Shown: piece after piece, positions 1 through 64,000 of the stretch
Layout: the number at the start of each line of letters is the position of its first letter
Position numbering within the stretch: the first letter of the stretch is position 1
Program-made: the position numbers and the translations under genes
Notes under the pieces: model-generated
Database searches by the model: none
Seen by the model: only the letters and a program-made list of their open reading frames with translations
Told to the model about the DNA's origin: nothing
DNA from: a virus
Direction: 5' to 3' (one strand)
Virus record (IMG/VR): IMGVR_UViG_3300020213_000031
Length of the DNA stretch: 64,000 bases

Positions 1-193
1 GGAGCTTTTGTGGTGATATAGTACCTTCCTCATTTATAAATGGATTCACTTATATTACCACACATTCTTAGCATCCCAATGCTTCTTTCTCTCTCTTGCT
101 TATCTCCAAGGGATCGCATGGTGCCAGTGATTGCAGCATGTCTTTCGATTGCATGTGTTGTGTGTTGGCAGATGTGTGCAGCCTTGGGTGGAT

Positions 194-362
194 GTTCCAT
201 GTGTTCACTCACGATTGAATGCTGTGAGGGGTTGGCCTTCAGCGATGTTGAGCAGTCGAGGCATTGCCTGTGTTCCATGTGTTCACTCACGATTGAATGC
301 TGTGAGGGGTTGGCCTTCAGCGATGTTGAGCAGTCGAGGCATTGGCTGTGTTCCATGTGTTG
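194..362. repeat. 78-bp tandem direct repeat, about 2.2 copies (copy1 194-271, copy2 272-349, partial copy3 350-362)
   Basis: Unit gttccatgtgttcactcacgattgaatgctgtgaggggttggccttcagcgatgttgagcagtcgaggcattgcctgt recurs with 1 mismatch; seen directly. Confidence 0.85.
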
Positions 363-746
363 GTTGGCATTCTAATGCTGCGGGGAGTTAGCCTTCTGCG
401 ATGTTGTGCGCACAGATCCTTGTGTCATCTGAGTGGGATGTTGCGGGGTGTTGCGTAACGGAGCCAAGATAGATGGATGTGTTGGGAGGGTGTGGGGGCG
501 GTTGGGGGAGGTTAGAAGGAGAGGGGGTGAGTACACTCATCGAGAGCTGGTCGGCGAGGAACCTTACGGCAGATACCTTCGAGAATTGGGGAGAATGAAC
601 CCCAACGGGTGACATACTTCAGAGTCTCGGGCCAGTGCTCTGAATCGTCTTCTGTGATGTGTTTTCCATCCAGGTCGGAATGAAAGCCAGTTTTAAGTCG
701 TTTGGTTTTGATCGGAGTGAATAGATCCATTGCAGGAATTCTCTCA

Positions 747-998
747 TCAAAGTGAGGTAGAGTCACTGCTCTCAGATTTTTTAATGGTGTATGGCATTCT
801 CATGATCCACATCTCTTCTGCGCTGAAGTCTTCGAAGCAACGACACTTCTTTTCCTTTTCCATCCAGACGCCTCCCGAGTATAGGTTTTCAGGGTAGTCC
901 TTGCACCACTGGTCGCATTGACCGGCTTTGAAGGAGGCTTGGCATAGTTGACCGAGAGTGATCAGAATGAGTAAGGTCTTCATTCCTAATTGTATCAC
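747..998 (-). CDS. small secreted Cys-rich hypothetical protein (likely start at internal Met, MKTLLILI..)
   Basis: N-terminal hydrophobic signal-like segment then 6 Cys; no known motif. Confidence 0.3.
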   Translation of the reverse strand: MIQLGMKTLLILITLGQLCQASFKAGQCDQWCKDYPENLYSGGVWMEKEKKCRCFEDFSAEEMWIMRMPYTIKKSESSDSTSL

Positions 999-1077
999 CG
1001 CGTTAACTAATGGTGAATGTTGACATCACCTTTTTCCTTTGCTACACCTTATAAACCAACTTTTGAAGGAGATGAGC

Positions 1078-1260
1078 ATGAATCAACCCAACGATCCCCT
1101 GGTAAGGCTAGCTCGCGTAGAGCAAACGACTCAAAACCTGATCAACAACATCAATAATTTGCTGTCTGAGAACTCCAGGCTCAAGGCTCGCGTAAAGACC
1201 CTGGAGGTCGAGTGTGGCCTTGTGGCAGACGATTCAGGCGAAGATGACCTCGAAGGCTAA
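1078..1260 (+). CDS. small coiled-coil hypothetical protein
   Basis: ATG preceded by GAAGGAG at 6-7 nt spacing; heptad-like LxxNxxN pattern. Confidence 0.35.
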   Translation: MNQPNDPLVRLARVEQTTQNLINNINNLLSENSRLKARVKTLEVECGLVADDSGEDDLEG

Positions 1261-1657
1261 GCAGCCGTTAAGTGCCAGCCAGAGGCGAGCCATAGCGGCG
1301 AAACTGGAGCGTAGGAAGGCGAGGGACTCTTGGGCCGTCATGAAGCTAATGGTGCCGTGTGAGAAGAAAGAGAAGAAGGATCAAAATACTCGGTGAGCCG
1401 AAGACTGAGATGCCTGTACAGCCCATCAATATTCCGATAGTGAAGAGTATGGGGTATCATGGTGGTGGCGGGGACGACTTCTACCTCACTTCAGCATATT
1501 GCGACCGAGATCAGATTCAGTGGATTTATCATCGAGAAATCGCTCGCGGGTTGTCGACCCCCGAACGCATGAGGTGTGATTGCTGTGGTGCAGACTTATA
1601 CGTTTCTAAAAACAACGGTCAATTCATGTCGTCCACAACGATTCCAGAGGTCGTTGG

Positions 1658-2668
1658 ATGGGTAAGGCACGAGAGCAGCAAAATCCTAACCTTGGCCCTT
1701 ATCGAATCGAGCTTAGAGATAACAAGGGACGTTTTACCCGACTTTATTCGAAGGCACGATTTTTCAGGGCGTATTTCCAAAATAAAGCTATATCAAAGCT
1801 CCTACGCTTCCCCGATGGTTGGCTCGTCAAACAAAAACGAGCTTCTGTCGAACTTACAACTTCTCGACACACTAAGCGTTATTTTAAAAAAGAAAAAGAA
1901 GCTAAAGATCGTCGTAAGGGAAGAAAAGCTGGAAGAAAGCCCGCTGTTCGTAAGCCCAGCGTTGAGGAAGAAGCACGAGAAACAGTTGCGGAGCTACCTC
2001 GAGAACGCCCGGAGAATGTCATCCAAACGGAAGACGACGACTTCTTCTGGTCCAGAGTTGAAGCTCTCCGCGACCGACTTGAAGACATTGAGCGAATCCC
2101 TGGACAAGCATCTAAACTCATTTTTCCAATGGAAGCGTCGAGCAGGGGTGTCGCAGCCCATCCCATGAAGCGGCTGGATAAGAAGACGAACAAGTGGGTT
2201 GTCGACAGGGGAAATGTTTTTAAGCGACTTCTGAGTGGCGGGGCGAAGAAGAGGAATCTTATATGGTGGGCAGCGAAGACCTTTTTACAAAAGCTAGGAA
2301 CAAAATACTTCGAGACGGTGGCGCGTCGTACTTCCAAAAGAACTTTATCTTTCCGGGTGTTTCTAACGACAAACCTTCCAAAGCACGAGGAAGTTCTGAT
2401 GGCTCCAGCGGGAGTTCACAGCATAATTTACGATCGAGCGGTAACAAACAAAAAGCTAATGCTCGAAAGAATGACGAGCCAGTTGGTGGCAGGCATTATG
2501 CGCTCTCTCTACAAGGGCGAGGCTTATCCAGAACTGTCGCTAACGAGTTCAGGCGCATTCTTTCAGGTGATACCAGAGTCCGCGAAGTCGATTGGGAAAA
2601 GCTCGACAAAGACCCAGAACTTCAAGCTAGCCTTTACGATTTTCTTGGAAGAGGAATTCTCAAGATAA
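1658..2668 (+). CDS. basic (K/R-rich) hypothetical protein immediately upstream of and overlapping polB; terminal-protein candidate
   Basis: Positional analogy to TP genes upstream of protein-primed polB; overlaps alternative frame 1359-2168 and polB start; boundaries uncertain. Confidence 0.3.
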   Translation: MGKAREQQNPNLGPYRIELRDNKGRFTRLYSKARFFRAYFQNKAISKLLRFPDGWLVKQKRASVELTTSRHTKRYFKKEKEAKDRRKGRKAGRKPAVRKPSVEEEARETVAELPRERPENVIQTEDDDFFWSRVEALRDRLEDIERIPGQASKLIFPMEASSRGVAAHPMKRLDKKTNKWVVDRGNVFKRLLSGGAKKRNLIWWAAKTFLQKLGTKYFETVARRTSKRTLSFRVFLTTNLPKHEEVLMAPAGVHSIIYDRAVTNKKLMLERMTSQLVAGIMRSLYKGEAYPELSLTSSGAFFQVIPESAKSIGKSSTKTQNFKLAFTIFLEEEFSR

Positions 2669-4644
2669 CGAATATCCCCAAGATTCCCTGCCAATATGAG
2701 CCATCAGATAAATTGTATTTAGGCTTAGACACAGAGGACAACTCTAACGGGATTCCACACTTTTACCAGATTGCAACGAGAGATTGCGTTTATATCTGTT
2801 CAAGCTTTCGCGCTCTCTTCAGATACGTCATTCAAGAGTACAAACTCAATTATCGCAATCACGTTGTCTTTGGCACTAACATTGAGTACGAGCTTGGAAA
2901 TATTCTTAAAGACTTTGATGCAAGCCCGGAGACAATGGACATCAAATGGCGCAGGGGCAGGCTAACCAAGTTTGCTTTATCTTACGATCCAGAATTGGCT
3001 TATTGGGGCCGTGACGACGACCGCAAGGGTAAGATGGTTTTTTGGGATACGATGAACCATTGGCCTATGAGCGTCACCAAGATGGGTGAATCGCTAAAAG
3101 AGCATCTTGGCACCGATCTTACAAAACTAGATCGAGATTTCTATGGTTTCAAGTACGCCGCGATGGACGCGATCATTTCTAGGTCTTACGCCTGCATCCA
3201 GCGAGCATATTACGAGAAGAAGGGTATCAAGCTAAAGGCGACGCCAGGATCGACAGCTCTCTGCGTATACGATCAAGGGGTCGGCAAGACGAAGTTCCGC
3301 TCGGAGCGGATCAGGCAAACCCACACACCTGAAGACATTGAATGGATCATGGAGGGGTTACGAGGCGGCAGGACGGAAGTTTTCTCCACGCGAAAGCATT
3401 ACGGGAACGTTGAGTATCTGGACATCAACAGCGCCTATCCATTTTCGATGAAGCATGGAGTGTTCCCAAACCTCATGCAGCACTTCTGGATAGAAGGAGA
3501 TAAAGAAATCAGGGAGTGCATCGACGCCGATTACGAGGGGATGGTTGAATGTGACGTTGAGGCGATAAACCTTCACCCGTTCACGATGATTTACCCGTAT
3601 CTCGGATACAAGGACAACGATACGCAAAGATTCTTTTTCCCTCTCGGAAAATGGAAATCTAAATACACTTTCTTTGAAATCAGAAATGCGGAGAAGCTCG
3701 GATACAAGTTCAAGTTCAGAAAAGCGATCGTCTATGAAAGATGCAAGAAGCATCCATTCCAGAAGTACGTTGATTTTTGCTACGCGATCAGGATGGAGGG
3801 GGACGCAACGAAAAACAAACTCCTTAAAGACGTGGGCAAGTCTTTGGGAAATAATTTGTATGGTAAGTGGGGAGAGCGACAGATTTTCTCCACTCTGGTC
3901 GACCCAGGAAAGTATAATGCCGACGATTTAATCTCATGCGCCAGAATTGGAACAGGCGTTGTGATGGAAGAGGACGAGGGTTACGCCTCTCACACGAACG
4001 GGATTTGGGGTGCCTACATCACAGCAATTTGTCGTGACCTTCTTTATCAGCACATGGTTAGCGCGTGGAATGAAGGCAACGTGATTCTTTACGTCGACAC
4101 TGACGGAATCTTTATCACTGGCGGGAAATTGCCAAAGAATGATCCCGTCAAGCTTGGCGCCTTGAAGCATGAAGGCACTCTTTACTATTTCAGAGCGTAC
4201 TTGCCGAAGCAGTATGAGTATCAATATTTGGATGAGGCTACAGGCTTTGGACGCGTAAATCCAAAAACTGGAAAAACAGAAACAGTTTACAAAGCTAAAG
4301 GTATTCCAGAATTTTACGATATTGTGAATGAGAAAGGTGAAGCCATTCTCGATGCGAACGGGGTTCCAAAGAAGGGGAATTTACGGGAGAAGTTTTTCGC
4401 TACAGGGGAAGCGGACTTTAGGAAGCCGTTGAAGGTTCGGGAAGCGATACGTCGCAAGAAATTCAAAGACCCCAACATCAATCCTGGAATCGACGCGATC
4501 AACGCATGGATTTCTGTAAAGAAAGAGTTGCGCGGGCACCTTACAAAGAGGACGGTGCTCAAGAACGGCTGGACGCTGCCGCTTTGGATTTCAATGAAGC
4601 AGCCTGATTGGTACAGTCCCCCAGAAATGTTCTGTAAGGATTGA
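2263..4644 (+). CDS. family B DNA polymerase with 3'-5' exonuclease, protein-primed (phi29/PRD1-like) type
   Basis: Exo I YLGLDTEDN, Exo III YAAMD, motif A YLDINSAYPFSM (Dx2SLYP-like), motif B KSLGNNLYGKWG (Kx3NSxYG), motif C ILYVDTDGIFI (YxDTDS), KxY-like KQYEY. Confidence 0.85.
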   Translation: MVGSEDLFTKARNKILRDGGASYFQKNFIFPGVSNDKPSKARGSSDGSSGSSQHNLRSSGNKQKANARKNDEPVGGRHYALSLQGRGLSRTVANEFRRILSGDTRVREVDWEKLDKDPELQASLYDFLGRGILKITNIPKIPCQYEPSDKLYLGLDTEDNSNGIPHFYQIATRDCVYICSSFRALFRYVIQEYKLNYRNHVVFGTNIEYELGNILKDFDASPETMDIKWRRGRLTKFALSYDPELAYWGRDDDRKGKMVFWDTMNHWPMSVTKMGESLKEHLGTDLTKLDRDFYGFKYAAMDAIISRSYACIQRAYYEKKGIKLKATPGSTALCVYDQGVGKTKFRSERIRQTHTPEDIEWIMEGLRGGRTEVFSTRKHYGNVEYLDINSAYPFSMKHGVFPNLMQHFWIEGDKEIRECIDADYEGMVECDVEAINLHPFTMIYPYLGYKDNDTQRFFFPLGKWKSKYTFFEIRNAEKLGYKFKFRKAIVYERCKKHPFQKYVDFCYAIRMEGDATKNKLLKDVGKSLGNNLYGKWGERQIFSTLVDPGKYNADDLISCARIGTGVVMEEDEGYASHTNGIWGAYITAICRDLLYQHMVSAWNEGNVILYVDTDGIFITGGKLPKNDPVKLGALKHEGTLYYFRAYLPKQYEYQYLDEATGFGRVNPKTGKTETVYKAKGIPEFYDIVNEKGEAILDANGVPKKGNLREKFFATGEADFRKPLKVREAIRRKKFKDPNINPGIDAINAWISVKKELRGHLTKRTVLKNGWTLPLWISMKQPDWYSPPEMFCKD

Positions 4645-5218
4645 CACCAGATTTCTACCTGCTATATTTTCGTCTTGACCTGATAGGTCGTGCATCCGAG
4701 CACAAGTGATTTCCCTGGTTGGGAGTTGGAATGGAGTTCGATTCTCCGTTCCGGTCATGTCGGAGCCTATCGGGTCATTTTCTTCTTGCACATCACGATA
4801 AAACAATTGCGAACTTAGCGACGCGTGGATAGAGATACTCGGTTTGGTATTCTGGGAGTCGATCCCCGGCGAGTGTTGCAACTTTCTCAAATAACGCGTA
4901 GTGCCGATGCCTCTAGGTGGGTAGCTTCCAGCGAGGGCAAAGGCGCTTTGGGCAGTAAGGCAACTGCAAATTGTCCTTGGATACTTTGGGGTTCGACTCC
5001 CCTCCAACGCTAAGTTCATTTTCTTCTAGCATTTAATCACCATTATGATATGACCTACTTCTTCGTAGGTCGCGTGGAGCGGCTAACCCCTCGCCTGATA
5101 AGTGAGGCTCGACCATGTATTAAGAAAATTCGAATGTAGGGGCGACCACCTTGAAACTCGATAAGCCTAAACCTTTGGTCGGGTAGAGGCACTCCACACT
5201 AATTTTAAGGAGGCATTT

Positions 5219-5605
5219 GTGAGCAGACCTTTGTTCAAAGCAATCGAGTTGACCGTGATAGAAGCGCTTGAAGGTGTAAAGATCACCATCAAGGATTGGC
5301 GCGAGCTTGAGGACGACGAAAAAATGGTTGCCCTTTTGCTGGCATCAAATTTTGTCGGCCCCTTCGTAGACAAGTTGCAGGAATATTCCGGCTACCCAAC
5401 AGAGCTGATCGAGAAAACGTATAAGATTGCTCAAGAGAATAAAATTTGGGAAGGCGATAAAGTCACATCTTATAACCAAGAAGCGGGTAGCGCCTTGCTC
5501 GTCATTCACAGTTTGATCATGACAGGCATTGTTGAGCAAGTCGTGGAGAATGGTCAAGATAGGCTTTTAAACTCGCTCGATACGAAACCAGAAATCTTTT
5601 GCTAG
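5219..5605 (+). CDS. hypothetical protein
   Basis: ORF with GGAGG RBS upstream; no motif. Confidence 0.4.
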   Translation: MSRPLFKAIELTVIEALEGVKITIKDWRELEDDEKMVALLLASNFVGPFVDKLQEYSGYPTELIEKTYKIAQENKIWEGDKVTSYNQEAGSALLVIHSLIMTGIVEQVVENGQDRLLNSLDTKPEIFC

Positions 5606-5614
5606 GGAGATAAA

Positions 5615-6031
5615 ATGAATATTGCTCTTACATCGATAGGTATTTGGCTCGTGTTCTTTTTTGGTTGGCAATTGCGTGAGGAGTCAGTCAAGAGAATGCT
5701 CACGTCGTGGGATTTGGGTTCTCCGATTTTCTTTCTTTCGTTCGGAATGTTTGCCGCGATGGAACATCCAAGTTTCAGGGAGAGGGATCATATTGGATTG
5801 ATGGTCCCCAGCCTTCGAGTGGTTGAGGATTGGCGAAAAAGTTTTGGTTTTCTTTGGGTGCGCGTTGGGGTGAGAGACATGGGCGAGGCAGACATGTACC
5901 TTTACTACGAAAGAATTCACGCGATGGTGGAGGCGAGATATGCAACGATGGGTGAAAATTCGCGGGAAAATGAGACCATCGATCGAGTATCTAAAGACCC
6001 TCAAGACTATCCCCCATGCGGACACGCTTGA
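5615..6031 (+). CDS. hypothetical membrane protein
   Basis: Two N-terminal hydrophobic helices. Confidence 0.35.
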   Translation: MNIALTSIGIWLVFFFGWQLREESVKRMLTSWDLGSPIFFLSFGMFAAMEHPSFRERDHIGLMVPSLRVVEDWRKSFGFLWVRVGVRDMGEADMYLYYERIHAMVEARYATMGENSRENETIDRVSKDPQDYPPCGHA

Positions 6032-6814
6032 AGGCTGGGAGCTGAAGATGGAAAGCCCGCAGTACCGCATGAGATTTTGGTCGGGGTCTTGCATTAGCGG
6101 AAATGGGTTCATTGATTCTTCTTGCGTAGAATTTCTTTCGCAAGATGGATGGGTTCAATGTGAGTATTTTACTCGGGAGGACTATGGAACCGAAGCATGA
6201 GTGGCGAGATTTTGATTTTATGTATTACCATTCCAAAGGCAGAATGTTCAAAAAATTAATCTGCAAGAATTGCGGCGCAAGGGCGCGAAAGTTTGGGAGC
6301 GATATCGAGATTGAAGCAAGAAGCCTGGATAAGAAGACAATGAGGAATTGCTCGAAATGAAAACTAAATGTTGCTGTATTCGCGAGCGTTTGACGAAGGT
6401 TCTCGATGAATTGATTTTAGAAATTGATGAAACCTGTATAGAAGATTTCTCGCGCTTGCACCCACTTGTTTTGAAATCTTACGCGTTACTTAAAGAAGCC
6501 AAGCCGATGCTTGGACATTCTTGCAAGCCACTAACAACTGAAGAAGGAGTCTGTCTATGATCTGTAAACATTGCAAAAAAGAATTGCCCTCAATTTTCGT
6601 TGGAACCACCACAACTTGCACTTGCGACAAATGAACAAGCGTGAACAGGAAAAACTATTACGAGAGAGCGGATTTTTTATTAGGAAGATCGGCGCTAAAC
6701 ACACTATATGGACAAATGGAACAGACGATGTGGCAATCTCAAAGGGAAGTAAAGTCTCCCCTTGCACGCTACGATCTTTTAAATCAATCATGAGAAAGGC
6801 CAAGGCGAACGCTC

Positions 6815-7471
6815 TTGGATAGAAGTATGAGACAAACTTTATTGGCTATTGGCACATGGATCGTTTTAGGTTTTATCAGTCTTGTCGTGGGCTTTGTTTT
6901 TATCGCAATGTTTTCTGGCTGCACAGCCGCACCCAAAGAAGTTTCCGCGATCGTGACGGCAACATCAACAAGTACATCAACGAGCACGGACTATCAGGCG
7001 AGCTGGCCCCAAAAGGAGTACACTGAAATCCTTGTGAAGTCTCTCGACAATCACGGGCAAGCGCTTATGCAGTCCTACCCACCCGAAGTTTGCGGCGATC
7101 GTAAAAAATATTACGTTGCACTTATGTCCGCTCTAGCAGGCTTTGAGAGCAGCTTCGACACGAACGCTAAGTACACTGAAAACTTCAAAGACAACAAAGG
7201 GAAATATATTGTTAGCCGTGGCCTTTTTCAGATGTCGCTTGAAAGCTGCAATGGCAATTACGCTTGCGCCTTTAAGAGCGATAGCGAAATTCATGATCCG
7301 AAATTGGCGATTGTTTGCGCGGTAAAAGCAGCGAACAAGCTCGTCAATCGCGATGGCGTGCTTTACTCTGAATCGGCCCCATGGAAAGGGCTTAGCGCGT
7401 ATTGGGCACCTTTCAGAAACAAGGCAAAACGTGAAGCGATGATTGCAAAAGCAAAGGCGACCTGCAAATGA
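6815..7471 (+). CDS. lytic transglycosylase (SLT domain) lipoprotein
   Basis: Signal peptide + lipobox FSGC; SLT motifs AGFESSFD...GLFQMS...Y. Confidence 0.65.
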   Translation: MDRSMRQTLLAIGTWIVLGFISLVVGFVFIAMFSGCTAAPKEVSAIVTATSTSTSTSTDYQASWPQKEYTEILVKSLDNHGQALMQSYPPEVCGDRKKYYVALMSALAGFESSFDTNAKYTENFKDNKGKYIVSRGLFQMSLESCNGNYACAFKSDSEIHDPKLAIVCAVKAANKLVNRDGVLYSESAPWKGLSAYWAPFRNKAKREAMIAKAKATCK

Positions 7472-7761
7472 AAACAGTAAGAGCGAATTTGAATTATTTT
7501 GTGGAGAGTGGAATCCACACGAGAGCTAGCGAGGATGGCGAGCTTGTCGACATTTCTTACATGGCTAAGGAAGCGCTTGAGGCTTTGAACGGTCAGGAGC
7601 TTGAGACAGCTATGAAGGTTTTCGATATGATCGTGACGACTATCAGGAGCAGTCCAGCTCATCCAGGCAACCCACATGATTGGGATTTTGTAGCGAAGAG
7701 GATTGAAAATATGAAAAATGTGTTCCCGTCTCTTTTCAACAGCGTAATTGGAGGAAAATAG
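7468..7761 (+). CDS. hypothetical protein
   Basis: ATGA overlap with upstream gene; no motif. Confidence 0.35.
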   Translation: MKTVRANLNYFVESGIHTRASEDGELVDISYMAKEALEALNGQELETAMKVFDMIVTTIRSSPAHPGNPHDWDFVAKRIENMKNVFPSLFNSVIGGK

Positions 7762-7978
7762 TGACTTATTCATATCACATTGACGGCCCGCTACCTCTCA
7801 GCGGGAAATATATTGTAAGCAGGCACTCTGTCCTCAACAATGGAACGATGATCTTCGACAAGGAACTCAATCCAAAGACTTTGGAGTTTGTTCGAGACAA
7901 TGGGATGTGCGACAATTTTTTCCTCAATCCAATCTCGGCGGCGAATGCTTTAGCTACAGCGTTGGGTCGGGAGGCGGA

Positions 7979-8242
7979 ATGAAAATCGCAATTCTAAAAT
8001 GCCGTGATTGCGGAGAGGTTTTGAATGAGACGGAGCCATTTCCAGATAAGGAAGAAGGCAGAGTCGCCGTTTCCAGCGGCCTCGCGGCTGGCCCATGCCC
8101 CAAGGGTTGCCGATCCACGTTTTCGGATTTGAACATGAATACGACACTTGAAGTGAGGAGCGTAGACGATGAATCAGGAAAAAGATTGTTTCGGCAGGCC
8201 AGTAATATTGAACCATCAGTTGCGACGCAAACACCTCGTTGA
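7979..8242 (+). CDS. Cys-rich zinc-ribbon hypothetical protein
   Basis: CRDCGE...CPKGC pattern; ATGA start overlap. Confidence 0.35.
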   Translation: MKIAILKCRDCGEVLNETEPFPDKEEGRVAVSSGLAAGPCPKGCRSTFSDLNMNTTLEVRSVDDESGKRLFRQASNIEPSVATQTPR

Positions 8243-8762
8243 TTCCTACTTGTCTGGCAAGTCTGCCAAGGCCGTTGGGAAAATTTTCGGCATCTCAGCG
8301 TGCAGGGTTTTACAAATTTTAGAAAAAATGAAGGTTCCACGTCGAACGCCGCACCAGACCCGATATTGGAAAGGTTCAAATGGAAATCAAGAAAACAAAT
8401 GAAGGCGTTGCGTTTGCGTGTGGATCGAGTTGGGGTATTGGTGCCTACACTTTTTTCCTTGAGGATGGCGTGACTGAGGAGGCTTGTTATGGCTATCCAC
8501 CAAAAGGAATGAACCCACATAAATTTCGCCCAGACATGGAGAGTTGCTTCCCGCGAGAAATAGAGGCGTGGGAGAAGGCAAAGCTTGAGTGGGATGTGAG
8601 AAAGATGGGGATGAGTTTGAAATATGGCACGTTTAAGAAATAATCTCGCTTCTAGGCGATGGATCAATGGCGGTTTACCGATCCACAATGGCGATTGCTT
8701 GATAGAGCAAATTATGGTCGAGGAAAAGTTGTACGGAAAGTCTTGGACTGAAAGGATTTTAT

Positions 8763-9191
8763 TTGATGAGCAACACAACCCAAAAAATTCTCCGCTGTCT
8801 TATGATGACCCAATCAAACAACGACCACGAAGCGCTCGTCGCCGTTCGAAAGGCTAATCAATTATTAGCCGTTTGCAACTTGAATTGGGAGCAATATTTG
8901 GGTGTAGCCAAACGCATGGATGTCGATGAGCAGGAGACTCGCGATCAGCCCGATCCGGAATCAGAAAATCCTGACAACTATGAGAAGCCGACAAGAATGA
9001 GTCGCTATGACCGAACCGCCGAGATGCTCGCCCAGGTGCGCAACCACCTCGAACGCACAGGCTCACCAGCAATCGATTTTATCGCCAGCCTTGAACGTGG
9101 GCTGGCAAATTTCGGATCGCTCACCCCAGGTCAAATGGCAGCTCTTAAAAAGTTTCACAAAAACGCTACAAGGGCGCGAGCACCCTTTTGA
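8763..9191 (+). CDS. hypothetical protein
   Basis: ORF only. Confidence 0.35.
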   Translation: MMSNTTQKILRCLMMTQSNNDHEALVAVRKANQLLAVCNLNWEQYLGVAKRMDVDEQETRDQPDPESENPDNYEKPTRMSRYDRTAEMLAQVRNHLERTGSPAIDFIASLERGLANFGSLTPGQMAALKKFHKNATRARAPF

Positions 9192-9470
9192 CTTCTGCCG
9201 CCAATAGTGCAGAATAAATCAAGGAGAATGAGAATGAAATTCCAAGGTACGGAAATTTTTGATATTCAGCGAACCGCCTACGACAACCTTCGAGGCTTTT
9301 TTGGTCTCCCAGCAAAAACGGTAAGCACGATCGCCATAGCGCTCGATGCAGCCGTCATTTTTGGAATGCTGAAAGCGAGAGAGCGCGATGACGACGTAAG
9401 GGTAAGCACTGAAGTGTTGATTGCGTTGCTCGCCGACAAAACGAACAGATTGAAAAACCTGTGAGACACA

Positions 9471-10079
9471 ATGAGGAAAACACCAAAAGAAATCCGTAAA
9501 ACTTTAAAAGAGCATTATCACAAGAAAAACGGCTGCGAAGGAAAAAGAAAGTATCTTGATGAAAGCTCAGCACAGTCTCGCGCCGCTTACGACAAGCAAC
9601 GGTTCAAAGGCCACAAGCGCAAAGGCGAAGAGGCCCACAGGCCGTATCGTTGCGTTTTCTGCACCTACTGGCATATAGGCACGCCGACGAACCCAAATTA
9701 CCGTCAGGACTTCAAAGAAGTCGTGGAAAAGGCCCAGCTCATTCACGCTGGAGTCCCGATCTTTCGCCCTGAGCGCAATCTCCCTCGTCCAGACCTCTCC
9801 AGCCTCTATCTAAAAGGTTTACTAAAGAAGGAAAATTTGATTCATGGAGAATATTATATCGGATATTGCAAGTTCGCAGTCGTCGCTCGTTGGCACAGCG
9901 AAAATGGGCTATTCTACTATCAGACAGACGGGCGCGAGAATTCGCGCCCACACCCAGCGGACGATATCGGCGGAGATATATTCACCCCCGTCGACAAAAT
10001 CCAGCCAACACGAAATCAGCGCGTATATGAAGCGTTCGGGGAAGCCCATCCGATTGAAAGGCCCAGATTTAATCCCTGA
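9471..10079 (+). CDS. hypothetical protein with CxxC...H motif (PYRCVFCTYWH)
   Basis: ORF; possible zinc-binding motif. Confidence 0.4.
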   Translation: MRKTPKEIRKTLKEHYHKKNGCEGKRKYLDESSAQSRAAYDKQRFKGHKRKGEEAHRPYRCVFCTYWHIGTPTNPNYRQDFKEVVEKAQLIHAGVPIFRPERNLPRPDLSSLYLKGLLKKENLIHGEYYIGYCKFAVVARWHSENGLFYYQTDGRENSRPHPADDIGGDIFTPVDKIQPTRNQRVYEAFGEAHPIERPRFNP

Positions 10080-10346
10080 TGTGAGGGATGGTGGCGGTTT
10101 CACGTTCAAGTACATCGCGAACAAGCTTGAGGGGGAAGATGCGCGGGAGCAAAAGCTGGAAAAGAAAGATGATGAAGATCCGCTGCAAGTATTGTTCGAA
10201 AGCTCTCCGCTCGGGTGGATACGGGGCGAAGAACATTAAGGGGCGCAGTTGGTGTAACGGCTGCGACGGGAACTTGGTTCGAAATTCTTTGGATGGAACA
10301 GGAAAGAGGAAAGAGCGCGAGAAAGGTAAAAAGGAATGTAAAGAGG

Positions 10347-11063
10347 CTAAATAGGAAATCCAGCTTTCCTGAGTTTCTTTCTTAAATCTTCAGGCGCCTT
10401 AATTTTTTCAACAGCTTTCCAGATGTCTTTTAGAATCATTCGACGCATTTTTGTGTCAGACTTCCAGATTTTCAAATTTGTTCTTACCTGCGCCACATAG
10501 TCGGCAAAAACATCTCCAGAAATATCTTCGATTGGTGTGTGATTTATCCCAGCTACTCGATACCGAAGTTCTGCCAAGAGCTGCTCAAGGTGTGGTTTGT
10601 GTTCGATCATCGTGTTTGGATATTTCTTATCCCAACGGCTCCGACCTCTAGCATATTTTTGTAGAAGTTGAATGACGTGAACAAACTCATGATCGTACAT
10701 ACCGCGAAGCGCGTTAAAATATCTTCGAGCGTCTGGGGCATTCGTCGGCGTGGGGAGCGGTCTTATCGTGAGAGAAATAAATTCTTTATGTAGGTTTGTT
10801 TCTTTGTGGTGGAGGACTTGACCATCGAAACCAGGAGGCAAATCCTCGTAGTCGAAAACGAGTCCAATCTCTCGTGGAAATGTCAACCAAAGCTCTTCCA
10901 TTCTTTTTCTTGGTCCAGGCTTTTCGAATTGCGCTAATTTTCGCACTTTCGCTGGAACGCTGTGAGCAAATAGATCGTAGTAAAAATTAAATCCAACGTC
11001 GTAAATTTTTCTTATGGTTTTGTTCTTGAGAACATTTCTAAGGACTGATGGATTTTTTCTCAT
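10347..11063 (-). CDS. putative Zn-dependent metallopeptidase
   Basis: HExxH motif (DHEFVHVIQ). Confidence 0.5.
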   Translation of the reverse strand: MRKNPSVLRNVLKNKTIRKIYDVGFNFYYDLFAHSVPAKVRKLAQFEKPGPRKRMEELWLTFPREIGLVFDYEDLPPGFDGQVLHHKETNLHKEFISLTIRPLPTPTNAPDARRYFNALRGMYDHEFVHVIQLLQKYARGRSRWDKKYPNTMIEHKPHLEQLLAELRYRVAGINHTPIEDISGDVFADYVAQVRTNLKIWKSDTKMRRMILKDIWKAVEKIKAPEDLRKKLRKAGFPI

Positions 11064-11470
11064 CTTTACCTTTCGCAGCAGCGCTTATAGCTGTAAGCAG
11101 ACCAATAACAGCCACTCCCCAGAACAGGGTTCGTTTGCTAGACGGATTTTTAGCTGACTGAGCTTTCGATTCGCGCCTAGCCCAATCGACGCCAGCCGTA
11201 CCACCCCAAAGCAACCAGGCGATATATCCAGCCGTAGGGCCGCCGTCACGCGCCTTGCGGTAAGGGCTTGAGTGTTGGCGATGTCGATTGAAGGATGACA
11301 TACGCCGAATCGTTGACAGAGAAAGGTTTCGCCCGCCCGCGATATCTCTCGCACGAGCAACGCCGACACTCGTGCCGCCACGACGCCATTCACGGCGAAG
11401 CCGTAGTCCTAGTTTTGCGTTCTGTCTGGCCTTGATTGGGGCTTTCATTTGAATTCCATCTTTACGAAGA

Positions 11471-11764
11471 TTAACGCCGTTTAGCTAAGCGAGCTTCAGC
11501 TTTAATTTCTTTTCTGAACCTTTTTCCGTCAGCGGTGAGAGCGTAATACAACGCCTTGGAGCCAGGGCTTATATAGAGTTGTAGAAATTCATACTCTTCC
11601 AAAAATTGAAGATACTTACGCAGCTTCGTCATGTTCGTGTATCTAATCCCCATAGCGCTGGCTATGTTATATATCTGCGACGAACGCTTCAGCGCGAGGG
11701 AGTTAAGAACGTCGAGCAAAAAGAAAAGATTGATAGGGTAATTGTAAACTAAATGCCTTTTCAT
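11471..11764 (-). CDS. small winged-helix-like putative transcriptional regulator
   Basis: Size and helix pattern only; weak. Confidence 0.3.
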   Translation of the reverse strand: MKRHLVYNYPINLFFLLDVLNSLALKRSSQIYNIASAMGIRYTNMTKLRKYLQFLEEYEFLQLYISPGSKALYYALTADGKRFRKEIKAEARLAKRR

Positions 11765-12186
11765 TCAACATCCATGACCTTCATAAGGTCCACGCTGTCA
11801 CGCAATTCTGGGTGAGCCATTGCAGCTTTACGCATTTTGTTTACGCGAAGGAGCGCAGCGCGACCAGCCTTGACTTCTTCATAGTCGCAAGTTTTCGGGG
11901 AGCGAGCACAGAGTTTGTCGATGTTGGCTTGCATGTCAGCGAACCAGGCACCGTCAACGCAAATCATGCCGATGCGTTTTTCATCCCAGGCAGTCTTGTC
12001 GAGAAGAACGGGAGGACACTTAATAAGGTCGCACAGGGTGCGAACCCCAGTGGCGCCGAAGCGTCCTTTATCTCCCCAGGCGGTGGTATCTTTTACTTTT
12101 ATGGAGTGGGCGCCGCAGGCGGAGAGGATGCTAAGCGTTGACAACACCAGGGCGATTTTTAACCAAATCTTGTAAACGTTTTGCAT
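11761..12186 (-). CDS. lipoprotein, hypothetical
   Basis: Signal peptide + lipobox LSAC. Confidence 0.45.
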   Translation of the reverse strand: MQNVYKIWLKIALVLSTLSILSACGAHSIKVKDTTAWGDKGRFGATGVRTLCDLIKCPPVLLDKTAWDEKRIGMICVDGAWFADMQANIDKLCARSPKTCDYEEVKAGRAALLRVNKMRKAAMAHPELRDSVDLMKVMDVE

Positions 12187-12487
12187 ATTCTTTTTCCTCT
12201 TCAGGCGTGAGCGCAGGACGCGATTGAGCTTCGCGCAGCATTGTAATTTCGGGAGCGTAATGATCTTTGGCGGCTTGTGAGAGCTGATCGATCAGCGCAA
12301 CTTTGATTTCGATAACTCCATGATCGATAAGCCAGCCCACTCCCCAATCGATGACTTTTTTAATGCCATCGCCGAGGAGTGGAATTTTAAGAACGATCCC
12401 AACCAATGGAAACTGGATCGACACCGCAGCGAGCAGCGCCGGAATAATTCCACCAATAAAAATCGTTCTTAAAATTTGGCTAATCAT
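12131..12487 (-). CDS. membrane protein, hypothetical
   Basis: Multiple hydrophobic helices. Confidence 0.4.
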   Translation of the reverse strand: MISQILRTIFIGGIIPALLAAVSIQFPLVGIVLKIPLLGDGIKKVIDWGVGWLIDHGVIEIKVALIDQLSQAAKDHYAPEITMLREAQSRPALTPEEEKEYAKRLQDLVKNRPGVVNA

Positions 12488-13030
12488 TTAAGCAGCAGGA
12501 GTTGCAGGCGTGGATGGGGTTTTGATATCGCGAAAAGCGGTATACACAATCATGGCTCCGCCCGAGGTGAATAGACCACTGATGATCGCTTCAACAATGC
12601 TGCCACCTTTCGACCAGGCTTCGGCCACATATCCACCACAGGTAACGATAGCGATGACAGCTCTGAGATAATTTCCAGAAATCTTTTCCAAGATTCCGTA
12701 AATTTCCTTGGAGCGAAGAATTTGGAATACTGGAACGAGAACCATGGACGTACTTGCTTTTGTCTGAATCGCAGCCCAAAGCGCCATGATTGCAGGAACC
12801 AAAGCAACGTCGGCTCCGTCCGCAGCTAGAGCGTAGAGGGGGAAGAGAGACATAAGGAGAACAGGCACGAGGTAACGAGCCGCAGGGAGACTGAGCTTTT
12901 TGGTAAACATTAGGGAGTCCTTTCCAATTGATGGTTTCTGACTTTCCAATTTTACACGCAATCTCTTTATTATGCCAACCCTAGAGGCTCCACACGCTCT
13001 GGAACGGGGGCGGCGGGCCGTTTCATCCAT
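12488..13030 (-). CDS. polytopic membrane protein, hypothetical
   Basis: 4-5 hydrophobic helices. Confidence 0.45.
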   Translation of the reverse strand: MDETARRPRSRACGASRVGIIKRLRVKLESQKPSIGKDSLMFTKKLSLPAARYLVPVLLMSLFPLYALAADGADVALVPAIMALWAAIQTKASTSMVLVPVFQILRSKEIYGILEKISGNYLRAVIAIVTCGGYVAEAWSKGGSIVEAIISGLFTSGGAMIVYTAFRDIKTPSTPATPAA

Positions 13031-13273
13031 ATCTTCTCAACGAGGGCGATTTTTGGCTGGCCGGTCACTAAATCCTTACCGCCGAACTCCTGGTAGGACG
13101 TGACTGAGAAAGGCTCGTAGCCGGAATCAAGCAAATCTTGGCATTCTTTGGCGCCTTCAGCGCCGCCTTGGCGAAGAACGGCGCAGGCGAAATCCCAGCC
13201 TTTGATCATGACGGGTTGTTTTGGGAACTGGATTACATTGTCCATTTTTTACCTTTCACAAATGGTGTACACT

Positions 13274-13630
13274 ATGAAAATGAATAGCATACGAGTAGAA
13301 CTTTGCAAGCAAGCAGACGACGAGCATCGAGCATCAATCAGGCAGTATGCACACACCTATCACCACGACAATGTGATTTGCTTTGCTCGCGCAGCAACCA
13401 ATCTCACCGACAATCAATTTTGGGCGATCATGGCTCATGAAATTGGACATTTGATTGCTGGATATGAAGGCTCGGAAAGCGACGCCAATAGGGCCGCGAA
13501 TCAGTTCTTTGGAATAAAGATCCGCTATCGCGACAGCAAGAACGGCGAGCGGCTCGAGACCATAACCGACAAAGAGGCAAGGAAAGTTAGTCGGATACTT
13601 AGCAAGATGGATTTTGTAAAAAGGCTATAA
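13274..13630 (+). CDS. ImmA/IrrE-family metallopeptidase domain protein
   Basis: HExxH motif MAHEIGHLIAGYEGSE; start taken at internal Met MKMNSIRV to avoid overlap. Confidence 0.5.
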   Translation: MKMNSIRVELCKQADDEHRASIRQYAHTYHHDNVICFARAATNLTDNQFWAIMAHEIGHLIAGYEGSESDANRAANQFFGIKIRYRDSKNGERLETITDKEARKVSRILSKMDFVKRL

Positions 13631-14069
13631 GCCGATCCATCGCGTGTTTTGGTTTCCCTTTCATGAGGGGAATCTCTGGAGTGGGCGGAACATACTCAAC
13701 GTAAGGAGTTGGTCTCAGGATGAGGCCGTATTCGATCCACAGAATTTCGCGGCGAACTTGTTTGGCGGCTTTTTGAACTTTACGTTCTAACCCCTTTGCC
13801 CACAGCATCATCGTTCCCGCTTGTGGAGAAGACCTCGGCGATCGTTTTCTGGTGCTCTTTAATTTTGCCACGCTCTTCCTCCAGTAAATCGGCCACAGCC
13901 CTCAAGGCGCGATGGTGCTCATGAGTACCGTCGCTCGCTCGCGAATGGTCTCGAAGGAACTCGATCATACTATCGAGGGAAATGTAGACTTGCCCATTTT
14001 GACCAGGCTTCGCAAAGAATTTTAGATCAACGCTCATGGGAATGGAGATTACACCATTCTCCGGATGAG

Positions 14070-14741
14070 TCAAATGTTTTTGATTCTGATGAGGGTGGCC
14101 GTGGCGTAAGCCCACTGGCGAGGACCAAAATCTTTTTCTTTCATTTTGAATTTGCGCTGAGTCGATCGAACGGCTCGGCGTTTTTTCATCTCATCGGCTT
14201 TGGTTTTAACGTAGCGGTCGATACCAAGCCCTGGCTTCTTTGGGTTCTTTTTTCGCTTCTTGGGATTGGCGGCCACGAAATCATTCATTACGATTTCTTT
14301 AGTGTCGGCGCCGCTCGGCAAGAGGATGTCATCAGTATAATCATCGGTGGCATCATCGGTCGCAGCGGAAGTGGCCGGATAAACTTTCAGCGAAATTCTA
14401 TCGTCATCAGCTTTTCCATAAAGCCTGTGAAGGTATTTAATTTCGTCAGCGCTGAATTTTCGGTAGGGTTTCTTGAACCTGTATTCAGCGATCCTTACAG
14501 CGTCGTCAAAGAGGAAATCTTTATTGGCTGGATTGCCCTCTTCTTCAATGCCGAACATTTCGTCCCAGCATTTCGGGCAAGTTTGGGAAATGAACATTTC
14601 CCGCAATTCCGGCGACAGTTTAGGAAATGCGTCTTGAACGTGCTTTCCGCTTTCCCATTCTTTCAGTCCTTTTTCGGGAACAGATACAGCAATGGGTTTT
14701 TTGCAATAGTGGCAGGGAATTTTAAGTTTCAAGATTTTCAT
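14070..14741 (-). CDS. zinc-ribbon protein with basic C-terminal tail, hypothetical
   Basis: CHYCKK...CPKCWDE plus K/R-rich C-terminus. Confidence 0.4.
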   Translation of the reverse strand: MKILKLKIPCHYCKKPIAVSVPEKGLKEWESGKHVQDAFPKLSPELREMFISQTCPKCWDEMFGIEEEGNPANKDFLFDDAVRIAEYRFKKPYRKFSADEIKYLHRLYGKADDDRISLKVYPATSAATDDATDDYTDDILLPSGADTKEIVMNDFVAANPKKRKKNPKKPGLGIDRYVKTKADEMKKRRAVRSTQRKFKMKEKDFGPRQWAYATATLIRIKNI

Positions 14742-14975
14742 CAGTTTAACCGATCCTTGTCCTTCACATCTTGGGCTTCTCTGCTTATGATGTGTTCAGC
14801 TAGAAGATCATTTTGTTTCTCTTCCAGGTAATTCGCTACCGCTTTCACGGCTGCGTTATAAATTTCGTCGTCATCCTTCAGAGTCCTCGTTGACCGCAGG
14901 AGCGTTATCAAGCTCTGAAGCTCAATATACAGCTTTTCGTCATCAGGGAAAACAAGGATAGTAAGTTCCGACACA

Positions 14976-15203
14976 CTACCTCCGTCGAACAAACCTCTCA
15001 ACGATGAATGCGGCGAATACACTGCCGGTTACCATGACAGCGATCTGCGCCCAAGGCGTTCTGATCGTGCTGGTTTTAGTCTCCAAGACTTCTACTCGTT
15101 TGGCGAGTTCTTTGTGCTCGTGAGGGCAGACGGGACAATTTGCAGGATCTTCACCAAATCCGCGATTGGCGTGCTCCATCATGTGGTGGGATTTGATATC
15201 CAT
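14976..15203 (-). CDS. small protein with C-terminal TM helix (lysis-accessory candidate)
   Basis: CxxC + C-terminal hydrophobic helix; adjacent to M15 peptidase. Confidence 0.3.
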   Translation of the reverse strand: MDIKSHHMMEHANRGFGEDPANCPVCPHEHKELAKRVEVLETKTSTIRTPWAQIAVMVTGSVFAAFIVERFVRRR

Positions 15204-15460
15204 TACTTACCTCGCTCAAGCGACTGAATGCGACCTTCGTGACTGTAAATTACTTTCGTTTGCTCGTCTTGCTTACTTTTGATCGACTCATTGTCTTTCG
15301 AAGTGACGGCGATTCGCTCAACAACGGAACCCATTTGAATGTTTAGCTGGGAAATATTCTTGTTCAAGTCTTGCAGCGTGTAGCCGATATAACTCGAGAT
15401 CACCGTCAGGGCGCCAAAGAATATAATTGGAACAACTTTTTCCCAAGCTAAAGATTTCAT
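15203..15460 (-). CDS. small N-terminal TM protein (holin/spanin-like candidate)
   Basis: N-terminal TM helix + coiled coil; immediately downstream of M15 peptidase. Confidence 0.35.
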   Translation of the reverse strand: MKSLAWEKVVPIIFFGALTVISSYIGYTLQDLNKNISQLNIQMGSVVERIAVTSKDNESIKSKQDEQTKVIYSHEGRIQSLERGK

Positions 15461-16077
15461 GCGGCTTTCCTTTTTGTCACAGCGATGAACGCAATCCCAC
15501 CAAGAACTGCGGCTGTCAATACGATCGGAATTATGGGGAGATCGAAAGAAGCTGAAGGCATGGAGGGGAAATCGTAGCCGCTTGAATCGTTTGAGGGAGA
15601 GGAGCCGATTTTTGCCCGAATTTCTGCTGGCGTGTACGAGTAGTACGATCCGCCGTCTTTATATTTGAGAGCGCCAGCCATTTGCTGACCAAGAGAGTTG
15701 ACGTAGGGGGAGGAGATATGGACGACGCCAATATCTGTTTCGTTGATGATTTCTCCACACGAGTAGCGAAGGCTTGAGGCGGCCAACTTCCAAAAGAAAG
15801 CTTCTGGACTCATCGTGAGTGGTCTCACATCGATGGCTTTCCCCTGCATGTGGAGAGAGGTGCCGGAGCTGTCGGAAAGGGCGGAATTTAACGCAGGTGA
15901 GCGGTATCCGGAGGTGATGTCGAACGGACCAATCGCCTCATATATAAGGTCGCCAATTACGGCCATGGTTTGAAGATTTGCTTGAGAGTTTTGGTCGGGA
16001 GTGTTGCTGATACCCATGGAAGCCGCCGTTTGGCTGGCGGTCAACTGCTCAAGTGTGAAGTATTTCGACAACTGCAT
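15457..16077 (-). CDS. peptidase M15 family (D-Ala-D-Ala carboxypeptidase/L-Ala-D-Glu peptidase-like) cell-wall hydrolase with C-terminal TM anchor
   Basis: SGYRSPALN...SLHMQGKAIDV zinc-binding signature; C-terminal hydrophobic helix. Confidence 0.65.
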   Translation of the reverse strand: MQLSKYFTLEQLTASQTAASMGISNTPDQNSQANLQTMAVIGDLIYEAIGPFDITSGYRSPALNSALSDSSGTSLHMQGKAIDVRPLTMSPEAFFWKLAASSLRYSCGEIINETDIGVVHISSPYVNSLGQQMAGALKYKDGGSYYSYTPAEIRAKIGSSPSNDSSGYDFPSMPSASFDLPIIPIVLTAAVLGGIAFIAVTKRKAA

Positions 16078-16117
16078 CAGTATATCTTAAAGGAAACGGT
16101 TCCTTATGGCGAGTCGA

Positions 16118-16146
16118 CGCTTGACATTCCGGGCTATGGTGATTAA
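16118..16146 (+). promoter_or_regulatory. sigma70-like promoter (TTGACA-17-TAAATA) upstream of XRE gene
   Basis: Sequence match in divergent intergenic region. Confidence 0.35.
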
Positions 16147-16200
16147 ATACCGCTATAACCCTGAATCAATTCATCGGGTAAGCAAAATTTAAGGAAAAAA

Positions 16201-16509
16201 ATGGAACATTGGAACCAAAAAGTGGCCGCAAATCGCGGGAAATCGTGGAGAAATGCGCTCCTTTCTGGACGGCTTGAGGCCGCTCGAAACCCGAGCGCCA
16301 TTCGCCTTGCCAGGATCAAGAAATCGCTCTCACAAGCTGAGGTGGCTAAATCAATCAGCCTCACCTACGCGACGTATGGTGCCATCGAATCTGGGCGCAG
16401 GCCCGTGAAGGAAGATCGAGCCAAAAAGATTTCTGATATTTTGGGCTTGAATTTCAAACGAGCTTTCACCATTATGGGTGAAGGAAAATATGTTGCTCGA
16501 AAGGAATAA
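16201..16509 (+). CDS. XRE-family helix-turn-helix transcriptional regulator
   Basis: LSQAEVAKSISLTYATYGAIESGRRPV HTH pattern. Confidence 0.6.
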   Translation: MEHWNQKVAANRGKSWRNALLSGRLEAARNPSAIRLARIKKSLSQAEVAKSISLTYATYGAIESGRRPVKEDRAKKISDILGLNFKRAFTIMGEGKYVARKE

Positions 16510-16987
16510 CGTGGACGCTCAAGAAATGATGATGACGACTGAGGACAGGTTTGAACTCAATTGCAAAATCGTCAAAAAGAAAATGAGTTACCTCGATCAC
16601 CAATCTCGCGGGAAAAAAGGCAACGAGACAGCAGATGTAATTCTGCTCATTCCTGAAATTACCACCGAGTCGTCTTGCTTTTATACGGCATGGCTTCCCG
16701 ATGAAGCCGACGTTCGAGTGACCGAGTGGGGCGACAAGTTGATCGCGCACTCCGAAATTGGAATGCGTGCCGGATACCCGATCGGTGGATTGATTCGTGG
16801 AGCGCTTTATCGCGCCAACTCCCTCTACCCTTCCCCACACATTTTCATCATGAGTAAAAAAGCCGAAGACCTTTTGCAAAATCATGTTGGAAAGAAAATT
16901 CGTATTACGGTTTTAGGCGAACAGGAATTCGATGAAGCCTACGAGGCCAAGGCGGAAACCAAATCACCCTATTCGGAAATGAGCTAA
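16478..16987 (+). CDS. hypothetical protein
   Basis: ORF only. Confidence 0.4.
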   Translation: MKENMLLERNNVDAQEMMMTTEDRFELNCKIVKKKMSYLDHQSRGKKGNETADVILLIPEITTESSCFYTAWLPDEADVRVTEWGDKLIAHSEIGMRAGYPIGGLIRGALYRANSLYPSPHIFIMSKKAEDLLQNHVGKKIRITVLGEQEFDEAYEAKAETKSPYSEMS

Positions 16988-17065
16988 AATAAGCTTGACA
17001 GTTGTTTTCGGATGTCCCCATACTGCTACTACTCGCGTTGCCTCACCTCAGCGCTCACTCCGGAA

Positions 17066-17103
17066 GGGGTCACATTCTCGCCGATGTGGCCCCTTCTTTT
17101 TTT
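17066..17103 (+). terminator. rho-independent terminator (10-bp GC stem + T-run)
   Basis: GGGGTCACAT-tctcgccg-ATGTGGCCCC followed by TTCTTTTTTT. Confidence 0.55.
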
Positions 17104-17150
17104 GGTCGCCTGATCGCTGCGGGGCGGCGGTCGATTTCTTAAAAATCTTT

Positions 17151-17179
17151 TTGACAACCCTTTTTGACTTCGCTATACC
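17151..17179 (+). promoter_or_regulatory. sigma70-like promoter TTGACA-17-TATACC
   Basis: Consensus -35 with 17-nt spacer, about 85 nt upstream of ATG 17263. Confidence 0.4.
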
Positions 17180-17262
17180 CTATGGTGATTGATGAATACG
17201 AATTGGCGTGGCCGAGACGTGTTTCTCAAACCAACAGAAAAATAGTCACTATAGGAGTGAAA

Positions 17263-17757
17263 ATGAGTAACAAAACCGCCCCCGCAAGTAATGCAGCCGC
17301 ACCCGATCGTAAGCCTTACGATCTGATGAAGAACGCCAAGGCTGCCGGGAAAGCAAAACTGGTAGAAGCAACCCCTCTCAATGGATACAACGGCGATATC
17401 ATCTCGCTGACGGATGCCATGAAGGTTGGCGATTCGATCGAGTTCACGCTCGCAGCGATCGAAACTCGCGGCACTGACGACGACGGTAAAGACCGCGTTG
17501 TTTATGTCGGCAAAGACGCAAACGGTGAAGAGTTTGGAATTTGGGGCCGTGGTGGTCTCAATCTGATGAACCGTGTTCCTCACGGCGCATTCGTTCGTGT
17601 GACCTACTCTGCGTTCGACAAGACCGCAAAGCGTCCTACCCCTCAGCACCAGTTCAAGATCGAACTCGAAGAAGGTGTTCGCCTCCTTCCCGTAGATCAA
17701 GGTTTCATTCCTCCGAGCAAGCGTCATGGCGCTGCCGGGGCTGAAGCTCGCAACTAA
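17263..17757 (+). CDS. hypothetical protein (stand-alone promoter/terminator; possible DNA-binding/SSB candidate)
   Basis: GGAG RBS; own promoter and upstream terminator; function speculative. Confidence 0.4.
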   Translation: MSNKTAPASNAAAPDRKPYDLMKNAKAAGKAKLVEATPLNGYNGDIISLTDAMKVGDSIEFTLAAIETRGTDDDGKDRVVYVGKDANGEEFGIWGRGGLNLMNRVPHGAFVRVTYSAFDKTAKRPTPQHQFKIELEEGVRLLPVDQGFIPPSKRHGAAGAEARN

Positions 17758-18155
17758 ACAAGATTTCTTCTTGTGGGCCGGGGAGAAATTCTCGGCCCTT
17801 TTTCAACAACAATGATGGTGATTGAATGACTGATAGAGATCGCGAATTGCAAAAGGCATATTTTGATTGGGCTAACACTCCGATAGAGCGTTACCGAAAT
17901 CGTCTCGAGACTTGGGAGAAGTACGTCGAAATTCGCGATGGTAAACCCCCGAGACCCACCGAATTGAAAAAAAGAATCTCCCACAGAGACCTCGGTGTGA
18001 GCGAGACAGAGTTTCGTGAAGTGTCTGTAGAGGGCAGCCAGATTCCAGGCATGAGACAGCGGAGATTCGTTCAATGAGCGGATTGATTATTTCCGTAGCA
18101 GTTTTGGTTTTCATTTACGCAGTTTTGAGACTTTTTATAACCGGAGGACAATAAG

Positions 18156-18953
18156 GTGAAATTTTTTAAATTGTTTTTGTTTTTAGGACTTGTTCCGTTT
18201 CTAACCGCTTGTGGCGTTGAGCAGATCGACGAAGGCTATCGCGGCGTCTATCAGCGCTGGGGAGCTGTAGAGGGCGATCCTCTTTTGCCTGGGATATATT
18301 TCTACAACCCAATCTCTGGCAACATTATGGAACTCCCCGTCCTTGAGCAAAAACTCAACGGCACGACGGAAAGCTTCACGGTGGACAACCAGAAAGCCCA
18401 CGTCACATACGTCTTGACGTTTCGCCCTCGCCCGGAAGTTCTTGGGAAGCTGTACGCCTCTGCCGGTAAAGGCTGGGCCGATCAACTCATTCCTCAAGTT
18501 GTCCTCGGGGCGATGAAAGACTCCATCGGACAGATTGAAGCCAATGACTTGGTTCGTAAACGTGAACAAGTCACGATGAACGCGCAAAAGAAAATCGGTG
18601 AAGCCCTGGAGCCTCGTGGCGTGTTGGTTACTCGATTGGATTTCGTCAATCTGAACTTTGAGCCTGAATACGAGAAAGCCGTAGAGGCAAAAGTTACGGC
18701 GATCCAAAACGCGAATGCTGAAAAGAATCGCACCGTTCAAATCAGGGAACAAGCAGCCCAAACGGTATTGACCGCAGAGGCCGCAGCTCGCGCCATGCAA
18801 ATCCAGACGGCTGCCCTTCAGCAGTCTGCGTCCCTGGTCGAGTATGAGCGCGTGAAGAAGTGGGATGGCAAGTTGCCCGATATGTTGATCATGGGCGGTG
18901 GTTCAGCCACGCCGATTATCGACATGAGCGGAGCTTTGGGTCGTAAGAAGTAA
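18156..18953 (+). CDS. SPFH/band-7 (prohibitin/HflC-like) domain lipoprotein
   Basis: Lipobox LTAC; SPFH-like core with long C-terminal coiled coil (AEAAARAMQIQTAALQQSA). Confidence 0.65.
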   Translation: MKFFKLFLFLGLVPFLTACGVEQIDEGYRGVYQRWGAVEGDPLLPGIYFYNPISGNIMELPVLEQKLNGTTESFTVDNQKAHVTYVLTFRPRPEVLGKLYASAGKGWADQLIPQVVLGAMKDSIGQIEANDLVRKREQVTMNAQKKIGEALEPRGVLVTRLDFVNLNFEPEYEKAVEAKVTAIQNANAEKNRTVQIREQAAQTVLTAEAAARAMQIQTAALQQSASLVEYERVKKWDGKLPDMLIMGGGSATPIIDMSGALGRKK

Positions 18954-19723
18954 TTTAACCGATCGGGGCGGCGGACCTTGACCCGCTGCCTCGGTCTACT
19001 TTTGAGGTATTTATGGCGAACTGGAAATTTCTTTTGATTGCGTGGGTTCTCGCTACAGCTACAGGCTTTTGTATTGGCAGTGTCTTTGAAAACTGGCGCT
19101 TGATGCGTAGAGGCCCGATCCCCGTTTCGCAAACAGCCCTGTTTGAAATCAACATGGCTTGCTCTGGCAATTACCGCGACTTGGTTGTGAACCGCCGATA
19201 CGTTTACGCCAATTGCGTTGGCGGCAAGCCCGCGACGGTTCAAAACTACGAAATGAAGTAGGCCGTGGACAAGGGAACACCAAAGACTCTTTCAGGCGCG
19301 ATCGGGAATGGGCTGGAACATTACACAGCCGTTCCCGAAGAGCGCTTTGGTCAAGAGGTGGAAGCTATCCGCCGCCATGTGAAAGACTTTCTCGCGCAAA
19401 AGTTTCAAGCGGCGAAATGTCTCGCACACAGAGGAAAATTTAACACCGAGGCCGACGTGCAGCTTCTCTTCGATGCCTGCACGAGCGTTAATCCGCCTCC
19501 AGTTTATAAGGAATAAAATGTTAGCCAAAACTGATCGCGAAATTCGACTTGAGGAAAAGCTTTCAAAGTCTCTGGAGATTATCGATTGCTTTGCAATGAT
19601 CACCCAAAAATCTTTGGGGATCATGGAACTCAAATATGCCCGCTCGTTGAAGCCTGAAATCGATAAAACGGTTTCCGCTGTGGAAGTGTTCACCATCGAA
19701 AGTAAAAAGATCCTGGGGGAAAC

Positions 19724-20458
19724 GTGAACTTTATTGCAGATGTAGCGGGGAGATACGAGCCGGTTAAGAAGCTTCTGGCAGCGATGCCTCAAGAACGTAC
19801 CTTGTTCCTTGGCGACCTTATCGATCGCGGGCCTCAGTCTCGAGAGGTTGTGGAATTGGTTCGTTCAAAGTACGAGTGCCTGCTCGGCAACCACGAGCAC
19901 CTGTTTATTTCCTTCGTCCGCAATGATGGGAAATATGGAAACACCTGGATGATGAATGGTGGCGGCGCCACGATGGATTCCTACTGCAACAGCAGCAAAG
20001 TCGATGCAATCGTAGCCGGGGTCATGAACGAGCACACCGATTGGATGGACAAGCTGCCACTCTTCGTCGAGACGGATCACGTTTTCGCGAGCCATGCCCC
20101 GTGGTCGGCTCACGAAGATTTTGAGCATGTACAGAAAATTTGGCTTCCTCCGATGGCGCTCTACCCTCACGAGAGATGCAATCCATCGTCCTTGATTTGG
20201 AATCGTCGCGATCCATGCCTACGAAGGTTCAAAGACGCTGACGGGTTGAGCGCCGCACCGTTTGACAAGGTGAAGCTTCAGGTATTCGGGCACAACAGCG
20301 AGCTTAAGCCTCAGCATTTTAATGAAGAGGACGACGATGGAGTTACCATACCGTTTGCGATGGGGATCGATTGTTCGAGAGCGAAAGTTGTGACAGGACT
20401 TCACGTTGACGACGAATTCGGATTGCACAAAGTTACCATTTACCAAGAATCTTACTAG
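19724..20458 (+). CDS. PPP-family Ser/Thr protein phosphatase (calcineurin-like metallophosphoesterase)
   Basis: GDLIDRG and GNHE motifs. Confidence 0.75.
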   Translation: MNFIADVAGRYEPVKKLLAAMPQERTLFLGDLIDRGPQSREVVELVRSKYECLLGNHEHLFISFVRNDGKYGNTWMMNGGGATMDSYCNSSKVDAIVAGVMNEHTDWMDKLPLFVETDHVFASHAPWSAHEDFEHVQKIWLPPMALYPHERCNPSSLIWNRRDPCLRRFKDADGLSAAPFDKVKLQVFGHNSELKPQHFNEEDDDGVTIPFAMGIDCSRAKVVTGLHVDDEFGLHKVTIYQESY

Positions 20459-22428
20459 GAGAGAAAATGATCACCACAAGAAGCGCCACAGGCAAACAAA
20501 GACGATCCTGCCGTCAGCGAAACGATAATCGTCCAATGGGTTGGCAGCCGAGCATCATGGCGAAATGGAAGTACAAGCGTTTGGAAAAAGACGTGGCGGC
20601 TGGGATTTTGCCAAAGTCTTGCCTGAACGTGACGATGAGGATTTTCGGTAAGGGTAAAAAACAGTGAGCAATCCAAGCCACGAGGTTTGGTATAAGGACC
20701 GCGATTTTCCAGAAATTAAACGTGGCGTTTATAATTCATCAGCCGATATTTTGGCGGTCGTTCCCGATGAGAAGCAGCTTCTCAATCTCGTTAACGAGCA
20801 CAACGCTGTGGTGCTTTCATGGGCTGAAGCATCTTATTCTATATCGAAAGCTATCGTCGCGTTCGAGCGGATTGCTAAAGATCAGTGGATATTAAAGAAG
20901 ACAGACTTAGTAATGATCCAAGAAATCGCCCGCGAAGCCCTCGCACGGCTCAAGGGCGACTCCTAATGGGTAAAAAGGTATGTCCATGCGATTGCTGCTC
21001 AAAGCGCCGCGATCGAGCGAAGAAGGTTTGGGAAGCCAAGATGCAGCGGCTCTTAGAGCGGGCTGGTGCGGTTGGGCTTGTCGTTTCGACTTCCAAGAAA
21101 GACAGTAAATGAGAAAGCTAATGACCAAATGTAAAAAATGCGGAACCGTCCTCGTTGGCGAGCTTCAACGCATCCAACATTTTTGCTCAAAACCAAAAAT
21201 TGACGAATGCGATAAAGAGGTTCACGTTTTCTTGGGTAAGCGAAAAACTTGTCAGTGTGGAAGGACGAGGATCGATGACTGACGCTAAAAAACAAGCCTG
21301 GGATTATTTCGCCAAGGGAAATAGATATCTATCATCTGAGGACTATTACAAAGAGAATCCAGAAAAATCTGACGTTTATCGAGCCTACTTGGCTGGTCAT
21401 GAATCCACGATGGAAAGAATTCGTGCGCTAGAGGAAGCGCTCAAGTTTTACGCCGACAAGCAACACATCGTCGAAGTAAACACCGAGCAAGAGTACAGCT
21501 TGAGGGTTGAAGATGGAATGAAAGCTCGAACTGTTTTGGGCGTGCCGTCATGAGCGAATTGCAGAAGAGAGAACCTGGACGATACGGCCCACGCATTTTC
21601 ACAAATGCTAACTTTGTGCAGCTCTCACGTCAAACGGGAACGTGGTCACTCAAGAGGAATGGCGACAATGGGTTCGAATACGTTTCAGAGAGCGAATACA
21701 GTCTGGCTCGGTCGCGGGCGAGTTTTAGGGAGAGGAATCTTGAAACTAAAAATTCCAAGCTAAAGAGCTTGATTCAAGAGGCGCATAGAGTATTCTCTAA
21801 CGCACCAGATGGCTGGACGAATACGCATAGCGATTGGCTGATTCACGATTTGGCGAAAATTGAAGCTGAGCACCGAGTGGAGGAAGAATGAAACTTCGAT
21901 GGTACGTCGTTGAAACGGATTACGGCCCCTCATACATGAAGCCAGCATGGCCCAAGTCGATGAGCCGTGGTAAACCTCATCAGCAATTTCACCATACCCA
22001 GCCTCGCCTTCAGTATAAAGACAAAGGCAAGTCGATGTGGACGGACGTTCCAACCGTTGTGAAAAAAGTAAAGAGCGACAGGGGTGAAGGAATATGAGAA
22101 CCGACAAAAGAATCGCTCGATTGAATTTATGGAGGCGTCCAAATGATGGAAGAATCAAAAGAGTTCAAAGAAAAGGTCAGCTCAAATACCTGGCACAAAA
22201 ATTTCGATGAGGTCGTTGTATTCATCAAGCAAGCGACGAATGAGGAGCCATACGAATCTGACGGCAATACATTGAAACCCGGATGTGTTGATTGGAGATG
22301 GGCGAGGAACATGGAATGTAAATACATTTCTTTAAGAATCGATATGCGAGACGGTGGATTTATTTTGTGTGACAAATCTGGGAATCGGATCAGCCTTGAT
22401 CGATTGAAGTGGCAATATAGGAGCAAAG

Positions 22429-22881
22429 ATGAGGTTTGATCTAGTAAGCAATGAATTGTACCGAGGCTCTCACCCTGAAAGCATGAGCGACCTCTACACG
22501 CTCAAGATGCAAAAAGGAATTCTCCGAATCGTCAGCTTGGAAACATTCTGGCATAAACTTTTCGGTTGGAAGAATGAAGCAATCGCCTGGGAGCACGTTC
22601 ACCATGGACTCTTTCTAAACTTCCCGCTTTCCAATATTTTCCCACCCTCTCAGCAGCAGACGTTGGACATTTTACATATTTTGCAAGAGCCGTCCAGATT
22701 GCCCACTTTCATTCACTGCTATGCAGGGTGCGACCGCACTGGATGGATTTGCGCTTCCTGGCGCGTGCTCAATGATGGATGGACTCCCGCCAAGGCATGG
22801 CAAGAAGCCCTTGATATGGGAATGCACTCTCGGTATAGCTTTTGGTGGAAATATTTCTTTATGAAAATGTGGGAGAATTAA
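22429..22881 (+). CDS. protein tyrosine/dual-specificity phosphatase
   Basis: HCYAGCDRTG = HCx5R(S/T) P-loop signature. Confidence 0.65.
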   Translation: MRFDLVSNELYRGSHPESMSDLYTLKMQKGILRIVSLETFWHKLFGWKNEAIAWEHVHHGLFLNFPLSNIFPPSQQQTLDILHILQEPSRLPTFIHCYAGCDRTGWICASWRVLNDGWTPAKAWQEALDMGMHSRYSFWWKYFFMKMWEN

Positions 22882-23709
22882 ATGGGTGACGCTAACGGAA
22901 ACAAATATGAGAAAATAGACTTACCGAAGGAACCGGCTAAAGCCCCTGTTCCCACAGCACCAGTTAAACCTGGTGAGAAGCCGGAAGATCCGAGCGTGAG
23001 AGTTCTCGGCATCGACGTAGCGAAATACCAGGACAAGCTAGATCCCACAGAGTGGGCGAAGCTTTACGCGAAGGGCTACCGCTTTGTGTTCGCCAAGGCC
23101 ACGGATGGGAAGGCTGGATTGGATTCGTATTACAGCTACCATCGCAAGAACGCGAAAGCAGCGGGGTTCCTGGTCGGGGCCTATCATTTCCTGCGTTACG
23201 GATACACGGCTGAGGAGCAAGCATCTCACCATTTCAAAACAGCCGGAAGGGTATCAGGAGAACTCCCGAGCGTCCTTGACGTTGAGTGGGATCGTTACAC
23301 CCTCGACCAAAAGTACGGCAGCGACAAGCGCATGGACAAATGGGCCGAGAATCACGCCAAGAAGTACGTTGAAACCTTGATGCTACTCAACGGCGGAAAG
23401 AAACCAATCATATATACCAATGCGTACTTTTGGCCGGAGAAGTGTTCCTTCCCGGAATTCTGGAGCCAATTTCTCGTGTGGGTTCCCTCTTACTCCGACT
23501 CCCTCAACCCAGGAGGCAAGCACGTACTGGCTGACCTATCCCCTGCGGAAATCGCAAAAGCTGGCGCTGGTGTGAAAATTCCTAGTGGATGGAAGCAATG
23601 GAACTTTTGGCAAGACGACGACGATTTGGCGATTGGCGATGTGAAGGCGATTGACACCAACGTGTTTCGCGGATCGCTCGAAGACCTGCGAAAGATGGCA
23701 AATGCCTAA
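22882..23709 (+). CDS. GH25-family lysozyme (muramidase), endolysin candidate
   Basis: GIDVAKYQ...FAKATDGKAGLDSYY...GAYHF pattern. Confidence 0.7.
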   Translation: MGDANGNKYEKIDLPKEPAKAPVPTAPVKPGEKPEDPSVRVLGIDVAKYQDKLDPTEWAKLYAKGYRFVFAKATDGKAGLDSYYSYHRKNAKAAGFLVGAYHFLRYGYTAEEQASHHFKTAGRVSGELPSVLDVEWDRYTLDQKYGSDKRMDKWAENHAKKYVETLMLLNGGKKPIIYTNAYFWPEKCSFPEFWSQFLVWVPSYSDSLNPGGKHVLADLSPAEIAKAGAGVKIPSGWKQWNFWQDDDDLAIGDVKAIDTNVFRGSLEDLRKMANA

Positions 23710-24268
23710 AACTCACATGATGACCAATACAAGGGTTCATCGAATTTGGAGGGCGATGCTTTCCCGCTGTCGTAATCCCAAAACCATCAACTACAAACAC
23801 TACGGAGGTAGGGGCATCCGCGTCTGCAAGCGGTGGGAGAAATTCGAGAACTTCTTCGCCGACATGGGGCACCCGCCAGAGAGCCACAGTCTAGATAGAA
23901 TAAATTCAAACGGAAACTATGAGGCCAGAAATTGTCGGCGGTCAAGTCAGATTGAACAGGTGCGGAATACCAATAAAACCATTCGACTTACAATTAACGG
24001 AGCAACAAAGCCGATGGCAGAGTGGTGCCAAGAGCGCGGGATCAGCTACGGCGCAGCCATTAGGAGGCTCCGGAAAGGCTTGTCACATAGTGCGGTACTT
24101 TCTCCATCTCGATTGCCCATGTCAAAGACCAAGAAGCGGCTGATAAGCGACGAACAAATGAAAGAAGTTAGGACGAGGCGTGCGGCGGGTGAAACGCTTG
24201 CGAGCATCGGCGCATCTTTCAACGTGAAGAAGGATCACATTTGGGCGCGACTAAAGGACTCCCCATGA
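23702..24268 (+). CDS. HNH-like homing endonuclease / AP2-type DNA-binding protein
   Basis: YKHYGGRGIRVCKRW..FENFFADMG...LDRINSNGNY...NCR pattern common to phage HNH endonucleases. Confidence 0.5.
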   Translation: MPKTHMMTNTRVHRIWRAMLSRCRNPKTINYKHYGGRGIRVCKRWEKFENFFADMGHPPESHSLDRINSNGNYEARNCRRSSQIEQVRNTNKTIRLTINGATKPMAEWCQERGISYGAAIRRLRKGLSHSAVLSPSRLPMSKTKKRLISDEQMKEVRTRRAAGETLASIGASFNVKKDHIWARLKDSP

Positions 24269-25079
24269 CCGAAGACAAACTACTCTATCATTTCCAAAAG
24301 GGCGGCGAGAAATGATCTGGAATTCCATTAAGTCCATTTTCTGGTGTGGGGTTTTTCACAAGTTCAAACCTTGCATGGATTTGGGCTATCCGGACATTGC
24401 TCCAACGAAAAGTGATATTGGGCAAGATTGCTTGTGCGCAGTTTGCGGGACCACATACGAGGTAACAGGATGAACGTTTCCATCTGCAAATCCTGCCACC
24501 AACAAATCGACGCGGGCGACAAGCACGAGTGCCCGCTTGCCGCTCGCAACGATGACAAGTTTGCAACTCTTCGCTTGGGTGTACTGGGTGTTGAAAAATC
24601 CGCTCAGCGAAGATCAAGAAGATATGGCAAAATCTATCAATAATCTTTTTGCGCTTCTCGGAACGCGGGAAGCGGAAATAAAGAAGCTCAAAGAAAAACT
24701 GGCGAGGGTTGGCACAACCACTTGCTCGCATGGAACGCCGACGAGCGAAAGGTGTGAGATGCTCATGATGGCTTGTTTAGTTCTTGTTGCTGTGGGGCTG
24801 TGGTTCATTCGCGAAGAGCGGAGGATGAAATGAGCATGATGGGTGAAGCCATAGCGTCTGAAAATTTTGACATAATGAAGTTTAGGCTAGAGCGAGCAGA
24901 AGCGGTCATCGCTGAAATGGAGCGAGCCGCGCTTTCAAGAATCGTGTGGCTTAAAGACTGTAGAGACGCGGGCTATTCGAATATGGAAGGCGCCGACAGT
25001 AAAGAGTTTATCTATTGGGAAAAGTGGGCTGAAAATTGCGCTGCCGAGGTTCAAAAGGAAAATAAATCACTCGAGATTC

Positions 25080-25583
25080 TTGCTGAGTACAGGAGAGGTA
25101 AATGATTTCATTCGCCCCATTGACAAACCTTTTCGAGGTGCCATAATGGATGTATGCAATATTGAATCAAATTTAATTTCATCGCAATTCCCGGAGGCAA
25201 GGCTTCCTGGAAACCTCCCTAGTCGAATGGTGCCCCGAAAGATCGGAAAGCTCAACCATTCACCACTAGAGGAAAATATGAAAAGATTCAAAACCCTGTT
25301 CGACATGAAACTCGAACTCAAAGCTCTCGCCGCTCAAATCAAAAAAGACAAAGAACCTCCACGCTCTCAGCATACTCGCGCCATGTTTGAGTTTAGACAT
25401 TTACACGTCGCAAGATGCCTTCTTAAAGGTCGCACGATGCTGGAGATCGAGGGGTCGGACACAAACCGTAAAAGTAAGCGCGACGAAAAATATCTGGCAA
25501 AGCTTTTGGAAAAGTGGACGCCGCTCCACGAGGCCGAGCAAATTGCCTGGAAGGCCGCTAATCTTGAAATGGTGACGGCATGA
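25080..25583 (+). CDS. hypothetical protein
   Basis: ORF only. Confidence 0.35.
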   Translation: MLSTGEVNDFIRPIDKPFRGAIMDVCNIESNLISSQFPEARLPGNLPSRMVPRKIGKLNHSPLEENMKRFKTLFDMKLELKALAAQIKKDKEPPRSQHTRAMFEFRHLHVARCLLKGRTMLEIEGSDTNRKSKRDEKYLAKLLEKWTPLHEAEQIAWKAANLEMVTA

Positions 25584-25876
25584 CGACCGAGCGGTATTCT
25601 GGATACAAATTGTTCGTCATTGTCGACGCCTTCCTTGACCGCTCCCAGCAGGCCGTCCAAGCTCTTCACGCAGCGGTAAAGTTCTGCCTTGACCACCCGG
25701 ACGTGGCAAAAAATAAATGGGGAAACCAAAACGTTGTAATCAAGAAAGCAAAAGATTTTGAACGCTGGGCGTCAGAATCCGATGCCATCTTTGTCGAACC
25801 CTATTGGGATAATAAACAGACCGCCTGTGTCGCCTTTCGCCCGGAAGGTTATGCGGAGGAACTGCCCCTTATTTAA
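25580..25876 (+). CDS. hypothetical protein
   Basis: ATGA overlap with upstream ORF. Confidence 0.35.
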   Translation: MTTERYSGYKLFVIVDAFLDRSQQAVQALHAAVKFCLDHPDVAKNKWGNQNVVIKKAKDFERWASESDAIFVEPYWDNKQTACVAFRPEGYAEELPLI

Positions 25877-25968
25877 ATTTTGCTGTGGTGCTCGGCAGTA
25901 GTGATACCGAGTTAAATGATTTACTCAGATAAAGATCAAAAACACACCAGCCTCAGCAATTCAATTTC

Positions 25969-26045
25969 GGCCCAGTAGCTCAGATGGTCAGAGCGGCTGT
26001 TTTCAACTCAGTGCGTCGCGGATTCGAATTCCGCCTGGGCCTCCA
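25969..26045 (+). tRNA. tRNA with anticodon UCA (opal/UGA-reading; tRNA-Sup or Trp/other-UCA), CCA encoded
   Basis: Perfect 7-bp acceptor GGCCCAG/CTGGGCC, D-arm GCTC-AGATGGTCA-GAGC, anticodon loop TTTCAAC (U33, A37), T-arm GCGGA-TTCGAAT-TCCGC, discriminator U, CCA. Confidence 0.8.
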
Positions 26046-26166
26046 TTTAACTCTGAGCGTCAATGCTCAGCAATTTTCTCAGTCACCACTTGCTTTTTCC
26101 TCAGTCGATGCCATCCTCTTTCTCAGAGAAGCATACAGCTTCTTTTTCAATAGGAAACCCTCCAAC

Positions 26167-27924
26167 ATGACGCAAAGACGCACCATTTCCGACGAACGCG
26201 ATGAAAAACGCTCCCTGGCGCATCTCCAGGCCACCCTGGACAGCGAAGAAGGCGAACTTGACGACCTGGATTACACCGAGGAAGAGGCTGAAGAGGCTCT
26301 AAAACCTGACCCCGTGGCGGTCAAAGCTGAACGCGGCATGGAAGAATTGTCTGTAGAGCAAATTATTGCCCGAGCAGAGTCCTCGGAAGAGTGGGATATC
26401 TTCGAAGACATCGGCGCCCACCTCGTTTCACGCGGCGATCAGGTCAAGTATTCGGTAAAACTGAACGGAGAACATCGGGCAACCATCCCTCATCCCTGTT
26501 CCTACGATTGGCTTCAGAAAAAATACGGTGGCGGCTCATACCACGTCACCCTTCGTTCCTACCTTTTTTCGAAAAAAGCAGGCGGCGGATACCTCAAATC
26601 GCAGTCCAAAATGGTCGCCAACCCAGCCGACGATGAAGCCGACGCCGACGCTCCACTTCCTACAACCCTCGCGGGCGTCATGCCAGCGCCAGAAAAGGCG
26701 GCCTCCCCCGTGGAAATGCTCTCCATCCTGCAATCGATGAACGAAAAAGCGCGTTCCGAGCAACGAGCTGAGATGGAACGCATTCGCGAGGAGAACCGGC
26801 TTCGAGAGGAGAGGCTTGAACGTGAAGCAAAGTCCAGAGAAGAACGTCTCGAGCGGGAAGCCAAGGAACGCGAATCGAAACGCGAGTCTGAAGGCTCTTC
26901 CACGATGATGATGCTCATGAAATTCATGGAGCAATCCAGCGTAGCCGCACGCGAAGCAGCCAATCGCCAGAATGAAATGCTGATCGCGCTCCTCACAAAG
27001 TCGCCGCCTCCAGAGCGAGAAGACAAAAAAACCGACAAACTCTTCGACATGCTTCTCGGTGTGATGCTCGACAAGAAAGCAAAAGGCGATTCTCTCGATC
27101 CGTTGGAACTTCAGAAGTTGCTCAGCGCCGCAGAGGATAAGGGGTATTCCCGAGCGAAAGAAATTCGTGAGCTTGCGCAAGAAGAAGCCGCACGCCTCTC
27201 CGCTCGTATGGGTGGTAAGGATGACGACGAGGATGACGAAGACGAAGAGCCAAAAGAGAAGTCGACGACCAAAATGCTTCTCGAAACCATCGCTCCGATG
27301 ATTTCGCAGTTTGCTCAAGGTGCGGCTCAGGCGCAAGCGCAGCCGCAGCCGGTTCGCAGAGCCTTGCCGCCTCAAATGCGTCGCCCGCTCCCCGCTCCCG
27401 GCCCGAATCCCAATATGCCAGCCAGACCCCCCGCCGCGCCCGCCGCTCCAGCCAGACTGCAAGCGGCGCCCGCTGGTGAGCATCCTGTAAAGGCTGCAAC
27501 TAATCCAGTGCAGCCCCAAAGACAAAGCCTCAACCAAGTAATGAACCAATCAAAACCGCAAGCGGTGAAAGCGACTATGAAGCCGACGAAGAAAGAAATT
27601 GTCTCCGAGACTGTAGTAAACAAGATCACGGCAGACCTGACTGCCAATTTCCTGACCGGAGGATACGATCCGGAGAAAACAGCGGACGCCGCGCTTGCGA
27701 GCTTGGCCGACTACAAGTTTGACGATGGAGCGAAAATTGACGCTGCTTGGCTTCTGACCAACTTCACGCTGGATGAAATGAAAGCTGTAGCCAAGGCCAA
27801 AGGAATGCCGGAAGCCATCAATGCCTACCTGGAGCGCTTCTACGAGCGCGTAAAGTACATTGAAGGCGCTCAAAAGATCCTTGAGGGTGGATCGCAGCCT
27901 GCCAGCACGCCAGATTCCGTCTAG
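26167..27924 (+). CDS. acidic, coiled-coil, Pro/Ala-rich virion-module protein (scaffold/internal-protein candidate)
   Basis: First gene of late module; REERLEREAK repeats, D/E-rich and PA-rich low-complexity segments. Confidence 0.45.
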   Translation: MTQRRTISDERDEKRSLAHLQATLDSEEGELDDLDYTEEEAEEALKPDPVAVKAERGMEELSVEQIIARAESSEEWDIFEDIGAHLVSRGDQVKYSVKLNGEHRATIPHPCSYDWLQKKYGGGSYHVTLRSYLFSKKAGGGYLKSQSKMVANPADDEADADAPLPTTLAGVMPAPEKAASPVEMLSILQSMNEKARSEQRAEMERIREENRLREERLEREAKSREERLEREAKERESKRESEGSSTMMMLMKFMEQSSVAAREAANRQNEMLIALLTKSPPPEREDKKTDKLFDMLLGVMLDKKAKGDSLDPLELQKLLSAAEDKGYSRAKEIRELAQEEAARLSARMGGKDDDEDDEDEEPKEKSTTKMLLETIAPMISQFAQGAAQAQAQPQPVRRALPPQMRRPLPAPGPNPNMPARPPAAPAAPARLQAAPAGEHPVKAATNPVQPQRQSLNQVMNQSKPQAVKATMKPTKKEIVSETVVNKITADLTANFLTGGYDPEKTADAALASLADYKFDDGAKIDAAWLLTNFTLDEMKAVAKAKGMPEAINAYLERFYERVKYIEGAQKILEGGSQPASTPDSV

Positions 27925-27976
27925 GCATAAGAAAAAGATCGTGTGAAAATAGGTGGAGGAGTGAATCATTGCCCTA

Positions 27977-28624
27977 TTGATTTGCTCCTTTACTCGCCCC
28001 GAGTTCATCCGGCTTTTCGCCGAGACCGGCAGGGGCGGCTCGGAGTATCCGTTGCCTATTTTACAATTGAAGCCGCAATGGGAGCTGGGTGCGCTCCCTT
28101 CAACTCAATCGACAGAGCTTTCCTCTTCCGATAGAGGCAATTACGAGACTGTCGAAATCATGCGCCGTAAAGCGCGAGAGAACTCTTCGCACCCGCTTGT
28201 GCGCGGCCTTGCGCTGAAAGTCCTGGAGCAATCCGGAGTCAAATCCCACAATTTTGTTGACGAAGCGAAAGCTTTGGCCGAGTTCATCCAAAAAGAAGTG
28301 CGCTACGTTCGTGACACTAACGACGTTGAACAGCTCCATGATCCTGTTTACATGATCCGTAGAATTATTGAGGGCACCGCTCAAGGCGACTGCGACGACA
28401 TGGCTCTCATCCTTGTCACGCTTCTCTTGTCTGTAGGCCACCAGCCGTATTTCGCCATCGTTCGCTACCGCGAGGTGGCCGGACCATTCAACCATATTTA
28501 TGTAGTTGAATACGATCGCAACTGGGGTGGCGCAAAGAAGCGTATCGTTATGGATACCATCCTGAAAGATCGCCCCATCGGAACAGAGGTTCCACACAAA
28601 TCTAAGATGGAGATCAAGGTATGA
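27977..28624 (+). CDS. transglutaminase-like cysteine protease fold protein (maturation protease candidate)
   Basis: GDCDDMAL...GH...D pattern (Cys-His-Asp); true start may be downstream. Confidence 0.4.
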   Translation: MICSFTRPEFIRLFAETGRGGSEYPLPILQLKPQWELGALPSTQSTELSSSDRGNYETVEIMRRKARENSSHPLVRGLALKVLEQSGVKSHNFVDEAKALAEFIQKEVRYVRDTNDVEQLHDPVYMIRRIIEGTAQGDCDDMALILVTLLLSVGHQPYFAIVRYREVAGPFNHIYVVEYDRNWGGAKKRIVMDTILKDRPIGTEVPHKSKMEIKV

Positions 28625-28884
28625 GTGAAATTGAATTGCGATTCAATCCACAGCTTGGCACTTGGTACAATCCGCTTACTTGGTACGGGAAAGAAAGCTC
28701 ACCAGCGCCTCAAGTTCAAACAAAGCCCGCCGTTGACGACTTTTTTGCTCCAGGCGAAGAAAAGAAAATGGAGCAGCTTATACGCGAAAAACTTATCGCG
28801 GAATGGCGCCACAATTTAATGCTTGCCGCCGCAGGCGCGGGGTTTGCGCTTGTGCTTATACTTTTGTTTAGGAAGAAAAAATGA
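28621..28884 (+). CDS. small C-terminal-TM membrane protein
   Basis: ATGA overlap; C-terminal hydrophobic helix. Confidence 0.4.
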   Translation: MSEIELRFNPQLGTWYNPLTWYGKESSPAPQVQTKPAVDDFFAPGEEKKMEQLIREKLIAEWRHNLMLAAAGAGFALVLILLFRKKK

Positions 28885-29585
28885 ATCCTTTATTCTTGAT
28901 CGGCGGAGTAGCTGCCGCCTCTTATATGTTGAACGAATCTTCTCCTTCTACAGCGAAAGCCGACAATCGCGACCAAGGCTTGACCAATCAAGACAGCTCC
29001 GATCCTCTTCCTTGGGATTCAATCATCAAGGGGACTATCGCGGTCGTTGCCGCTGGCGCCGTGCTGAAATCTTTTGGTGGAAGGCAGTTGCCCGATACTT
29101 TTGATCGCGCCGGAAGGTCTGAGGGAGCGTTAGCGTTTAGGGAACTCTCAGCAAAGGTTCCGTCGATGAGCAGGATTACAGAACTCGAACAAGTTTATGA
29201 AGCCAATCAACAAAAATACGCTCCATCGATCACGAGTGTTTTTGAAGAAGTTGCGGCGGCAAGAGATGCAGCATCTCAGGCACGATGGGTCGCTGAACAA
29301 GAATCTGATCGTCTCTGGCGCCAGCGTCTTGAATTGGCTGAAATTGAGAAGCAGCGCGAATATAAACGCCAAGCAGATATCCGGGAAGCGCAATACCAAA
29401 TGCGAGAAGCCGTGAAGCAGGCGAAGCCTATGTCCTATAAAGAATATCAAGTCTCTTCGTTCGACAGCAAAAAACCAACAACGACCGCAAGCGCAAGCGG
29501 GATAACGGGTAAGACGAGCAGCCAAAAGCTCGATTCTTCGGGGCCAACTCAAAAAATTCAGCGCATTGTACTCAAGAGGGGATGA
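28881..29585 (+). CDS. N-terminal-TM coiled-coil membrane protein
   Basis: ATGA overlap; N-terminal TM. Confidence 0.4.
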   Translation: MNPLFLIGGVAAASYMLNESSPSTAKADNRDQGLTNQDSSDPLPWDSIIKGTIAVVAAGAVLKSFGGRQLPDTFDRAGRSEGALAFRELSAKVPSMSRITELEQVYEANQQKYAPSITSVFEEVAAARDAASQARWVAEQESDRLWRQRLELAEIEKQREYKRQADIREAQYQMREAVKQAKPMSYKEYQVSSFDSKKPTTTASASGITGKTSSQKLDSSGPTQKIQRIVLKRG

Positions 29586-29800
29586 TGAAAAACTTCGGCA
29601 CCATTTCTCAAGAGCAAGTAATCTCAACCGGAGCTGAGGCCGTTCAGGCGATTCAGTCGGCGTCTGATGAATCGTCCGCGTTTGTACAACAAGCGGCGGT
29701 CCACCCCGACCAGATAGCGGAGAACGCCAAGAAAATGAGTGTTCTCGGCTGGGTCGTTACGCTGTACACTCTCAACTGGTTTAGAAAGATGATTTTTTAG
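29582..29800 (+). CDS. small C-terminal-TM membrane protein
   Basis: ATGA overlap; TM helix. Confidence 0.4.
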   Translation: MMKNFGTISQEQVISTGAEAVQAIQSASDESSAFVQQAAVHPDQIAENAKKMSVLGWVVTLYTLNWFRKMIF

Positions 29801-29809
29801 GAGCAAGCG

Positions 29810-30244
29810 ATGCAATATGTAGTGCAAAACGGAGACACGCTCTCCGCCATTTCTCAAAAGTTTTACGGTTCGCCCAGCTATTACAGGGCGATCGTTGCCG
29901 CCAATCCAATTATTCAGAACGAGAATCTGATCCAAATTGGCTGGATGCTCGAAATTCCTGGCTCCGAATTGCTCGGTCCAATTCGCCCCGGCGACCCGAC
30001 GATGCGTCCGCCTGGAGTATCTTCAGGCTTCACGCCTTCACCATCGCCTTCTCCACAACCGCTTCCTTCGCCGTATGGCCCCGGAACCGTATTGCAGCCA
30101 ACACCAGCGCAAGAGTCGAAAACTAAACTTTATTTGCTCATTGCTGCCGCCCTTGTTGGTGGTTTCTTCATTGTGCAGTATCTTTCAAAACAACAGGCAG
30201 CTCCTAAAGAGAAGCCAACCGAACCGCAGGCGGAGGCCGTATGA
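29810..30244 (+). CDS. LysM-domain protein with Pro-rich linker and C-terminal TM anchor
   Basis: YVVQNGDTLSAISQKFYG...IVAANP LysM signature; TM LYLLIAAALVGGFFIV. Confidence 0.65.
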   Translation: MQYVVQNGDTLSAISQKFYGSPSYYRAIVAANPIIQNENLIQIGWMLEIPGSELLGPIRPGDPTMRPPGVSSGFTPSPSPSPQPLPSPYGPGTVLQPTPAQESKTKLYLLIAAALVGGFFIVQYLSKQQAAPKEKPTEPQAEAV

Positions 30245-30858
30245 TCAGGCAGATGGGCGATTTTGGAGCGGACGACGAAGTTTACATGATCCACGTGGTC
30301 GTGGCTGGCGACTCTTTGTCGAAGATTTCAAAAGAATGGTACGGCGATTATTCACACGTCCAAGAGATTGCCGACCTGAATGGGATCGCCAATATAAATA
30401 ATATCAAAGTAGGACAAGTCTTGAAGCTCAAGAATCCGCAGATTCCTGAAGACATGCCGATCAAGCCTGGGCCTCCCCATCAGAGTCCAATCCTTGTGCC
30501 ATTGCCACAGCCAGCCCCACCAACTTACGACCTTCCTTACACGAGGCCAATTACGTTGCCTGCGCCGCCCAAGGAAATTCCGTACACGCAGCCGATCACG
30601 CTCCCCGCGTTGCCGCCACCCACGTCGGGCGTCCCCACGCCACCAGCCGCGTATGTGCCACCTAAGAATATTTCCATCATGGATTTTTTCCGCCAGGTGC
30701 CAACCCTCGCCGTGAAAAAATTCTTTGGTTTGACTGTGCTTCAATGGGCTGCGGTTACTGGTTTGGTTGGTTTGAGTATTGGGATGCTGACTTTAGGCAG
30801 CTCGAGAAAAACCGCGACGAATCCTAGACGGAAAAGAAACGCAATCCGGAGGAGATAA
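30241..30858 (+). CDS. LysM-domain protein with Pro-rich linker, TM anchor and basic NPRRKRN tail
   Basis: HVVVAGDSLSKISKEWYG...LKLKNP LysM signature; TM; C-terminal ATNPRRKRNAIRRR. Confidence 0.65.
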   Translation: MIRQMGDFGADDEVYMIHVVVAGDSLSKISKEWYGDYSHVQEIADLNGIANINNIKVGQVLKLKNPQIPEDMPIKPGPPHQSPILVPLPQPAPPTYDLPYTRPITLPAPPKEIPYTQPITLPALPPPTSGVPTPPAAYVPPKNISIMDFFRQVPTLAVKKFFGLTVLQWAAVTGLVGLSIGMLTLGSSRKTATNPRRKRNAIRRR

Positions 30859-31919
30859 TGCACTTTCTCAGCAATGTCGCTTTTGGCGATGTCGAAAATT
30901 CGGACATGACCTCGACGATCAAGGACGTGAGCGATCGTATTGCTGCGTCTTCCAATTATCAGACTTGCGCTCCCGGACAACTCGTTTCTGAATACGCCTC
31001 AACCGATTTATCAAAAACCAAGCCAACGCTTGATTTTACTCTTCCAGAAGTAAAAGCGTATGAAGCGTGCGGGGACGAGCGAACGAGAAAGCTCGCCTCC
31101 CTTGTGATGAATCTCTCCGACGAGGACGCTGCCGCAAACTTGGCGAAGGTTGATGATATCGATGGGCTGATTCGCGACATCAATGATTTCAAAACCTACC
31201 TTCAGGTAAAAATTCAAACCACGAAGGGTCTGACAACGCCGCAGTTTGATTCTTGGTATTATGAGCAATACTGGGGAAACTGGACGCTCTATCGCAGAGC
31301 CTCTGGCTTGTTCGGCGCAGAAAGCGTCAAACGTGCAAACAAAAAACAAGCCTTAGCGCAACTCGTAAAATCTCAAGCGAGCTTTCAGCTTTCAACGCAA
31401 ATTCAAGATTTCTATCTGGACTTGTCGAAAAAATACGGTCCCAGATTTTCCTTGGGCGAGCAAAAGAAGCTAAAAGATTTCTTCGTCGATACGACTGTGT
31501 ACGAGTGGAAGATTGAAGACTTTCTGTCGGTGGGTCAGCTTTTGGAGCGAGAACTCACACACGAGGACGTAGCGAAATATTATATGTACGTTCCGATGGC
31601 GGTGACGGGTTACTACTTCGAAGGAAAGGATAAATCTCCGACCGATTATGTGGCAAGAGTGAAAGAGTTCTCGGACGCTGCAAAAAGAGCGCTAACTTCT
31701 TTCATTGGCCCGCTTAATGGTGCTACAGCAATTTCGATGGACACCGCTTCCAAGATCGCGCAAAAGTGTAACAACGATGCCACCTGCATCGCGAATCACT
31801 TCCGCGACGTGGCCGCTGGCGCTGTGGAGCCAGTTGGTGATAAAGTAGGCGTAAGCGCTGGCACCGTTGTCTTTGTAGCCGCCACAACCTTTGTTTTATG
31901 GAAATTTCTTAAAAAGTAG
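30858..31919 (+). CDS. C-terminally membrane-anchored virion-module protein
   Basis: TAATG overlap; C-terminal TM VVFVAATTFVLWKFL. Confidence 0.45.
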   Translation: MHFLSNVAFGDVENSDMTSTIKDVSDRIAASSNYQTCAPGQLVSEYASTDLSKTKPTLDFTLPEVKAYEACGDERTRKLASLVMNLSDEDAAANLAKVDDIDGLIRDINDFKTYLQVKIQTTKGLTTPQFDSWYYEQYWGNWTLYRRASGLFGAESVKRANKKQALAQLVKSQASFQLSTQIQDFYLDLSKKYGPRFSLGEQKKLKDFFVDTTVYEWKIEDFLSVGQLLERELTHEDVAKYYMYVPMAVTGYYFEGKDKSPTDYVARVKEFSDAAKRALTSFIGPLNGATAISMDTASKIAQKCNNDATCIANHFRDVAAGAVEPVGDKVGVSAGTVVFVAATTFVLWKFLKK

Positions 31920-31930
31920 GAGAGAAGATT

Positions 31931-32626
31931 ATGGCAGACGAAAAAACCGCAGCCGCCGCGAAAAGCATTGGTACGACCGCCGCAGGCGCCGTGGGCACTA
32001 TATATGGAGGCCCAGCAGGTGGAGCCATTAGCTCGCAGGGCGCAGCCTCTCTTTGCGATTGCTGCTGTGGTGGGGCATCGAAATCTGCCGACCAGAAGAA
32101 AGCAATCGATCAGCAGCACCCCCTCACGGGTGATGCCGCCGTTGATGCTCAGATTCAAAAGCAGCGCGACGCCGAGTTCAAGAAATGGCAAACGCAGCAA
32201 GACGTTCAGCAATTTGAACAACTCCCCCCTGACACTCAGGCTCTTCTTCCAGGCATCAAGCAGTTCGCCGACAACCTTTACGCCCAGATTCCTGAAGCCG
32301 ACCACAACTTGACGCTCGCCGAGACCGTAGCGAAGTATCCTGAATTGTCGGAATCGGCATACGCGCAGATTCAAAAGGCCGTTCCGTCGCTCAAAAACAT
32401 GCCTCTGAGTTACGCCATGGCGCTCGCGAAGGCTTCCGGTGCCGATCAGATCAAGCTTTCGGAAATCAAAGCTCGTCTCGACAACGTGGCTCAGAATGCT
32501 CCTTCGGCTCAGAAGATCATGCAGGGGCAAAGTTCGAATATTGGGACTCTCGCCGTGGGTGGCGCAGCCCTTGTTGCGGGTCTTATCGGCATCGTGGTTC
32601 TCGTCAAAAAGATGGGTAAGCGATAA
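31931..32626 (+). CDS. C-terminally membrane-anchored protein with Gly/Ala-rich N-terminus and CDCCCGG motif
   Basis: C-terminal TM LVAGLIGIVVLV. Confidence 0.45.
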   Translation: MADEKTAAAAKSIGTTAAGAVGTIYGGPAGGAISSQGAASLCDCCCGGASKSADQKKAIDQQHPLTGDAAVDAQIQKQRDAEFKKWQTQQDVQQFEQLPPDTQALLPGIKQFADNLYAQIPEADHNLTLAETVAKYPELSESAYAQIQKAVPSLKNMPLSYAMALAKASGADQIKLSEIKARLDNVAQNAPSAQKIMQGQSSNIGTLAVGGAALVAGLIGIVVLVKKMGKR

Positions 32627-32729
32627 TTTTGCTTTGGCTGGCCTCGATAGGCTAGGCACAAGAAACAAAAGTCACTAAAATAAAGAAGCAGGCGCGGGAT
32701 GCGCTGCAAAGCCTTATAAGGAGATCGAA

Positions 32730-33248
32730 ATGCACAACCAATATCCCCAGATGGGATGCTCTGACGGCGCGATGGGTTACTATCACAAGGGACTTGGCAC
32801 CGTAATTTACGATGAACCAGGACAAATGAATGGCGGTCAGATGGGTGATGCACTCTCTAATCTCTTCGACGTTGTGAAAAACCAGATCCCCGGCCTCACG
32901 CAGAACGTTTTCGGGAATTGGCTTGCGACCACCAAAGAAGGCCAAACCTTCCAAAACCAGGCTGAAGCCCTTGGCGCTCAAGCCGCAGCCTCACAAATGG
33001 CCGCGCAAGACGCAACCTTTCGCCAGAATTTGCAAAGTTTTTACAATTCTCAGCTTTCGAGCCTGAAGCAAAACTACAAAACTTATTTGATGTACGCAGC
33101 CGTTGCCGCTGTGGTAGTTGGCGCCGTGATTTATTTCGGCCCAGCTATCAAACGCTCGCTTATGGGAAGCACCAGAGCTGTAGCAACGAATCCTCGCCGG
33201 AAAAGAAATTCTAGCCGTCGTCGTTCCAGGAAGTCGCGTCGTCGGTAA
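32730..33248 (+). CDS. membrane-anchored protein with basic NPRRKRN tail (paralogous tail to 30241-30858)
   Basis: TM + C-terminal ATNPRRKRNSSRRRSRKSRRR. Confidence 0.45.
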   Translation: MHNQYPQMGCSDGAMGYYHKGLGTVIYDEPGQMNGGQMGDALSNLFDVVKNQIPGLTQNVFGNWLATTKEGQTFQNQAEALGAQAAASQMAAQDATFRQNLQSFYNSQLSSLKQNYKTYLMYAAVAAVVVGAVIYFGPAIKRSLMGSTRAVATNPRRKRNSSRRRSRKSRRR

Positions 33249-33261
33249 AAAGGAGTTCTAA

Positions 33262-34281
33262 ATGAATCTTATTAATCTCGTTCTGCTTGGCCTTGGAGCC
33301 AAAGTTCTGCTTTCCAAGAGCGCACCCGTTCAAGCGAAAGCAATCGCTCCTTCTGGCAGCACCCTCGACCCCGCAACGAGCGGTGAGCTGTCTGTCGCTC
33401 CGTCGCCCTATGCGCCGAATGCCGCTCTTCCGAGTTCCAAAGACCCCTACAAGCGTCCTCCCACGGCTGTTCATGCTGGTGAAAATTGGGGCGACGACAA
33501 ACGCGCCCGCGAACGTGCCCTTCACAAGGCGCCGCTTTCTGCTGACTACGTTCCCGATTACAACGAGATGTATGAGGAAAAATACGGCGCCGACGCTCTC
33601 GCTGCTGAATCCGCTCCCCTTACTGTTGGCGGGAAGTCCGTGCAGCTCGAACGTCTGAACGAAGTCGCCAAACGTGCCTCATCTCGCGAGCGTGCCGCTC
33701 AGATTCGTGAACAGCGGATCGCCATGGATTACGACGAGAATGATGTATCGGTGGCAGAAGACGGCGGCATTGAATTGCACAAATATCGCCAATCTCGCGC
33801 CCTCGTGGCAGATGTAAATAAAGACGCGGCCATGGATGCTCGCTCCAGGGCAATCGAGATGGCTGAAGATGCTCAAGTGATTCGTGAGAACAGGAATCGG
33901 TCTGCGGCTCATGGTCGCGATATCGAACGTTCCATTCGCAGAGACATCGACCCCAACCTCGATATGGCTTTTCAACAAGGTTATCGCGGTCAGATGGGTG
34001 GAACTTTCACGAAAAATCCTGAAATGGGGTTTGCTGACGCTCAGCCTGTTTCTTTCCGCGAGGGGAATTTTGATCAGTCGGAAGTAGTCGCTTCTACTCC
34101 CTTCAACAATGCTCTTCGCTATGAAGACCTTTATGCGAAAGGTCAGGCCGATTGGCCTCTCGTTTCTCAGCAGAAGGATATGAATTCTGACTTTGCTGGA
34201 GTTCTCGTAAACGAGGCCGGTTCGGCAGATTTCTCGCACGACATTGTGTACGATGTGAAAGAAGATTTCGGGAGACGCTAA
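33262..34281 (+). CDS. N-terminal-TM virion-module protein
   Basis: N-terminal TM; charged helical body. Confidence 0.45.
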   Translation: MNLINLVLLGLGAKVLLSKSAPVQAKAIAPSGSTLDPATSGELSVAPSPYAPNAALPSSKDPYKRPPTAVHAGENWGDDKRARERALHKAPLSADYVPDYNEMYEEKYGADALAAESAPLTVGGKSVQLERLNEVAKRASSRERAAQIREQRIAMDYDENDVSVAEDGGIELHKYRQSRALVADVNKDAAMDARSRAIEMAEDAQVIRENRNRSAAHGRDIERSIRRDIDPNLDMAFQQGYRGQMGGTFTKNPEMGFADAQPVSFREGNFDQSEVVASTPFNNALRYEDLYAKGQADWPLVSQQKDMNSDFAGVLVNEAGSADFSHDIVYDVKEDFGRR

Positions 34282-34844
34282 TGGCTTACGCTATCGACAA
34301 ATCGGGCGGCAGTGGTGAGTTGACGACCTCCGAGCAGGCTTGGGCTAAGATCGACGAACTTCACAGGAATTTCGACGAGCTGATGACTAAGCGTCTCGAG
34401 GTTTACAAGACAATCTCAGCCATGCCGCTTGGCGCTGAGCGTGATTCCGCTGTTACGGAATTCAATGATATCGAGAATTCTTTCCTTAGTTACGTTTGGC
34501 CTGGAGTAAAGAAAATTTTCGATACACTTGGGTACGAAAGTCCGAACACGCAGCTTCCTGGAACCCTTGGTTTCCTTCCCGCCATTTGGGCAGCTTTCGT
34601 CGGAGCGAGCTGGGCGACACAGCTCATCGTTGCCGCATCTGCCGTGGCACTTATCGGCTACACGATTGAAATTACCGCTCGTTACTCAGCAATGCTCATT
34701 CGCCCAAGCCTCGCTCCGTATGTGAACAAGGGAAGCGTTTCAGACATCGTGAAAAGCTCGATGAAATATCTGGTTATTGGCGGTCTAGCTATCGCCGCGA
34801 TTTACGTTCTGGCACCGACGCTGCTCAAGGGAGCAAAAAGGTAA
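34281..34844 (+). CDS. polytopic membrane protein
   Basis: TAATG overlap; 2-3 hydrophobic helices. Confidence 0.45.
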   Translation: MAYAIDKSGGSGELTTSEQAWAKIDELHRNFDELMTKRLEVYKTISAMPLGAERDSAVTEFNDIENSFLSYVWPGVKKIFDTLGYESPNTQLPGTLGFLPAIWAAFVGASWATQLIVAASAVALIGYTIEITARYSAMLIRPSLAPYVNKGSVSDIVKSSMKYLVIGGLAIAAIYVLAPTLLKGAKR

Positions 34845-35566
34845 TGGCCGAATACGCTGCATGGGTTGATCGCATTTACGCTCAAGCGAAAGACGCCCGC
34901 GTAAAAGAGCTTGAGAAAATCATCTCAGCTTTTTCCGCTCGCTCAAAAACTGCGTACAACCTCGCGGAAGCCCTTTCAGACTTGAAAGAATTCGAAAAGC
35001 CTTCTTTCCTTACTCACCTTCATGAAGTGCCGCTCAAGGGCGGAAAGCCTGGAACCTTGGAGCATTGGAAGTTCGCTGGACCCGTATTGGCTGTGAAGCA
35101 CAAAAAATTGCCACTGATCCTGGCCGTCGCTAAAGACAACAAAGCCTTCACGGGAAAAAAGAATGAGAGCTTGGATTCTATCGAGAAGGACTTCGATATT
35201 CGCCAGGTGCTTTCATGGACGAATGTTGTTTCAAGAATGACCTCTAAACAGAAGAGCAAGCTCGCCTCCCTTCTGATCGACGGTATCGGCACCCAAAAGA
35301 AGACGAAAAAGCCCGAAGAGGTTTGGCTGTCTGACTTTATTGAGGGTGAAAAAGAGTTTCGTGTGATTGGGTTTGCAGCCAATGCACCCTATATCAACGT
35401 CGATCGCGCTTTCGGTGATACGAAGCCGATTTGGGTTCACCCATGGGGTATTCCCTCCCTGCTATTGAAGCACAAAACACTTCCCGTTATAATGATGGTA
35501 AGTCCGGCGATAAGGCTAAACGAAAACCTTCTAGGTTCTAGGAACATGGAGGGTTACACAGGCTAG
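34844..35566 (+). CDS. hypothetical virion-module protein
   Basis: TAATG overlap; no motif. Confidence 0.4.
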   Translation: MAEYAAWVDRIYAQAKDARVKELEKIISAFSARSKTAYNLAEALSDLKEFEKPSFLTHLHEVPLKGGKPGTLEHWKFAGPVLAVKHKKLPLILAVAKDNKAFTGKKNESLDSIEKDFDIRQVLSWTNVVSRMTSKQKSKLASLLIDGIGTQKKTKKPEEVWLSDFIEGEKEFRVIGFAANAPYINVDRAFGDTKPIWVHPWGIPSLLLKHKTLPVIMMVSPAIRLNENLLGSRNMEGYTG

Positions 35567-35690
35567 GCCCAAATAGGCTGCCGGAGGGGTAAAAATGAAG
35601 TTGCAGTACGTTTTCGGAGCAAATCCAGCTCCTAGCAAAAAAAAGATAGGCACAAGAAAAAATTCTCGTAAAATTGGAAAAGGAGGTCAC

Positions 35691-37082
35691 ATGGCTAAAA
35701 AGAAAGCCTCGCCCGCTCAGCGTGCGTGGAGAAAAGAATTCGGACGCTTGGCTCGGGCAGGAAAGCTTGGCAAGGCAAACCCCAAGGGCAAAAAGCGCAA
35801 GAACCCTAAAGTCGTGGTTCGCGTAAAAAAAGAAATGCCTGAAGAGAGTCATACCCTCTCGTGGCCCAACAAGGCTGAAGTAGAAGCTGCACGCGAAGAG
35901 CGTGACGCTGCTCGCGCTCAATTGGCTGCCATGCAGTCTGAGTACGATAGTCTTTACTCCTCTCCCTTCTCCCGCGATTTCGTGCTCAGCAAGAGCAAGA
36001 AAAACTATAGCGGATCAACCAATAAACTTGTGGCTGTAGAAAAGAAACTTGCCGCTCTCGAGCGCAAAGTTACAACGGCCAAAGAAAAATATGAAGAGCT
36101 TGTTACCAAGCGGAAAGGGACTATCGTGAGCAAGAAGAATTCCGGCAAAAAGCGCCGTAAACATAAGAGAAACCCAGGAAATCCTGATTACGGAATTATC
36201 GTTGCCGGTAATCCCAAGAAGAAAAAAGCCAAGAAGAAAAAAGCCAAAAAGAAAAAGGCTAAAAAGGCTAAAAAGCGCTCTTACAAGCGTAAATCCAAGC
36301 GTCGTAAGGCCCTCAAGGCTCTTCCGATGGTGATGAGCCACTCTTTCCCTCTCAGCAAAAAGCGTAAAGCTGGAATCTCTCGCAGACGCCGTTTGCGTGC
36401 AAAAGTTTCCATCGGCAACCCAGGCTCCGCAAAAGACATGCTCATGAAGTATGGCGTTGTGGCTCTGGCTGGTGCTGCGTACCCTTGGTACAACTACGCG
36501 ATCAAGCGCTTCATCGTGAAGGGTCTTGACGATCTGACGAAAGGTGCCGTAAGCCGCTTCCTCGGCCCCATCGACGCAAAAGTTCCGGGCGTAACTGCTC
36601 CCGGTATCGCTCTTGCTGTTGTGCTCGGTCTGAAGATCGCTGACGACAAATGGTCGTTCATGAAGAAGCTTGGCGCTCAAGCTGACATGGCCGAACAGGT
36701 ATTGGACACCATGGGCATCCTCGCCGCAGCCGAACTTGGCCGCGTAGGAGCTGCTTACGCCAAGATCGACCCCGTTGGGGCTGGTATGAGCGGCGTGGAC
36801 TTCTATCCTTCCAGCATGGCTGGTGCAGACTTTGGTTATCTGACCGATGGCTACCGTCAACGCGCTGGCGATTTCGGAAATGTGAAGTTCTTCCCTGCCG
36901 GTATGGCTGGAGTGGAATTTTATCCTCCCGGATCGCAAGGCGACCAAATGTATGTTCCTTCGATGAGGGATCAACTGCGCGAAGCCGAAGGCTTGGGCGA
37001 GACTCCCGAAATGGGCGGAATCCCCGAAGGCTTGGGCGAAATCCCTGAAGGCATGGGCGAAGACCCAGGCCAAATGGGCTAA
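35691..37082 (+). CDS. lysine-rich highly basic protein (DNA-binding/internal core protein candidate)
   Basis: AAGGAGGT RBS before ATG 35691; KKKKAKKKKAKKKKAKKAKKRSYKRKSKRRK tract. Confidence 0.5.
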   Translation: MAKKKASPAQRAWRKEFGRLARAGKLGKANPKGKKRKNPKVVVRVKKEMPEESHTLSWPNKAEVEAAREERDAARAQLAAMQSEYDSLYSSPFSRDFVLSKSKKNYSGSTNKLVAVEKKLAALERKVTTAKEKYEELVTKRKGTIVSKKNSGKKRRKHKRNPGNPDYGIIVAGNPKKKKAKKKKAKKKKAKKAKKRSYKRKSKRRKALKALPMVMSHSFPLSKKRKAGISRRRRLRAKVSIGNPGSAKDMLMKYGVVALAGAAYPWYNYAIKRFIVKGLDDLTKGAVSRFLGPIDAKVPGVTAPGIALAVVLGLKIADDKWSFMKKLGAQADMAEQVLDTMGILAAAELGRVGAAYAKIDPVGAGMSGVDFYPSSMAGADFGYLTDGYRQRAGDFGNVKFFPAGMAGVEFYPPGSQGDQMYVPSMRDQLREAEGLGETPEMGGIPEGLGEIPEGMGEDPGQMG

Positions 37083-37089
37083 CCCCCTC

Positions 37090-37152
37090 GGAGCGGGAAC
37101 TCAACCGCTCCAAAAATTTGAATTCCGCAAGGTAAGGGTTTGAACCTTGCGG
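37090..37152 (+). terminator. tandem stem-loops downstream of basic-protein gene (terminator candidate)
   Basis: GGAGCGG-8-CCGCTCC and CCGCAAGGT-10-ACCTTGCGG. Confidence 0.4.
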
Positions 37153-37250
37153 AGTTTGTAAACCAAATCAAGCCCATGGACAGTCACACGCCTATACAAA
37201 TATTTTTCGGGCGGCGACTTAAATGAAAACGAAAAAAGGAAACAAGCAAT

Positions 37251-37916
37251 ATGCCTATCGTAAGACTTCCCGGAGGCGACCTTCGTGACGAAATTCGCCA
37301 ACCTCTCTATGACACCCTCTCCGTAGCTGGTAGCGGTGTTACCTCGTTCACTGGCCTGCTCACTGGTTCGACCCCGAACGCATTCGACGGTCAACAGTTT
37401 TTCTCGAACATTCAAGGAAAGCAACGTTGGCAGACCAATATGCTGCAAGCAAACCTTCTCCAGACCGCTGTATCCTTCCGGATGCAAGGTATGGCGATCG
37501 ACGCCCAGTATGCTCAAGGTGTGCCCGCCGCTGACGCTCTCGTAGCGCTTCACGGCAGCTTCCTTCCCGCTGTTCAAGATTTCGCATCCCTGCGTCTTCG
37601 CATCGGTGAGAAAGACTACTGGGAAGGCCCGCTTTCCTATCAAATGGGTCGCATCGTTGGTAACGCCGGTCAACAAGCTTACCAGCACGCTGGTCAGCCT
37701 GCCGTTCAAGGCATCATCCTCGCCGGTCGCCATGTAGTGGACATCAATCCTCTGCAAGCTTTCTTCGCTCAACTGAGCGTTGACGTGCCTGCAAGCATCG
37801 ATGCTTCGAACGCTGCCGACCTCAACAAGAACAACGTTGGCAACGTAATCGCTGGCCTCGACATTGTTAACCTGAAGATGAGCCTCAAGGGTCTTCTTCG
37901 TCGCCCGGTTCAGTAA
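37251..37916 (+). CDS. abundant small beta-rich virion protein (major capsid/virion protein candidate)
   Basis: AAGGAAACAAGCAATATG RBS; followed by 190-nt hairpin-dense terminator region (37920-38060). Confidence 0.45.
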   Translation: MPIVRLPGGDLRDEIRQPLYDTLSVAGSGVTSFTGLLTGSTPNAFDGQQFFSNIQGKQRWQTNMLQANLLQTAVSFRMQGMAIDAQYAQGVPAADALVALHGSFLPAVQDFASLRLRIGEKDYWEGPLSYQMGRIVGNAGQQAYQHAGQPAVQGIILAGRHVVDINPLQAFFAQLSVDVPASIDASNAADLNKNNVGNVIAGLDIVNLKMSLKGLLRRPVQ

Positions 37917-38109
37917 CAGCCCGCCCGACCATCGGGAGGCGAAAGCCTCCTGAATGGGCTAGGGCTGCTGCACCGACAGTCCAAGGATGGTGTCGGAAGA
38001 AAAAGTTAGCTGGATGCCGCTGTTCATGGAGGGGAGCGGCGTCCTTTAACTTAAACCATATAGGTTTAAGTAATTCGCCCGACCAGTTCGGGTTATAGAG
38101 TTTCATCGA

Positions 38110-38781
38110 GTGGGGATTCTCCCCAAGCTCAGCAGCCGCCACGGCGGCCTGATCGCCTCGGGGAGAACATCTGGAATGGAAGACAATGATTTTCTCGAAG
38201 TCCGTAAACAAATCCGCAGAAAAGAACGCCTCGCCCGTAAGGAGCATCGTATGAGCAAACGGCTCGAAGAGAACATTTTGTCCTCTATCCCCTCAGGTCT
38301 TATTCCTGGAAACGTTGGCCCCTACGATTCTGTAGCATGGCCCTTTTCCTATACCGTGACTTTTGATTTTGGAGCCTCTCCCGTTACCTACGGCCCAAAT
38401 ACAAAACAAACGCAAAGCTTTCAAGTAACCCAAGAAGCTGCATTCATCTGTGGCTCGCTCTCGAGAAAATGTCTCGATGGTGGTCCCATGGGTGAACTTT
38501 CCCCACTTCAGTTGATTGTGCGAGATCGCCAATCCACTCGCCAATTCATGGATTTCCCCATTCCTCTTCAAGCCATTGCGAAAAAAACGCCGCAAACGAT
38601 TTGGGAAGTTCCACTCATCCTTATGCCGAGTGCGTTCCTCGACGTAGAGATGACGAGCTGGGCGCCTGTAGACCAAGTTACTGGCGGTCAGAGCAGCAAA
38701 ATTAGCATCACGTTTGCTGGATACCGCACGCGGACCAAAGACATTGGCACTGTGCTCAGCACCATCTTTGGTCGGAAGTAG
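38110..38781 (+). CDS. small beta-rich virion protein, paralog of 38790-39464
   Basis: Shared motifs WPF.Y/F...Q.QS/T.SF.VTQEAxF with next ORF; start may be internal Met. Confidence 0.45.
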   Translation: MGILPKLSSRHGGLIASGRTSGMEDNDFLEVRKQIRRKERLARKEHRMSKRLEENILSSIPSGLIPGNVGPYDSVAWPFSYTVTFDFGASPVTYGPNTKQTQSFQVTQEAAFICGSLSRKCLDGGPMGELSPLQLIVRDRQSTRQFMDFPIPLQAIAKKTPQTIWEVPLILMPSAFLDVEMTSWAPVDQVTGGQSSKISITFAGYRTRTKDIGTVLSTIFGRK

Positions 38782-38789
38782 GAGAAATT

Positions 38790-39464
38790 ATGGACTACCG
38801 CAAAATTCGCGACAACAACCGGAACCAGCAGATGAACTCGCAGCTCAACCGTCGCCTTGCCCCTCAGTCGGGCGCTGAAGGCAATGCTGGACGTGAGTTG
38901 CAAGACAAATTCTCGCACGGAATTCTTTCTGGAATTCAGCCCGGAAACATTGGCGACATCAACAGGGTCATTTGGCCCTTCGCCTTCCAATTTCAGACCG
39001 CCAATGGTGTCGTGCAAGATATTGAGCCTGGGCAATCGCAAACTCTATCCTTCTCTGTAACGCAGGAAGCTGGATTCTTGATGCGAACCATTTCGCACAG
39101 CACGTTTCGTAGACTCGGCGCCGTCGCGCCCTACTTCTACGAGTATGTGGACCCTTACTATTTCGATGAATCGTCAAATTCGCCAAACGGTCTTAGCTTT
39201 TCTCTGCAAGATGCAGTTTCGACGAGGCAATACACCGGCTCCCTGAACGGTCGCACGAACGAAGAAATTTCGATGCTTGGAAATGCGAACTACCCATTCG
39301 TTTACCCATCGACCGTGTTCTTGCTTCCTAATCAAACGATGCTGCTTAACCTGACGAACAACAGCCCAATTTCGGAAACGTACCGCACCTTCGTAACCGT
39401 TTGGGGTTACAGAATCCGCGTTGAGGATGCTCAACAAATCTTGTCGACTGTGAGGATGGGGTGA
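38790..39464 (+). CDS. small beta-rich virion protein, paralog of 38110-38781
   Basis: Shared motifs as above. Confidence 0.45.
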   Translation: MDYRKIRDNNRNQQMNSQLNRRLAPQSGAEGNAGRELQDKFSHGILSGIQPGNIGDINRVIWPFAFQFQTANGVVQDIEPGQSQTLSFSVTQEAGFLMRTISHSTFRRLGAVAPYFYEYVDPYYFDESSNSPNGLSFSLQDAVSTRQYTGSLNGRTNEEISMLGNANYPFVYPSTVFLLPNQTMLLNLTNNSPISETYRTFVTVWGYRIRVEDAQQILSTVRMG

Positions 39465-40096
39465 AAAATAAGTTTCCCCTCTTCGGCCCGAATTCCACGG
39501 GTCGTCATCGCGAACAAGGCGCCCCCAAGATGGGCGATTGGGGAAACTCGCGTGCAAGCGATCCCTTTGCCTCCGTGGCTCCGATGTCGCCGGAAACTTT
39601 CGAAGAATCACGAAATCGTTACGAGTTTGCGGTTCCCGTTATCCTCCCTCGGACGACATACGCCCCGGAAGGCGCTCGCACGATCGATTTCCGCAGGGTG
39701 ATTTCCGTTCCCGCAGGAGCAGTGAACGTAGACCTGATGGGATACGTTTGCCTGCCATCGGCAACAACCGTAGTTTACTTCTACGGCTTGATCTTGCCAG
39801 CGGGGGGATTTCCCGATGTAGAGTGGCACCCAACAGTCGACGATCAGAGGGTTTTGCAGTATCATGGAAGTCCTGGAGCAAACGTAAGCCCTAACCCGGC
39901 AACGCATTTGAACACAGCGACGGGAATTGATTTTTCGGCACCTAGCTTGGCTCGTTGCCAGCTTCTTTTGCAGCCTGGGCAAGCGTTGCGATGGAGAGTG
40001 ACAAACAATACTGTAGCGCCAGTTGATATGGGCGTTCGAATGGTTGGATACATGGATTCGAGCCAGCAGCTCTTGTCCTCTAAGTTTGGAGATTAG
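39461..40096 (+). CDS. small beta-rich virion protein (GTG start overlapping TGA)
   Basis: Translationally coupled to previous gene. Confidence 0.4.
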   Translation: MKNKFPLFGPNSTGRHREQGAPKMGDWGNSRASDPFASVAPMSPETFEESRNRYEFAVPVILPRTTYAPEGARTIDFRRVISVPAGAVNVDLMGYVCLPSATTVVYFYGLILPAGGFPDVEWHPTVDDQRVLQYHGSPGANVSPNPATHLNTATGIDFSAPSLARCQLLLQPGQALRWRVTNNTVAPVDMGVRMVGYMDSSQQLLSSKFGD

Positions 40097-40098
40097 TC

Positions 40099-41337
40099 AT
40101 GGCGTCAGCAGCAGTAAATACACAGCGGCTTTTGGAGACTTTCCACGGTATTCAGGGCGGACGCTACGACCCTTCCGTTCAAAGCACTCAGGGTAGCGCT
40201 GGCACGATTTTTATTCAGTTGCCGCCCTTTGGTCTAAGCACTCCGTTTGCCTTGTGGCAAAAACAAGACAATGGAAACACAACCAATTGGGCTGAGATTT
40301 CCGCCAGCTCGACGGGAATTACTGATTACAAAGCGCCAGTAAACCTTGCATCCACGGCAGACGTTCCGCTCTCTGGTGGCGCCGCTCTGTTGATTGATGG
40401 TGTAGCCGTAGCCAACGGCAATCGCATCTTGCTCAAAGACCAAGCCACTGCAAGCCAAAACGGAATTTACATCGCCAGCGGAATCGGCACGGCTTATCTC
40501 TTGACTCGCGCTCCTGACGCAAATACTTCGGCTGAAGTTACACAAGGTATGTTTACCTGGGTGATGTTCGGCTCCACGAACCTCGAGACCGGCTGGATTT
40601 TGACCACGCCGAACCCGATCACGCTTGGCACGACTGCGTTGACGTTTGTGGAGATTCCGATTCCTGGTCTAACATCTGTTGGAGCATTCGACACACAGCC
40701 GCCTTCGGTTGATGGTGCCGTAATTGTTGGTAGCAGTATTTTCTTTCAATCCATGAATGGCGGCGCAAGCCCTGTGGGGATGCTGAATTCTGGTTCACAA
40801 AACCTTGTCGGCGATAAGAGCTTCTCTCAGCCTATCCAGTTTTTCAACCAGGGCGTAACACCACCATCTCCCGCAGGTGGCACGGCGGAAATTTATTCCA
40901 ACGTTTCCGAATTGATGGAGCAACAAGACTCCGCAGGAAATATTCGCATCGTAAACGGTATCGTCCAAGACACAGCCGTGGACATCGTTACGGCTCCAGC
41001 ATTCATCAACTTCATTGGCGCAAACTCTGTTGTAGCGAACGGTCTTGGCGTCGATGTCGACGTGACGGCTGCGGTTGGAGCAACTTGGGATCGCGAAACG
41101 TTCGTTATCGCGGCGCCCGACATTGTAAACGGCTACCTCGATCTCGCCAACACAGCAATCGATGATTCCGTAAATCCGACTCCCCAAGGTTCCGGCCCCC
41201 TCATCGGCGGCTCGATCGCGGCGGGTGACGACTTTGAAATGTCGATCGTCGGCCCAATTACTCGTGTGACCTTCTCTCCAGCCGTAGTGGCTGCCTGGGT
41301 TGTTGGTCAAAGAGTTCAAGTTCAGTACCAGTTTTAA
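40099..41337 (+). CDS. fiber/receptor-binding-like virion protein
   Basis: Ser/Thr/Gly/Ala/Asn-rich beta composition; position in fiber block. Confidence 0.4.
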   Translation: MASAAVNTQRLLETFHGIQGGRYDPSVQSTQGSAGTIFIQLPPFGLSTPFALWQKQDNGNTTNWAEISASSTGITDYKAPVNLASTADVPLSGGAALLIDGVAVANGNRILLKDQATASQNGIYIASGIGTAYLLTRAPDANTSAEVTQGMFTWVMFGSTNLETGWILTTPNPITLGTTALTFVEIPIPGLTSVGAFDTQPPSVDGAVIVGSSIFFQSMNGGASPVGMLNSGSQNLVGDKSFSQPIQFFNQGVTPPSPAGGTAEIYSNVSELMEQQDSAGNIRIVNGIVQDTAVDIVTAPAFINFIGANSVVANGLGVDVDVTAAVGATWDRETFVIAAPDIVNGYLDLANTAIDDSVNPTPQGSGPLIGGSIAAGDDFEMSIVGPITRVTFSPAVVAAWVVGQRVQVQYQF

Positions 41338-41350
41338 ATAGAGGTAATTT

Positions 41351-44300
41351 ATGAGTGACGGAAAAATTCTTCAGCGGTATCAGCCCTACGCTCCTGCCAC
41401 TCCGACCAATTACCCTGGCACGACTCCTGTAAACAATCAGGAAGCTCTCGACTCGGCTGTGGCGATGCTCAATCTCGCAAACGCTCAAATTTACGTTGAT
41501 GCGGCTGCTGGATCAGATGTAACCGGAACAGGTGCGCAGCTTCGTCCGTTTCAAACGATTGAAGCGGCTCTTGCCGACGCTGTAGCTAAGCCGGTCGGCA
41601 ATTATACCTTGATGCTTGCCACTGGCAACTATGGAGTCGGGCCTATAGCTTGGCCTGTAAGCGCAGGAAAAAATATCTCCGTAGAAGGTGTCGGTTTGAA
41701 CTCAGGAATTTCCGCGCCGATAACTTATACCGCTATCGGTGGCGTAGATGAGGAAAACGTAATTTTCTTCAACTTGGGAATCAACGACTTTACGGCTGAT
41801 CTTACCGCCGCCGCAGGAAAATCGGCTGCGATCACATTTGGAAATTGTGGTGTTACCATCACTCGTGCAGACACTCTCGGCATTGGAGCACAAGTCGTTA
41901 GATTGTTTAACTGCCTCCTGACGGGAGTGGATACTTCTAGCACGATGCTTCTAACAGGATGCCAATACATTGGTGGATCGATCACCGTTCGAACGGTGAA
42001 TGGTAAACTTCTCACTTCTTCCACTCTGGTTGCTGGCTGTCCTGCTTTTACTGTAGAGGCTGGAGCTTTCGCTGGGCTGTTTGCATCTTCAACCGCATAC
42101 GCAAACCTCATTGTTGATGGAACTCTTCGCATCATGGGATGCGATACCGAAAATACTTTTACCATCTCTGGCCTCGGCACCCTCGATATCGACGCTGCCT
42201 CTTTGAAACTCGCCCCAGTGCCAACCACGGCAACCGTTACGTTGTTGGATGATGCTCAATATGTTGAGTTTAATCCAACCGCACCCGGTTCATGGCCGGT
42301 GGGAACAGATCAAGTCGCAGAAGCCCTCGATTATCTCGTTGGTCTCGGCAACGGCGACATGAAGCGCAACTCCTTCGTGTTTCAGCCTGGAGGCGTTTCG
42401 AGTGGAAATACTTTCGCTACTTGGGCGGAAGTAATTGCAGCTATCGCTGTTGATGCTGGTCCCAAAACGATTTATTTTGATGACTCCATTGTTTCTCCGG
42501 CAGTCATCCCTGCTGGGGTTTATGCGCTCGAAGAAGTTACATTCGATAATGCTAAAGAAGGACAAGACACTTTCGTAGAAGTCGCAATTGGTGTTAGCTG
42601 GACAGGGTTGTTTGCTATAAACAATATTCAGGTCAACTTCCTCAATACCGCCGTTGTTGAATCTATCTCTGGCCGACTGCTCCAGTTCAACGGAAGCACG
42701 ATTACTGCAAACGGCACTTCACCCATTTGGGATATTGTTGGTTTCGCTCTTATCCAATCTCGCTTTGGCTCAGGCATCAACGGTAGCGCCACCGCCGCTG
42801 CTATAAGCATCGCTGCTGGTCAGACCCTACTTTATTTGATGGTCAACTTCAGCAATGTGAACGCCACAGCAATTATCGGTGGAGTGACTGAAAGTCTCAC
42901 CCTAGTCTATGGTGACTCTTCTCCGCAATTTACTGCACAATCGGGTTTCACCGGAACTCTCACCACTCAGCTTCTCACGCAAGCTCAGTTTGAAGGCTAT
43001 ACTCCGACAACTCCAGGCGATTGGAGTCCAGCGCCTTCCGATGTTGGTGGCGCTCTCGATCAATTGGCTGCAAACGCTTCTGCTGTAGTGCCTACAGTAT
43101 TCGTGTTTCAAGATGGTGGTGTTGCAAGCAAGAACGTCTACGATACCTGGGCCGCCCTCTATGCGGTGCTCTCGACCGTAGCTGGCCCGAAGATTGTCGA
43201 AATCGACGATTCCGTTACAAGTCCTTGCGTGATTCCTGCGGGAACCTACGACGTGGCAGATGTGACTTTCGTATCCAAGAATTATACGTTCTCGGCTACG
43301 CCAATTTTGCATCTTGCCGACCTCTGCGTTCTCGACAATCTCACCCACATCTCGGGCGGATTGTTTGTTGAATCGCAGTCGACCGCTCCTGTTGCAGTAT
43401 TCACGGCTGGCGTCCACAAGATCACCATCGACGGACAAGCTAGCCTGCGTGGTATTCTTGCTGGCGTGCCCGTAATCGATGTAAGTGGGACTGCAATCCT
43501 CGGAATGTCAATTTCCAACAACAGCGCACTCGGCTTGAAGTCGATCACCACAAGCGGTACAGGCCAAGTGCAATTGCTCATGTGGAACACAGCTCAAGTT
43601 GTTACCGATGCCGTTGAAGGCAACGGAGCTATCAGCGTGTCCTATGATGCTGGATCGAATTATTCCACGACACAAACTAATTTCACCGGAGCATTTGGCT
43701 CAGCGTTCTTCGATAATGCCCCTCAAGTTGGATATTCGCCTTCGGCGGCTGGAAACTGGCTCGTATCTCCGACTCAAGTGAAGGCTGCTTTGGACGAGCT
43801 TTCCCATCGAGAACCTTCTACGTTTGTTTACCAAGAAGGTGGCACTACAGGTAAAAATGTGTTCGCCACCTGGGCCGAAGTAATGGCGGCGATTTCAGCA
43901 GCCGGTGAAGGGCCGAAAACGATTCTAGTAGACTCCACTTTCACAAGTCCTTGCGTTGTTCCTGCTGGCTCTTACAGTCTGATTCAAGTGACGTTCAAGG
44001 CTCGCGACAATGGAAGCGTCCTTGAGTTTGCTGACAATGCTACTATTTCAACAAATTTTGTTGGTGTAGAAGGTGGATTGACTTTACGCTCGGTATCCAC
44101 CGTGGCGGTAATGGAAGTTTCAGGGTTTGAGACAATCTTTGTCGATAAGATTTCTGAGATTTCCTCAACCATCTTCCCGTTCTTCCATGTGAACGGCGGC
44201 GGCCCAACGCTAAACCTTATCGTTTCCGAAAACTCTTCGTTGTCCAACGCTGGCGCGGCAGTAGTAGACGTAGACGCAACTGGTGTAGCGAATATTTACA

Positions 44301-44614
44301 GCTACACAGGCTCTACGATTGCTAACGGAACATATTCTGGAGCAGGCACTATTACTGTCGTCAGAGATGCTTCACCGAGCAGAATTCCCGGCACGATATC
44401 TGGCGCTCAAGCAACAGCGAAACAGATTGATTTAGGGGTTCTCGTAAATCAAGCTACCGTGATCTTCACTATTCAAGGTTTGAGCGGTTTGACTTATAGC
44501 TTTGATTACACCTTGACCGATGGGGCGACCAGCACCGTGATTGATTGGACCGGCTTAGGGCTTGACGGTGTTATTCTCGGTGGCGAGAACTATAATATTC
44601 AATACAGAGCATAA
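41351..44614 (+). CDS. large (1087 aa) spike/fiber protein with three internal about-240-aa repeats (beta-helix-like)
   Basis: Repeats PGxW..P..V..ALD.L...FV(F/Y)Q.GG....N.(F/Y).TWA......GPK.I..D.S..SP.V(I/V)PAG.Y at about 42240, 42990, 43690. Confidence 0.55.
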   Translation: MSDGKILQRYQPYAPATPTNYPGTTPVNNQEALDSAVAMLNLANAQIYVDAAAGSDVTGTGAQLRPFQTIEAALADAVAKPVGNYTLMLATGNYGVGPIAWPVSAGKNISVEGVGLNSGISAPITYTAIGGVDEENVIFFNLGINDFTADLTAAAGKSAAITFGNCGVTITRADTLGIGAQVVRLFNCLLTGVDTSSTMLLTGCQYIGGSITVRTVNGKLLTSSTLVAGCPAFTVEAGAFAGLFASSTAYANLIVDGTLRIMGCDTENTFTISGLGTLDIDAASLKLAPVPTTATVTLLDDAQYVEFNPTAPGSWPVGTDQVAEALDYLVGLGNGDMKRNSFVFQPGGVSSGNTFATWAEVIAAIAVDAGPKTIYFDDSIVSPAVIPAGVYALEEVTFDNAKEGQDTFVEVAIGVSWTGLFAINNIQVNFLNTAVVESISGRLLQFNGSTITANGTSPIWDIVGFALIQSRFGSGINGSATAAAISIAAGQTLLYLMVNFSNVNATAIIGGVTESLTLVYGDSSPQFTAQSGFTGTLTTQLLTQAQFEGYTPTTPGDWSPAPSDVGGALDQLAANASAVVPTVFVFQDGGVASKNVYDTWAALYAVLSTVAGPKIVEIDDSVTSPCVIPAGTYDVADVTFVSKNYTFSATPILHLADLCVLDNLTHISGGLFVESQSTAPVAVFTAGVHKITIDGQASLRGILAGVPVIDVSGTAILGMSISNNSALGLKSITTSGTGQVQLLMWNTAQVVTDAVEGNGAISVSYDAGSNYSTTQTNFTGAFGSAFFDNAPQVGYSPSAAGNWLVSPTQVKAALDELSHREPSTFVYQEGGTTGKNVFATWAEVMAAISAAGEGPKTILVDSTFTSPCVVPAGSYSLIQVTFKARDNGSVLEFADNATISTNFVGVEGGLTLRSVSTVAVMEVSGFETIFVDKISEISSTIFPFFHVNGGGPTLNLIVSENSSLSNAGAAVVDVDATGVANIYSYTGSTIANGTYSGAGTITVVRDASPSRIPGTISGAQATAKQIDLGVLVNQATVIFTIQGLSGLTYSFDYTLTDGATSTVIDWTGLGLDGVILGGENYNIQYRA

Positions 44615-44627
44615 ATAGGAATTATCT

Positions 44628-44945
44628 ATGAACTTTTTGTTGGGGAGGATTGTAAATTATTTTCCGTCCGTCCTGGCGAATTGGTTGGTGGTTCCTACCA
44701 CTGTGCCCATCGCTCTGGACTCCCTCGCACAAACTACCAAACAAAATATATTAACCTTTACTGTTAGCGGAAACTGGACTGTTCCCGCTAATGTGACCCG
44801 CGTAAGGGTAACCGCCAGAGGGGCAAGCGGTGGCGGCGGTGGTGGCGGTGGTGGAAGAATAGCCGTCACAGGATCAACAGGAGGTAACGGCGCCTCCGGC
44901 ACAGCCGGAAATAACGGGTTTCTTACTATAGAGTGGGTGGGATAA
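44628..44945 (+). CDS. Gly-rich small fiber-associated protein
   Basis: GASGGGGGGGGGRIAVTGSTGGNGASGTAGNNG tract. Confidence 0.4.
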   Translation: MNFLLGRIVNYFPSVLANWLVVPTTVPIALDSLAQTTKQNILTFTVSGNWTVPANVTRVRVTARGASGGGGGGGGGRIAVTGSTGGNGASGTAGNNGFLTIEWVG

Positions 44946-45394
44946 TGCGTTTCGCTCAGATCGAAGACGTGATTATTGTCAATATTGTAGTCGCCGAAAC
45001 AGACTTTGAAAAAAGTGGTTACGTTTCAATTGATGGTCTTAATCCCGAGCCTACGTTTGGGTGGACTCATAATGGTGAGCAGTTCATCAACCCCATAAAA
45101 TCTGAAAAAGAAAAATTAGAACCAAGCGAACCAGCCGATATTCCAGACGCCATCAAACTTTCTCGCGTAAGCAATTCAATGATCGTAAAGTTTCAAAATG
45201 GTAATTTATTTATAGGATGTTTAGAATTTCCGCCAGAATGGTCAAAAGAAACTCTTGGCAAACTTCTTTATGAAGACGCACCCAGCGTTGGGGAGGTTGT
45301 CGCAACTAAAAGCGGGATAACCTACAACAATAATTTTGTATCTTGGCTAGATTGTGAGAGAATATATAACTACTTGGAAGCGGCTAAATTTTAG
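44933..45394 (+). CDS. hypothetical protein
   Basis: ORF overlapping upstream stop. Confidence 0.35.
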   Translation: MGGIMRFAQIEDVIIVNIVVAETDFEKSGYVSIDGLNPEPTFGWTHNGEQFINPIKSEKEKLEPSEPADIPDAIKLSRVSNSMIVKFQNGNLFIGCLEFPPEWSKETLGKLLYEDAPSVGEVVATKSGITYNNNFVSWLDCERIYNYLEAAKF

Positions 45395-45405
45395 AGGAAA
45401 AATTT

Positions 45406-46461
45406 ATGAGTAATGGAACACTTTCACAATCTCAGTTTAGATACCAGCGACCACAAGCCTCGATATATCGGGTTGGTCCCGATCAATTCTATACAACCAT
45501 TCAGGCTGCAATCGATGCTGCTGTCGCTGACGGTTACACCACCGCTTTAAATTCTGCCACCGTAGAGATTTATCCCAAAGCCCTCGGCGCAAGTTACGTC
45601 GAGAACGTAACACTAAAAGCGGGTGTAAACCTGCAAGGTATCGGTCTAAATGGAGTCGTTGTAGAGGGAAATGCTACTTACTCTACTGCTGGTGGAACCA
45701 GAGCCGATAATACAATCTTTGTTCAGGGTGTTAATCTTACCTGCACTTCTGGCGACACTTTGACGGTAAGCGGAAGCAATCCTCTTCAGCTCATTTTTCA
45801 AAACGGAGCCACGCTCGAAACCCAAGCCGGTGGAGCTGGAGTATGTCTGAGCTATACCGCGACAAGCGGAAATGCCCGCGTGAGATTTAATGCTGGCAGT
45901 TCGATTAACTGTAACGTGGTCGGTGGAACTGCGGTATCTATCACTGGCTCAGGCGGACCTACGCTTGAGTTCCGTCAACGTAACACAGCCATCTTCAGCT
46001 CGAACGGAACCGACATTGCTGTTGGTATCCTGATTGGTGGCACTGGCGGAAAAACGGTTCGTGTTTTCGGTTGCGACAATTTCATGAACGGCGGATTCTC
46101 AACCGCGTGTATCAATATGACCTCTACGAGCGCGTCTGCAAATCTAAACTTTATTCAGTCCATTCTCAGAAATACAACTGGCGATGGGATTATCGTAAGC
46201 GGCGCAGCCTATACCACCGTTCAGTTTGAAAGAAATCGGCTTGAGACTACTGCTGCTGGAAAAAGCGTGTTTGTTACAAACATTGCTGGTGGAATCATTC
46301 GCGCAAGAAGCTGTGTAATTGGTGGTGATTCTGGTGGGAACATTGGTCGCGGTAGCGCGGCTGGCACTATCTCACTTGGAGGCAACGTCTACTTCATCAA
46401 CAGTAACGTGCAAGCCCCCGCCATACTCGCGCTCGATAACGTAACCCCGGTTCAAGTTTAA
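45406..46461 (+). CDS. right-handed beta-helix (pectin-lyase-like) spike/depolymerase candidate
   Basis: Periodic G/N/T/S-rich beta-strand rungs (VSITGSGG, VGILIGGTGG, IIVSGAAY). Confidence 0.45.
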   Translation: MSNGTLSQSQFRYQRPQASIYRVGPDQFYTTIQAAIDAAVADGYTTALNSATVEIYPKALGASYVENVTLKAGVNLQGIGLNGVVVEGNATYSTAGGTRADNTIFVQGVNLTCTSGDTLTVSGSNPLQLIFQNGATLETQAGGAGVCLSYTATSGNARVRFNAGSSINCNVVGGTAVSITGSGGPTLEFRQRNTAIFSSNGTDIAVGILIGGTGGKTVRVFGCDNFMNGGFSTACINMTSTSASANLNFIQSILRNTTGDGIIVSGAAYTTVQFERNRLETTAAGKSVFVTNIAGGIIRARSCVIGGDSGGNIGRGSAAGTISLGGNVYFINSNVQAPAILALDNVTPVQV

Positions 46462-46711
46462 GTTTTATAGCTTGCTTAAATTGCAAGCTGTAAACCAACA
46501 ACATTATAAAGGATTATTATGGACTTGAAATGGATTCTAATTGGCGCTCTCGCATACACCCTTTTAACTAAAAAGAAGGATGGCTCGGCGCCGACAATTA
46601 AAGCCCCAAGCCAAGAAGAAATTACTGCTGCCGCAAACAAAGCCGCACAGCAAGCTCTTGATCAAGCGCAAAGCATTCTGTCGTCGATCTAAACCGGGGG
46701 AGGAGAAGGAC

Positions 46712-47524
46712 ATGGACAAAAATATCGCCCTCCTTCTCATCGGCGCTGGCTTGTGGTTGAACAATAAAAAGTCACGCTCAAACCCAGTATCCAGGCACAA
46801 TTCCATCGATATTCCTGAAGCAACTGAAATCGACCTCGGGAATAAAGCTGATTGGAAGATCACTCCTGAAGAACTGAACCAGGCCGATAGGGGCACCAAG
46901 CAAGAGCTTTACAAGCAAGCAATGAGTGGCGGCCTCACGACTCAGCAAGCCCTACTTGTGTTTGCGGCTGCGGCCATTGCGTGGAAAATCTTCGACGCAA
47001 ACAAATCTCCATCGTCGCCGATGGACCCAGGAATGCGTGCGGCCCTCGATGAATCCGACAGACTTCGAAAAAGAGACGCAGATCCAGGATTTAAAATGGT
47101 CGTGTCCCCTTCCAGGGATGATGTTTACATGCCTGCGGAGAAAATTCCCGTTTACGTTGATCAATCATCGGCGCCAACAAGGGAAGAGAAAGTGGCGCTC
47201 GAGAATCAACTTCGCCGCGAGCGCAATATTCAATACGCGAGGGAAATCGCTGAGCGCGACCGCGCCTTCAATAAAAAAGTGACGCGTGAAATGGCTGCAA
47301 CGGGAACCATGGACCCAAACATTTCCGATTCTGCCTACCAAAGATGGCTCAAGGAACAAGCACGCCTGGAAAACCAAGCCCGTATTGATCCAAACGTTTC
47401 GTATTTTAACAGCAAGAAAACGAATATTGATTCCAGCATTACTGGAAAGACGAGCGGCGCCTATGTCGACTCGAGTACCAACACCCGGAAAATTTCAAAA
47501 CCAGGATTTCTCGCCAAGAGGTAA
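46712..47524 (+). CDS. N-terminal-TM protein, hypothetical
   Basis: GGAGGAGAAGGAC RBS + ATG; N-terminal TM. Confidence 0.4.
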   Translation: MDKNIALLLIGAGLWLNNKKSRSNPVSRHNSIDIPEATEIDLGNKADWKITPEELNQADRGTKQELYKQAMSGGLTTQQALLVFAAAAIAWKIFDANKSPSSPMDPGMRAALDESDRLRKRDADPGFKMVVSPSRDDVYMPAEKIPVYVDQSSAPTREEKVALENQLRRERNIQYAREIAERDRAFNKKVTREMAATGTMDPNISDSAYQRWLKEQARLENQARIDPNVSYFNSKKTNIDSSITGKTSGAYVDSSTNTRKISKPGFLAKR

Positions 47525-47526
47525 TT

Positions 47527-47928
47527 ATGAAAATCGAACACGTTCTACTTGCTGTCGCGGCAATCTTTATTTACAAAAAATCCAAGGACACAAAAGCCGC
47601 CGTAACTCTTGCGCCTGGACTCCCGCCCGCGCAGGCAGACCAACACTCCGATCCGATGCCTCCGCAGTCGACTCCCATCGCTTATGTTTCCGAGCAGCCT
47701 GGACCCGTCGTTTCACAAACGCAAGACGGCTTCATTCAGCCGACCCCTATCAAGCGTCCAATTTATCAAATCCCCGAGCAGGGATCGATCCTGAAACCGC
47801 TTCCGATCTTTGAGCGTAAGCCAATCACCCTCATTCCGATCCAAGGACCAATCAATCGTGGTGGACCGAGCATTCCTCGCGTGGACTATATCGACCCAAA
47901 AACAGGAAAAACGCATACCGCCTGGTAA
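47527..47928 (+). CDS. N-terminal-TM Pro-rich protein, hypothetical
   Basis: TM + proline-rich repeats. Confidence 0.4.
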   Translation: MKIEHVLLAVAAIFIYKKSKDTKAAVTLAPGLPPAQADQHSDPMPPQSTPIAYVSEQPGPVVSQTQDGFIQPTPIKRPIYQIPEQGSILKPLPIFERKPITLIPIQGPINRGGPSIPRVDYIDPKTGKTHTAW

Positions 47929-47931
47929 GCG

Positions 47932-48237
47932 TCAGTCGGCGATCGTTCGACCGTAAACCTTGCGCTCGAGAAATCTTTCCAAGTGCTTGGAAATAATTTC
48001 ATCGAACAGCTTGCGGTTCTCGGGCGTGTTAAGAGCGTCACACTTTTCCGCAATCTCTTGCCCCAAGGCTTCTGCGAGGTCGGTAGGAACATTCTCGACC
48101 CCATGGCGGTTCAGGATTTGCAACACCGGATAAAGCAAAATCGCGGGGAGCGCCTCCTTAGGCTCCATCTCCCCGCGTAGAGTTTTTGCGGCATAGCCAC
48201 AAACGACGAAATCGGTCATCGTCGATTTGATTTTCAT
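47932..48237 (-). CDS. hypothetical protein
   Basis: First gene of convergent minus cluster. Confidence 0.35.
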   Translation of the reverse strand: MKIKSTMTDFVVCGYAAKTLRGEMEPKEALPAILLYPVLQILNRHGVENVPTDLAEALGQEIAEKCDALNTPENRKLFDEIISKHLERFLERKVYGRTIAD

Positions 48238-48695
48238 CCGGTGTGGGTGCCTTCGGATGCGGGTTCAGCTTCCTCGGCAGAAAACATGCGGCTTGAATGA
48301 ATTTCGTTAACCACATGGTTTCTGAAATCGGAAACATCAGCTCTGAGGCTTCTGATCTCAACGCGAAGTTTCGCGTTTTCCAAAAGAGTGTCCTTCAACA
48401 CATTGGTCAACTCTTCGATCGCATTTGGTTTAGCTTCTTCGCTTTCGAAAAAGGCGAATCCTGGGAACTTCAATTGGTCTGTAACGATGCGGCTACCACT
48501 CGGAACGTATTGAAGACCATCGCGGCCCACCTTTACTCCCTGACTACAATCAAACGCATTTTCCATTTCTTTAGCCCTTTCTTCTGCTTTTGCTCGAGAA
48601 TACGAATCACAATGTGGGCAAATTCCATCCACGTTTGTTTCTAAATTTCCCATTTTTCTACCGCAGAGATCGCAAGTATAGTTTTGGTTGCTCAA
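48234..48695 (-). CDS. zinc-ribbon protein, hypothetical
   Basis: CDLCGRK...CPHCD motif. Confidence 0.4.
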   Translation of the reverse strand: MSNQNYTCDLCGRKMGNLETNVDGICPHCDSYSRAKAEERAKEMENAFDCSQGVKVGRDGLQYVPSGSRIVTDQLKFPGFAFFESEEAKPNAIEELTNVLKDTLLENAKLRVEIRSLRADVSDFRNHVVNEIHSSRMFSAEEAEPASEGTHTG

Positions 48696-48891
48696 CGCTA
48701 CTCTTCTTGAAATTGCTGCGCGTAAAGCTCTTGGGCTTCACCGTATTCTTTAATTGCAACTTCAAGCTCTGCGCTCACGTCTTCACCTTCGGCTTCGCGA
48801 GTCCTTAGATCGGAAACCTCGTTGAGGGCATCGTTGAGGGCATCGTTAAGAGCCATCCAGGTTTCCTGCAATGGCGGAAGTTTCTTTGACA

Positions 48892-49551
48892 TCACAAAAC
48901 CTTTCCACCATGGCGCATACTACGCGTTTCGTTATAAGCCAGCTTCATTCGAATCGCTTTCCACAAATCCCAAACAGGGAAGTCAGACGCCTCGCCTTGT
49001 CCGGCGCGATACTGACAGATCAGCTCGAGCTTGGCGAAAGCTCTTCCAAGAAGGTTGTAAGAAGTCTCCAAGGAGTCAAGCTCTCGGGATAGGCCAGCGG
49101 CTTGCGCGAGAGTGAAACAAACGTCGACGTGGTGCTCAAGCGGTGTCTTGTTGAGAAGATCGTCGATCCATGGGGAATCGATCAATTTGTTCTTCTCATT
49201 GGAGGCCAACTGATGAAGATCGAGTTTGCAGAAGCCAGCGAAATCGGCGATTCGAATAGCGCAATCAGCCAACTCTACAAGCTCGCCCTCACACTTCATA
49301 ATATCTGGACTAGACATTACGAAATCCTTGCCACCAAAGCTTTCAACAAGAGCACCATCGGGAACGGTCACTTTGTCGACTCGGCCCAGGTGGAGCGGAG
49401 GCTCACCGTTACGAACGCATTCGGTCGCTTCCGCAATTTCGGAAATCATCAACATCGCACACTCGCCGAACGAGCGCGGCTTTCCAGCCCACCATTGCTT
49501 CTCTACCGCCATTTGATGCGCCACTGCTACTAAATCATTTCTTGTCATCAT
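48892..49551 (-). CDS. MazG-like nucleoside triphosphate pyrophosphohydrolase (all-alpha NTP-PPase) candidate
   Basis: EIAEATE and ELVELADCAIRIADFA acidic helix motifs typical of MazG/HisE fold. Confidence 0.4.
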   Translation of the reverse strand: MMTRNDLVAVAHQMAVEKQWWAGKPRSFGECAMLMISEIAEATECVRNGEPPLHLGRVDKVTVPDGALVESFGGKDFVMSSPDIMKCEGELVELADCAIRIADFAGFCKLDLHQLASNEKNKLIDSPWIDDLLNKTPLEHHVDVCFTLAQAAGLSRELDSLETSYNLLGRAFAKLELICQYRAGQGEASDFPVWDLWKAIRMKLAYNETRSMRHGGKVL

Positions 49552-49554
49552 ATT

Positions 49555-50064
49555 TTACTCCAATAAACTAAAGTTTTTTACTCTCGCCCTTAAAATTGTC
49601 GATCCCTTGTCCTCAATAATTTCTCGTTTAAGCCTCTCCTCTAGCTGCGCTAAAAGAGTATCGACGTAAAGTTTGTTCGCTGCGTGTTCATCATCAAATG
49701 GATATGGAACATCCTTTATGTGGTGATTGTTCATAGAAATATTAGACTTCAATTGCAAGTCATTTCTCCACGCACCATCCATGCACATCGAGCCGGTGTT
49801 GGCGTAGCGCGAAAAGAAGTTTTCCAAAATCATCCAAACAATGTGTTCAACTGATTGATGGAGCGGAGACCCGATGGGGATTGGCGCCTGCGTGCTCTGG
49901 GAAGTAGCCAAAGCGGAATCGACAGAAGCAACATACGCGCTCATCGAATCCTCCCGCCACACTCCATCCCGACCTTGGGCATATTTAAGGTTGCTTATAT
50001 TCTTACCACTGAGCTGATTGTTCAGGTCGAGCTGCGAAGAGTTTGAAGTAGTGTATTGTGTCAT
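49555..50064 (-). CDS. hypothetical protein
   Basis: ORF only. Confidence 0.35.
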   Translation of the reverse strand: MTQYTTSNSSQLDLNNQLSGKNISNLKYAQGRDGVWREDSMSAYVASVDSALATSQSTQAPIPIGSPLHQSVEHIVWMILENFFSRYANTGSMCMDGAWRNDLQLKSNISMNNHHIKDVPYPFDDEHAANKLYVDTLLAQLEERLKREIIEDKGSTILRARVKNFSLLE

Positions 50065-50579
50065 GCGCTCACTCCAGAGCCGGAAGGCTCTCGCAATGCT
50101 ACCCTCTCAAGGCGCCTGATTCGTTCTTCAATACTCGCGTTCGCCGGTAGAGCATCTAGGAGCGAGAAGTCTCGAATGCGGTTAAGCAGGAGGTCTGCGC
50201 TCGATTGCGGTTGAACGCGTTTTGTAATGATTTCGTCGATCATCGGAGCCAATTCCCTGATAAGCTGCTCGACCATAAACTTCCTAGACTTTTCAAACTC
50301 CTGGCGAAAGGCTAGACCATTTATTTCCTCTGATTTTCCTCGAACCATTTTTTCCAAGCCGCCATTGTCGGAGATGAACTTTCCGATGACGCCTTGGCAA
50401 ATCTGTCCGATCGAATCGACGAGGATTGAATCTGAATGGTTGGCGAGGTCGACGTTCAAAACAACGGCGTTCAGCTTGTCTCTCTCGCGTTGATCCATTC
50501 TTTGATAGTCTTCGTAACTGACGGTTTCTGACGATAAACCATTTGCCAGTTGAGCGTGAAAATCTGTATTGCTACTCAT
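50061..50579 (-). CDS. hypothetical protein
   Basis: ATGA-type overlap in cluster. Confidence 0.35.
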   Translation of the reverse strand: MSSNTDFHAQLANGLSSETVSYEDYQRMDQRERDKLNAVVLNVDLANHSDSILVDSIGQICQGVIGKFISDNGGLEKMVRGKSEEINGLAFRQEFEKSRKFMVEQLIRELAPMIDEIITKRVQPQSSADLLLNRIRDFSLLDALPANASIEERIRRLERVALREPSGSGVSA

Positions 50580-50967
50580 CGTCTTCCTCTAAATCGTCCA
50601 GCTCATCGTATTCGTCATCCTCACTGTATTCATCGACGAAGCCGAGGGTTGGTTCCCTGAAGCTCATAAGCTCGCTGAAGTAATTCTTGGTGGAATTAGT
50701 CGACTCCTCTGGAAGAAGAGCGAAATTCAAAACCCTACTCCGAAGAGCGTCGACGTGATTTGGCTTGTGCTTTCCAATTTCTTCGCCGTTCAATTGGTAA
50801 TCGAGAGCGCGAACCTTGTCCCTTGGTGCGAACAATTTGTGGAGGGAGCGCACCAAGGGAGAATCGGGATATTTGGTGAGGTCGATCTTGAGAAGCATCG
50901 AAGTGAAGAACTCTTCATCGAAAGGCTCATGCAACTCGTGTTCGAACCCACCATCCATCCCCAACAT
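50572..50967 (-). CDS. acidic hypothetical protein
   Basis: DE-rich C-terminus. Confidence 0.35.
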   Translation of the reverse strand: MLGMDGGFEHELHEPFDEEFFTSMLLKIDLTKYPDSPLVRSLHKLFAPRDKVRALDYQLNGEEIGKHKPNHVDALRSRVLNFALLPEESTNSTKNYFSELMSFREPTLGFVDEYSEDDEYDELDDLEEDDE

Positions 50968-50968
50968 A

Positions 50969-51769
50969 CTATTCGCTCACTACGGCTGCGTTGACGGTCT
51001 TGCCATCAGTGATGATCGTCTTAGGGAGCGGTCCTTCTTGCCCGTCGATCCGACCCGTAAGGAAACGACTTTCATTCACGCCCGGACGAGCGTGCTGGAG
51101 CAGCGTCATCGTCATTTCGTGCAGGTTCTTGGTGTGGACGGAGCCATTCTGGTTCATCTCGGCCATGGCTTTCGTCATGCGATCGTAATGCTGCTGAGCC
51201 TCTTGTTGCTTCACCTGAGAGATGGCTTCAGCGTTGCGCTTCTCGAGGTCGGCAACGGCTTTAACTTTTTCGTTCTCTACAGCGGCCACACGCTTGTCGG
51301 CTTCGAGCTGAATTTTGGCGACCTTTTGTTCGGATTCGAGTTTTGCCAAGGTCGTTACCTTGTCGACCTCTAGCTTGGTCGTCTCTTCGAGCATCTTTTT
51401 ATTGCGATCGAATTCGTCTTTGAGGTTGGATTCCTTGATTTTGAAATCGTTCTGCTGAGTCAGGATGCGGCGAGAAAAATCGGCTTCCTGATCTTTGAGC
51501 TTTTGCGTAAATTCCGCCTCACGCTGTTTGAGCGTGATATCAAAATCAGACTCTTTATTCTTGAGCGTCAGCCCTTGTGTTTCGATCAACGCCCTCATCC
51601 TCAGACGTTCTTTCATAAAAAACAGCATCGTTTTCTCCTCTTTCGGTTTTGAGAGCTTTGGCGGCTCTCGTTTAATCCTGTAATCGCTAAGGTCGTCAAA
51701 AATGTTCGCCCAAAGTCGCCTAATCACCATTAGCATTTTCGCGATAAGATGCAAGAGAAAATCGATCAT
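50969..51769 (-). CDS. coiled-coil hypothetical protein
   Basis: Long heptad-rich K/E sequence; start may be internal. Confidence 0.35.
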   Translation of the reverse strand: MIDFLLHLIAKMLMVIRRLWANIFDDLSDYRIKREPPKLSKPKEEKTMLFFMKERLRMRALIETQGLTLKNKESDFDITLKQREAEFTQKLKDQEADFSRRILTQQNDFKIKESNLKDEFDRNKKMLEETTKLEVDKVTTLAKLESEQKVAKIQLEADKRVAAVENEKVKAVADLEKRNAEAISQVKQQEAQQHYDRMTKAMAEMNQNGSVHTKNLHEMTMTLLQHARPGVNESRFLTGRIDGQEGPLPKTIITDGKTVNAAVVSE

Positions 51770-51794
51770 TTTTCGTTCTCCAAGCGCGTCATAG

Positions 51795-52975
51795 TTGACC
51801 TCCTCCCCATGCCTAAAGGCAGGGGATTCCCTTAAGCGACGTTAGCCGCTCTTAGCGTATCAAGTCCGATACGGAGGATATTTTTTGCGGCGTTAACATC
51901 TCTGTCGTGTTGACAGGAACACTCGCTGCAAATCCATCCTCTAATTCCAAGACCACTTGGTCCGCTCGGTCCAGTCTTTTTAAGACAAGAAGAGCAAGTG
52001 ATCGTAGAAGCAAACTCTGATACATCAACAACCAACCCCTGGTGCCTTATGGCTTTTTGCTTCAGGATCTGGCGGAACATTCCGGTAGATGCATCTTGTG
52101 AACTTTTACCATGCGACGCTTGCAGGAACTTCCCGCTTACGTCGCCAACAAATATTGTTTTATACTTTCTGGCTAACTCCAAAGTTTTCTTGTGCAGAAA
52201 GTCTTTGCGGATATTTTTAATCTTTGCAGACAGCTTTTGCGCCTGTCTTTTCTTTCGGTGTCTCTGAAAACCGGCCAGCTTATTCTCATGCTTTAAAAAG
52301 ATTCTAGGGTTTTCAACTTTGCTACCGTCGCTTAACACAGCGATATCTTTCAATCCTAAATCAACCCCAACAGCGTCGATTGCGTGGCTTGTTTCGATAG
52401 TGGGAGTTTCAGCGACTAAGTTAATATACCAGTGGCCCCGAGCATCTTGCGAGAAGGAGCCGCACTTGATCTTACCTGGCAGGTCCCGTGACTTCCAGAA
52501 CTTGAAAGCTTGCTTGGCGTAGGTAGCTTTATTGCCATCAATTTTTACACCGGTTGCTTTAAAGGGCACCCAGCCTAGAGACTTCTTTGACCCGCTAGAT
52601 GCCCGCCAGCGAAGTTTTCTCTTCTTAAATTGTATTCTGCGGGTTGCGTACTCTTCTCCAATCGCCTGAACTGTTTGCGAATGAAGCCCTATCTCTTTCC
52701 CGGCACCTGCGGTCAAGTAGTTGAGGTCAAAACCAGATAGGAAGTCCGAGTGATTTCTAATGGCGTTGAAGCTTGTTTCGTTGCAGAAATTCCACACAAA
52801 GTTAACCGATTTAGAAAGGGCAGAAAGCTTTCTACAAGAGAACCCTCCCTTAATTCGGTAGCGATATGTTAACATCATGGAAGCCTTGTAACGTACAATG
52901 TCGATAGAGTCAAGAAGGAAGTACGCCTTATATCCCCACGCCTAAAGGCGGGGGTTTTACGGCGGCGCTGATAAA
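51795..52975 (-). mobile_element. IS200/IS605-family element carrying only tnpB (IS1341-like); boundaries approximate
   Basis: Imperfect subterminal hairpins CCCCATGCC-TAAA-GGCAGGGG (51805-51825) and CCCCACGCC-TAAA-GGCGGGGG (52934-52954) flank tnpB. Confidence 0.6.
51832..52878 (-). CDS. tnpB: TnpB (IS605 OrfB) RuvC-like RNA-guided nuclease
   Basis: RuvC-I GVDLGLKDIAV, RuvC-II-like FVGDVS, zinc finger CSSC...CSECSC, RuvC-III HDRDVNAAKNI. Confidence 0.8.
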   Translation of the reverse strand: MMLTYRYRIKGGFSCRKLSALSKSVNFVWNFCNETSFNAIRNHSDFLSGFDLNYLTAGAGKEIGLHSQTVQAIGEEYATRRIQFKKRKLRWRASSGSKKSLGWVPFKATGVKIDGNKATYAKQAFKFWKSRDLPGKIKCGSFSQDARGHWYINLVAETPTIETSHAIDAVGVDLGLKDIAVLSDGSKVENPRIFLKHENKLAGFQRHRKKRQAQKLSAKIKNIRKDFLHKKTLELARKYKTIFVGDVSGKFLQASHGKSSQDASTGMFRQILKQKAIRHQGLVVDVSEFASTITCSSCLKKTGPSGPSGLGIRGWICSECSCQHDRDVNAAKNILRIGLDTLRAANVA

Positions 52976-53161
52976 GTAAGCGCCTGCGGTGGTGGCGACG
53001 ATCCATCCCCAGGTGCTCCACATGCTTATGTAGTCGCAGAAACAACTTGGCTCAGCCATTTATTTCCAGCTCCCACCTTTTCCGCTCAAGCTCATCGCGC
53101 ATCTGTCTTCGCCGCCCAACGCCAATAAAGTGAAGAGCCTTAGAATCGCATCGATCTTGGA

Positions 53162-53458
53162 TCATAAAATATTCCAATCCTCACGAGAGGAGAAGTCTTC
53201 ATGCGTCCTGATTTTAATGGCTAGAGTCTCTATCGCAGGAACAAACAAGGCTTGATTTTCCTGCGCCCTAGAGAACCATCGCATCACGCGAACGTACACA
53301 GACAACTTCTCGTGATGCCCAAAACGCTTGATTTTTCGAATGGCGGCGTCATGCCACTCATCCGATCCAACGGGGAACGTAATCTTGGCAATCTCTTTGG
53401 CTGTATCGAAATAGTTGGAACAGCATTCCTCGGGACTACGTTTGATGTCGAGTTTCAC
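53162..53458 (-). CDS. hypothetical protein
   Basis: ORF only. Confidence 0.35.
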   Translation of the reverse strand: MKLDIKRSPEECCSNYFDTAKEIAKITFPVGSDEWHDAAIRKIKRFGHHEKLSVYVRVMRWFSRAQENQALFVPAIETLAIKIRTHEDFSSREDWNIL

Positions 53459-53712
53459 TTCTTTACCATTGAATCGCGACCGTCGATGTACGCCGTTCGC
53501 TGGTTGATGTTAATCTCGGTTGCGAGACCCAAGAGATTTGCCATCGTTCCACCAGTGGCGTGTGCTGATGCGCCGGTTGAATGATTGACGGCCAGGATAA
53601 ACTGATAGCCCTTTGCTTGGAGCAGCTCACCAAAAGGGATGATGAGGTCTTCAAGCTCTTTTTCTTGTTCGTTGCGGAGGTCTTTTTCGATTCGCTCATT
53701 TTGAAATGCTCC

Positions 53713-53907
53713 TTAAATCTTGATCGACTCAATATCCCGATCGAAAATTGTCTTTCGACCGTCTTTCCTCGCGTTCTCAATCGCTTTATCGAGAACAACC
53801 CTGATGAGATTGGACAAGGCTTCTGGCGCCGCTCCGCTCGTGTTCATGCTGCCCTTGTTCTTGATGTATGCTTTCACCTTTGAAACCGTGACCAAAACTT
53901 CGCTCAT
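53713..53907 (-). CDS. histone-fold protein (archaeal/bacterial HMfB/HBb-like histone)
   Basis: 64 aa; ...LSNLIRVVLDKAIENARKDGRKTIFDRDIE aligns to the histone-fold L2/alpha3 signature A..AGRKT...DIE; AAGGAG RBS. Confidence 0.55.
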   Translation of the reverse strand: MSEVLVTVSKVKAYIKNKGSMNTSGAAPEALSNLIRVVLDKAIENARKDGRKTIFDRDIESIKI

Positions 53908-53924
53908 TGTCCTTCTCCTTTGTT

Positions 53925-54370
53925 AATGGTGTACCCGGCGAGAATCGAACTCGCGTCCTAAAGTTTTTTCATTCTACAGTCGACATGTTTTTGCGCCCAA
54001 GGCGACACCGAAGTGTCGGGTGGAGATTAAAATCTAGGGGTCTTTCAACCCCCAGACCAGGGCGACCGATTTCTCGGCCACCTCCACCAACCAGATTCTT
54101 ACGATAAGCTCTGGCAAGCTCCCTGCACTTTCCTTCTTGCGAAGTGGACTGCACTACCATTTTTGCCTTTCTTCTTTAACTGGCGCTCAGGCGGCACCAC
54201 AGTCTTCCGTTTTTAGGCGGCGAACTGAAGAGCCGTAGCATTGCTGCCACGGTTCTTGCGAATCACGAAAGATTCAGCATTTACATTTGCGTCCAGATGA
54301 TAACTCAACAAGTACGCCTCTGAGACATGCAGTAGAATTTCCAAACTCCAGTCGAAACCAATTCGGGCAC
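53925..54370 (-). ncRNA. ssrA: tmRNA (ssrA)
   Basis: 5' GUGCCCGAAUUGGUUUCGACUGG and 3' GGACGCGAGUUCGAUUCUCGCCGGGUACACCA match the tmRNA tRNA-like domain; acceptor GUGCCCG/CGGGUAC pairs; internal ORF ending ...ALQFAA-stop. Confidence 0.85.
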
Positions 54371-54610
54371 TTTTAAAATCAACTGAAGAGAGAAGTACCG
54401 GCTGCTCTTAACGCTGGGCCAGCGCAGAGCTTGGCTTGACTCGCATTAATCTTGTACTTCAAAAACCGAACTCTCAAATTGCCTCGATCGACCACCTGCC
54501 GGTCCTCGACCAAACCAACTGCAAGCACTTCTTCTCTCCTCAATTCATTTCAAAATCGTCTAAACACCATTAACATTTCCAAAAAAATAAGCAAGAAATA
54601 TTTCTTACTT

Positions 54611-54889
54611 TTATTCGCTCCCACCACTCGGCGGCTCGATGAAGACGCCCGACTCGCCCTCTATCTCTGTAATCTTTTTTCTACAATAAATACACAGTCT
54701 AATTTTTTTCGTCGCCATGATCCACTTCTTACAATCCGGCCCTAAGCATTGTTTCCTTTTCTCCGGATCGCCCTCGGCGAAGGAAACAAATTGGTGCTTT
54801 TCGACATTTCTCCGATTGCGTTGTTTCAACATCATTCTGGCTAGGATAAGCCATGCAGTGAAACTGTCAACGATTTTGTTGCTTTTCAA
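54611..54889 (-). CDS. zinc-ribbon hypothetical protein
   Basis: CLGPDC...CIYC motif. Confidence 0.35.
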   Translation of the reverse strand: MKSNKIVDSFTAWLILARMMLKQRNRRNVEKHQFVSFAEGDPEKRKQCLGPDCKKWIMATKKIRLCIYCRKKITEIEGESGVFIEPPSGGSE

Positions 54890-55801
54890 GCTCTTGATTT
54901 AGTTCAAGTTCGATCTCCTCACAGACCTTTCGAGCTGCCTGCTCCTCCTGACGAATGGAGCCTAATTTGAGCGCTATATAGGTGTGCCGATCCACCGCCC
55001 GGTCGAACTTCTTCTTCAGCCACTCAGCCTTTGTTAGAAGCTTCTCCGCCAAGCTGCGCCTCGATTTCTGCCTTCCGCTTGTCGTGGACCTGGCGCAGGA
55101 TGTGATACTTCACCACATCCGTTCCTTCGCGAATCCGCCTCAACTGTGGAATGGCCTCCCTCGTGAATCGCCACAAACTGTAACCGGCCACGGCGTTCGA
55201 GAGCGCAATCACAAACCAACAAATCGACGCAATCACTTTATCTCCTTCACGCTCATGGGGGTGGCGGTAAATACCTCATAGTGCAAGTCTGGGTTAGAGA
55301 ACTTGAGCCTTTCGGCCCAGCGGATAGCCTTAGTGCGGTTGCTCCTGAACACACCATAGAATTGGTAGTCGAAGGGGCAGATGTGCTTTCCGTCTTGCAC
55401 TACGAAGTAAACTTTTTTCATAATCTATAAAGGCCCGAGGAGTCGTGATTCGGTCTGCGCAAGAACCCACTGGACCCAAAGTTTCCACTTTGGCCCGCAA
55501 GACGAGAATGCGAACATTCCGCCCACTTTGTTCACCGCGACCAATTCCTTATTCTCCCAGTTGTTGCGAATATAAGCTCTTTTCATTTTCCATCTCCTGT
55601 AAAAGCCATTCACGGCGGTTTTTCCATTCCAGAACTGGCACTCTGGAAAATTCATCAAAGCAATATTGAGCAAGTCTGCGAAGAAGTTCAAGCTTTGAAT
55701 TGTGATCTTTCCTCAAAGCCGCATCTTTGCGCTTTCTAAGATACTTGCGCCTTCGCTCATCAGGCGTCGACCTTAACGGCACGTCAGCTCTCGGTCCCTG
55801 C

Positions 55802-56047
55802 CTACTCATCCAACACCGCCACGAGGTCAAAGCCAGACTCAGCAGGCTTATCCAAGTAAACGCCGTCTTTCGTCCAATGCTCGTAAGTTTGAAATAGCCC
55901 TGGACTCTCAATTTTCTTCTTGCCTTTAAGCTCGTAAAGCTCACCAACCACGGGATGCTTTTTGCTCCACTTGCCGATGAGCGAGATCACTCGAGCCGCG
56001 TGCTCACCGCCTCGGGTTAGGTAGGTTTTCCCCAACTCTAAACGCAT
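55802..56047 (-). CDS. hypothetical protein
   Basis: ORF only. Confidence 0.3.
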   Translation of the reverse strand: MRLELGKTYLTRGGEHAARVISLIGKWSKKHPVVGELYELKGKKKIESPGLFQTYEHWTKDGVYLDKPAESGFDLVAVLDE

Positions 56048-56262
56048 TCGGAATATCCGCTCAGGTAGTCGCTGATGGACTTGATGTTTCGGATGGAAAT
56101 CGAAAGTTTCTTGCGATGCTCTGGGTCTGGCAACGAATCGACAAACGTGGACAGATCATCTTGAATGTGCTTTAGTTTTTTGTGCTCTTTGATTTGTTTG
56201 AAGTAAAGCAAATTCATGGTCAAACACCAATACCAATTCTGTTAGCCGATGCAAGCAAAATT

Positions 56263-56271
56263 TGATATAAT
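56263..56271 (+). promoter_or_regulatory. extended -10 promoter element TGaTATAAT
   Basis: Perfect TATAAT with upstream TG, 30 nt before ATG 56302 in divergent intergenic region. Confidence 0.45.
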
Positions 56272-56301
56272 CTTTATAACGCACCTTGTCCAGGAGGCTC
56301 C

Positions 56302-56550
56302 ATGTTCGATCTTTCCAAACACCCAGCCCTTTCCGTCGAGCGCCTATTGGTGTTCACCGCACTCGGGTATTATCTTTATCGCCAGGTCCAACTTCAAAAA
56401 AGCGGCACCTTGGCCGGTGAAGATTCTTGGATGGTGAAAGTAGATAAAGAAAAGATGTTTGATATGGCTGCCAGCAAATTCAAACTCAATCCAATGCAGC
56501 GTGGAATGATGGAACAAATGTTCAAGCATGTGATGAAGGATGAAGAGTGA
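56302..56550 (+). CDS. hypothetical small protein
   Basis: GGAGG RBS. Confidence 0.4.
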   Translation: MFDLSKHPALSVERLLVFTALGYYLYRQVQLQKSGTLAGEDSWMVKVDKEKMFDMAASKFKLNPMQRGMMEQMFKHVMKDEE

Positions 56551-58301
56551 AACTCCCACAATACGTTGAAGGCGTTCTACAGTACCTCGGTCGCATGGAG
56601 CAGGAGCATGTTGGCACGCCCGCGCAGGACGCTTACGATCGTATGAGAAAAGAACTCATCGAAGAAAGTCTCACGGCTAAAAATCCTGTAGCAAAAGAAG
56701 TTGCCAATCCACCACCAGTGAAACCGACTAAAACATCTGGCGGAACTTTTAATATGTGTGCCGCTTGCGCCAAAAAGTGGGAACACGGAACCGAGCCAAC
56801 CGATGATCCATGCTTGCAACATCGTTACGGCTTCAACGGTTGCGTGTGTGAGAATAATTCCCATTTCGATTCGTTGAATCTTCTCGAAAAGGAAACCACC
56901 GCAATCTTGGAAAAGCGAGAGAAGGAACGCGAACAGCTTATCCTCAAAATTATCTCGCGCATGGAGAACGGTGAAAAGGTTCACCTTAAAAAGGACATGG
57001 CCTCCAGAGTCCTTGCTCATGTTGATATCAAGGGTCACAAGCTGACCGGCGATCTTGAAGTAATCCAAGACGAGCCCGGTTTCGTTCGTATGTTTTTTAA
57101 AGGCGCAGCTTTGAGGAAATCTGGATTGGTTAAAAACAACCCTCGCCGCTCTGATGGTATGTCTCCAAACGACTTTGACCAAGAACAACTCTACAACGGC
57201 ACACAACATGAAAAAGAACACACCGACGATGTAAAAGAGGCGCAACGAATCGCCATGGATCATCTCGCCGAAGATCCGAACTATTACATCAATCTTGAAA
57301 AGTGTATGCCTGAAAAGTCTGGCGACTTTGAACAAATCGAAGATTCCGAGCCAGAAGAAACTTGGGTAGACGATGAAGAGGAACCCGTGGAAGAAAGCAA
57401 CCCTACTCGCCCCACCGTTTCCGAACTCACGAAAGTTTTCAGGGGTGTGATCAAAGACCCCATCAGTGGAAAAGAGAGCCACGGGTTTTATGGAAGCACG
57501 CTCGGTCGAAATCTTAGCGAAAAGGAACGCGAAGAAGTTTGGCGCGACATCCAATTGTTCATCCAAAAGATGGTCGCTCAAATGATGGAAAAGGTAATGG
57601 GTCTGTCCTTGAAGCGAAAAGACGGAAGACCTGGAGCCTTGGAATTCGCGCAAAAGGAAGCGCTGACAAAAGGAGAAAGCAAGGAAGAGATCGAGGAGAA
57701 TCGTTACTACAAACTTTTCTTGACCTCTTACCTCATGAGCCTGCTTCAACATTTCTTTTATATTTCGCCAAAAGGAATCAAGGCCGCCGTCAACGAACTC
57801 GAAGGCGGAAAAACCTGGCGCCAAAAAGCGCAATTCTCCAATCGTGAGGCTGATGCAAAGGCTACCTATCTTGGAATGATTTCCTTGATGGCTCGCGTGC
57901 GTCCACTCAACCTCGCTGTGTGGTTTGGCGAACACGAAGAAGAAGTGAAGAAAATTTACGCTGAGTCGGAAAAGGAATGGAAGAAAATTCAGGACGCTCG
58001 CGGCAAGATTGGCGCCAAGAAATTGGCTGAGCTTGAAAGGGCGAAGATTGCGCAGCGAAAAGAAATTTCTGCGATGAAGCCGGTATCGATGGACGATAAG
58101 GCCGGATCAAAATCCGAGAGCGCTAAAACTCCGCCCGCTCGGCTGGCTGGAAAGATCGTTCCCAAAACGGAACAACTGCTCGACAAGAATTTATTGAAAG
58201 AAAAGTTGAAAGGCTATAAAAAGCCCAGCCCCGATATCACGCAAGCGATTGCGAGACTCGCGGCTGGGACTCCACCGAAAAAGACTAAGAAGCGGGAATA
58301 G
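56547..58301 (+). CDS. large acidic hypothetical protein (584 aa)
   Basis: ATGA overlap; E/D-rich; no motif. Confidence 0.45.
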   Translation: MKLPQYVEGVLQYLGRMEQEHVGTPAQDAYDRMRKELIEESLTAKNPVAKEVANPPPVKPTKTSGGTFNMCAACAKKWEHGTEPTDDPCLQHRYGFNGCVCENNSHFDSLNLLEKETTAILEKREKEREQLILKIISRMENGEKVHLKKDMASRVLAHVDIKGHKLTGDLEVIQDEPGFVRMFFKGAALRKSGLVKNNPRRSDGMSPNDFDQEQLYNGTQHEKEHTDDVKEAQRIAMDHLAEDPNYYINLEKCMPEKSGDFEQIEDSEPEETWVDDEEEPVEESNPTRPTVSELTKVFRGVIKDPISGKESHGFYGSTLGRNLSEKEREEVWRDIQLFIQKMVAQMMEKVMGLSLKRKDGRPGALEFAQKEALTKGESKEEIEENRYYKLFLTSYLMSLLQHFFYISPKGIKAAVNELEGGKTWRQKAQFSNREADAKATYLGMISLMARVRPLNLAVWFGEHEEEVKKIYAESEKEWKKIQDARGKIGAKKLAELERAKIAQRKEISAMKPVSMDDKAGSKSESAKTPPARLAGKIVPKTEQLLDKNLLKEKLKGYKKPSPDITQAIARLAAGTPPKKTKKRE

Positions 58302-58722
58302 CGAGTTCTTCCTCGCCTTCTTCCTCTTCGTCGTCTTCGTCTCCTCCAAGGAGATTTCTTGCTTCGTTGAATACGGCCTCTGCGCCATATTTTTCGAAAA
58401 GTTTTGCCATCGTTTTTTCCAGAAACTCCTCTGGCTGATCTTCCTGCAAGCGATCGATGATGCTCGAAAGCGTGTCATCAAGATGCTCGAGGTCGGCAGG
58501 GTCTTCCCAGCAGATGGCGGGGAAGTTGGACTTCTCCCAGCAAACGCCAAGGATGGTGGCGTGGCGACCGCCTACAGGCGAGCTTGGATCAGGGATTGGA
58601 ACGAACTGGATGGTGCGAACAATGCCTACCTCGCCTTCTTCGTCTGATTCTGGCCCCGTTACACCCGTTTCCGGGTCGGTCACTTGTTTTACTTTACGAA
58701 CGAAAAACGATTCAGTCAGCAT
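58285..58722 (-). CDS. acidic hypothetical protein
   Basis: Convergent to previous gene. Confidence 0.4.
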   Translation of the reverse strand: MLTESFFVRKVKQVTDPETGVTGPESDEEGEVGIVRTIQFVPIPDPSSPVGGRHATILGVCWEKSNFPAICWEDPADLEHLDDTLSSIIDRLQEDQPEEFLEKTMAKLFEKYGAEAVFNEARNLLGGDEDDEEEEGEEELAIPAS

Positions 58723-59099
58723 TCTGGCTCCTTGGAGGGTGGTGATTGATGGGGTACAATTTAGTGGAGGTAGCGCCCCATGCGTCTATGTGAATGGTGG
58801 TCATTGACCAACGATAAGTCAAGTCGGATCGAAGGCTTTTTCCCCTCGTGGGATAAAGCCAAAATTCACGCTGTAAGGCTGGGCCTCGAAGCCTTTACTA
58901 TTGTTCGAGGAGAAGTTGAATGGACACCCTACTCGCCCTTGCCCTCATCTCAGGATGCTCTAGCTTCCTCGCCTGCTTCTTCCTTGGAAGATTGCTCGAA
59001 CCAAGGCGTAAAGAGCGCGAAAGGCTAGCTGATTGCCTTTTCGTTGGTCTGGCGGCGGGTGCGTTCGTCGCTTTCCTTGCCCTTCCCTGGCTAGGCTAG

Positions 59100-60284
59100 G
59101 GGAGCTGAAATTAAACAAATTTTGTTTATTTTGTAGGTGTTTCTGGCTTGGGTAAGGCTAGGGTAAGGCGAAAAAGGCCAGCCCTGGCTACCCTGGATTA
59201 TGGGTAAGGGCAGCATTCCACTTACCCCCTCCCTTGGGTAGGTTCAAAGCTAGCCCATAGGCCCATACCCTTGCCCTTGGGTACGTCCTTCGGGTTGACG
59301 CAGGGCGGCTTGCATAGTCCTACTAATTTGGTACTATAGCTTGTAACGGTGCGTTATAGCCCTAGCCAATAACCTACGGGTAGGTATGACATAGCGTGCT
59401 AAGCCTATAGGGCTATGCGGCAAGGTAGCTGCAAAGGGTAAATGACCAGGGAAGGAACTAGCTAAGCTAGTGTTTTTCCCTGGTTTTTTATTGTCTGCTT
59501 TCTGGCATATATAGGAAAGAAAACGGCGCACGAAAAAAATGGTGATTAGTGCTTTTTGTTCTTCCCTTTCCTTTTCCTCTGTGGAATAACTCTTTTACGC
59601 CGAACAAACACGGCAAGCGGCTAGGCGCTAACCTAGCAGGGAAGGAAAGCAAGTTTATGATGCACCTAACCGTATCGGGAAATTGTCGGGAAAGGCAGAA
59701 ACAGCGTAACGCGCTGCGTAAGCAAATTTCCTCTGATTTCCTTCTTACCGCGCAAAAAGCACGGGAAGAAAAGCGCACACGTCAAGGTACAAGGGTAATT
59801 CCTTGGCTATGCGTAGGCGCGAAGCCGATGCGTCGCATTATCCGAAACGAAACGGTTATAATGCTCCGCGCTGCTACCTAACCTTAGCGCATCACGTCTA
59901 ACGTGGTGTGACTAGGTTAACTCACGAAATTTTTCGTGGGGTGTTATTTCACAATTTGACCGCGCAAAAGTGCGCGGCGCGTCCTAGTTGGGCACGCGAA
60001 CCAAGGCCCGACGATTTACAAAAATGATTTCCTGCGTCACGCGGTAAACGTGACGTGGAAAATTTAGGGGGAGTGATGCGTCAAGGCATCGCTCCTCTAA
60101 CACAGCGCAAAAATTCGCGTCTAGTCTTAATTGGCTAGGCGCTTTTTTGCGTTGCGTTGGAGCAATCCTAAAACGAAAAATAAAGGCCATGGCAATTTAG
60201 TCTTGAGCGTTTCCCATGCATCGCATGGGCTTCGCTGAACAAACCTCCTCCCATTAACCCGGGGGCACTACAGAAGGAAGCCGA
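59100..60284. other. 1.2-kb non-coding region with AT-rich palindrome, GGGTAAGG iteron-like repeats and at least 7 stable hairpins
   Basis: No credible ORF; repeats and palindromes read directly (see findings). Confidence 0.5.
59445..59493 (+). terminator. terminator-like hairpin ACCAGGGAA-22nt-TTCCCTGGT + TTTTTTATT
   Basis: 9-bp stem followed by U-tract. Confidence 0.45.
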
Positions 60285-60734
60285 ATGTCAAAACTCGAAG
60301 ACCTAACGCCGCTTGAAGTCACCGTTTTAAAAGCCCTGTTTGCCTCGTCTAACGGCAACGGCAACGGCCACGACTTCGGCTTCACCGACGATGATGGCGT
60401 AAGGGCTAGCTGCAAACCTAGCCAGCTTGGGGCCATAATTGCCTCTCTTTCAACCAAGAATATTCTTACTGTATATCCACCTGAAAAGATCAACGGAGAA
60501 CATTGGGTAACACAGTTTTCGTTTAATGATTCTAGTGAGATTGAACGCATGTTAAGCGGGAGCGTTGCCAATGTTCTTGATGGACTAACTCCCGATATTC
60601 AAGCTGCGCAATGCTTTCGCAGAAAGCGCCATTGCTTCGACTGCGGCGAAGTGCTCGACACCTGGGACAAGGGGCCAGTTTGCATCACGTGCGTAGACGT
60701 TTGGCACAGTGAAAATGAAGATGAAAGCGAATAA
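60285..60734 (+). CDS. hypothetical protein with C-terminal zinc ribbon
   Basis: GGAAG RBS; CFDCGE...CITC. Confidence 0.4.
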   Translation: MSKLEDLTPLEVTVLKALFASSNGNGNGHDFGFTDDDGVRASCKPSQLGAIIASLSTKNILTVYPPEKINGEHWVTQFSFNDSSEIERMLSGSVANVLDGLTPDIQAAQCFRRKRHCFDCGEVLDTWDKGPVCITCVDVWHSENEDESE

Positions 60735-60774
60735 GGCTCTGGCAATTTTGTGCCTATAACTGAAAGGGAAAATA

Positions 60775-61110
60775 ATGGAAACGATTACGAAAGAAAATCT
60801 GCTCGTCGGCGATTTACTAGTAAATCACGGCGGCGCTACTATGCGATGGAATAATCTCCTACAAGTCACGCAAGTGACGGGTAATAAGGTTTATTTTACT
60901 ACGCCGCTTGCTAGCAGCAACGGAAATCAGGAGGGCGATAATTGGATTACCGGATTAGCGGTATCCAACGTCGTCACGCATAAGGCTAAATTCCACAACG
61001 GGCGTTTAGTTTATTGCGGGAAAATGTCCGACAACGGGTTCAAGGCCCATTATTGGTCTTTTCTTCACCGCACGACTATCGGAGAGAAACATTGCTACTA
61101 CGGAGATTAA
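60775..61110 (+). CDS. hypothetical protein
   Basis: ORF only. Confidence 0.35.
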   Translation: METITKENLLVGDLLVNHGGATMRWNNLLQVTQVTGNKVYFTTPLASSNGNQEGDNWITGLAVSNVVTHKAKFHNGRLVYCGKMSDNGFKAHYWSFLHRTTIGEKHCYYGD

Positions 61111-61111
61111 A

Positions 61112-61813
61112 ATGCAAACACTTCTCAGCATTGGGGCTAATCCAAAATTAGCGAAATCCGATGCGCTGGGAAAATATCTCACGGCAGGTCTAACACTGGC
61201 TCCACATAAATCAGTGTGGGGCCATAATTCTTGCACGTGGGCAACTCCCGGCTGCATTGGAATGTGTCTGCGCTTTGCTGGAAGGGGAGTAATGGCTCCC
61301 GTCCATGCGGCGCGTGTTCGGAAAAGTGAACTGTACTATTCCGATCCCAAAAAGTTCGAGCTTCACATTTCTAAGGAAATAGAAACTTTCGAACGTAGAG
61401 CCAAAAAGCGCGGCAAGCAATTGGCTGCAAGGCTGAATGTGTTGTCAGACCTGGAATGGGAAGCGGTAGTCCGCCGCCATTCAAGCGTAACTTTTTATGA
61501 CTACACAAAAAACGAAGACCGGCTCATGCGATATTCTCGCGGCGAATTGCCGCCGAACTATTACCTGATTCTTTCTCGTTCGGAAATGAATGAAGACTTT
61601 TGCCGCGTGGCACTCCGCAAGGCGTGGTCTAACGTGGCTATCGTCTTTCGCATCAAAAAGGGAAAAGCTCTTCCTGAGAAATGGTGGGGCTATCCGGTTA
61701 TTGATGGTGATAAGCATGACCTAAGATTTACTGATCCCAAGGGCGTAGTCGTCGGACTTCGCGCCAAGGGTAGAGCAATGAAAGACAAGTCAGGTTTCGT
61801 AGTAAACCCTTGA
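61112..61813 (+). CDS. phage GP88-like family protein (tentative)
   Basis: N-terminal GANPKLAKS...TAGLTLAP...CTWATPGCIGMC pattern recalled from phage Gp88-family proteins; uncertain. Confidence 0.35.
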   Translation: MQTLLSIGANPKLAKSDALGKYLTAGLTLAPHKSVWGHNSCTWATPGCIGMCLRFAGRGVMAPVHAARVRKSELYYSDPKKFELHISKEIETFERRAKKRGKQLAARLNVLSDLEWEAVVRRHSSVTFYDYTKNEDRLMRYSRGELPPNYYLILSRSEMNEDFCRVALRKAWSNVAIVFRIKKGKALPEKWWGYPVIDGDKHDLRFTDPKGVVVGLRAKGRAMKDKSGFVVNP

Positions 61814-61826
61814 AAGGAAAAACAAA

Positions 61827-62396
61827 ATGATGACATTGGAAGAAAAGGTTTCCATCATCAGTTCGATTCCAAAAGTGAAAGGCATTTTTGGTTTCGCGGC
61901 TGAGACGGAAAAAACAACGGTAAACGGCGGAGTTTTACAAAAGAGTCGAAAGACAAAAGTTCCGACTCCAGTTCGCTTTCATAAAATTACGACCATTTTT
62001 ACGGGCGTAGTTTTCATGGGTGACAGCTATCAGGAAATGGTAAACAAGGTTCGCGACAAGGAAGGGCTTGAGCCTGACTTTGAAGCGCGGCCCACGTATT
62101 GCTCTCCGGTAACGGAAAACAATCTTGTGTACCAACACAAGAAATCTGGCCAGCTTTATCTCAGGGTATATACCGGATACGGTGCGACCATGACGAGCGA
62201 ACGGAAATATTTCGACGCTTATGGGAAAGAGATCGACGCGGAGGAATATCTTGCGCTCAAAGAAGAGTACCTCAAAAAGGATTCAGACTCTTCGCGCCAA
62301 GGGGTTGAGAACGAAATCAGAGTTCTCAACTACAAAGTGGAGAACGTGACCAAGCTCAAGCGCCATGAAACTTGGATCGGTGGGGAGATGGTATGA
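61827..62396 (+). CDS. hypothetical protein
   Basis: ORF only. Confidence 0.35.
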   Translation: MMTLEEKVSIISSIPKVKGIFGFAAETEKTTVNGGVLQKSRKTKVPTPVRFHKITTIFTGVVFMGDSYQEMVNKVRDKEGLEPDFEARPTYCSPVTENNLVYQHKKSGQLYLRVYTGYGATMTSERKYFDAYGKEIDAEEYLALKEEYLKKDSDSSRQGVENEIRVLNYKVENVTKLKRHETWIGGEMV

Positions 62397-63111
62397 TTAC
62401 TCCATGGGGAAAGTCTCAAGGTAAAGAAATCGTCGCTACCGGAATCACCTTCTACTCGACTGCTGGTCATGGTGGTTACTAGGTGAGCAAGGCGATGCGA
62501 TCTATCATGCCTGCGCGATACGTCAACCATGACGGATGGTACGAGGAAGACTGCGAGTGGGCAAAAGTTGCGCTCTCATTCCCGTACATGTTCACGCCTT
62601 CGATTGTTGAGGCGGCTGCGACTACGTTCCGTCACTGGTGCAACGACGACGGAACTTATCGGAATCATGAAGTGCAAACCTTACCAGCGAGCGAGCTATG
62701 ACCGCGATCGAAATATTGAGAAGGATGGCGGCGATCAGCCCCGGACTAATCGACGGTCAAGAAGATAGTCTTAGTGGTGCCGACGTGGTTGACGGCCTCG
62801 CTTTGCTGCTAGGTAAGGCCGACAAAAAATTAAGAACCAAACTTGAGGAGATTGCTTCTCAAGCAAGAAAGGACGAAGAGAATGAGAACTATGATTGACA
62901 AAGATGGAAACAAGTTCCAAGTTATTGAGCACATCATGCTCAGGAACTTTTGGGAATACTTCGTGCTAAAAGCTCGGAGCAACACCAAACGAATCAAACT
63001 CTGCTTGGTCTTGGGAGTTGAGGATGAAATGGGAGATGTTGATATGGAGGAGATCTCTCCATATATCTTCAGCCGAACTTCGGACTTTAGTGGAGTATTG
63101 CCTGCATCTGG

Positions 63112-63534
63112 ATGGAGCTGGGAATGAATCAAATTTATACAGCAAAATTTGTGCAGGACTTGTCCAAGCTTTCGCCGTCACATCATAAGATCGTGATGGC
63201 GTTCGAGCGTTTCCAACACTCCGGGTTCAATAGAGCGAGGTTCACGAAAGAACTTTATCGCGCTCTAAGTCTATACTGCGGATTCATCGCGCACTATGAC
63301 CTGGACGGGTTTTACAATAGCCGCTTCCGTGGTGCTGAGAATGTGCAGAACACTTATGTCAGGCTCCTGCTCCGGTCGTATGCGCATGAAGAGACTCGGC
63401 TTCTTGTTCACGAGTTGCAGCAATCTGCGGCGCTCAATAAAAATCTCTGGGAAAAGCGTAGCCGCGACGAAGCTGAAGAAGAAATCGGGAAGCTTCGTGC
63501 TCGTGTTAAAAAAGTAGAAGGGATATTCGGATGA
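63112..63534 (+). CDS. hypothetical protein
   Basis: ORF only. Confidence 0.35.
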   Translation: MELGMNQIYTAKFVQDLSKLSPSHHKIVMAFERFQHSGFNRARFTKELYRALSLYCGFIAHYDLDGFYNSRFRGAENVQNTYVRLLLRSYAHEETRLLVHELQQSAALNKNLWEKRSRDEAEEEIGKLRARVKKVEGIFG

Positions 63535-64000
63535 TTGTCTACACACTGATTCATGAGTATAAAGAAGGATTTACTGCCTATGCTTACTCGACCCGCAAGA
63601 AACGGGCTGAAGCCAGGGCGCTCTTATTAAAAAAATTCGCCGGAGACTTCGACACTGACAAAGACTTTCTAATTGAGGATACGGCAGAGCTTGATGTTCT
63701 ACCGTGTAAGAACAATGCCAAAGTTTGAAGTAGTTCATTTTTACGGAAAGAGCTTTCACCTAGAGATAGAAGCCAAGGACGATGATGAGGCCGCCGACTT
63801 GGTTAATGCAATGCCTTGGCAGGAGTTTCGAAACAAAGCCTGCGATTCTGATTTAGCTTTCATCGATGAACAAATAACCGAAATGGAGTAACCATGCCCG
63901 ACCTAACTGCCTTCCGCTGCGACCGATGCGGCCAACCGAACGCGACGCTCGACCCACTTCCAGCGCATCAATGCTGGAACACTACCGAACTTGAAAGAGA

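Follow-up and report, generated by a model that had tools for sequence, protein, structure and literature searches.

Reviews describe the Salisaeta phage SSIP-1 as membrane containing, with a PRD1-type architecture and MCPs of two kinds (PMC6356626, PMC4958249). Sphaerolipoviruses have linear genomes with inverted terminal repeats (ITRs) and terminal proteins (PMC12643093), and in actinobacterial tectiviruses, the structural segment encodes a LysM protein (PMC6950372). Here, we analyzed a stretch of 64 kb (the window) that is nearly the whole of a linear double-stranded DNA genome of ca. 68 kb (Table 1). We favor, with moderate confidence, a tailless bacterial virus with protein-primed replication, in whose virion module a run of membrane proteins would belong to an internal vesicle.

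Table 1. Features of the window (KD, Kyte-Doolittle hydropathy; TM, transmembrane segment)
Feature	Position	Strand	Evidence or remark
Left ITR	1..728	.	Right end of sister contig L010
Candidate terminal protein, 269 aa	1359..2168	+	Position alone
pPolB (protein-primed DNA polymerase)	2263..4644	+	Pfam PF03175, E 5e-29
GH25 endolysin	22882..23709	+	Pfam PF01183, E 2.9e-29; lysis function outside the run
Motif copies 1/2/3	27922..27934; 32653-32665; 35647-35659	+	Promoter-like
Transglutaminase-like (papain-fold) protein	27977..28624	+	Homolog of SSIP-1 virion protein gp34
Tail-anchored membrane protein, 87 aa	28621..28884	+	C-terminal TM 65-83, KD 2.30, tail RKKK
Protein, 234 aa	28881..29585	+	Borderline KD 1.55, internal/N-proximal, residues 48-66
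Protein, 72 aa	29582..29800	+	Weak C-terminal hydrophobic segment, KD 1.01
LysM, Pro-rich linker, and TM (107-125)	29810..30244	+	Pfam LysM, E 1.7e-8; KD 2.13
LysM, ~80-aa Pro-rich repeat linker, TM, and basic tail (…TATNPRRKRNAIRRR)	30241..30858	+	Pfam LysM, E 1.2e-9; KD 1.63
Protein, 353 aa, C-terminal TM anchor 330-348, tail KFLKK	30858..31919	+	KD 1.86
Protein, 231 aa, C-terminal TM anchor 207-225, tail KKMGKR	31931..32626	+	KD 2.67
Protein, 172 aa, TM 122-140, 32-aa highly basic tail with NPRRKRN	32730..33248	+	KD 2.03
Protein, 339 aa, N-terminal hydrophobic anchor or signal-like segment	33262..34281	+	Borderline KD 1.55, residues 3-21
Protein, 187 aa, two hydrophobic segments (107-125, 164-182)	34281..34844	+	KD 2.30 plus second segment
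Soluble protein, 240 aa, conserved lineage core gene, fold unknown	34844..35566	+	Homologs in 11 relatives
Lys/Arg-rich protein, hydrophobic segments in C-terminal half	35595..37082	+	Sequence, hydropathy
Jelly-roll capsid protein candidate	37251..37916	+	Structure model; most conserved structural gene
Jelly-roll capsid paralog A	38110..38781	+	Gene callers: start 38251
Jelly-roll capsid paralog B	38790..39464	+	Structure model
Fourth conserved beta protein, ~200 aa	39461..40096	+	Conserved synteny
Fiber/spike-like protein	40099..41337	+	PHROG matches, E 1e-24
Large structural/spike-like protein, 1,087 aa	41351..44614	+	phrog_5596, E 7e-40

Genome ends and replication genes

Both an ITR and a pPolB are present, from which we infer protein-primed replication. 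Read as the reverse complement, the last 124 nt of the right end of L010 match window positions 605 to 728 exactly, while positions 1 to 604 of the ITR were inferred by arithmetic (3,389 nt past the window plus 604 gives 3,993, that is, 67,993 − 64,000). The repeat contains three tandem copies of a 78-nt unit (193 to 426), and two contigs (L014 and L015) break off near position 699 of the window. The nearest cultured relatives of the pPolB are those of the Bam35-group tectiviruses and Methanosarcina spherical virus (25 to 28% identity); closer homologs (40 to 72%) share contigs with the capsid genes, a co-occurrence that extends across the lineage. The gene directly upstream gave no match in the family search, and relative L156 has a 260-aa gene in the same place; that it encodes the terminal protein is a possibility inferred only from position.

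The GH25 endolysin and an M15 peptidase (at 15457) are located elsewhere than the membrane-protein run and, together with LysM, are peptidoglycan-directed domains that point to a bacterial host. Among the accessory genes, several fall into Pfam families whose names come from tailed mycobacteriophage L5 or from phage gene products (Phage_L5_gp82, GP88).

A run of membrane-anchored proteins

Ten consecutive + strand ORFs (28621 to 34844) carry terminal hydrophobic anchors, strong in seven, borderline in two, and weak in one. TM segments were called by hydropathy only (Kyte-Doolittle, 19-residue window; strong, at least 1.6), which does not establish topology. The threshold was reached by 7 of the 10 (28621, 29810, 30241, 30858, 31931, 32730, and 34281), compared with 18% of the ORFs of at least 60 aa outside the run (binomial P = 4e-4); the product of 29582 is the least certain member. 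The initial annotation had assigned a terminal TM helix to every one of these ORFs, which mostly held (one borderline segment, in 28881, is internal or N-proximal), as did its ORFs and coordinates, its two proteins joining LysM, a proline-rich linker, and a TM segment, and its lysine-rich protein, in which we additionally found the hydrophobic segments. The span that it had given to the run (28621 to 35566), however, takes in the product of 34844, a soluble rather than a membrane protein.

The run proteins evolve fast. None of the ten has a homolog among characterized virion proteins, the neighboring transglutaminase-like gene alone having one, and 28881 gave no match in Pfam or other family searches. 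Homologs were found in relative L017 for 29810 (same architecture) and 31931 and in relative L018 for 30858 (weak), 31931, 33262, and 34281. At the same place in relatives, a strong hydrophobic segment was present in 34 of 60 upstream proteins (C-terminal in 24) versus 25 of 111 downstream genes. Since LysM occurred in 1 of these 60 proteins, it is not a core feature of the run.

The structural block and its capsid candidates

The run and the capsid genes form one co-oriented, translationally coupled block with overlapping stop and start codons (ATGA at the start of 28621). The motif CTAGGCAyAAGAAA-N9-10-AAAAT occurs three times on the + strand, always in a gap between genes of the block; it may act as a promoter, a function that is inferred. 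At the upstream edge, the transglutaminase-like family HMM matched SSIP-1 gp34 with an E value of 4.5e-18 (BLASTP, 31% identity over 121 aa, with the DCD...H motifs aligned). This gene, conserved in two relatives (L007 and L031), matched Pfam Transglut_core, but below the cutoff.

The 240-aa protein that follows the run had no match in Pfam, PHROG, or PDB; its homologs in relatives always lie immediately upstream of the basic membrane protein. The Lys/Arg-rich protein, with a conserved NP[KR][KR] motif, probably starts at ATG 35691 (RBS/promoter evidence and gene callers), and TM segments are found in it and in the ca. 500-aa positional counterparts of all relatives. It could be a membrane-anchored DNA-condensing protein, although this function is only inferred.

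Four conserved beta proteins of ca. 220 aa come next, and the small beta-rich proteins that the initial annotation had taken as capsid candidates proved real and conserved. The proposed jelly-roll comparison was positive for 37251 and 38790: both model as jelly rolls, and in PDB, they best matched vertical single-jelly-roll capsid proteins from viruses with an internal membrane. The products of 38110 and 38790 are paralogs (BLASTP, 4e-13; hhalign, 99.9%), and in some relatives, the two paralogous jelly-roll genes are fused into one double-jelly-roll-like protein. For 39461, without a fold model, profile comparison with the 38790 family gave only a marginal match (E 0.01 to 0.03); its product may be a vertex protein or else a strongly diverged jelly-roll paralog. 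The jelly rolls are the most conserved structural genes of the lineage. The best BFVD match of the 37251 model was I1ZBH9, a 211-aa viral protein that we take to be possibly SSIP-1 gp46, on length alone (identity unconfirmed). Further downstream, residues ca. 65 to 196 of 40099 form a module that also occurs in tailed phages, in their tail-fiber and capsid-decoration proteins (131 phage records were matched by tblastn). The product of 41351, which has positionally equivalent homologs in L017 and L018, might have a structural or spike role, again inferred.

Absence of tail and packaging genes

No ORF of the complete genome matched HK97 MCP, portal, terminase, or tail families, nor those of tape-measure, sheath, or tube proteins. 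The initial annotation had seen no HK97 MCP, portal, or large terminase in the window; this held, now for the whole genome, and the homologs that it had named as refuting its reading were not found. The FtsK/HerA-type packaging ATPase that it had proposed looking for was also absent, which sets the element apart from standard members of the tectivirus/sphaerolipovirus assemblage. Not one frame of the complete genome contains a Walker-A motif, and hence there is no Walker-A ATPase of any kind; in a near-complete relative, the sole P-loop protein was a dNMP kinase.

A conventional tailed phage with HK97 capsid, portal, and terminase too divergent to recognize, its run being a cassette for lysis or exclusion and its jelly rolls serving as decoration or fiber proteins, could be argued from the many ORFs without a family match, the 40099 module, and the accessory genes in Phage_L5_gp82 and GP88 families. 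We consider it very unlikely: besides the missing matches, a terminase needs the Walker-A motif that the genome lacks, few unassigned ORFs exceed 300 aa (two of them, 30858-31919 and 33262-34281, being anchored members of the run), and it is the jelly rolls that are most conserved among the structural genes.

The lineage has been seen only in metagenomes (59 JGI loci and 278 capsid-protein clusters); its relatives were not found in IMG/VR or phage databases, and in none of 185,579 reference genomes was the element detected. It is probably an undescribed lineage without tail genes or the usual DNA-packaging motor. A nonviral linear plasmid or mobile element, with carbohydrate-binding jelly rolls and membrane proteins forming a transfer or secretion apparatus, would agree with the absence from IMG/VR and with jelly rolls being common in cellular lectins; pPolB and ITRs also occur together in linear plasmids. 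This too is very improbable given the endolysin, fiber-like proteins, SSIP-1 virion-protein homolog, and phage-typical accessory genes, the lack of a conjugation ATPase or relaxase (neither was found) or indeed of any ATPase, and the absence from all the reference genomes.

Proposed virion organization

In the reading that we favor, genes 27977 to 44614 would be the virion module. The shell would consist of several vertical single-jelly-roll proteins (37251, the pair 38110/38790, and probably 39461 at the vertices), with 40099 and 41351 as spikes or fibers. By analogy with PRD1, PM2, P23-77, SH1, and SSIP-1, the ten anchored proteins and 35691-37082 would most likely belong to an internal lipid vesicle, enclosed by the shell and surrounding the DNA. 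The basic tails, short or long (RKKK ... NPRRKRN-RRR), and the Lys-rich protein are inferred to face the DNA and neutralize its charge, the larger N-terminal domains pointing to the shell. During infection, the membrane, bearing the two LysM proteins with their long polyproline spacers, may engage and cross the peptidoglycan for genome delivery. Because the genome lacks a P-loop ATPase, DNA would probably not be pumped into a procapsid; instead, the particle would form around a core of condensed DNA and membrane, a route that has been proposed for SPV1. Topology, delivery, and assembly route remain inferences, and lipid in the virion is not demonstrable from sequence. Against the vesicle stand the lack of the packaging ATPase typical of nearly every PRD1-type or sphaerolipovirus-type virus, the lack of characterized virion homologs for the ten proteins, the sporadic occurrence of LysM in relatives, and the positive-inside rule, which would place the basic C-terminal tails in the host cytoplasm, a location not easily reconciled with the PRD1 model of membrane acquisition.

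By the same reasoning, in a tailless jelly-roll virus, the ten proteins could instead be nonvirion proteins of the host inner membrane, involved in forming assembly sites, in egress or lysis control, or in excluding superinfection, with basic tails cytoplasmic and the short LysM/Pro-rich N termini outside, in the periplasm. The unconserved LysM and the fast evolution of the run, without virion-protein homologs, would agree. We regard this as unlikely, given that the run lies between the SSIP-1 virion-protein homolog and the capsid genes, is coupled to them, and has the promoter-like motif in common; that distant relatives have a run of similar character at this position; that endolysin-type genes are located elsewhere; and that TM-bearing gp34, gp41, and gp53 in the equivalent block of the SSIP-1 GenBank record are annotated as structural. 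An enveloped or pleomorphic particle, or an external membrane acquired by budding, with LysM outward, basic tails on the DNA inside, and jelly rolls as matrix or spike components, would obey the positive-inside rule and make a packaging ATPase unnecessary. It is nevertheless very unlikely, as the conserved jelly-roll proteins (37251 and 38790 modeled) best match shell-forming MCPs, their fused tandem versions in relatives look like double-jelly-roll capsomers, and the GH25 and M15 enzymes suggest lytic release.

Comparison with known systems

The SSIP-1 homolog just upstream of the run, the pPolB, the ITR, and the jelly-roll models support the novel membrane-containing phage lineage suggested by the initial annotation, the membrane itself still being inferred. 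The Tectiviridae (PRD1, Bam35) share linear genomes, ITRs, and a pPolB from one and the same Pfam family, where the nearest cultured relatives of the polymerase are found; their virions contain many small membrane proteins as well as proteins active on peptidoglycan. Their genomes, however, measure ca. 15 kb and encode a single double-jelly-roll MCP along with P9 as packaging ATPase, and sequence similarity is confined to the polymerase. The Sphaerolipoviridae, Simuloviridae, and Matsushitaviridae (SH1, HHIV-2, HCIV-1, P23-77) have internal-membrane virions and two related vertical single-jelly-roll MCPs encoded by adjacent genes; these MCPs provided the best structural matches. There is no sequence similarity to them, and their genomes of 16 to 31 kb have an FtsK/HerA packaging ATPase and no recognizable pPolB, whereas here we found three to four jelly-roll proteins in ca. 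68 kb and no ATPase. The Portogloboviridae (Sulfolobus polyhedral virus 1) differ in their archaeal hyperthermophilic host and ca. 20-kb genome, in contrast to the LysM, GH25, and M15 found here, and are not known to have a pPolB.

SSIP-1 differs in its circular genome and its Walker-A protein gp40; the search for pPolB relatives gave no match there, and no sequence similarity was detected between its gp44-48 and the jelly-roll families described here. It resembles our element in its bacterial host (it is cultured), in a genome that is large for the morphotype (43.8 kb), in four or five structural proteins of ca. 130 to 260 aa within a block flanked by runs of TM proteins, and in gp34, a structural protein in GenBank, which is the sequence homolog of 27977-28624.

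Membrane-anchored proteins in the structural block

Between positions 27977 and 44614, every long ORF lies on the plus strand, and the genes are closely packed, with stop and start codons often overlapping. Within this block, the initial annotation had assigned a transmembrane (TM) helix to each ORF from 28621 to 34844 (genes are named by their start coordinates; we refer to these ten as the run) and a combination of LysM domain, proline-rich linker and TM anchor to two of them. We evaluated the anchors by Kyte-Doolittle hydropathy, using a 19-residue window and taking values of ≥1.6 as a strong segment; no trained TM predictor stands behind the calls. By hydropathy only, the observation was confirmed, with strong segments in seven of the ten ORFs, borderline values (1.55) near the N terminus of 28881 and 33262, and a weak value (1.01) in 29582. 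Elsewhere in the window, only 18% of ORFs attained 1.6, giving a binomial P of 4e-4 for seven out of ten. The strong segment of 28621, 29810, 30241, 30858, 31931, and 32730 lies in the C-terminal part and is followed by 4 to 32 mostly basic residues, and 34281 has two hydrophobic segments. The claim for the LysM proteins also held, on Pfam matches plus hydropathy: both have a proline-rich stretch between LysM and the hydrophobic segment, which in the second protein is a repeat (PYT(R/Q)PITLPA) of ca. 80 residues. No Pfam or PHROG family matched the other proteins of the run.

The motif (A/G)NP[KR][KR][KR] recurs in the C-terminal tails of the TM proteins 30241-30858 and 32730-33248 and also in 35595-37082, a Lys/Arg-rich membrane protein. 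Among 35595-like proteins of metagenomic relatives (loci L007, L017, L018, L041, L071, and others), it is found at the extreme N terminus (F-x-F-x-NP+++) or internally. The motif may be a DNA-binding or processing site, and the adjoining transglutaminase/papain-fold protein could be a protease; both binding and cleavage are inferred.

A promoter-like motif (CTAGGCAyAAGAAA-N9-10-AAAAT) occurs in three copies in intergenic gaps of the structural block. Given the third copy and a strong AGGAGG ribosome-binding site, the Lys-rich gene is taken to start at ATG 35691, not at 35595. A sigma-70/terminator scan of the block yielded no excess over the shuffled expectation. Just upstream of the module, a normal-sized, opal-suppressor-like tRNA (labeled SeC by ARAGORN) overlaps the first codons of ORF 25984-27924, and for this reason the ORF probably starts later (e.g., ATG 26167). 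Stop-codon recoding, prompted by this tRNA, was not adopted: ORFs under code 11 are already long and tightly packed. TGA terminates 41 of the 119 ORFs, and the block's first four genes are among these; recoding is not evident.

Coordinates of features in the window (and, where indicated, in the sister contig L010)
Feature	Coordinates (strand)	Evidence or detail
Three tandem 78-nt repeats, within inferred ITR	193-426	100%, 99%, and 67% identity
Candidate terminal protein	upstream of pPolB	269 aa
pPolB	2263-4644	PF03175, E 5e-29
M15 peptidase with C-terminal anchor	15457-16077 (-)	
GH25 endolysin	22882-23709	
tRNA, anticodon UCA	25969-26045 (+)	Rfam tRNA, 60.5 bits
Promoter-like motif	27922-27934, 32653-32665, 35647-35659 (+)	
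LysM protein	29810-30244	Pfam, E 1.7e-8
LysM protein	30241-30858	Pfam, E 1.2e-9
Jelly-roll protein	37251-37916	model pLDDT 86, pTM 0.83
Paralog of 38790	38110-38781	BLASTP 4e-13, hhalign 99.9% (to 38790)
Jelly-roll protein	38790-39464	AlphaFold model, pLDDT 77
Small syntenic protein	39461-40096	marginal similarity to 38790 family (E 0.01-0.03)
IS605-family TnpB	51832-52878 (-)	
tmRNA, full-length match	53927-54370 (-)	RF00023, 67 bits, E 5e-24
Right-arm accessory genes	window 61112-61813; L010 10546-10875, 13028-13408, 13919-14980	GP88, DUF7007, Phage_L5_gp82, DUF932

Jelly-roll proteins of the putative shell

The small proteins downstream had been proposed for testing against jelly-roll major capsid proteins (MCPs), and both 37251 and 38790 were modeled as jelly rolls matching capsid chains of internal-membrane viruses. 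The 38790 model, with basic helices followed by an eight-stranded sandwich, had as its best structural matches an HHIV-2 virion chain, HCIV-1 VP7, and P23-77 VP17, at the fold level only; four of the top five were virion or capsid chains of internal-membrane viruses. Its family has 42 close metagenomic homologs, and 38110 is its adjacent paralog. The most conserved structural gene, 37251 (322 homologs), has no sequence kinship to this pair. [quoted passage not shown] That the jelly rolls stand vertically within the shell is inferred.

Further downstream, 40099 (412 aa) and 41351 (1,087 aa) are likely spike or fiber proteins, the former with a module that many tailed phages have in tail-fiber and decoration proteins. 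Sequence searches gave little: profiles of capsid families A1, A2, and A3 and of the 34844 family (A4) obtained only chance-level matches among all PDB sequences, no PDB homolog was found for 40099, 41351, or 45406, and phage searches with 37251 and 41351 by tblastn returned nothing meaningful. One relative (L061, 6714-8092 and 13692-15333) has four 37251-type jelly-roll paralogs, one of them 321 aa long with an insertion.

The membrane-anchored proteins are found among jelly-roll shell genes, in one co-oriented, translationally coupled block with three copies of the promoter-like motif. That they act in the host membrane and not in the virion is, in our judgment, unlikely. A particle with an external envelope fits less of the evidence, and we consider it very unlikely.

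Absence of a recognizable packaging motor

A search for an FtsK/HerA-type ATPase as opposed to a terminase and portal had also been proposed; neither was found in the genome of ca. 68 kb. Pfam scans covered all ORFs of the window plus those of the rest of the right end, and PHROG scans covered many of them; none matched an HK97 capsid, portal, terminase, tail, or FtsK/HerA family. For HK97, this is a sequence-profile result only, and the folds of unassigned ORFs fall outside it. No reading frame of the window or the remaining right end contained a Walker-A motif ([AG]x4GK[ST]), and a relaxed search for a cryptic ATPase (GK[ST] anywhere, GR[ST]) picked up nothing beyond chance occurrences in unrelated proteins. 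In a relative of 40 kb, of which 37.7 kb were covered, a packaging ATPase was not found either, the sole P-loop protein being a dNMP kinase. The genome could still be that of a highly divergent tailed phage, but it has no P-loop, and to our knowledge no terminase lacks one; we regard this explanation as very unlikely.

Genome ends, replication, and host

A 67,993-bp contig encodes capsid, 37251, and polymerase proteins identical to those of the window. The sister contig L010 extends 3,389 nt past the right end of the window and ends in 124 nt that match the reverse complement of positions 605-728 exactly. Since 3,389 + 604 = 3,993 = 67,993 - 64,000, the window begins at the left terminus, and the inverted terminal repeats (ITRs) are ca. 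728 nt long; the 124 nt at 605-728 are shown, and the rest is inferred. Breaks in other assemblies lie at ca. position 699, as expected at a repeat boundary. [quoted passage not shown] An SPFH protein, a phosphoesterase, an HNH endonuclease, and a TnpB are also encoded. A nonviral linear plasmid would fit less of the evidence and is very unlikely.

The peptidoglycan-directed domains (LysM, GH25, and M15) point to bacteria as the host. The closest relatives of TnpB, at ≤52% identity, are in Pseudomonadota MAGs (Competibacteraceae, Burkholderiales, and Steroidobacteraceae), a weak hint of a possible gamma- or betaproteobacterial host. The tmRNA match, not reported by ARAGORN, is also present in L010. 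The two contigs are 99.7 to 99.9% identical except where window 56160-57138 and L010 3218-5801 diverge; there, L010 has extra minus-strand genes (250 and 266 aa) and a DUF5661 protein of 464 aa, compared with 584 aa in the window. Accessory genes of the right arm fall into families typical of phages, two of these families being named for mycobacteriophage L5 gene products, and indicate gene exchange with tailed phages.

A metagenomic lineage with a jelly-roll fusion

Megablast of positions 28000-45000 against 50,697 phage records gave no match, and capsid-profile scans found no relatives in IMG/VR or in 185,579 reference genomes (GTDB-genome scan). From JGI metagenomes, we recovered 59 loci on contigs of up to 54 kb, and an exhaustive HMMER search yielded 278 clusters at 50% identity. 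The same contigs that carry the capsid genes encode pPolB homologs with 40 to 72% identity, compared with ca. 30% outside the lineage. The family, with genomes of up to ca. 68 to 78 kb, occurs in numerous metagenomes from freshwater, sediment, and soil. No lineage of this kind was described in the literature searched; being absent from IMG/VR and isolate databases, it is missed by current virus detection pipelines.

Gene order was kept in twelve diverse relatives: a fast-evolving run of membrane proteins anchored mostly at the C terminus, a 34844-like gene, a basic protein of ca. 500 aa with one to three hydrophobic segments, four small beta proteins, and large fiber-like proteins. A transglutaminase-like gene precedes the run where the locus extends far enough upstream (e.g., L007 and L031). 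Strong hydrophobic segments were found in 34 of 60 upstream-run proteins versus 25 of 111 downstream genes. Only 1 of the 60 carries LysM, which we therefore consider a clade-specific addition.

In three clusters (P0170, P0187, and P0199) and at locus L064 (9398-10462), a single protein of 333 to 354 aa has two tandem jelly-roll domains, the N-terminal half resembling the 38110 type and the C-terminal half the 38790 type, that is, a fusion in gene order. It resembles a DJR and constitutes a natural fusion of a single-jelly-roll (SJR) pair into a DJR-like protein. This bears directly on the SJR-pair to DJR scenario, which is disputed (PMC8812541), and makes the origin of DJR capsids and of ATP-driven packaging testable inside one lineage.

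Proposed working of the virion

The initial interpretation, a virion module of a membrane-containing phage, was supported, with the internal membrane itself inferred; on balance, we lean toward it. The anchored proteins would populate an internal lipid vesicle, their larger N-terminal domains turned toward the shell. Basic elements, namely, short RKKK-type tails, two long NPRRKRN tails, and the Lys/Arg-rich membrane protein, whose recurrent NP[KR][KR] motifs are conserved across relatives, may neutralize DNA at the inner face, although DNA binding is inferred. By analogy, the two LysM domains on their long polyproline spacers may bind peptidoglycan once the membrane is exposed at entry. PRD1-type viruses have peptidoglycan-active membrane proteins, and actinobacterial tectiviruses encode a LysM protein in their structural segment (PMC6950372).

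For assembly, we infer that DNA would condense with the basic membrane proteins before the shell forms, the most economical route given that there is no ATPase. SPV1 is thought to assemble by DNA condensation followed by shell formation. The topology is unresolved: the positive-inside rule leaves the basic tails cytoplasmic, a misfit with PRD1-style inward budding without further assumptions. The virus is a candidate for studying how a large double-stranded DNA genome could be assembled inside a membrane independently of a motor.

A bolder joint reading is a widespread, unrecognized order-level lineage of bacterial viruses (40 to 78 kb, with pPolB and ITRs), with a motorless jelly-roll shell over a membrane/DNA core and an SJR pair fused into a DJR-like protein in one subclade. 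We put it forward tentatively, as the evidence falls a little short of favoring it. If true, the lineage would represent the portoglobovirus state among bacterial viruses, with SJR capsid genes already duplicated. It would also be an extant case of the SJR-pair to DJR transition, which is contested as the origin of Bamfordvirae, and the largest known prokaryotic genome type of this architectural class.

Comparison with known viruses

The genome encodes one clear homolog of a virion protein of SSIP-1, a phage that according to reviews contains a membrane and has PRD1-type architecture with two types of MCP (PMC6356626, PMC4958249). The 27977-28624 family profile matched gp34, a structural protein according to its GenBank record, with an E value of 4.5e-18 (BLASTP, 31% identity over 121 residues, with Cys and His motifs aligned). 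In SSIP-1, too, the structural block contains four or five small structural proteins, with TM proteins on either side. However, it is circular (43.8 kb) and encodes a Walker-A protein (gp40), and profile and profile-sequence comparisons of its gp44-48 with the jelly-roll families detected no similarity. The idea that 27977 and 28621 (215 and 87 aa) represent a split 304-aa gp34 was rejected, 28621 having no similarity to the gp34 C terminus.

Caudoviricetes differ in their HK97-fold MCP, portal, and large terminase (P-loop ATPase plus nuclease), none of which was found here by sequence profile or motif. Tectiviridae share the linear genome, ITRs, and protein-primed PolB, but they have a single DJR MCP, in contrast to separate jelly-roll proteins of ca. 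220 aa here, fused only in some relatives. Portogloboviridae share SJR shell proteins and the lack of a packaging ATPase, also reported for SPV1 (PMC8812541). Their host is archaeal (Sulfolobales), whereas LysM, GH25, and M15 indicate a peptidoglycan-bearing host here, and SPV1 PDB chains had no sequence match to our proteins.

The Helvetiavirae-type viruses (Sphaerolipoviridae, Simuloviridae, and Matsushitaviridae) likewise have adjacent related SJR genes, as in 38110/38790, a likeness at the fold level only, but their FtsK/HerA packaging ATPase was not found, by motif or family, in the ca. 68-kb genome. For the internal membrane, another trait of this type, support comes solely from the membrane proteins predicted in a run within the structural block. 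The tailless membrane-containing phages known so far are few and small: sphaerolipovirus-type genomes are 16 to 31 kb, that of SSIP-1, a single isolate, is 44 kb, and prokaryotic DJR virus genomes are <20 kb (PMC8812541). In its working, the genome comes closest to the vertical-SJR, internal-membrane viruses, and the lineage joins features that the literature places at separate evolutionary stages: the duplicated SJR genes of Helvetiavirae, the lack of a packaging ATPase of Portogloboviridae, and a tectivirus-type replication module.

Follow-up and report, generated by a model that had tools for sequence, protein, structure and literature searches.

A tnpB-only element of the IS200/IS605 family occupies positions 51795-52970 (minus strand, 1,176 bp) of the window, the 64-kb stretch of viral DNA that was analysed. 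The element consists of a left end (LE), a tnpB gene and a short right end (RE), and lies 25 nt upstream of the ATG of a phage gene, co-oriented with its neighbours (Table 1). The original prediction of such an element, of the IS1341 type, is borne out by TnpB family matches, by the pair of hairpins and by a contig carrying the empty site, and on re-inspection the minus-strand tnpB frame is intact, with no internal stops.

Table 1. Features of the element and its surroundings (window coordinates)
Feature	Position	Strand	Details
Left end (LE)	52879..52970	-	C52970 first, 15 nt, hairpin, 55 nt to tnpB ATG; boundary from the empty site
LE subterminal imperfect palindrome	52934..52954	-	CCCCCGCC-TTTA-GGCG(T)GGGG; 8 bp, bulged T
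tnpB, 348 aa	51832..52878	-	ORF without internal stops; RuvC-I D173, Gly245, Glu288, C295/C298/C317/C320, RuvC-III D327 (HDRDVN)
RE subterminal imperfect palindrome; omega-RNA hairpin P4	51804..51826 (core 51805-51825)	-	(U)CCCCUGCC-UUUA-GGCA(U)GGGG(A); 8 bp, bulged T
RE terminal tail GGAGGUCAA	51795..51803	-	Last element base 51795, after ...GTCAA (...GGTCAA)
TAM / insertion target TTTAT	52971..52975	- (tnpB-sense strand)	Directly 5' of the left end; L098 junction
Predicted guide/target CTATGACGCGCTTGGAGAAC	51775..51794	-	Flanking phage DNA; holds the RBS of the downstream gene
Predicted omega-RNA scaffold, minimum extent	51795..51958	-	Last 127 nt of tnpB including the stop codon, plus 37-nt RE tail
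Long-range helix P1	51874..51941	-	GAGGAUG (51941-51935) with UAUCCUC (51880-51874); window fold
Hairpin P2, within coding sequence	51856..51873	-	CGUAUC-GGACUU-GAUACG
Hairpin P3, across the stop codon	51830..51855	-	Inner stem GCGGC-UAAC-GUCGC
Downstream phage gene, 266 aa	50969..51769	-	Coiled-coil, function unknown; ATG 25 nt past the right end
Upstream small ORF, cut by the insertion	52928..53059	-	Now 43 aa, terminating inside the LE hairpin

Both ends carry subterminal imperfect palindromes without terminal inverted repeats, the arrangement that defines IS200/IS605 ends. The palindrome motif CCCCAYGCCTAAAGGCRGGGG, previously noted as flanking the gene in near-identical copies, occurs exactly twice in the 64 kb (51805-51825 and 52934-52954) and gave no match in 100 shuffles with three mismatches permitted. 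The LE and RE hairpins are near-identical and bulged, and their positions are conserved family-wide. At the LE, the first base C and the hairpin spacing are conserved across the family, and the LE of a sister element (L100-102) is homologous (88.9% over 54 nt). Family RE ends read ...GGAAT-hairpin-AGGAYGTCAA, with the flanks diverging beyond; GTCAA is near-invariant, the base after it is variable, and the RE hairpin starts 30 nt before the right end throughout the family. A tblastn search that took a sister element's Y1 TnpA as query found no Y1 TnpA in the element or the 64-kb window (best E 1.8), in agreement with the earlier reading that tnpA is missing. Since TnpA is absent from this copy, it is a non-autonomous (IS1341-type) member. 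A 70% sister element (L014 / P0003) carries a divergent PF01797 Y1 tnpA, and many of the family members found are tnpB-only copies of 1.16-1.3 kb.

The ends of the element and its TAM were fixed by a metagenome contig, L098, that represents the same phage without the insert. Its flanks are 99.9-100% identical to those in the window: it matches positions 54688-52970 (99.94%) and then directly 51794-50978 (100%). At the junction, window 52970/52971 is joined straight to 51794, reading ...ACTTTAT/CTATGACG... (the slash marks the junction). There is no target duplication, and a 1-nt ambiguity at the junction is resolved by the family RE end. Of the limits first given to the element, 51795-52975, the right one was exact and the left one was 5 nt too far out, these being the 5-nt TAM. 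The near-identity of the flanks points to a very recent insertion. The IS-minus allele is known from this single 2.5-kb contig, with a name-stated coverage of 2.85 and from an assembly different from those of the IS+ genomes. Assemblies of at least three runs (3300020195, 3300015360 and SRR6448213) contain the IS+ allele, and the cluster records hold one further contig, of 67,993 bp. A literature search on the sample accessions gave no hit.

Beyond this pair, BLAST searches of 50,697 GenBank phage records with the element and with 24 kb of the window found nothing, and IMG/VR scans with both flanking proteins returned no relatives. The 93% homologue P0001 has cluster mates that are either the same phage again (L099) or the window. 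L097, the closest other phage to carry the downstream gene (57% aa identity), was tried as an empty site and set aside, as its upstream genes differ. TnpB relatives in the IMG/VR and GTDB scans were only 41-52% identical; they served the family comparison but were of no help with the insertion site. Phage-like contigs carry related TnpBs repeatedly, and a further sister element sits on another such contig, behind the same TAM but with a guide of its own.

The comparison with an uninterrupted locus that the original prediction had proposed gave TTTAT as the TAM and a complete match of guide and target: the predicted 20-nt guide matches the L098 empty site at 20/20 positions, immediately after TTTAT. 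Within the window the guide 20-mer is unique. The sister element L100-102 is likewise preceded by TTTAT, and TYAT, mostly as TTCAT, precedes 20 of 22 independent family insertions. All 22 sites show covariation between the third TAM base (C or T) and the base lying 4 nt ahead of the LE hairpin (G or A), which fits a pairing rule of IS608, where base pairing of the cleavage site with a segment inside the LE has been reported. In the IS+ genome, ...GGTCAA and not a TAM stands before the DNA that matches the guide, and the resident copy is therefore no target.

The protein was matched by the NCBIfam model guided_TnpB (NF040570) at 185.8 bits (cutoff 100), and by Pfam PF07282 and PF01385 at 61.9 and 44.5 bits (cutoffs 26.3 and 30.5), and it is full length relative to its homologues. 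Its AF2 model (pLDDT 86.6) has ISDra2 TnpB, ISFba1 TnpB and Fanzor2 as best Foldseek matches, and purifying selection in the subfamily is strong (pN 0.18 versus pS 0.80). The CxxC...CxxC finger was read correctly from the start; its four cysteines, between RuvC-II and RuvC-III, are kept by 120-121 of the 121 sequences in the alignment. The D/E/D triad originally described holds for its two aspartates, D173 being invariant in the 121 sequences and D327 present in 120 with one gap, but not for the canonical glutamate: ISDra2 E278 aligns with Gly245, which all 121 sequences share. The acidic residue is instead Glu288, also invariant, which lies 43 residues downstream of Gly245. In the model, Gly245 falls within beta4 (239-246) and Glu288 sits at the end of beta5 (282-287).

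This is the pattern of the TnpB2/RIIr type, which has an inert residue (Gly or Pro) in place of the canonical Glu and, ~45 residues further on, an alternative Glu that lies on beta-5 instead of beta-4 (PMC10530073, PMC10691335). The window TnpB, with Gly at the canonical position and an alternative Glu on beta-5, belongs to this published rearranged type; the assignment is by residue pattern, at the level of the RIIr type. Judged from the alignment, the relocated Glu288 would take the place of the canonical RuvC-II Glu. TvTnpB from Thermoplasma volcanium, with the same rearrangement, was shown to be active (Jiang et al. 2023; PMC10530073). Because the canonical Glu is absent, activity here is argued by analogy: the protein is probably a nuclease, as are that one tested archaeal TnpB2 and the Fanzors.

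An omega-RNA had been expected at 51795-52000, and a structured region was found at 51795-51958, possibly reaching ~52026. In an alignment of 67 family 3' ends, 26 consensus pairs were predicted, 18 of them with compensatory changes; 97.2% of cells were paired (80.3% in shuffles), and 289 cells were changed on both sides, compared with 84 in shuffles. None of 500 shuffles reached 289, and slid controls gave 12-38. The alignment is mostly coding as well, so part of its conservation reflects protein constraint, the compensatory pairs excepted. P1 has five pairs in the family consensus, four with compensatory changes; P2 has seven, six with compensatory changes and 99.8% of cells paired; and in P4, the RE hairpin, 6/7 pairs covary. 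The inner stem of P3 is subfamily-specific, common to L014 and L100, and its three outer pairs covary. The RE hairpin doubles as a DNA signal for TnpA.

The fold check by covariance model, also suggested at the outset, used a model built from the family without the window. It matched exactly 51795-51958(-) over its full length (107.8 bits, E 2e-27) and had no match in the empty-site contig. Folded alone, the RNA from the window reaches an MFE of -63.6 kcal/mol (z = -4.1). In a longer RNA alignment, 52026-52022 may pair with the RE tail through four near-invariant pairs without covariation, whose 5' partner encodes an EVSE motif, and the omega-RNA may extend 5' to ~52026. No omega-RNA family of Rfam was matched at threshold, and HgcC (RF00062) gave a full-length match at 51782-51924 on the right strand with 17.8 bits (E 0.46), below the gathering score of 50. 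Covariation thus supports the omega-RNA, whose transcript and processing are predictions.

A scan of 51600-53300 found no sigma-70-like promoter and no terminator-like site; a candidate promoter picked by eye in the LE (TTGACT-N17-TACAAG) was dropped, as the scan was empty. In L098, the upstream small ORF is in frame with the downstream gene (MAEPSCFCDYISMWSTWGWIVATTAGAYFIYDALGERK-MIDFLL...), giving one open frame of ~304 aa. Recoding of TGA, prompted by a tRNA with anticodon UCA, was rejected, TGA being the commonest stop of the long ORFs.

Taken together, we consider it quite probable that this is a recently inserted, non-autonomous tnpB-only element, with a rearranged-RuvC-II TnpB and its cognate omega-RNA, in a phage genome of ~68 kb. 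The sequences show its anatomy, its ends, the TAM, the match of guide and target, the conserved catalytic residues and the RNA structure, so that the element is real and its insertion recent; by analogy with characterised relatives it is a selfish element that is probably active, and we infer expression, cleavage and homing on the same footing. The transcript would probably arise by read-through from the co-oriented phage operon, as in ISDra2 and related elements, and would be processed to an omega-RNA ending in ~16-20 nt of flanking phage DNA. The TnpB-omega-RNA complex would then recognise 5'-TTTAT followed by the guide sequence (TTTAT-CTATGACGCGCTTGGA). As TAM and guide sequence would stand together only where the element is absent, phage genomes with an empty site would be cut, and recombination with an IS-bearing copy would restore or spread the element. 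Transposition to new sites would need a Y1 TnpA in trans, presumably from a host-borne full-length relative. Homing between co-infecting phages is plausible, and the homing or anti-competitor role suggested earlier, still a conjecture, is better grounded now that IS+ and IS- alleles are both seen to exist.

A possible extension of this explanation, not exclusive of it and one to which we give appreciably less than even weight, is that the element now serves the phage as a co-opted weapon or gene drive, TnpB cutting IS-free co-infecting siblings and killing or converting them, so that flanking phage alleles are favoured. Cutting at TTTAT-CTATGACGCGCTTGGAG of siblings such as L098 might then be, with similar reserve, a natural TnpA-independent case of 'non-restorative homing'. 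Both alleles of the same phage exist with flanks 99.9-100% identical, the IS- allele has a perfect TAM and 20-nt target, and the IS+ allele is present in at least three assembled runs and in the further 67,993-bp contig. Related TnpBs are recurrent on phage-like contigs, and with TnpA absent, selection here cannot have acted through the element's retention on excision. According to a 2026 OMEGA review, IS605 has spread through a plasmid population without help from TnpA. However, the insertion could be a neutral or slightly harmful passenger, L098 fits an ancestral empty site as well as a product of TnpA-mediated excision, and it comes from another assembly than the IS+ genomes.

That the element is instead an inert relic, a decaying and nuclease-dead tnpB left after a past insertion and lacking the canonical RuvC-II Glu, appears unlikely. 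The Gly at the position aligned with ISDra2 E278, the failure of tblastn to find tnpA in the window and the lack of a detectable promoter at 51600-53300 would all suit a relic, but Gly245 and Glu288 are invariant in 121/121 sequences, marking a feature of the clade and not a lesion, and TvTnpB and Fanzors are catalytically active with this arrangement. Moreover, the ORF has its full length, pN lies far below pS, no omega-RNA helix is disrupted and the flanks are those of a very recent insertion (99.9-100% identity). We regard as very improbable an exapted, TldR-like RNA-guided regulator repressing transcription of a phage or host gene. The short (348 aa), phage-borne protein and the overlap of the guide region with the 5' UTR and RBS of the downstream gene are what such a regulator might show; against it, D173, E288, D327 and the zinc finger are all retained, LE and RE are intact, the insertion is polymorphic, and the resident copy is preceded by ...GGTCAA and no TAM, the 20-mer being found nowhere else in the window. 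Finally, the hairpins might be read as phage terminators or generic repeats belonging to no transposon, being GC-rich, intergenic stem-loops. They have no T-tract, the scan contained no terminator-like site, and they lie at fixed distances from the conserved element ends in dozens of relatives in unrelated genomes; both vanish together with tnpB in L098, which refutes this explanation and leaves it next to no probability.

tnpB-only IS605 derivatives are among the commonest prokaryotic genes, and both the rearranged RuvC-II subtype and TnpBs on viral contigs were already known. The locus offers a clean natural pair of the same phage with and without the element, in which TAM, ends and guide are defined to the base. 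This pair is a concrete test system for TnpB-driven super-Mendelian inheritance or competitor exclusion without TnpA. The protein is also a compact (348 aa) bacterial representative of TnpB2/RIIr, with a TTTAT TAM and a covariation-supported scaffold of ~165 nt, testable as an editor. If the element does act as a gene drive, it would be a case of 'non-restorative homing' in a virus population by a TnpB with a rearranged active site.

Among known systems, RNAs of the HgcC/sotRNA type lie across the 3' ends of IS1341-type tnpB genes, and the weak full-length HgcC (RF00062) match has the strand and location expected of one, although by Rfam's criterion the window RNA is not a member. TldRs, nuclease-dead TnpB regulators on prophages (bioRxiv 10.1101/2023.11.30.569447), resemble the present case in being short, phage-associated TnpB homologues with a guide RNA on the 3' side; a TldR has lost RuvC catalytic residues, is truncated C-terminally and lies at an immobile locus, whereas here the catalytic residues and zinc finger are kept, the protein is full length, the ends are intact and the insertion is polymorphic. 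Phage homing endonucleases, such as T4 Seg/Mob and the intron endonuclease of a jumbo phage (Birkholz 2024, as cited in PMC13565253), cut the allele without their gene in a co-infecting phage, leading to conversion or exclusion. By analogy the same outcome would be expected here, with the difference that those enzymes find their target by protein, and this one by a predicted RNA guide and a TAM.

The closest structural comparison is with ISDra2 TnpB from Deinococcus radiodurans (PDB 8EXA, 8H1J), which has the same domain order and fold (phmmer E 1.4e-19; Foldseek E 1e-21, TM 0.67). Both proteins have the RuvC-I D, the zinc finger and the DRDxN motif of RuvC-III, and in both elements an omega-RNA, here a predicted one, covers the tnpB 3' end and RE, with a guide from the RE flank. 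The TAM of ISDra2 is TTGAT, and here too a 5-nt T-rich TAM, TTTAT, lies 5' of the LE. Unlike ISDra2, the window protein has Gly at the RuvC-II Glu with a relocated Glu288 and is ~60 aa shorter, there is no tnpA, and only 37 nt of RE follow the stop codon, the scaffold being nearly all coding. TnpB2/RIIr proteins (TvTnpB, PMC10530073; RIIr-5 clade, Altae-Tran et al. 2023, PMC10691335) share the Gly at the canonical Glu, the alternative Glu ~45 residues downstream (43 here) and the IS605-type setting. The present member is bacterial and phage-borne with a TTTAT TAM, whereas the TvTnpB type is archaeal with NTGAC. On-target cutting is expected of TnpB2/RIIr proteins, and the tested examples are without collateral activity.

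With respect to its ends, the element resembles IS608, the mechanistic paradigm for IS200/IS605 termini, sharing palindromes with a bulged T, an RE tail, duplication-free insertion and covariation between a TAM base and an LE base. IS608, from Helicobacter pylori, has subterminal imperfect palindromes with a bulged T, its RE hairpin being followed by 10 nt ending in ...TCAA; it inserts 3' of a short target (TTAC) without duplication, and its cleavage-site base covaries with the base just 5' of the LE hairpin. The window element differs in lacking TnpA and in its target (TTTAT/TTCAT versus TTAC). In the IS1341 group, tnpB alone lies between LE and RE and is mobilised in trans. Nothing essential separates the present copy from that group, save that it resides in a phage, and it is an ordinary further member of a well-known transposon family.

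An uninterrupted copy of the insertion site was sought by querying the metagenome collection with the adjoining flanks (GCTTACTTTATC N0-3 TATGACGCGCTTGG), and one contig, L098, was returned from a microbial-mat assembly. This contig, the same phage without the element, matches window 54688-52970 at 99.94% and then directly 51794-50978 at 100%, with one C shared at the junction (...GGCGCTTACTTTATCTATGACGCGCTTGGAGAACGAAAAATG...); the allele lacking the element (IS-) is known from this single low-coverage contig, a separate assembly. Since the alignment skips straight from 52970 to 51794, the insert is 1,176 bp long and has no target duplication. About 65 relatives terminate in ...AGGAYGTCAA followed by any of the four bases, and this family end settles the one-base ambiguity, placing the right end at A51795, the left end at C52970 and the target motif (TAM), 5'-TTTAT-3', at 52975-52971, with the target directly after it. 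Thus the proposed comparison with an uninterrupted locus yielded both TAM and target. The near-identical palindromes that had been described on either side of tnpB share the motif CCCCAYGCCTAAAGGCRGGGG, which occurs exactly twice in the window and, with up to three mismatches allowed, gave zero matches in 100 shuffles. A sister element at 70% identity encodes a Y1 TnpA, and a tblastn search of the window with this protein found nothing (best E 1.8), in agreement with the claim that tnpA is absent. Given the intact TnpB reading frame, the motif found only twice and the lack of a TnpA match, the element is real and lies where the original prediction placed it (Table). Two independent other assemblies of this phage both break in the element ends: L099 ends (position 5942) inside the right-end (RE) hairpin, and only 15 nt separate the first base of L096 (position 1) from the tnpB start codon ATG, as would be expected from a mixture of IS+ and IS- alleles or from extra IS copies.

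Table. Window coordinates of the element, its RNA helices and other features of the contig
Feature	Position	Strand	Detail
DNA polymerase	2263-4644		PHROGs
tRNA, anticodon UCA	25969-26045	+	77 nt; Rfam tRNA 60.5 bits
Tail or tail-fibre proteins	40099-44614		PHROGs
Coiled-coil protein gene	50969-51769		266 aa
Predicted guide	51794-51775	-	CTATGACGCGCTTGGAGAAC
Copies of CCCCAYGCCTAAAGGCRGGGG	51805-51825; 52934-52954		
P4 (RE hairpin)	51826-51804	-	
P3	51855-51830	-	crosses stop codon
P2	51873-51856	-	CGUAUC-GGACUU-GAUACG
P1, long-range helix	51941-35 with 51880-74	-	GAGGAUG with UAUCCUC; window fold
Omega-RNA tail		-	AGGAGGUCAA
tnpB ORF	51832-52878	-	348 open codons
tmRNA gene	53927-54370	-	Rfam RF00023, 67.2 bits vs gathering score 47; model positions 1-374

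The TAM was compared across the family. The sister insertion in contigs L100-L102 is likewise preceded by TTTAT, with a homologous left end (LE) and a different right flank. At 22 independent insertions of more distant family members, the pentamer preceding the conserved first C is usually TTCAT or TTTAT and ends in TYAT (20/22) or TYAC (2/22). TAM position 3, scored against the LE regions of family loci L004-L071, covaries with the base 4 nt before the foot of the LE hairpin (C/G at 15 sites, T/A at 7; 22/22), and at two loci whose TAM ends in C (L019 and L035) base -2 is G. In the IS608 model, said to go back to Barabas and colleagues in 2008, TnpA reportedly recognises its cleavage site through base pairs that this site forms with a stretch inside the LE. 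The covariation at position 3 is a prediction of this model, and it suggests IS608-style pairing of target and LE in this family; because the groups represent few independent lineages, it is support rather than proof.

The tnpB product matches Pfam Cas12f1-like_TNB (PF07282, E 6e-17) and OrfB_IS605 (PF01385, E 2e-11), NCBIfam NF040570 'RNA-guided endonuclease TnpB family' (185.8 bits; cutoff 100) and PHROG 506 'transposase' (E 6.5e-66). The closest natural solved structure is ISDra2 TnpB (8EXA/8H1J, E 1.4e-19), with an AI-designed nuclease scoring above it. Residue conservation was assessed for the protein and 120 homologues of 50-93% identity (121 sequences). The original prediction of an intact minus-strand 348-aa gene with a CxxC...CxxC finger holds, the four cysteines being conserved in 120-121 of 121, whereas its D/E/D RuvC triad stands only in part. 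The RuvC-I D173 is invariant and the RuvC-III D327 (HDRDVN) is present in 120/121, but the position aligned with the catalytic E278 of ISDra2 is Gly245, a glycine in 121/121. Position 246 holds Asp in 84 sequences and Asn in 36, which rules it out as the catalytic acid. Instead, an invariant Glu288 lies in the motif V-S/N-E directly before the first CxxC. In an AlphaFold2 model (pLDDT 86.6, pTM 0.74) G245 lies in strand 239-246 and E288 ends strand 282-287, a placement consistent with the published RIIr description; the best Foldseek matches are ISDra2 TnpB, ISFba1 TnpB and mimivirus Fanzor2. By all sequence and fold criteria the protein is a TnpB, of a rearranged RuvC-II subtype and with predicted nuclease activity.

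Against two sister genes, non-synonymous divergence is 0.18-0.20 per site and synonymous divergence 0.80-0.83, which is saturated; dN/dS between the two sisters is 0.076. The low non-synonymous divergence indicates that tnpB is under purifying selection, free of lesions. An inert relic was rejected on the intact gene and this selection, and a TldR-like regulator, an exapted nuclease-dead TnpB, on the retention of D173, Glu288, D327 and the zinc finger. A reading of the hairpins as terminators was also rejected, as a scan of 51600-53300 detected no intrinsic terminator; the same scan showed no sigma-70-type promoter.

The omega-RNA anticipated at the 3' end of tnpB (about 51795-52000) is supported by covariation. 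For 67 family elements the terminal 150 nt up to the right end were aligned, and RNAalifold gave 26 pairs in six helices, 18 of them with compensatory changes. Paired cells amounted to 97.2% (80.3% in shuffles) and cells changed on both sides to 289 (84 in shuffles), a value reached by 0/500 shuffles; sliding the partners by 1-3 columns reduced the both-side changes to 12-38. The window sequence alone folds into exactly the same helices (MFE -63.6 kcal/mol, z = -4.1), and an extra inner stem of P3 is common only to the window and its two nearest sisters. P1-P3 lie in coding sequence and are not known to take part in recognition by TnpA, so that the covariation of these helices speaks for an RNA. 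A covariance model trained on 65 remoter family members, with neither the window nor its two sisters among them, gave a single full-length match in the window at 51795-51958(-) (107.8 bits, E ~2e-27) and zero in the empty-site contig. Bases 52026-22 may form an additional 5' pairing with the RE tail; it is invariant and confounded by coding constraint. Rfam has no matching family for this region, and HgcC (RF00062) gives a full-length but sub-threshold match exactly over it (51782-51924 (-), 17.8 bits, E 0.46). Since archaeal HgcC-type RNAs overlap IS1341-type tnpB genes at their 3' ends, the match may reflect distant homology.

ISDra2 and its relatives take as guide the flank directly 3' of the right end. 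The guide so predicted occurs once in the window, where it follows ...GGTCAA, whereas in the IS- genome it follows TTTAT. With the TAM next to the guide match only in the IS- genome, the guide would thus direct the nuclease to the empty allele of the phage that carries it. Where TnpA is present, cutting of the empty allele is how such elements are classically retained; in a copy that lacks TnpA, such as this one, the available substrates would be only phage genomes that share the cell and have no IS. A 2026 OMEGA review uses the term 'transposon non-restorative homing' for this and lists co-infected phages among its possible targets, and we infer that this element may act in that way.

Between the right end and the downstream ATG of the coiled-coil protein gene there are 25 nt, and the GGAG ribosome-binding site of this gene remains on the flank. 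At the empty site a small ORF from 53059 continues in frame into this gene, giving a predicted product of ~304 aa; in the IS+ genome this ORF is interrupted and stops within the LE hairpin. A distant homologue does not have the extension. tnpB is co-oriented with all neighbouring genes and no promoter or terminator was found, so that read-through transcription of tnpB, omega-RNA and downstream genes is the simplest expectation. The nearest other phage sharing the 266-aa gene (L097, 57% aa) carries, just upstream of the equivalent site (3888-4514), a fragment-sized, ~204-aa class II His-tRNA synthetase homologue (PF13393/PF00587).

The window is part of the 67,878-bp JGI metagenome contig Ga0163150_10000575, and two further runs yielded the same sequence (L096, 3300015360; L099, SRR6448213, 99.93% identical); a further 67,993-bp contig with these proteins is named in cluster records. 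Public gene calls add the phage families GP88 and DUF5661, and by its gene content the contig is phage-like. Neither the element nor 24 kb of the window has a nucleotide match among 50,697 GenBank phage records. The tmRNA gene, ~1 kb upstream of the element, is full-length and contains large insertions, its 444 nt being many for a model of 374 positions; it was not called by ARAGORN, and its putative tag frame (ORF 54213-54344) appears to end ...ANVNAESFVIRKNRGSNATALQFAA*. The UCA tRNA is labelled SeC by ARAGORN, has a length fitting the ordinary opal-suppressor type and overlaps the 5' end of ORF 25984-27924. It hinted at TGA recoding, of which there is no sign, since TGA is still the commonest stop of long ORFs (37/86).

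Its ends, target choice and seamless empty site place the element in IS200/IS605, and because no TnpA was found in this copy it belongs to the non-autonomous, tnpB-only (IS1341-type) members. A sister tnpB-only element (L100, ~4888-6092; ~70% nt, 72% aa identity) adjoins D12 methyltransferase and Laminin_G_3 tail-like genes and has the same TAM with a different guide (CTGAGCCAGGAATGGA); as it lies in a different phage-like contig, this TnpB subfamily recurs in phages. Nothing at this locus is outside known biology; what it adds is a pair of IS+ and IS- phages resolved to the base, together with a bacterial TnpB2 whose TAM, guide and scaffold are defined. As in IS608, GGAAT precedes the RE hairpin, 10 nt ending in TCAA follow it, and each of the two hairpins has a bulged T. 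In TnpB2 the RuvC-II Glu is replaced by Gly/Pro, with an alternative conserved Glu ~45 residues away, and TvTnpB, which has this arrangement, cuts DNA without collateral activity (Jiang et al. 2023, PMC10530073). In the RuvC-II-rearranged clades (the largest being RIIr-5), Gly likewise stands in place of the Glu, and the Glu that substitutes for it lies on beta-5 rather than beta-4 (Altae-Tran et al. 2023, PMC10691335); the window TnpB, with Gly245 and the relocated Glu288, has the same arrangement.

Follow-up and report, generated by a model that had tools for sequence, protein, structure and literature searches.

The locus analysed here raises the question of whether a virus carries a histone gene right behind a tmRNA gene and, if so, to which type of histone its product belongs, whether the two genes are linked in their expression, and what such a protein could do for the element that encodes it. 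Bacterial histones have been characterised only from 2023 on, and the small family that will be dealt with below was first characterised in Bdellovibrio. The locus is part of a 64,000-nt stretch of the IMG/VR record IMGVR_UViG_3300020213_000031, and this whole stretch is referred to as the window. A preliminary description of this DNA had proposed that a 64-aa ORF located just downstream of a tmRNA encodes a minimal histone resembling those of the Bdellovibrionota, and that a virus-encoded histone in such a position had not been described.

The 64-aa protein and its relation to known histones

The histone gene extends from 53713 to 53907 on the minus strand, with its ATG at 53907 and its TAA at 53715-53713, and encodes the 64-aa protein MSEVLVTVSKVKAYIKNKGSMNTSGAAPEALSNLIRVVLDKAIENARKDGRKTIFDRDIESIKI, of which a single copy is found within the window. 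The ORF and its ribosome-binding site are as had been proposed, an AAGGAG Shine-Dalgarno sequence being present at 53920-53915, 7 nt 5' of the ATG. The tmRNA gene is also adjacent to it and on the same strand, although at a distance of 19 nt instead of the 18 nt that had been given.

A phmmer search against the PDB matched the protein to HBb/Bd0055 (8fvx, 8cmp, 9ezz and 9f0e) with an E-value of 2e-12, in a gapless alignment of residues 1-59 with 53% identity. Further matches were Leptospira HLp (3e-6), Thermococcus HTkC (7e-5) and HmvA (2e-4), and HMfA/B gave a weak match in this search (E about 0.3), with structural TM values of 0.55-0.65. The profile search that had been suggested for verification had a mixed outcome, since PF00808 (CBFD_NFYB_HMF) remained below its threshold (18.3 bits for a gathering value of 21.4; E 0.0028) and covered residues 29-60 only, whereas histones were indeed matched in the PDB sequence search. 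The PF00808 name is also attached to the HBb chains of the PDB, and precomputed matches to PF00808/PF00125 are available for two of the homologues. A search of PHROGs with the histone rendered nothing useful.

An AlphaFold2 model of the monomer, based on an alignment of 26 family members, produced the three-helix histone fold that the preliminary description had anticipated, with a mean pLDDT of 88.4. Helix alpha1 is predicted at residues 3-19, alpha2 at 27-48 and a one-turn alpha3 at 56-60, after which only 4 residues, non-helical, are left to the end of the protein. Histones of the alpha3 type are defined by a short alpha2 and a one-turn alpha3 (PMC11390915), and the histone fold of the model is of this type. 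In a Foldseek search of the PDB, the best five matches were HBb chains (TM 0.73-0.80, 52% identity), followed by HLp and HTkC and then, with few exceptions, by histones of archaea and eukaryotes and proteins with a histone fold.

Residue numbering is the same as in HBb, which makes position-by-position comparison straightforward. Nine of the ten main DNA-contact residues of HBb (N22, R57, S9, T53, T8, S24, K10, K12, K52 and K16; PMC11317129) are identical in the phage-type histone, the exception being T8, which is replaced by V. The RKTxxxxD motif is kept (R51-K52-T53...D58), and the alpha1 lysines K10, K12 and K16 are present. Position 48, at which archaeal histones have the tetramerisation His and HBb has A (A48 of HBb being equivalent to H49 of HMfB; PMC10627809), is occupied by K, there being no His, and this histone would not be expected to form tetramers or hypernucleosomes of the archaeal kind. 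Its sequence, predicted fold and motifs place the protein in the HBb/Bd0055 family, that is, in the 'bacterial dimer' category, which was defined through sequence clustering (PMC11390915). The proposed likeness to histones of the Bdellovibrionota is real, with 53% identity to HBb and 64-69% identity to histones of Bdellovibrionota MAGs.

Two other assignments were rejected. The 'phage histones' of Schwab et al. (A0A2E7QIQ9), or VTTH of Liu et al., resemble our protein in having an alpha3-type histone fold and in being found on phages, but in them the C-terminus is extended by a long helix for tetramerisation and RxTxxxxD is missing (PMC11390915), whereas the protein of the window ends 4 residues past alpha3 and has R51..T53..D58. 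As for nucleosomal histones of the HMfB type, these archaeal proteins combine a three-turn alpha3, the tetramerisation His (PMC10627809) and DNA wrapping, and what was found here is a one-turn alpha3, K48 and an E-value of about 0.3 to HMfA/B.

Purifying selection on the histone gene is strong: in 60 codons it differs from a variant of 95% DNA identity by 8 synonymous changes and a single non-synonymous one (dN/dS 0.03), and a dN/dS of 0.135 was obtained with a 67%-identical relative. A reading in which the ORF is spurious, corresponding to non-coding DNA 3' of the tmRNA, could invoke its length of only 64 aa and a Pfam score under the gathering threshold. Because of the match to solved histones (E 2e-12), the existence of 31 other homologues (61-74 aa) and the purifying selection, the ORF is nevertheless no chance ORF. 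With the strong Shine-Dalgarno sequence, the confident histone-fold prediction confirmed by Foldseek and the ratio of synonymous to non-synonymous substitutions also against it, we give practically no credence to that reading and consider it ruled out.

The tmRNA gene and its pairing with the histone gene

The tmRNA gene occupies positions 53927-54370 of the minus strand (444 nt, including a long insertion in the pseudoknot region). It was identified with Rfam RF00023, whose full model (1-374) aligns from 54370 to 53927 with 67.2 bits, for a gathering value of 47, and an E-value of 5e-24; ARAGORN made no tmRNA call at 54370-53927. The 3' end of the tmRNA is an encoded CCA, at 53927, and its acceptor stem (G1-C, U2-A, G3-U, C4-G, C5-G, C6-G, G7-C) keeps G3:U70, the pair that tmRNAs need for alanylation. 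The tag frame (54213-54278, minus strand) starts with the resume codon GCU at 54278, continues with AESFVIRKNRGSNATALQFAA and ends with UAA, giving a tag of 21 residues. In the contig L007, which carries the 67%-identical histone, the tag of the tmRNA is DESVVIRKSRSSNAPALAFAA, of the same length as that of the window and likewise ending in FAA. The two tmRNAs are homologous, showing compensatory changes at four acceptor-stem pairs with conservation of G3:U. From these sequence features, the window tmRNA looks functional. Phage-encoded tmRNAs are already known, for instance in huge phages (PMC7162821).

The spacer between the tmRNA CCA and the histone ATG (53908-53926, minus strand) has 19 nt and holds the AAGGAG sequence, with no hairpin and no space for a canonical promoter. 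On the other side of the tmRNA gene, an AT-rich 9-bp hairpin followed by U7 (54581-54610, minus strand) is terminator-like and ends the upstream 92-aa gene. L007 has an equivalent hairpin with compensatory changes, the z values being modest (-1.7 and -2.4), and the hairpin at 54581-54610 was not picked up in a consensus terminator scan. The hairpin is followed by a conserved AT-rich stretch, which may contain a promoter serving tmRNA and histone together, and from there to the tmRNA the window lineage has about 165 nt more, where a 49-54-aa ORF is possible. Neither the interval separating tmRNA and histone nor the sequence just 3' of the histone has a terminator-like structure, and a scan for promoter and terminator consensus sequences gave counts not above those of shuffled sequence. 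The histone gene belongs to an extended array of small genes on the minus strand (about 56.2 to 48.9 kb). The next gene 3' in this array (53455-53699, minus strand), of 81 aa in related contigs, is frameshifted in the window by an A5 run instead of A6 at 53683-53687, and the following one is a 98-aa ORF (53162-53458, minus strand).

Since the distance from the tmRNA to the next ORF is too short for a promoter (19 nt in the window, 3 nt in L007), the histone message must have its 5' end within the tmRNA gene or further upstream. Taking together the 19-nt spacing and the conserved synteny, we infer that co-transcription with processing of the tmRNA 3' end would be the simplest reading. Transcription would start just past the upstream terminator-like hairpin to give one transcript with tmRNA and histone, from which 3'-end processing of the tmRNA would leave a histone mRNA with a 19-nt leader bearing the Shine-Dalgarno sequence. 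The histone, being co-transcribed with the tmRNA, would be made in quantity.

A tmRNA is found directly upstream of the histone in all the window-type loci (L002, L003, L093) and also upstream of it in a 98%-identical variant (L013, L094, L095), in which the 19-nt spacer is the same but for two substitutions, and in the 67%-identical relative (L007-L009, L097). In L007, the tmRNA and the histone are separated by 416 nt that contain a 138-codon ORF, with CxxC...H...CxxC motifs that are HNH-like by eye and with no match in Pfam. The start of this ORF is 3 nt away from the CCA end and its stop codon is shared in part with the histone ATG (ATGA), as if it had been inserted between a tmRNA and a histone that were at first closely paired. 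The idea that the histone has a conserved partner on its 3' side was rejected, since the genes located there differ between the window lineage and L007. In the bacterial loci, Rfam detected a tmRNA at none of 21 histone genes (L010, L011, L014-L032), and ARAGORN, which also misses the tmRNA of the window, at none of 80 genome histone loci; a joint capture of tmRNA and histone from a bacterial genome was rejected on this basis. We conclude that the pairing is peculiar to this virus lineage, in which it has persisted through considerable divergence without being universal. The ORF that intervenes in L007, together with L098, a contig with a P0006-type histone whose 1.25 kb of upstream sequence are devoid of a tmRNA, indicates that the link is not obligatory.

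It can also be the case that the adjacency is incidental, tmRNA and histone being cargo genes without mutual relation that came to lie side by side in one phage lineage. The histone would then be expressed from a promoter of its own, situated e.g. within the 3' region of the tmRNA gene, or within a long early operon. This is a possibility of some weight, even if we do not regard it as the probable one. The window and L007 lineages are related phages, so that the synteny may have been simply inherited, and both the intervening 138-codon ORF and the L098 locus speak for it as well. Moreover, a -10-like hexamer (TAGAAT/TAAAAT) can be seen by eye inside the tmRNA 3' region of both lineages, and neither the tmRNA nor the histone product is known to need the other. 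These points have to be set against a spacer that holds the Shine-Dalgarno sequence only, the appearance of the L007 ORF as inserted into a tight pair, and the fact that the pairing has outlived both the replacement of neighbouring small genes and a divergence of the histone that amounts to about 33% of its amino acids.

Origin of the histone and nature of the carrier element

Bacterial homologues of the histone are encoded at 496 genome loci at least, mostly of Bdellovibrionota but also of Chlamydiota, Planctomycetota and others, in a conserved context (arginine decarboxylase - histone - NifU - M16 peptidases). The motifs AAPEAL and TVFDRDIE are common to the histones of the window, P0002, P0003 and P0006 and to that of the 98% variant. 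In a neighbour-joining tree made from sequences of about 60 aa without bootstrap, the phage-type histones constitute an exclusive clade whose nearest neighbours are from Bdellovibrionales/Oligoflexia MAGs. The histone was most likely acquired by the phage lineage from a histone-bearing host related to the Bdellovibrionota, an assignment of the host that is weak given the short sequences of 60 aa, the lack of bootstrap in the tree and the binning of one near-identical contig as Saccharibacteria.

Loci near-identical to that of the window were found in at least six samples, including a 67.9-kb JGI contig; one ENA record gives a microbial-mat metagenome as its source. The window encodes a protein-primed family-B DNA polymerase (PolB; 2263-4644; PF03175, E 5e-29) related to tectiviral and archaeal-virus enzymes, its identity to those of Bam35/GIL16/AP50 and archaeal viruses being 25-28%. 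It also encodes an endolysin (22882-23709; E 1e-19), a protein with a peptidoglycan-binding domain (30241-30858), a protein with tail-fibre/Ig-like PHROG matches (40099-41337; E 1e-24) and, with an E-value of 7e-40 to phrog_5596, a protein of 1087 aa, as well as GP88 (E 1.5e-42), DUF5661, a MazG-type pyrophosphatase and phrog_200. The DUF5661 gene and a 339-aa protein, 40% identical, are shared with L007, which is a 51-kb virus-like contig. No cellular housekeeping families were found among about 60 window ORFs scanned. A tRNA with a UCA anticodon had suggested stop-codon recoding, which was rejected after ORF coverage and in-frame-stop tests rendered no convincing TGA read-through.

Pfam and PHROGs, applied to about 40 ORFs, did not reveal a gene for a capsid, portal or terminase protein, and neither did PDB searches, among them PDB sequence searches with the 646-, 495- and 353-aa proteins. 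A profile search with an 11-member alignment of the 585-aa protein, together with Pfam, gave no hallmark gene, and an AlphaFold2 model of the 339-aa protein, a candidate capsid protein, was unusable (pLDDT 53, mostly coiled coil). The search of phage databases for homologues that had been suggested was negative: GenBank phages gave no match by megablast (24 kb) or by tblastn (histone and 1087-aa protein), and no relative was found in the copy of IMG/VR that was searched, by an alignment-based scan and a degenerate DNA pattern. Since no capsid, portal or terminase was recognised, the viral nature of the element is not proven by hallmark genes, and the assertion that the histone is virus-encoded stands as likely, on the strength of the accessory phage genes. 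We are nonetheless fairly confident that the element is virus-like and that it probably represents a highly divergent phage lineage.

The contig could instead be non-viral, that is, a bacterial region, a prophage remnant, a plasmid or a pPolB integrative element of a histone-bearing bacterium, in which case the histone and the tmRNA would effectively be host genes. Apart from the lack of recognised capsid, portal and terminase genes, this would be consistent with the presence of an IS605-type TnpB, with the binning of a 98%-identical fragment (L013) in a MAG, and with the fact that tmRNA genes are classic integration sites of mobile elements. However, 64 kb with some 60 ORFs scanned showed no housekeeping family and did show an endolysin, tail-fibre-like and other PHROG families, and the contig recurs at about 68 kb, some 4 kb more than the window comprises. 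The tmRNA itself is atypical (missed by ARAGORN, with a large insertion and a 21-residue tag), and the bacterial homologues of the histone are located in a different, conserved chromosomal context without a tmRNA. A non-viral origin of the contig appears to us, therefore, quite unlikely.

Proposed role and comparison with known systems

We consider it likely that the gene encodes a functional, virus-borne histone of the HBb/Bd0055 type, acquired from a Bdellovibrionota-related host, with an architectural role on the phage genome. HBb has been reported to bend DNA (PMC11317129) and also to coat straight DNA end-on (PMC10627809); it contacts the DNA backbone across the minor groove, and its binding in DAP-seq is unspecific and extends to the whole genome (PMC11317129). 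By comparison with HBb, a homodimer of the phage-type histone would bind DNA without sequence specificity and bend or coat it, with contacts to the backbone across the minor groove made through the L1 and L2 loops and the start of alpha1. Its most likely role would be that of an architectural protein for the replicating or the packaged phage genome, in the manner of p6 of phi29 or TF1 of SPO1, and the protein-primed PolB of the element corresponds to the setting in which p6 works. An alternative target would be the host nucleoid, on which it could act alone or as a heterodimer with a host histone.

This alternative can be taken further, to a protein that acts against the host by forming heterodimers with an essential host histone, or by competing with it for DNA, and thereby disrupts the nucleoid; in another version, the protein would be a sequence-specific regulator of phage genes. 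The 64-69% identity to Bdellovibrionota-like histones and the very similar alpha2 core make mixed dimers conceivable, HBb has been reported as essential in its bacterium (PMC11317129, PMC10627809), and the substitutions of the phage clade cluster outside the DNA contacts (AAPEAL at 26-31, F55, E60 and the C-terminal tail). The genome-wide binding of HBb without specificity (PMC11317129) counts against such roles, and the retention of 9 of the 10 DNA contacts with a very low dN/dS is better accommodated by conserved DNA binding than by a decoy, for which reasons we regard these roles as unlikely. At the other extreme, tmRNA and histone could form one co-transcribed and co-selected module in which the histone coats a linear genome capped by terminal proteins. 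The setting would be a lineage of protein-primed viruses infecting histone-bearing, Bdellovibrionota-like bacteria, in which maturation of the tmRNA 3' end frees the histone mRNA. The model for such a coat is protein p6, which phi29 makes in large amounts and which bends DNA, covers the linear protein-primed genome and opens its ends, and it is the protein-primed PolB of the element that makes this analogy attractive. We advance this combination only as a long shot; if true, this would be the first histone serving phage replication or packaging.

A phage copy that keeps 9 of 10 DNA contacts suggests that HBb-type histones move between cells and viruses, and it constitutes a natural experiment on the function of this type of histone. 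If the phage needs its own supply of histone, coating is probably required for DNA replication or packaging in these hosts. The placement behind a tmRNA suggests a strategy of expression, by which the histone gene would ride on a strong stable-RNA promoter, and the tmRNA-histone synteny may serve as a marker for finding further phages of this kind.

The phage-type histone and HBb/Bd0055 are of the same length class and share the predicted fold, RKTxxxxD and K10/K12/K16, and both are devoid of the tetramerisation His. Unlike HBb, the phage-type histone is found on a virus-like element, outside the conserved chromosomal context, and has V at position 8, AAPEAL at 26-31, F55, E60 and a C-terminal tail IESIKI. 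Bacterial dimers were regarded by Schwab et al. as exclusive to bacteria (PMC11390915). More recently, Liu et al. described 84 bacterial-like histones in Caudoviricetes contigs of IMG/VR, including BBVH, a Bd0055-like viral cluster predicted to be a DNA-bending dimer in viruses whose hosts were predicted as Pseudomonadota; tmRNA is not mentioned in that preprint (bioRxiv 10.1101/2024.12.06.627149). The earlier assertion that such a gene had not been described was therefore too strong. The identification of the histone confirms a published category, which makes it a modest gain; what is new is the conserved position right behind a phage tmRNA, of which we found no description. It would acquire more weight if tmRNA and histone were found to be processed from one transcript, or if protein-primed replication were found to depend on the histone. 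As in BBVH, a small Bd0055-like histone is encoded by a metagenomic virus-like contig, putatively that of a tailed virus; in contrast to the Pseudomonadota hosts of BBVH, the nearest bacterial relatives are here Bdellovibrionota MAGs.

Other phages make abundant DNA-bending proteins, such as TF1 of SPO1, which is of the HU type. The phage-type histone would resemble this protein and p6 of phi29, by analogy only, in being a small, probably abundant and unspecific DNA bender encoded by a phage, and the element has, like phi29, a protein-primed PolB, but the histone fold is unrelated to the folds of p6 and HU. With respect to the tmRNAs of huge phages (PMC7162821), that of the window is likewise carried by a presumed phage, in this case with a genome of about 68 kb. 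Finally, the arrangement of the two genes recalls the thrU-tyrU-glyT-thrT-tufB operon of Escherichia coli, which is transcribed as a tRNA-mRNA co-transcript. In both instances a protein gene comes shortly after a stable RNA gene of the same strand, an arrangement implying that both products are processed from a shared precursor; in our case, co-transcription is presumed and the partner of the stable RNA is a histone.

The tmRNA and its surroundings

The tmRNA of the window (53927-54370, minus strand) was detected by Rfam and missed by ARAGORN. Its pseudoknot region spans 148 nt, as against 55 positions in the Rfam model, and its tag is unusually long, with 21 residues and the C-terminal end QFAA. 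Surveys of phage tmRNAs based on ARAGORN would overlook tmRNAs of this type. Between the tmRNA and a conserved hairpin/AT-rich element located upstream of it lies a stretch of ca. 165 nt (window 54379-54543, minus strand), which is shared by the window and the variant whose histone is 98% identical and is not found in L007, the related 51-kb virus-like contig. This stretch holds a possible ORF of 49-54 aa, with a GAGGAG site ahead of a GTG codon.

One of the loci of the 98% variant is L013 (CAZQGQ010000007.1, 5.3 kb), a tmRNA-histone fragment 98% identical to that of the window that was deposited within a 'Candidatus Saccharibacteria' MAG. The same study, SRP128246, also yielded a Bdellovibrionales MAG with a histone of its own (L038). 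Most likely, L013 is a viral contig mis-binned into the Saccharibacteria MAG.

In L007 the tmRNA and the histone gene are separated by an ORF (9588-10004) that fills the interval, starting 3 nt past the CCA end of the former and ending in a stop codon that overlaps the start of the latter (ATGA). Its CxxC...H...CxxC motifs appear HNH-like on visual inspection, and a Pfam search rendered no match for the ORF; this ORF may represent a homing-endonuclease insertion.

Variation among window-type loci

The gene located directly 3' of the histone gene (window 53455-53699, minus strand) encodes 81 aa in L001 and L006, two related contigs, and is frameshifted in the window because of an A5 homopolymer at 53683-53687 instead of A6. 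The run is A5 in L002 and L005 as well as in the window, and A6 in L001 and L006. Either this difference reflects a population polymorphism or phase variation, or it is an assembly error.

These relatives also differ in an IS200/IS605-type TnpB gene (window 51832-52878, minus strand; OrfB_IS605 and Cas12f1-like_TNB domains), which is carried by the window, L001 and L003 and is missing from L002 and L004. The gene neighbouring this site (window 50969-51769, minus strand) encodes 304 aa in L002 and L004, and 266 aa otherwise. Taken together, the presence or absence of TnpB and the two lengths of the neighbouring product suggest a recent IS insertion polymorphism inside the virus population.

RNA-related genes and a UCA-anticodon tRNA

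Besides the tmRNA, L007 carries a gene for a Ro60/TROVE protein (4116-5711; PF05731 and vWA_Ro60), another for a fragment-like class-II tRNA-synthetase protein of the HisRS type (14714-15328; 204 aa), and a tRNA-Ile(GAU) (10954-11030). This virus lineage is thus enriched in RNA-related genes. No Y RNA was found in L007 at Rfam gathering thresholds.

The window carries a tRNA with the anticodon UCA (25969-26045, plus strand), which ARAGORN labels 'SeC' and Rfam scores as a generic tRNA with 60.5 bits. Its cloverleaf is of ordinary length, and the tRNA has the appearance of an opal (UGA) suppressor. The start of the longest ORF of the next gene falls within this tRNA. When the window was checked in simple ways for recoding of in-frame TGA codons, the outcomes were either negative or ambiguous. 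It may be speculated that a UGA suppressor tRNA and a tmRNA on one element are connected, since read-through creates non-stop ribosomes.

Presumed structural genes and the replication polymerase

In the presumed structural block, the large genes on the plus strand (window 25984-27924, 30858-31919, 33262-34281 and 35595-37082) showed no detectable similarity to Pfam, PHROG or PDB entries, and only 10-11 homologues of the large presumed structural proteins were found among 5.8 billion proteins. One product, of 585 aa, is rich in Pro, Glu and Arg and contains coiled coils, and another, of 339 aa, forms a long coiled coil in the predicted model.

A protein-primed family-B DNA polymerase is encoded at 2263-4644 (plus strand; PF03175, E 5e-29) on this element of ca. 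68 kb, which, judging from the polymerase type, implies that the genome would be linear with terminal proteins. The polymerases of tectiviruses and of archaeal spherical viruses are 25-28% identical to that of the window.

Follow-up and report, generated by a model that had tools for sequence, protein, structure and literature searches.

A divergent phage-like element with a probable one-piece tmRNA gene as accessory cargo

Results

A tmRNA gene on the minus strand

The window analyzed here is a 64-kb stretch (64,000 nt) of a ~68-kb viral contig, and its minus strand carries at positions 53927–54370 a predicted one-piece tmRNA (ssrA) gene of 444 nt, including an encoded CCA. Rfam cmscan matched exactly this interval to the tmRNA model RF00023 (67.2 bits, E-value 5.1e-24, gathering score 47 bits), with an alignment that spans model positions 1–374 out of 374, i.e., is not truncated, and that represents the sole meaningful RNA match between 51.5 and 55.2 kb at a lax threshold. 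A sequence-only reading of this DNA had proposed a minus-strand tmRNA inside the element and named covariance models and ARAGORN as checks; the full-length match above threshold bears the proposal out, and the 5′ end (GUGCCCGAAUUGGUUUCGACUGG) and 3′ end (GGACGCGAGUUCGAUUCUCGCCGGGUACACCA) quoted in that reading both occur exactly in the sequence. Its extent (53925–54370, ~445 nt) was right at the 54370 end, but the other boundary moves from 53925 to 53927.

The second check was less straightforward. ARAGORN did not call the gene at default or mildly relaxed thresholds, and at a very relaxed setting (ps80) it found the resume consensus and the tag AESFVIRKNRGSNATALQFAA, labeled “Tag not identified,” but misplaced the tRNA-like domain. 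The RNA is nevertheless predicted to be strongly structured: the minimum free energy (MFE) fold reaches −168 kcal/mol, against −138 ± 6 for shuffled sequences (z = −4.7), and none of 100 shuffles was as stable. Three features set the gene apart as unusual, namely a U2:A71 pair in place of G2:C71, the 444-nt length, and a tag of 21 codons.

The 5′ strand of the acceptor stem, GUGCCCG (G1, U2, G3; 54364–54370, minus strand), pairs with 53931–53937 in the 3′ segment CGGGUAC, discriminator A, CCA (53927–53937, minus strand), which has the highest posterior symbol (“*”) in the Rfam alignment. The resulting 7-bp stem consists of G1-C72, U2-A71, G3-U70 and four G-C/C-G pairs, with discriminator A73 and the encoded CCA at 53927–53930 (minus strand). 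On the SmpB-binding side of the tRNA-like domain, the D-loop-like segment AAUUGGUUUCGAC (54351–54363, minus strand) is matched with high posterior to AucuGGaUUCGAC of the Rfam consensus. The T-arm, GCGAG-UUCGAUU-CUCGC (53938–53954, minus strand), is aligned with top posterior and has a GUUCRANYC-type loop. The acceptor stem, the T-arm and a long interrupted P2 helix are all recovered in the MFE fold; in both MFE and centroid folds P2 joins the 5′ segments UGGAGUUUG.. and AUUCU.. to the 3′ segments ..AGAAU and AAACUUUA, a pairing identical to that of the Rfam alignment. The G3:U70 pair is an alanyl-tRNA synthetase (AlaRS) determinant that is completely conserved among tmRNAs (PMC3985003). At 2:71 the gene has U:A where the Rfam consensus has G2:C71 in upper case, i.e., strongly conserved. 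Recognition by E. coli AlaRS draws partly on the 2:71 pair, so charging with alanine could be weaker here.

Ahead of the tag lies a candidate pseudoknot PK1 (54289–54324, minus strand; S1 CUCA/UGAG, S2 GCGU-CU/GG-ACGC), drawn by hand: S2 appears in the MFE fold, and the H-type interleaving of S1 and S2 was read by eye from a sequence whose homologues are all nearly identical. A single-stranded 10-nt spacer, AAAUGUAAAU (54279–54288, minus strand), separates PK1 from the resume codon and places a U at −5 and an A at −4, which we take to correspond to U85 A86 of E. coli. In tmRNAs, the resume frame is set by positions −6 to +1 (PMC3985003). From relaxed ARAGORN, Rfam and translation, the tag frame (54213–54278, minus strand) runs from a GCU resume codon (54276–54278) to a UAA (54213–54215) located in a hairpin loop of the MFE fold, and encodes the peptide AESFVIRKNRGSNATALQFAA, whose 21 codons end in ..ALQFAA; the commonest tag length is 10 amino acids (PMC11915505). 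The sequence-only reading had the frame, the UUC GCC GCC UAA end and the terminal ..ATALQFAA right, but opened the tag at a GCA. This GCA is located four codons upstream of GCU in the same frame, mostly inside the hand-drawn 3′ strand of PK1, and both the Rfam alignment and relaxed ARAGORN favor GCU, which is thus likely to be the resume codon.

Downstream of the tag, the middle of the RF00023 alignment (PK2–PK4 region) has low posterior and a 148-nt unaligned insert. The MFE fold predicts for this body several stable hairpins capped by GNRA or UUCG tetraloops, and divergent homologues of the tmRNA that could support it by covariation were found in neither GenBank phages, IMG/VR nor metagenomes. 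Overall, the elements on which processing, alanine identity, the choice of frame and the end of the tag depend are all intact in the sequence.

The tmRNA occupies a variable slot

The gene is tightly packed between its neighbors. Upstream, a 49-aa ORF with a ribosome-binding site (54379–54528, minus strand; predicted as a gene in L002 and L003 as well) stops 8 nt short of the 5′ end of the tmRNA. This ORF had no family match, is 100% conserved in the relative L158, and is either a real small gene or a piece of a pre-tmRNA leader. Downstream, a 64-aa histone-fold gene (53713–53907, minus strand; match to PDB 8FVX/8CMP, which we take to be the Bdellovibrio histone Bd0055, E-value 2e-12) starts 19 nt past the tmRNA CCA, with its GGAG ribosome-binding site within the spacer.

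This histone-fold gene forms the downstream border of what appears to be a cargo slot. The upstream border is a 92-aa ORF (54611–54889, minus strand; tblastn 55–56% identity to L175 and L177), and the slot starts with an AT-rich hairpin plus U-run followed by a ~48-nt motif (54549–54615, minus strand; palindrome search and blastn), the terminator-like palindrome itself being located at 54584–54615. The ~48-nt motif, common to L175, L176 and L177 (85–90% identity over 41–48 nt), is the only DNA similarity with these relatives that blastn detected in the slot. It may be a promoter, and a sigma-70 scan returned nothing convincing there; nor were a sigma-70 promoter or a GC-rich terminator detected adjoining the tmRNA. 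Beside the tmRNA, Rfam detected no riboswitch or other RNA at E ≤ 1 between 51.5 and 55.2 kb, with the sole exception of a sub-threshold HgcC-like match at the 3′ end of an IS605-type tnpB located ~1 kb downstream.

The 64-aa histone-fold gene was found on eight metagenomic contigs from several samples (microbial-mat source), including a 67.9-kb contig, and six of the eight also include the tmRNA, 100% identical in all six. A mosaic relative, L158, has a tmRNA with two substitutions, one changing a U-A pair of P2 to U-G and the other in the T-loop, both structure-neutral. More distant relatives were identified through GP88 (L175/L176, L177 and L178, 75–87% identity) and through a 622-aa protein (L174, a 78-kb contig, 45% identity), and all of these share gene order with the window. 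L175, L177 and L178 retain the flanking genes, and no tmRNA was detected in the covered parts of these three contigs. L175 is the most informative: it keeps both slot borders at the same position, with 55% identity for the 92-aa gene and 59% for the histone gene, and between them harbors a 177-aa DUF2726-like ORF, versus the 49-aa ORF and tmRNA of the window. With different cargo between syntenic borders, the tmRNA behaves as a swappable accessory gene, and its absence from the slot position in relatives shows it to be dispensable; the L175 comparison is a direct case of a tmRNA exchanged as “moron” cargo.

A slot that is empty of tmRNA in relatives would also fit a captured ssrA relic, i.e., a non-functional, neutral hitch-hiker acquired by recombination or imprecise excision, as published for prophage ssrA fragments (PMC9004378), and the deviant 2:71 pair, the over-long and poorly aligned body and the rejection by default ARAGORN would be compatible with such decay. 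Yet the gene is full length, with its functional elements intact down to the CCA, the open tag frame and the terminal Ala-Ala-stop, it is packed within 8 nt of the upstream ORF and 19 nt of the downstream gene, and it has a strong predicted structure with several tetraloop-capped hairpins. Moreover, it is identical in six other contigs, and its sole variant (L158) differs by two structure-neutral changes. We thus regard a relic as unlikely, and favor an intact gene carried as accessory cargo.

An element's own gene rather than a host integration site

As ssrA is a frequent integration site of islands and prophages (PMC11915505; PMC9004378), the gene could alternatively belong to the host chromosome and have acted as attB for a prophage that entered at its 3′ end, in which case the window would span a phage-host junction; the tnpB ~1 kb downstream would fit this reading. 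The two outcomes expected of such an insertion, a duplicated 3′ end and an integrase, were both looked for. The last 17–26 nt of the tmRNA are single-copy in the 64 kb, even when 2–3 mismatches are allowed, and no long direct repeat in the window involves the gene. A Pfam scan of the 116 ORFs (64 kb of the ~68-kb contig) detected no integrase, recombinase, resolvase or DDE family, which agrees with the sequence-only reading that none was visible, and the tnpB element, an insertion polymorphism, has no connection with the tmRNA. SmpB was likewise absent, both from the 116 ORFs by Pfam and from the window by tblastn with the E. coli protein, and no bacterial housekeeping family was evident on either side of the tmRNA in the same Pfam scan.

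What flanks the gene is instead phage-like, as had been proposed from the letters alone. The 5′ side includes the phage families GP88 and DUF5661, and the 3′ side a phage-type pyrophosphatase and a plus-strand module with tail-fiber-like and LysM proteins; endolysins, an HNH endonuclease and a protein-primed PolB add to this picture. Finally, a related element keeps the two neighbors of the tmRNA in synteny around a different cargo. The window thus resembles published ssrA 3′-end attachment-site fragments in having tmRNA-derived sequence within a mobile element, but differs from them in that its gene is complete (model positions 1–374), unique in the window and unaccompanied by an integrase. 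Together, the unique 3′ end, the lack of an integrase, the phage flanks and the synteny with L175 support the original view of a phage-borne ssrA and make the attB reading extremely improbable. That this is a genuine tmRNA gene and a property of the mobile element itself is, in our assessment, very probable.

A divergent phage-like carrier with an opal-decoding tRNA

Pfam identified 23 families among the 116 ORFs, including DNA_pol_B_2 (protein-primed type), GP88, Glyco_hydro_25, LysM and Peptidase_M15 as well as HTH_3, Metallophos, Band_7, DUF5661, IS605 OrfB/TnpB and a few others, and PHROGs added 53 families at E < 1e-5, among which endolysins, HNH endonucleases, a NinI-like phosphatase, the pyrophosphatase and tail-fiber-like and head-decoration-like domains. 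The virion-type domains recognized were only tail-fiber-like, head-decoration-like and baseplate/LysM-like, and neither a terminase large subunit, a portal nor an HK97-fold major capsid protein was recognized by Pfam, PHROGs or PDB sequence search. We therefore term the carrier “phage-like” rather than filing it under tailed phages. Two candidates for these functions were inspected: the 622-aa protein was rejected as a terminase, since it aligns as a coiled-coil, proline-rich protein, and a single-sequence AlphaFold model of a 339-aa capsid candidate was unusable (pLDDT 51.6).

The host signal in these genes is diffuse. GP88 has homologues in 268 GenBank phage records, from phages with many hosts, the PolB homologues are tectiviral and archaeal-virus enzymes at 25–28% identity, and TnpB homologues reach at most 47% identity in several phyla, so that none of the three is informative on the host. 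A 20-kb segment of the window had no megablast match among GenBank phages, and IMG/VR protein searches with PolB and the DUF5661 protein returned no relatives. For the tmRNA itself, blastn against 50,697 GenBank phage records detected no similarity, and its exact 5′ and 3′ patterns had no match in IMG/VR.

The element also encodes a 77-nt tRNA with anticodon UCA (25969–26045, plus strand; ARAGORN and Rfam), which is opal-decoding and not a true tRNA-Sec. A homologous tRNA(UCA) is found at the syntenic position in L174, with 59 of 77 nucleotides identical and compensatory changes in the stems. Recoding of TGA was considered and rejected, since many genes end in TGA, in several cases with the stop overlapping the next start as ATGA, and this codon is an ordinary stop in this genome.

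Viral tmRNAs that share the acceptor stem

IMG/VR and metagenomes were scanned with degenerate patterns for tmRNAs starting GUGCCCGA and ending CGGGUACA; by design, these patterns select for the acceptor stem. They recovered further viral tmRNAs with the GUGCCCG/CGGGUAC stem: L009/L017 (tag ANDNSEYSYAQAA, L017 being on a 318-kb contig), the L036/L159/L163/L165 family (tags such as ANDNVEFDYALAA), and L030/L034 (412 and 482 nt), which adjoin a GOLLD RNA. Each scores above or close to the Rfam tmRNA threshold, and they share with the window the identical 7-bp stem, U2:A71 and G3:U70 included, as well as a D-like loop of similar sequence. Beyond these parts they diverge: both strands of the T-stems and P2 helices differ, with pairing kept, the bodies are 15–28% similar to that of the window, no better than shuffled sequences (~26%), the tags are distinct (ANDNSEYSYAQAA, ANDNVEFDYALAA and a 28-codon tag), and the L036-family members examined have no encoded CCA, unlike the window tmRNA. 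Two of these other GUG-type tmRNAs had no blastn match among GenBank phages, and in bacterial genomes the degenerate 5′ pattern gave zero tmRNAs among the matches listed (at least 120).

Overall, this stem recurs on at least four viral tmRNA bodies that are unrelated to one another, in a set obtained with patterns that selected for it, such that neither viral enrichment nor common descent is demonstrated. It is tempting to speculate that GUGCCCG/CGGGUAC marks a virus-adapted class of tRNA-like domain, circulating or repeatedly selected in unrelated phages and perhaps coupled in this element to the tRNA(UCA), although we consider this unlikely. If it were true, the stem might help to evade a host factor directed at the acceptor end of the host's own tmRNA or tRNA-Ala, or alternatively reflect an altered use of AlaRS and SmpB, and a coupling with tRNA(UCA) would let the cost of read-through be absorbed.

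Discussion

How the tmRNA would function

If functional, this tmRNA would be transcribed within a minus-strand block of small genes and excised in tRNA-like fashion, with RNase P acting at the 5′ end and 3′ trimming proceeding to the encoded CCA. Host AlaRS would charge it with alanine via G3:U70 and A73 and, because the element encodes no SmpB, the protein that binds it would be host SmpB. EF-Tu would then bring it to ribosomes that have stalled because their mRNA is broken or lacks a stop codon, where translation would switch to the GCU codon, add the 21-codon tag ending ..LQFAA and terminate normally at the UAA. The ribosome would thereby be released and the tagged product probably marked for proteolysis; in E. 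coli, proteases recognize the Ala-Ala C-terminus of the tag. The benefit to the phage would be an extra capacity for ribosome rescue at a time when mRNA decay during infection raises the load of non-stop messages. The tRNA(UCA) is a possible functional partner, whose opal read-through may add to this rescue load: one known supply of trans-translation substrates is nonsense-suppressor read-through (Ueda 2002, as cited in PMC3985003). Based on the elements retained in the RNA, we think it quite likely that the tmRNA works in trans-translation with host factors.

The opposite role is also conceivable. A tmRNA mimic could hinder host trans-translation, either by titrating SmpB or AlaRS or by adding a non-degradable tag, and a precedent is found in mycobacteriophage DS6A, whose RNA, limited to a tRNA-like domain, is reported to inhibit tmRNA when expressed in E. 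coli, perhaps via SmpB titration (PMC4131195; PMC11915505). The deviations from the usual at the 2:71 pair and in the tag (..LQFAA, 21 codons, unrecognized by ARAGORN) could be read in this way. Unlike the DS6A RNA, the window tmRNA keeps its mRNA-like domain complete, with the resume codon in the right context and a tag that ends in Ala-Ala, and its sequence bears no sign of a lost rescue function, which makes interference a very unlikely purpose. Taken together, we interpret this locus as a bona fide, probably functional one-piece tmRNA, likely an accessory gene of the divergent phage-like element of ~64–68 kb in which it lies.

Comparison with known tmRNAs

Compared to bacterial one-piece tmRNAs of the E. 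coli type, the window tmRNA is alike in its G3:U70 pair, A73 and CCA, its T-arm, degenerate D-loop and long P2, and also in its GCN resume codon with U-5/A-4, its Ala-Ala tag and a stop codon that the MFE fold places in a hairpin loop, and perhaps in a pre-tag pseudoknot (the hand-drawn candidate PK1). It differs in being located on a mobile element with no smpB nearby, in the U2:A71 pair, and in its dimensions (444 nt vs. a 374-position model, with a 148-nt insert and a 21-codon tag vs. the commonest tag length of 10 amino acids).

Catalogues of phage-encoded ssrA genes go back to 2014 or earlier and list mycobacteriophages of the cluster C type (Bxz1, Catera and relatives) and Bacillus phage G, along with the tRNA-like domain alone of DS6A (PMC4131195). 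They have also been published for huge phages, where tmRNA and SmpB are found together with further translation factors that free stalled ribosomes (PMC7162821), and for the OM43 phage Melnitz and pelagimyophages (PMC9004378). The sequence-only reading had called phage tmRNAs rare; an ARAGORN survey detected ssrA in 402 of 18,146 phage genomes (2.3%; PMC9004378), and with so many published cases the reading overstated the novelty of this one. The ARAGORN surveys behind that frequency can miss long or deviant phage tmRNAs: default ARAGORN misses the window tmRNA, so published surveys based on it would miss such a gene, and the long viral tmRNAs of L030 and L034 were likewise missed.

Since the tRNA-like domain, P2 and the mRNA-like domain of a tmRNA are all recognizable in the sequence, with PK1 as a candidate, we count the gene among the known phage cases, with which it shares a complete ssrA and no evidence of integration, and for which a role in the upkeep of the hijacked translation apparatus has been proposed. 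It departs from them in being a sequence orphan, i.e., without blastn similarity among the 50,697 GenBank phage records. Unlike the huge phages, some of which have SmpB, its carrier is mid-sized (~64–68 kb) and encodes a protein-primed PolB and no SmpB, and unlike that of Melnitz, its tmRNA is one-piece rather than permuted, with no riboswitch detected. Phage-carried tmRNA being already known, this is an odd additional example and not a new kind, and the current view of trans-translation is unchanged. It adds to the phage list a sequence-orphan tmRNA in a mid-sized element with a protein-primed polymerase and, if functional, would provide a natural test of how much drift in the 2:71 pair and in tag length is tolerated under host AlaRS, SmpB and proteases.

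Replication, virion and tRNA genes

The window encodes a 793-aa family-B DNA polymerase of the protein-primed type (2263-4644, plus strand; Pfam DNA_pol_B_2, E = 5e-29), whose nearest counterparts among GenBank phages are those of tectiviruses and small archaeal viruses (25-28% identity). A polymerase of this type is unusual in an element of at least 64 kb, and would fit a linear, non-integrating replicon; no terminal inverted repeat is visible within the window. Near the window start, an ORF contains three tandem repeats of 78 nt (193-426, plus strand), with copies 99% and 67% identical to the first. Two independent short-read contigs (L170 and L171) both end at position 699, which points to a break in the assembly or to some feature of the genome near this point.

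Searches of Pfam, PHROGs and PDB sequences against a long co-directional gene module (25984-47928, plus strand) recognised no terminase, portal or major capsid protein, and the only domains seen were LysM/baseplate-like and tail-fibre or head-decoration-like. The first protein of the module, a proline-rich, coiled-coil protein of 622 aa, has only 11 relatives in 5.8 billion proteins.

The window also carries a 77-nt tRNA with anticodon UCA (25969-26045, plus strand). Its discriminator base is U, its CCA is encoded, and its anticodon stem has a U-U mismatch at the bottom. ARAGORN labels it “SeC,” yet its dimensions are those of an ordinary tRNA, and TGA still functions as a regular stop codon in the genes of the window despite its presence. 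A homologous tRNA(UCA) with compensatory changes in its stems lies at the syntenic position (9693-9769) of L174, a distantly related contig with only 45% protein identity.

An insertion polymorphism

An IS200/IS605-type element of 1,175 bp (51795-52969) carries tnpB as its sole gene (51832-52878, minus strand; Pfam OrfB_IS605 and a Cas12f1-like TNB domain), and has sub-terminal hairpins at its two ends (CCCCGCCTTTAGGCGTGGGG and CCCCTGCCTTTAGGCATGGGG). The element is precisely missing from two contigs (L002 and L004) that are elsewhere ~99.9% identical to the window, and it is thus an insertion polymorphism in the phage population. A sub-threshold match to the HgcC RNA family (17.8 bits) overlaps the 3′ end of tnpB, where a guide (omega) RNA would be expected.

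Other viral tmRNAs and the content of the tmRNA slot

Long tmRNAs were also found in two IMG/VR viral contigs, L030 (5966-7384) and L034 (1-4895), where tRNAs, a GOLLD RNA (214-259 bits) and the tmRNA all lie inside about 1.5-5 kb. These tmRNAs, of 412 and 482 nt, carry a 28-codon tag ending in ..EFAVAA or ..EFALAA, and ARAGORN called neither of them. An altered member of another family of viral tmRNAs (L036) was identified in contig L164 (1199-1560): homology to this family is kept in both flanks, the T-arm and the 3′ strand of the acceptor are replaced by unrelated sequence (..GGATCGTTCCCTGCTACCTCCAC), and the acceptor stem pairing is lost. Rfam did not call a tmRNA gene in this interval, and the copy may have arisen by recombination or have been inactivated.

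Matches limited to the tmRNA 5′ end occur as well. Three soil metagenome contigs (L162, L166 and L168) contain a 24-mer, GTGCCCGAACTGGTTTCGATTGGG, that is exactly the 5′ end of the L036 tmRNA and of another viral tmRNA (L009); no tmRNA follows 3′ of it, and an integrase-like ORF lies ~130 nt downstream. A further contig, L160, has the first 23 nt of the window's tmRNA, likewise without a tmRNA. These matches could be att-site remnants or could have arisen by chance.

In L175, the closest relative without a tmRNA, the slot used by the tmRNA in the window is occupied by a 177-aa ORF (1595-2128, minus strand) with a faint DUF2726 match, which suggests a variable cargo site 3′ of a conserved ~48-nt motif. 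L175 also has, at a conserved position, a homologue of the 64-aa histone-fold gene that starts 19 nt past the window's tmRNA (53713-53907, minus strand). Over 59 aligned residues, the window's protein matches PDB chains 8FVX/8CMP (E = 2e-12), which we take to be the Bdellovibrio bacteriovorus histone Bd0055. Viral histones of the Bd0055 type have been described previously (bioRxiv 10.1101/2024.12.06.627149).
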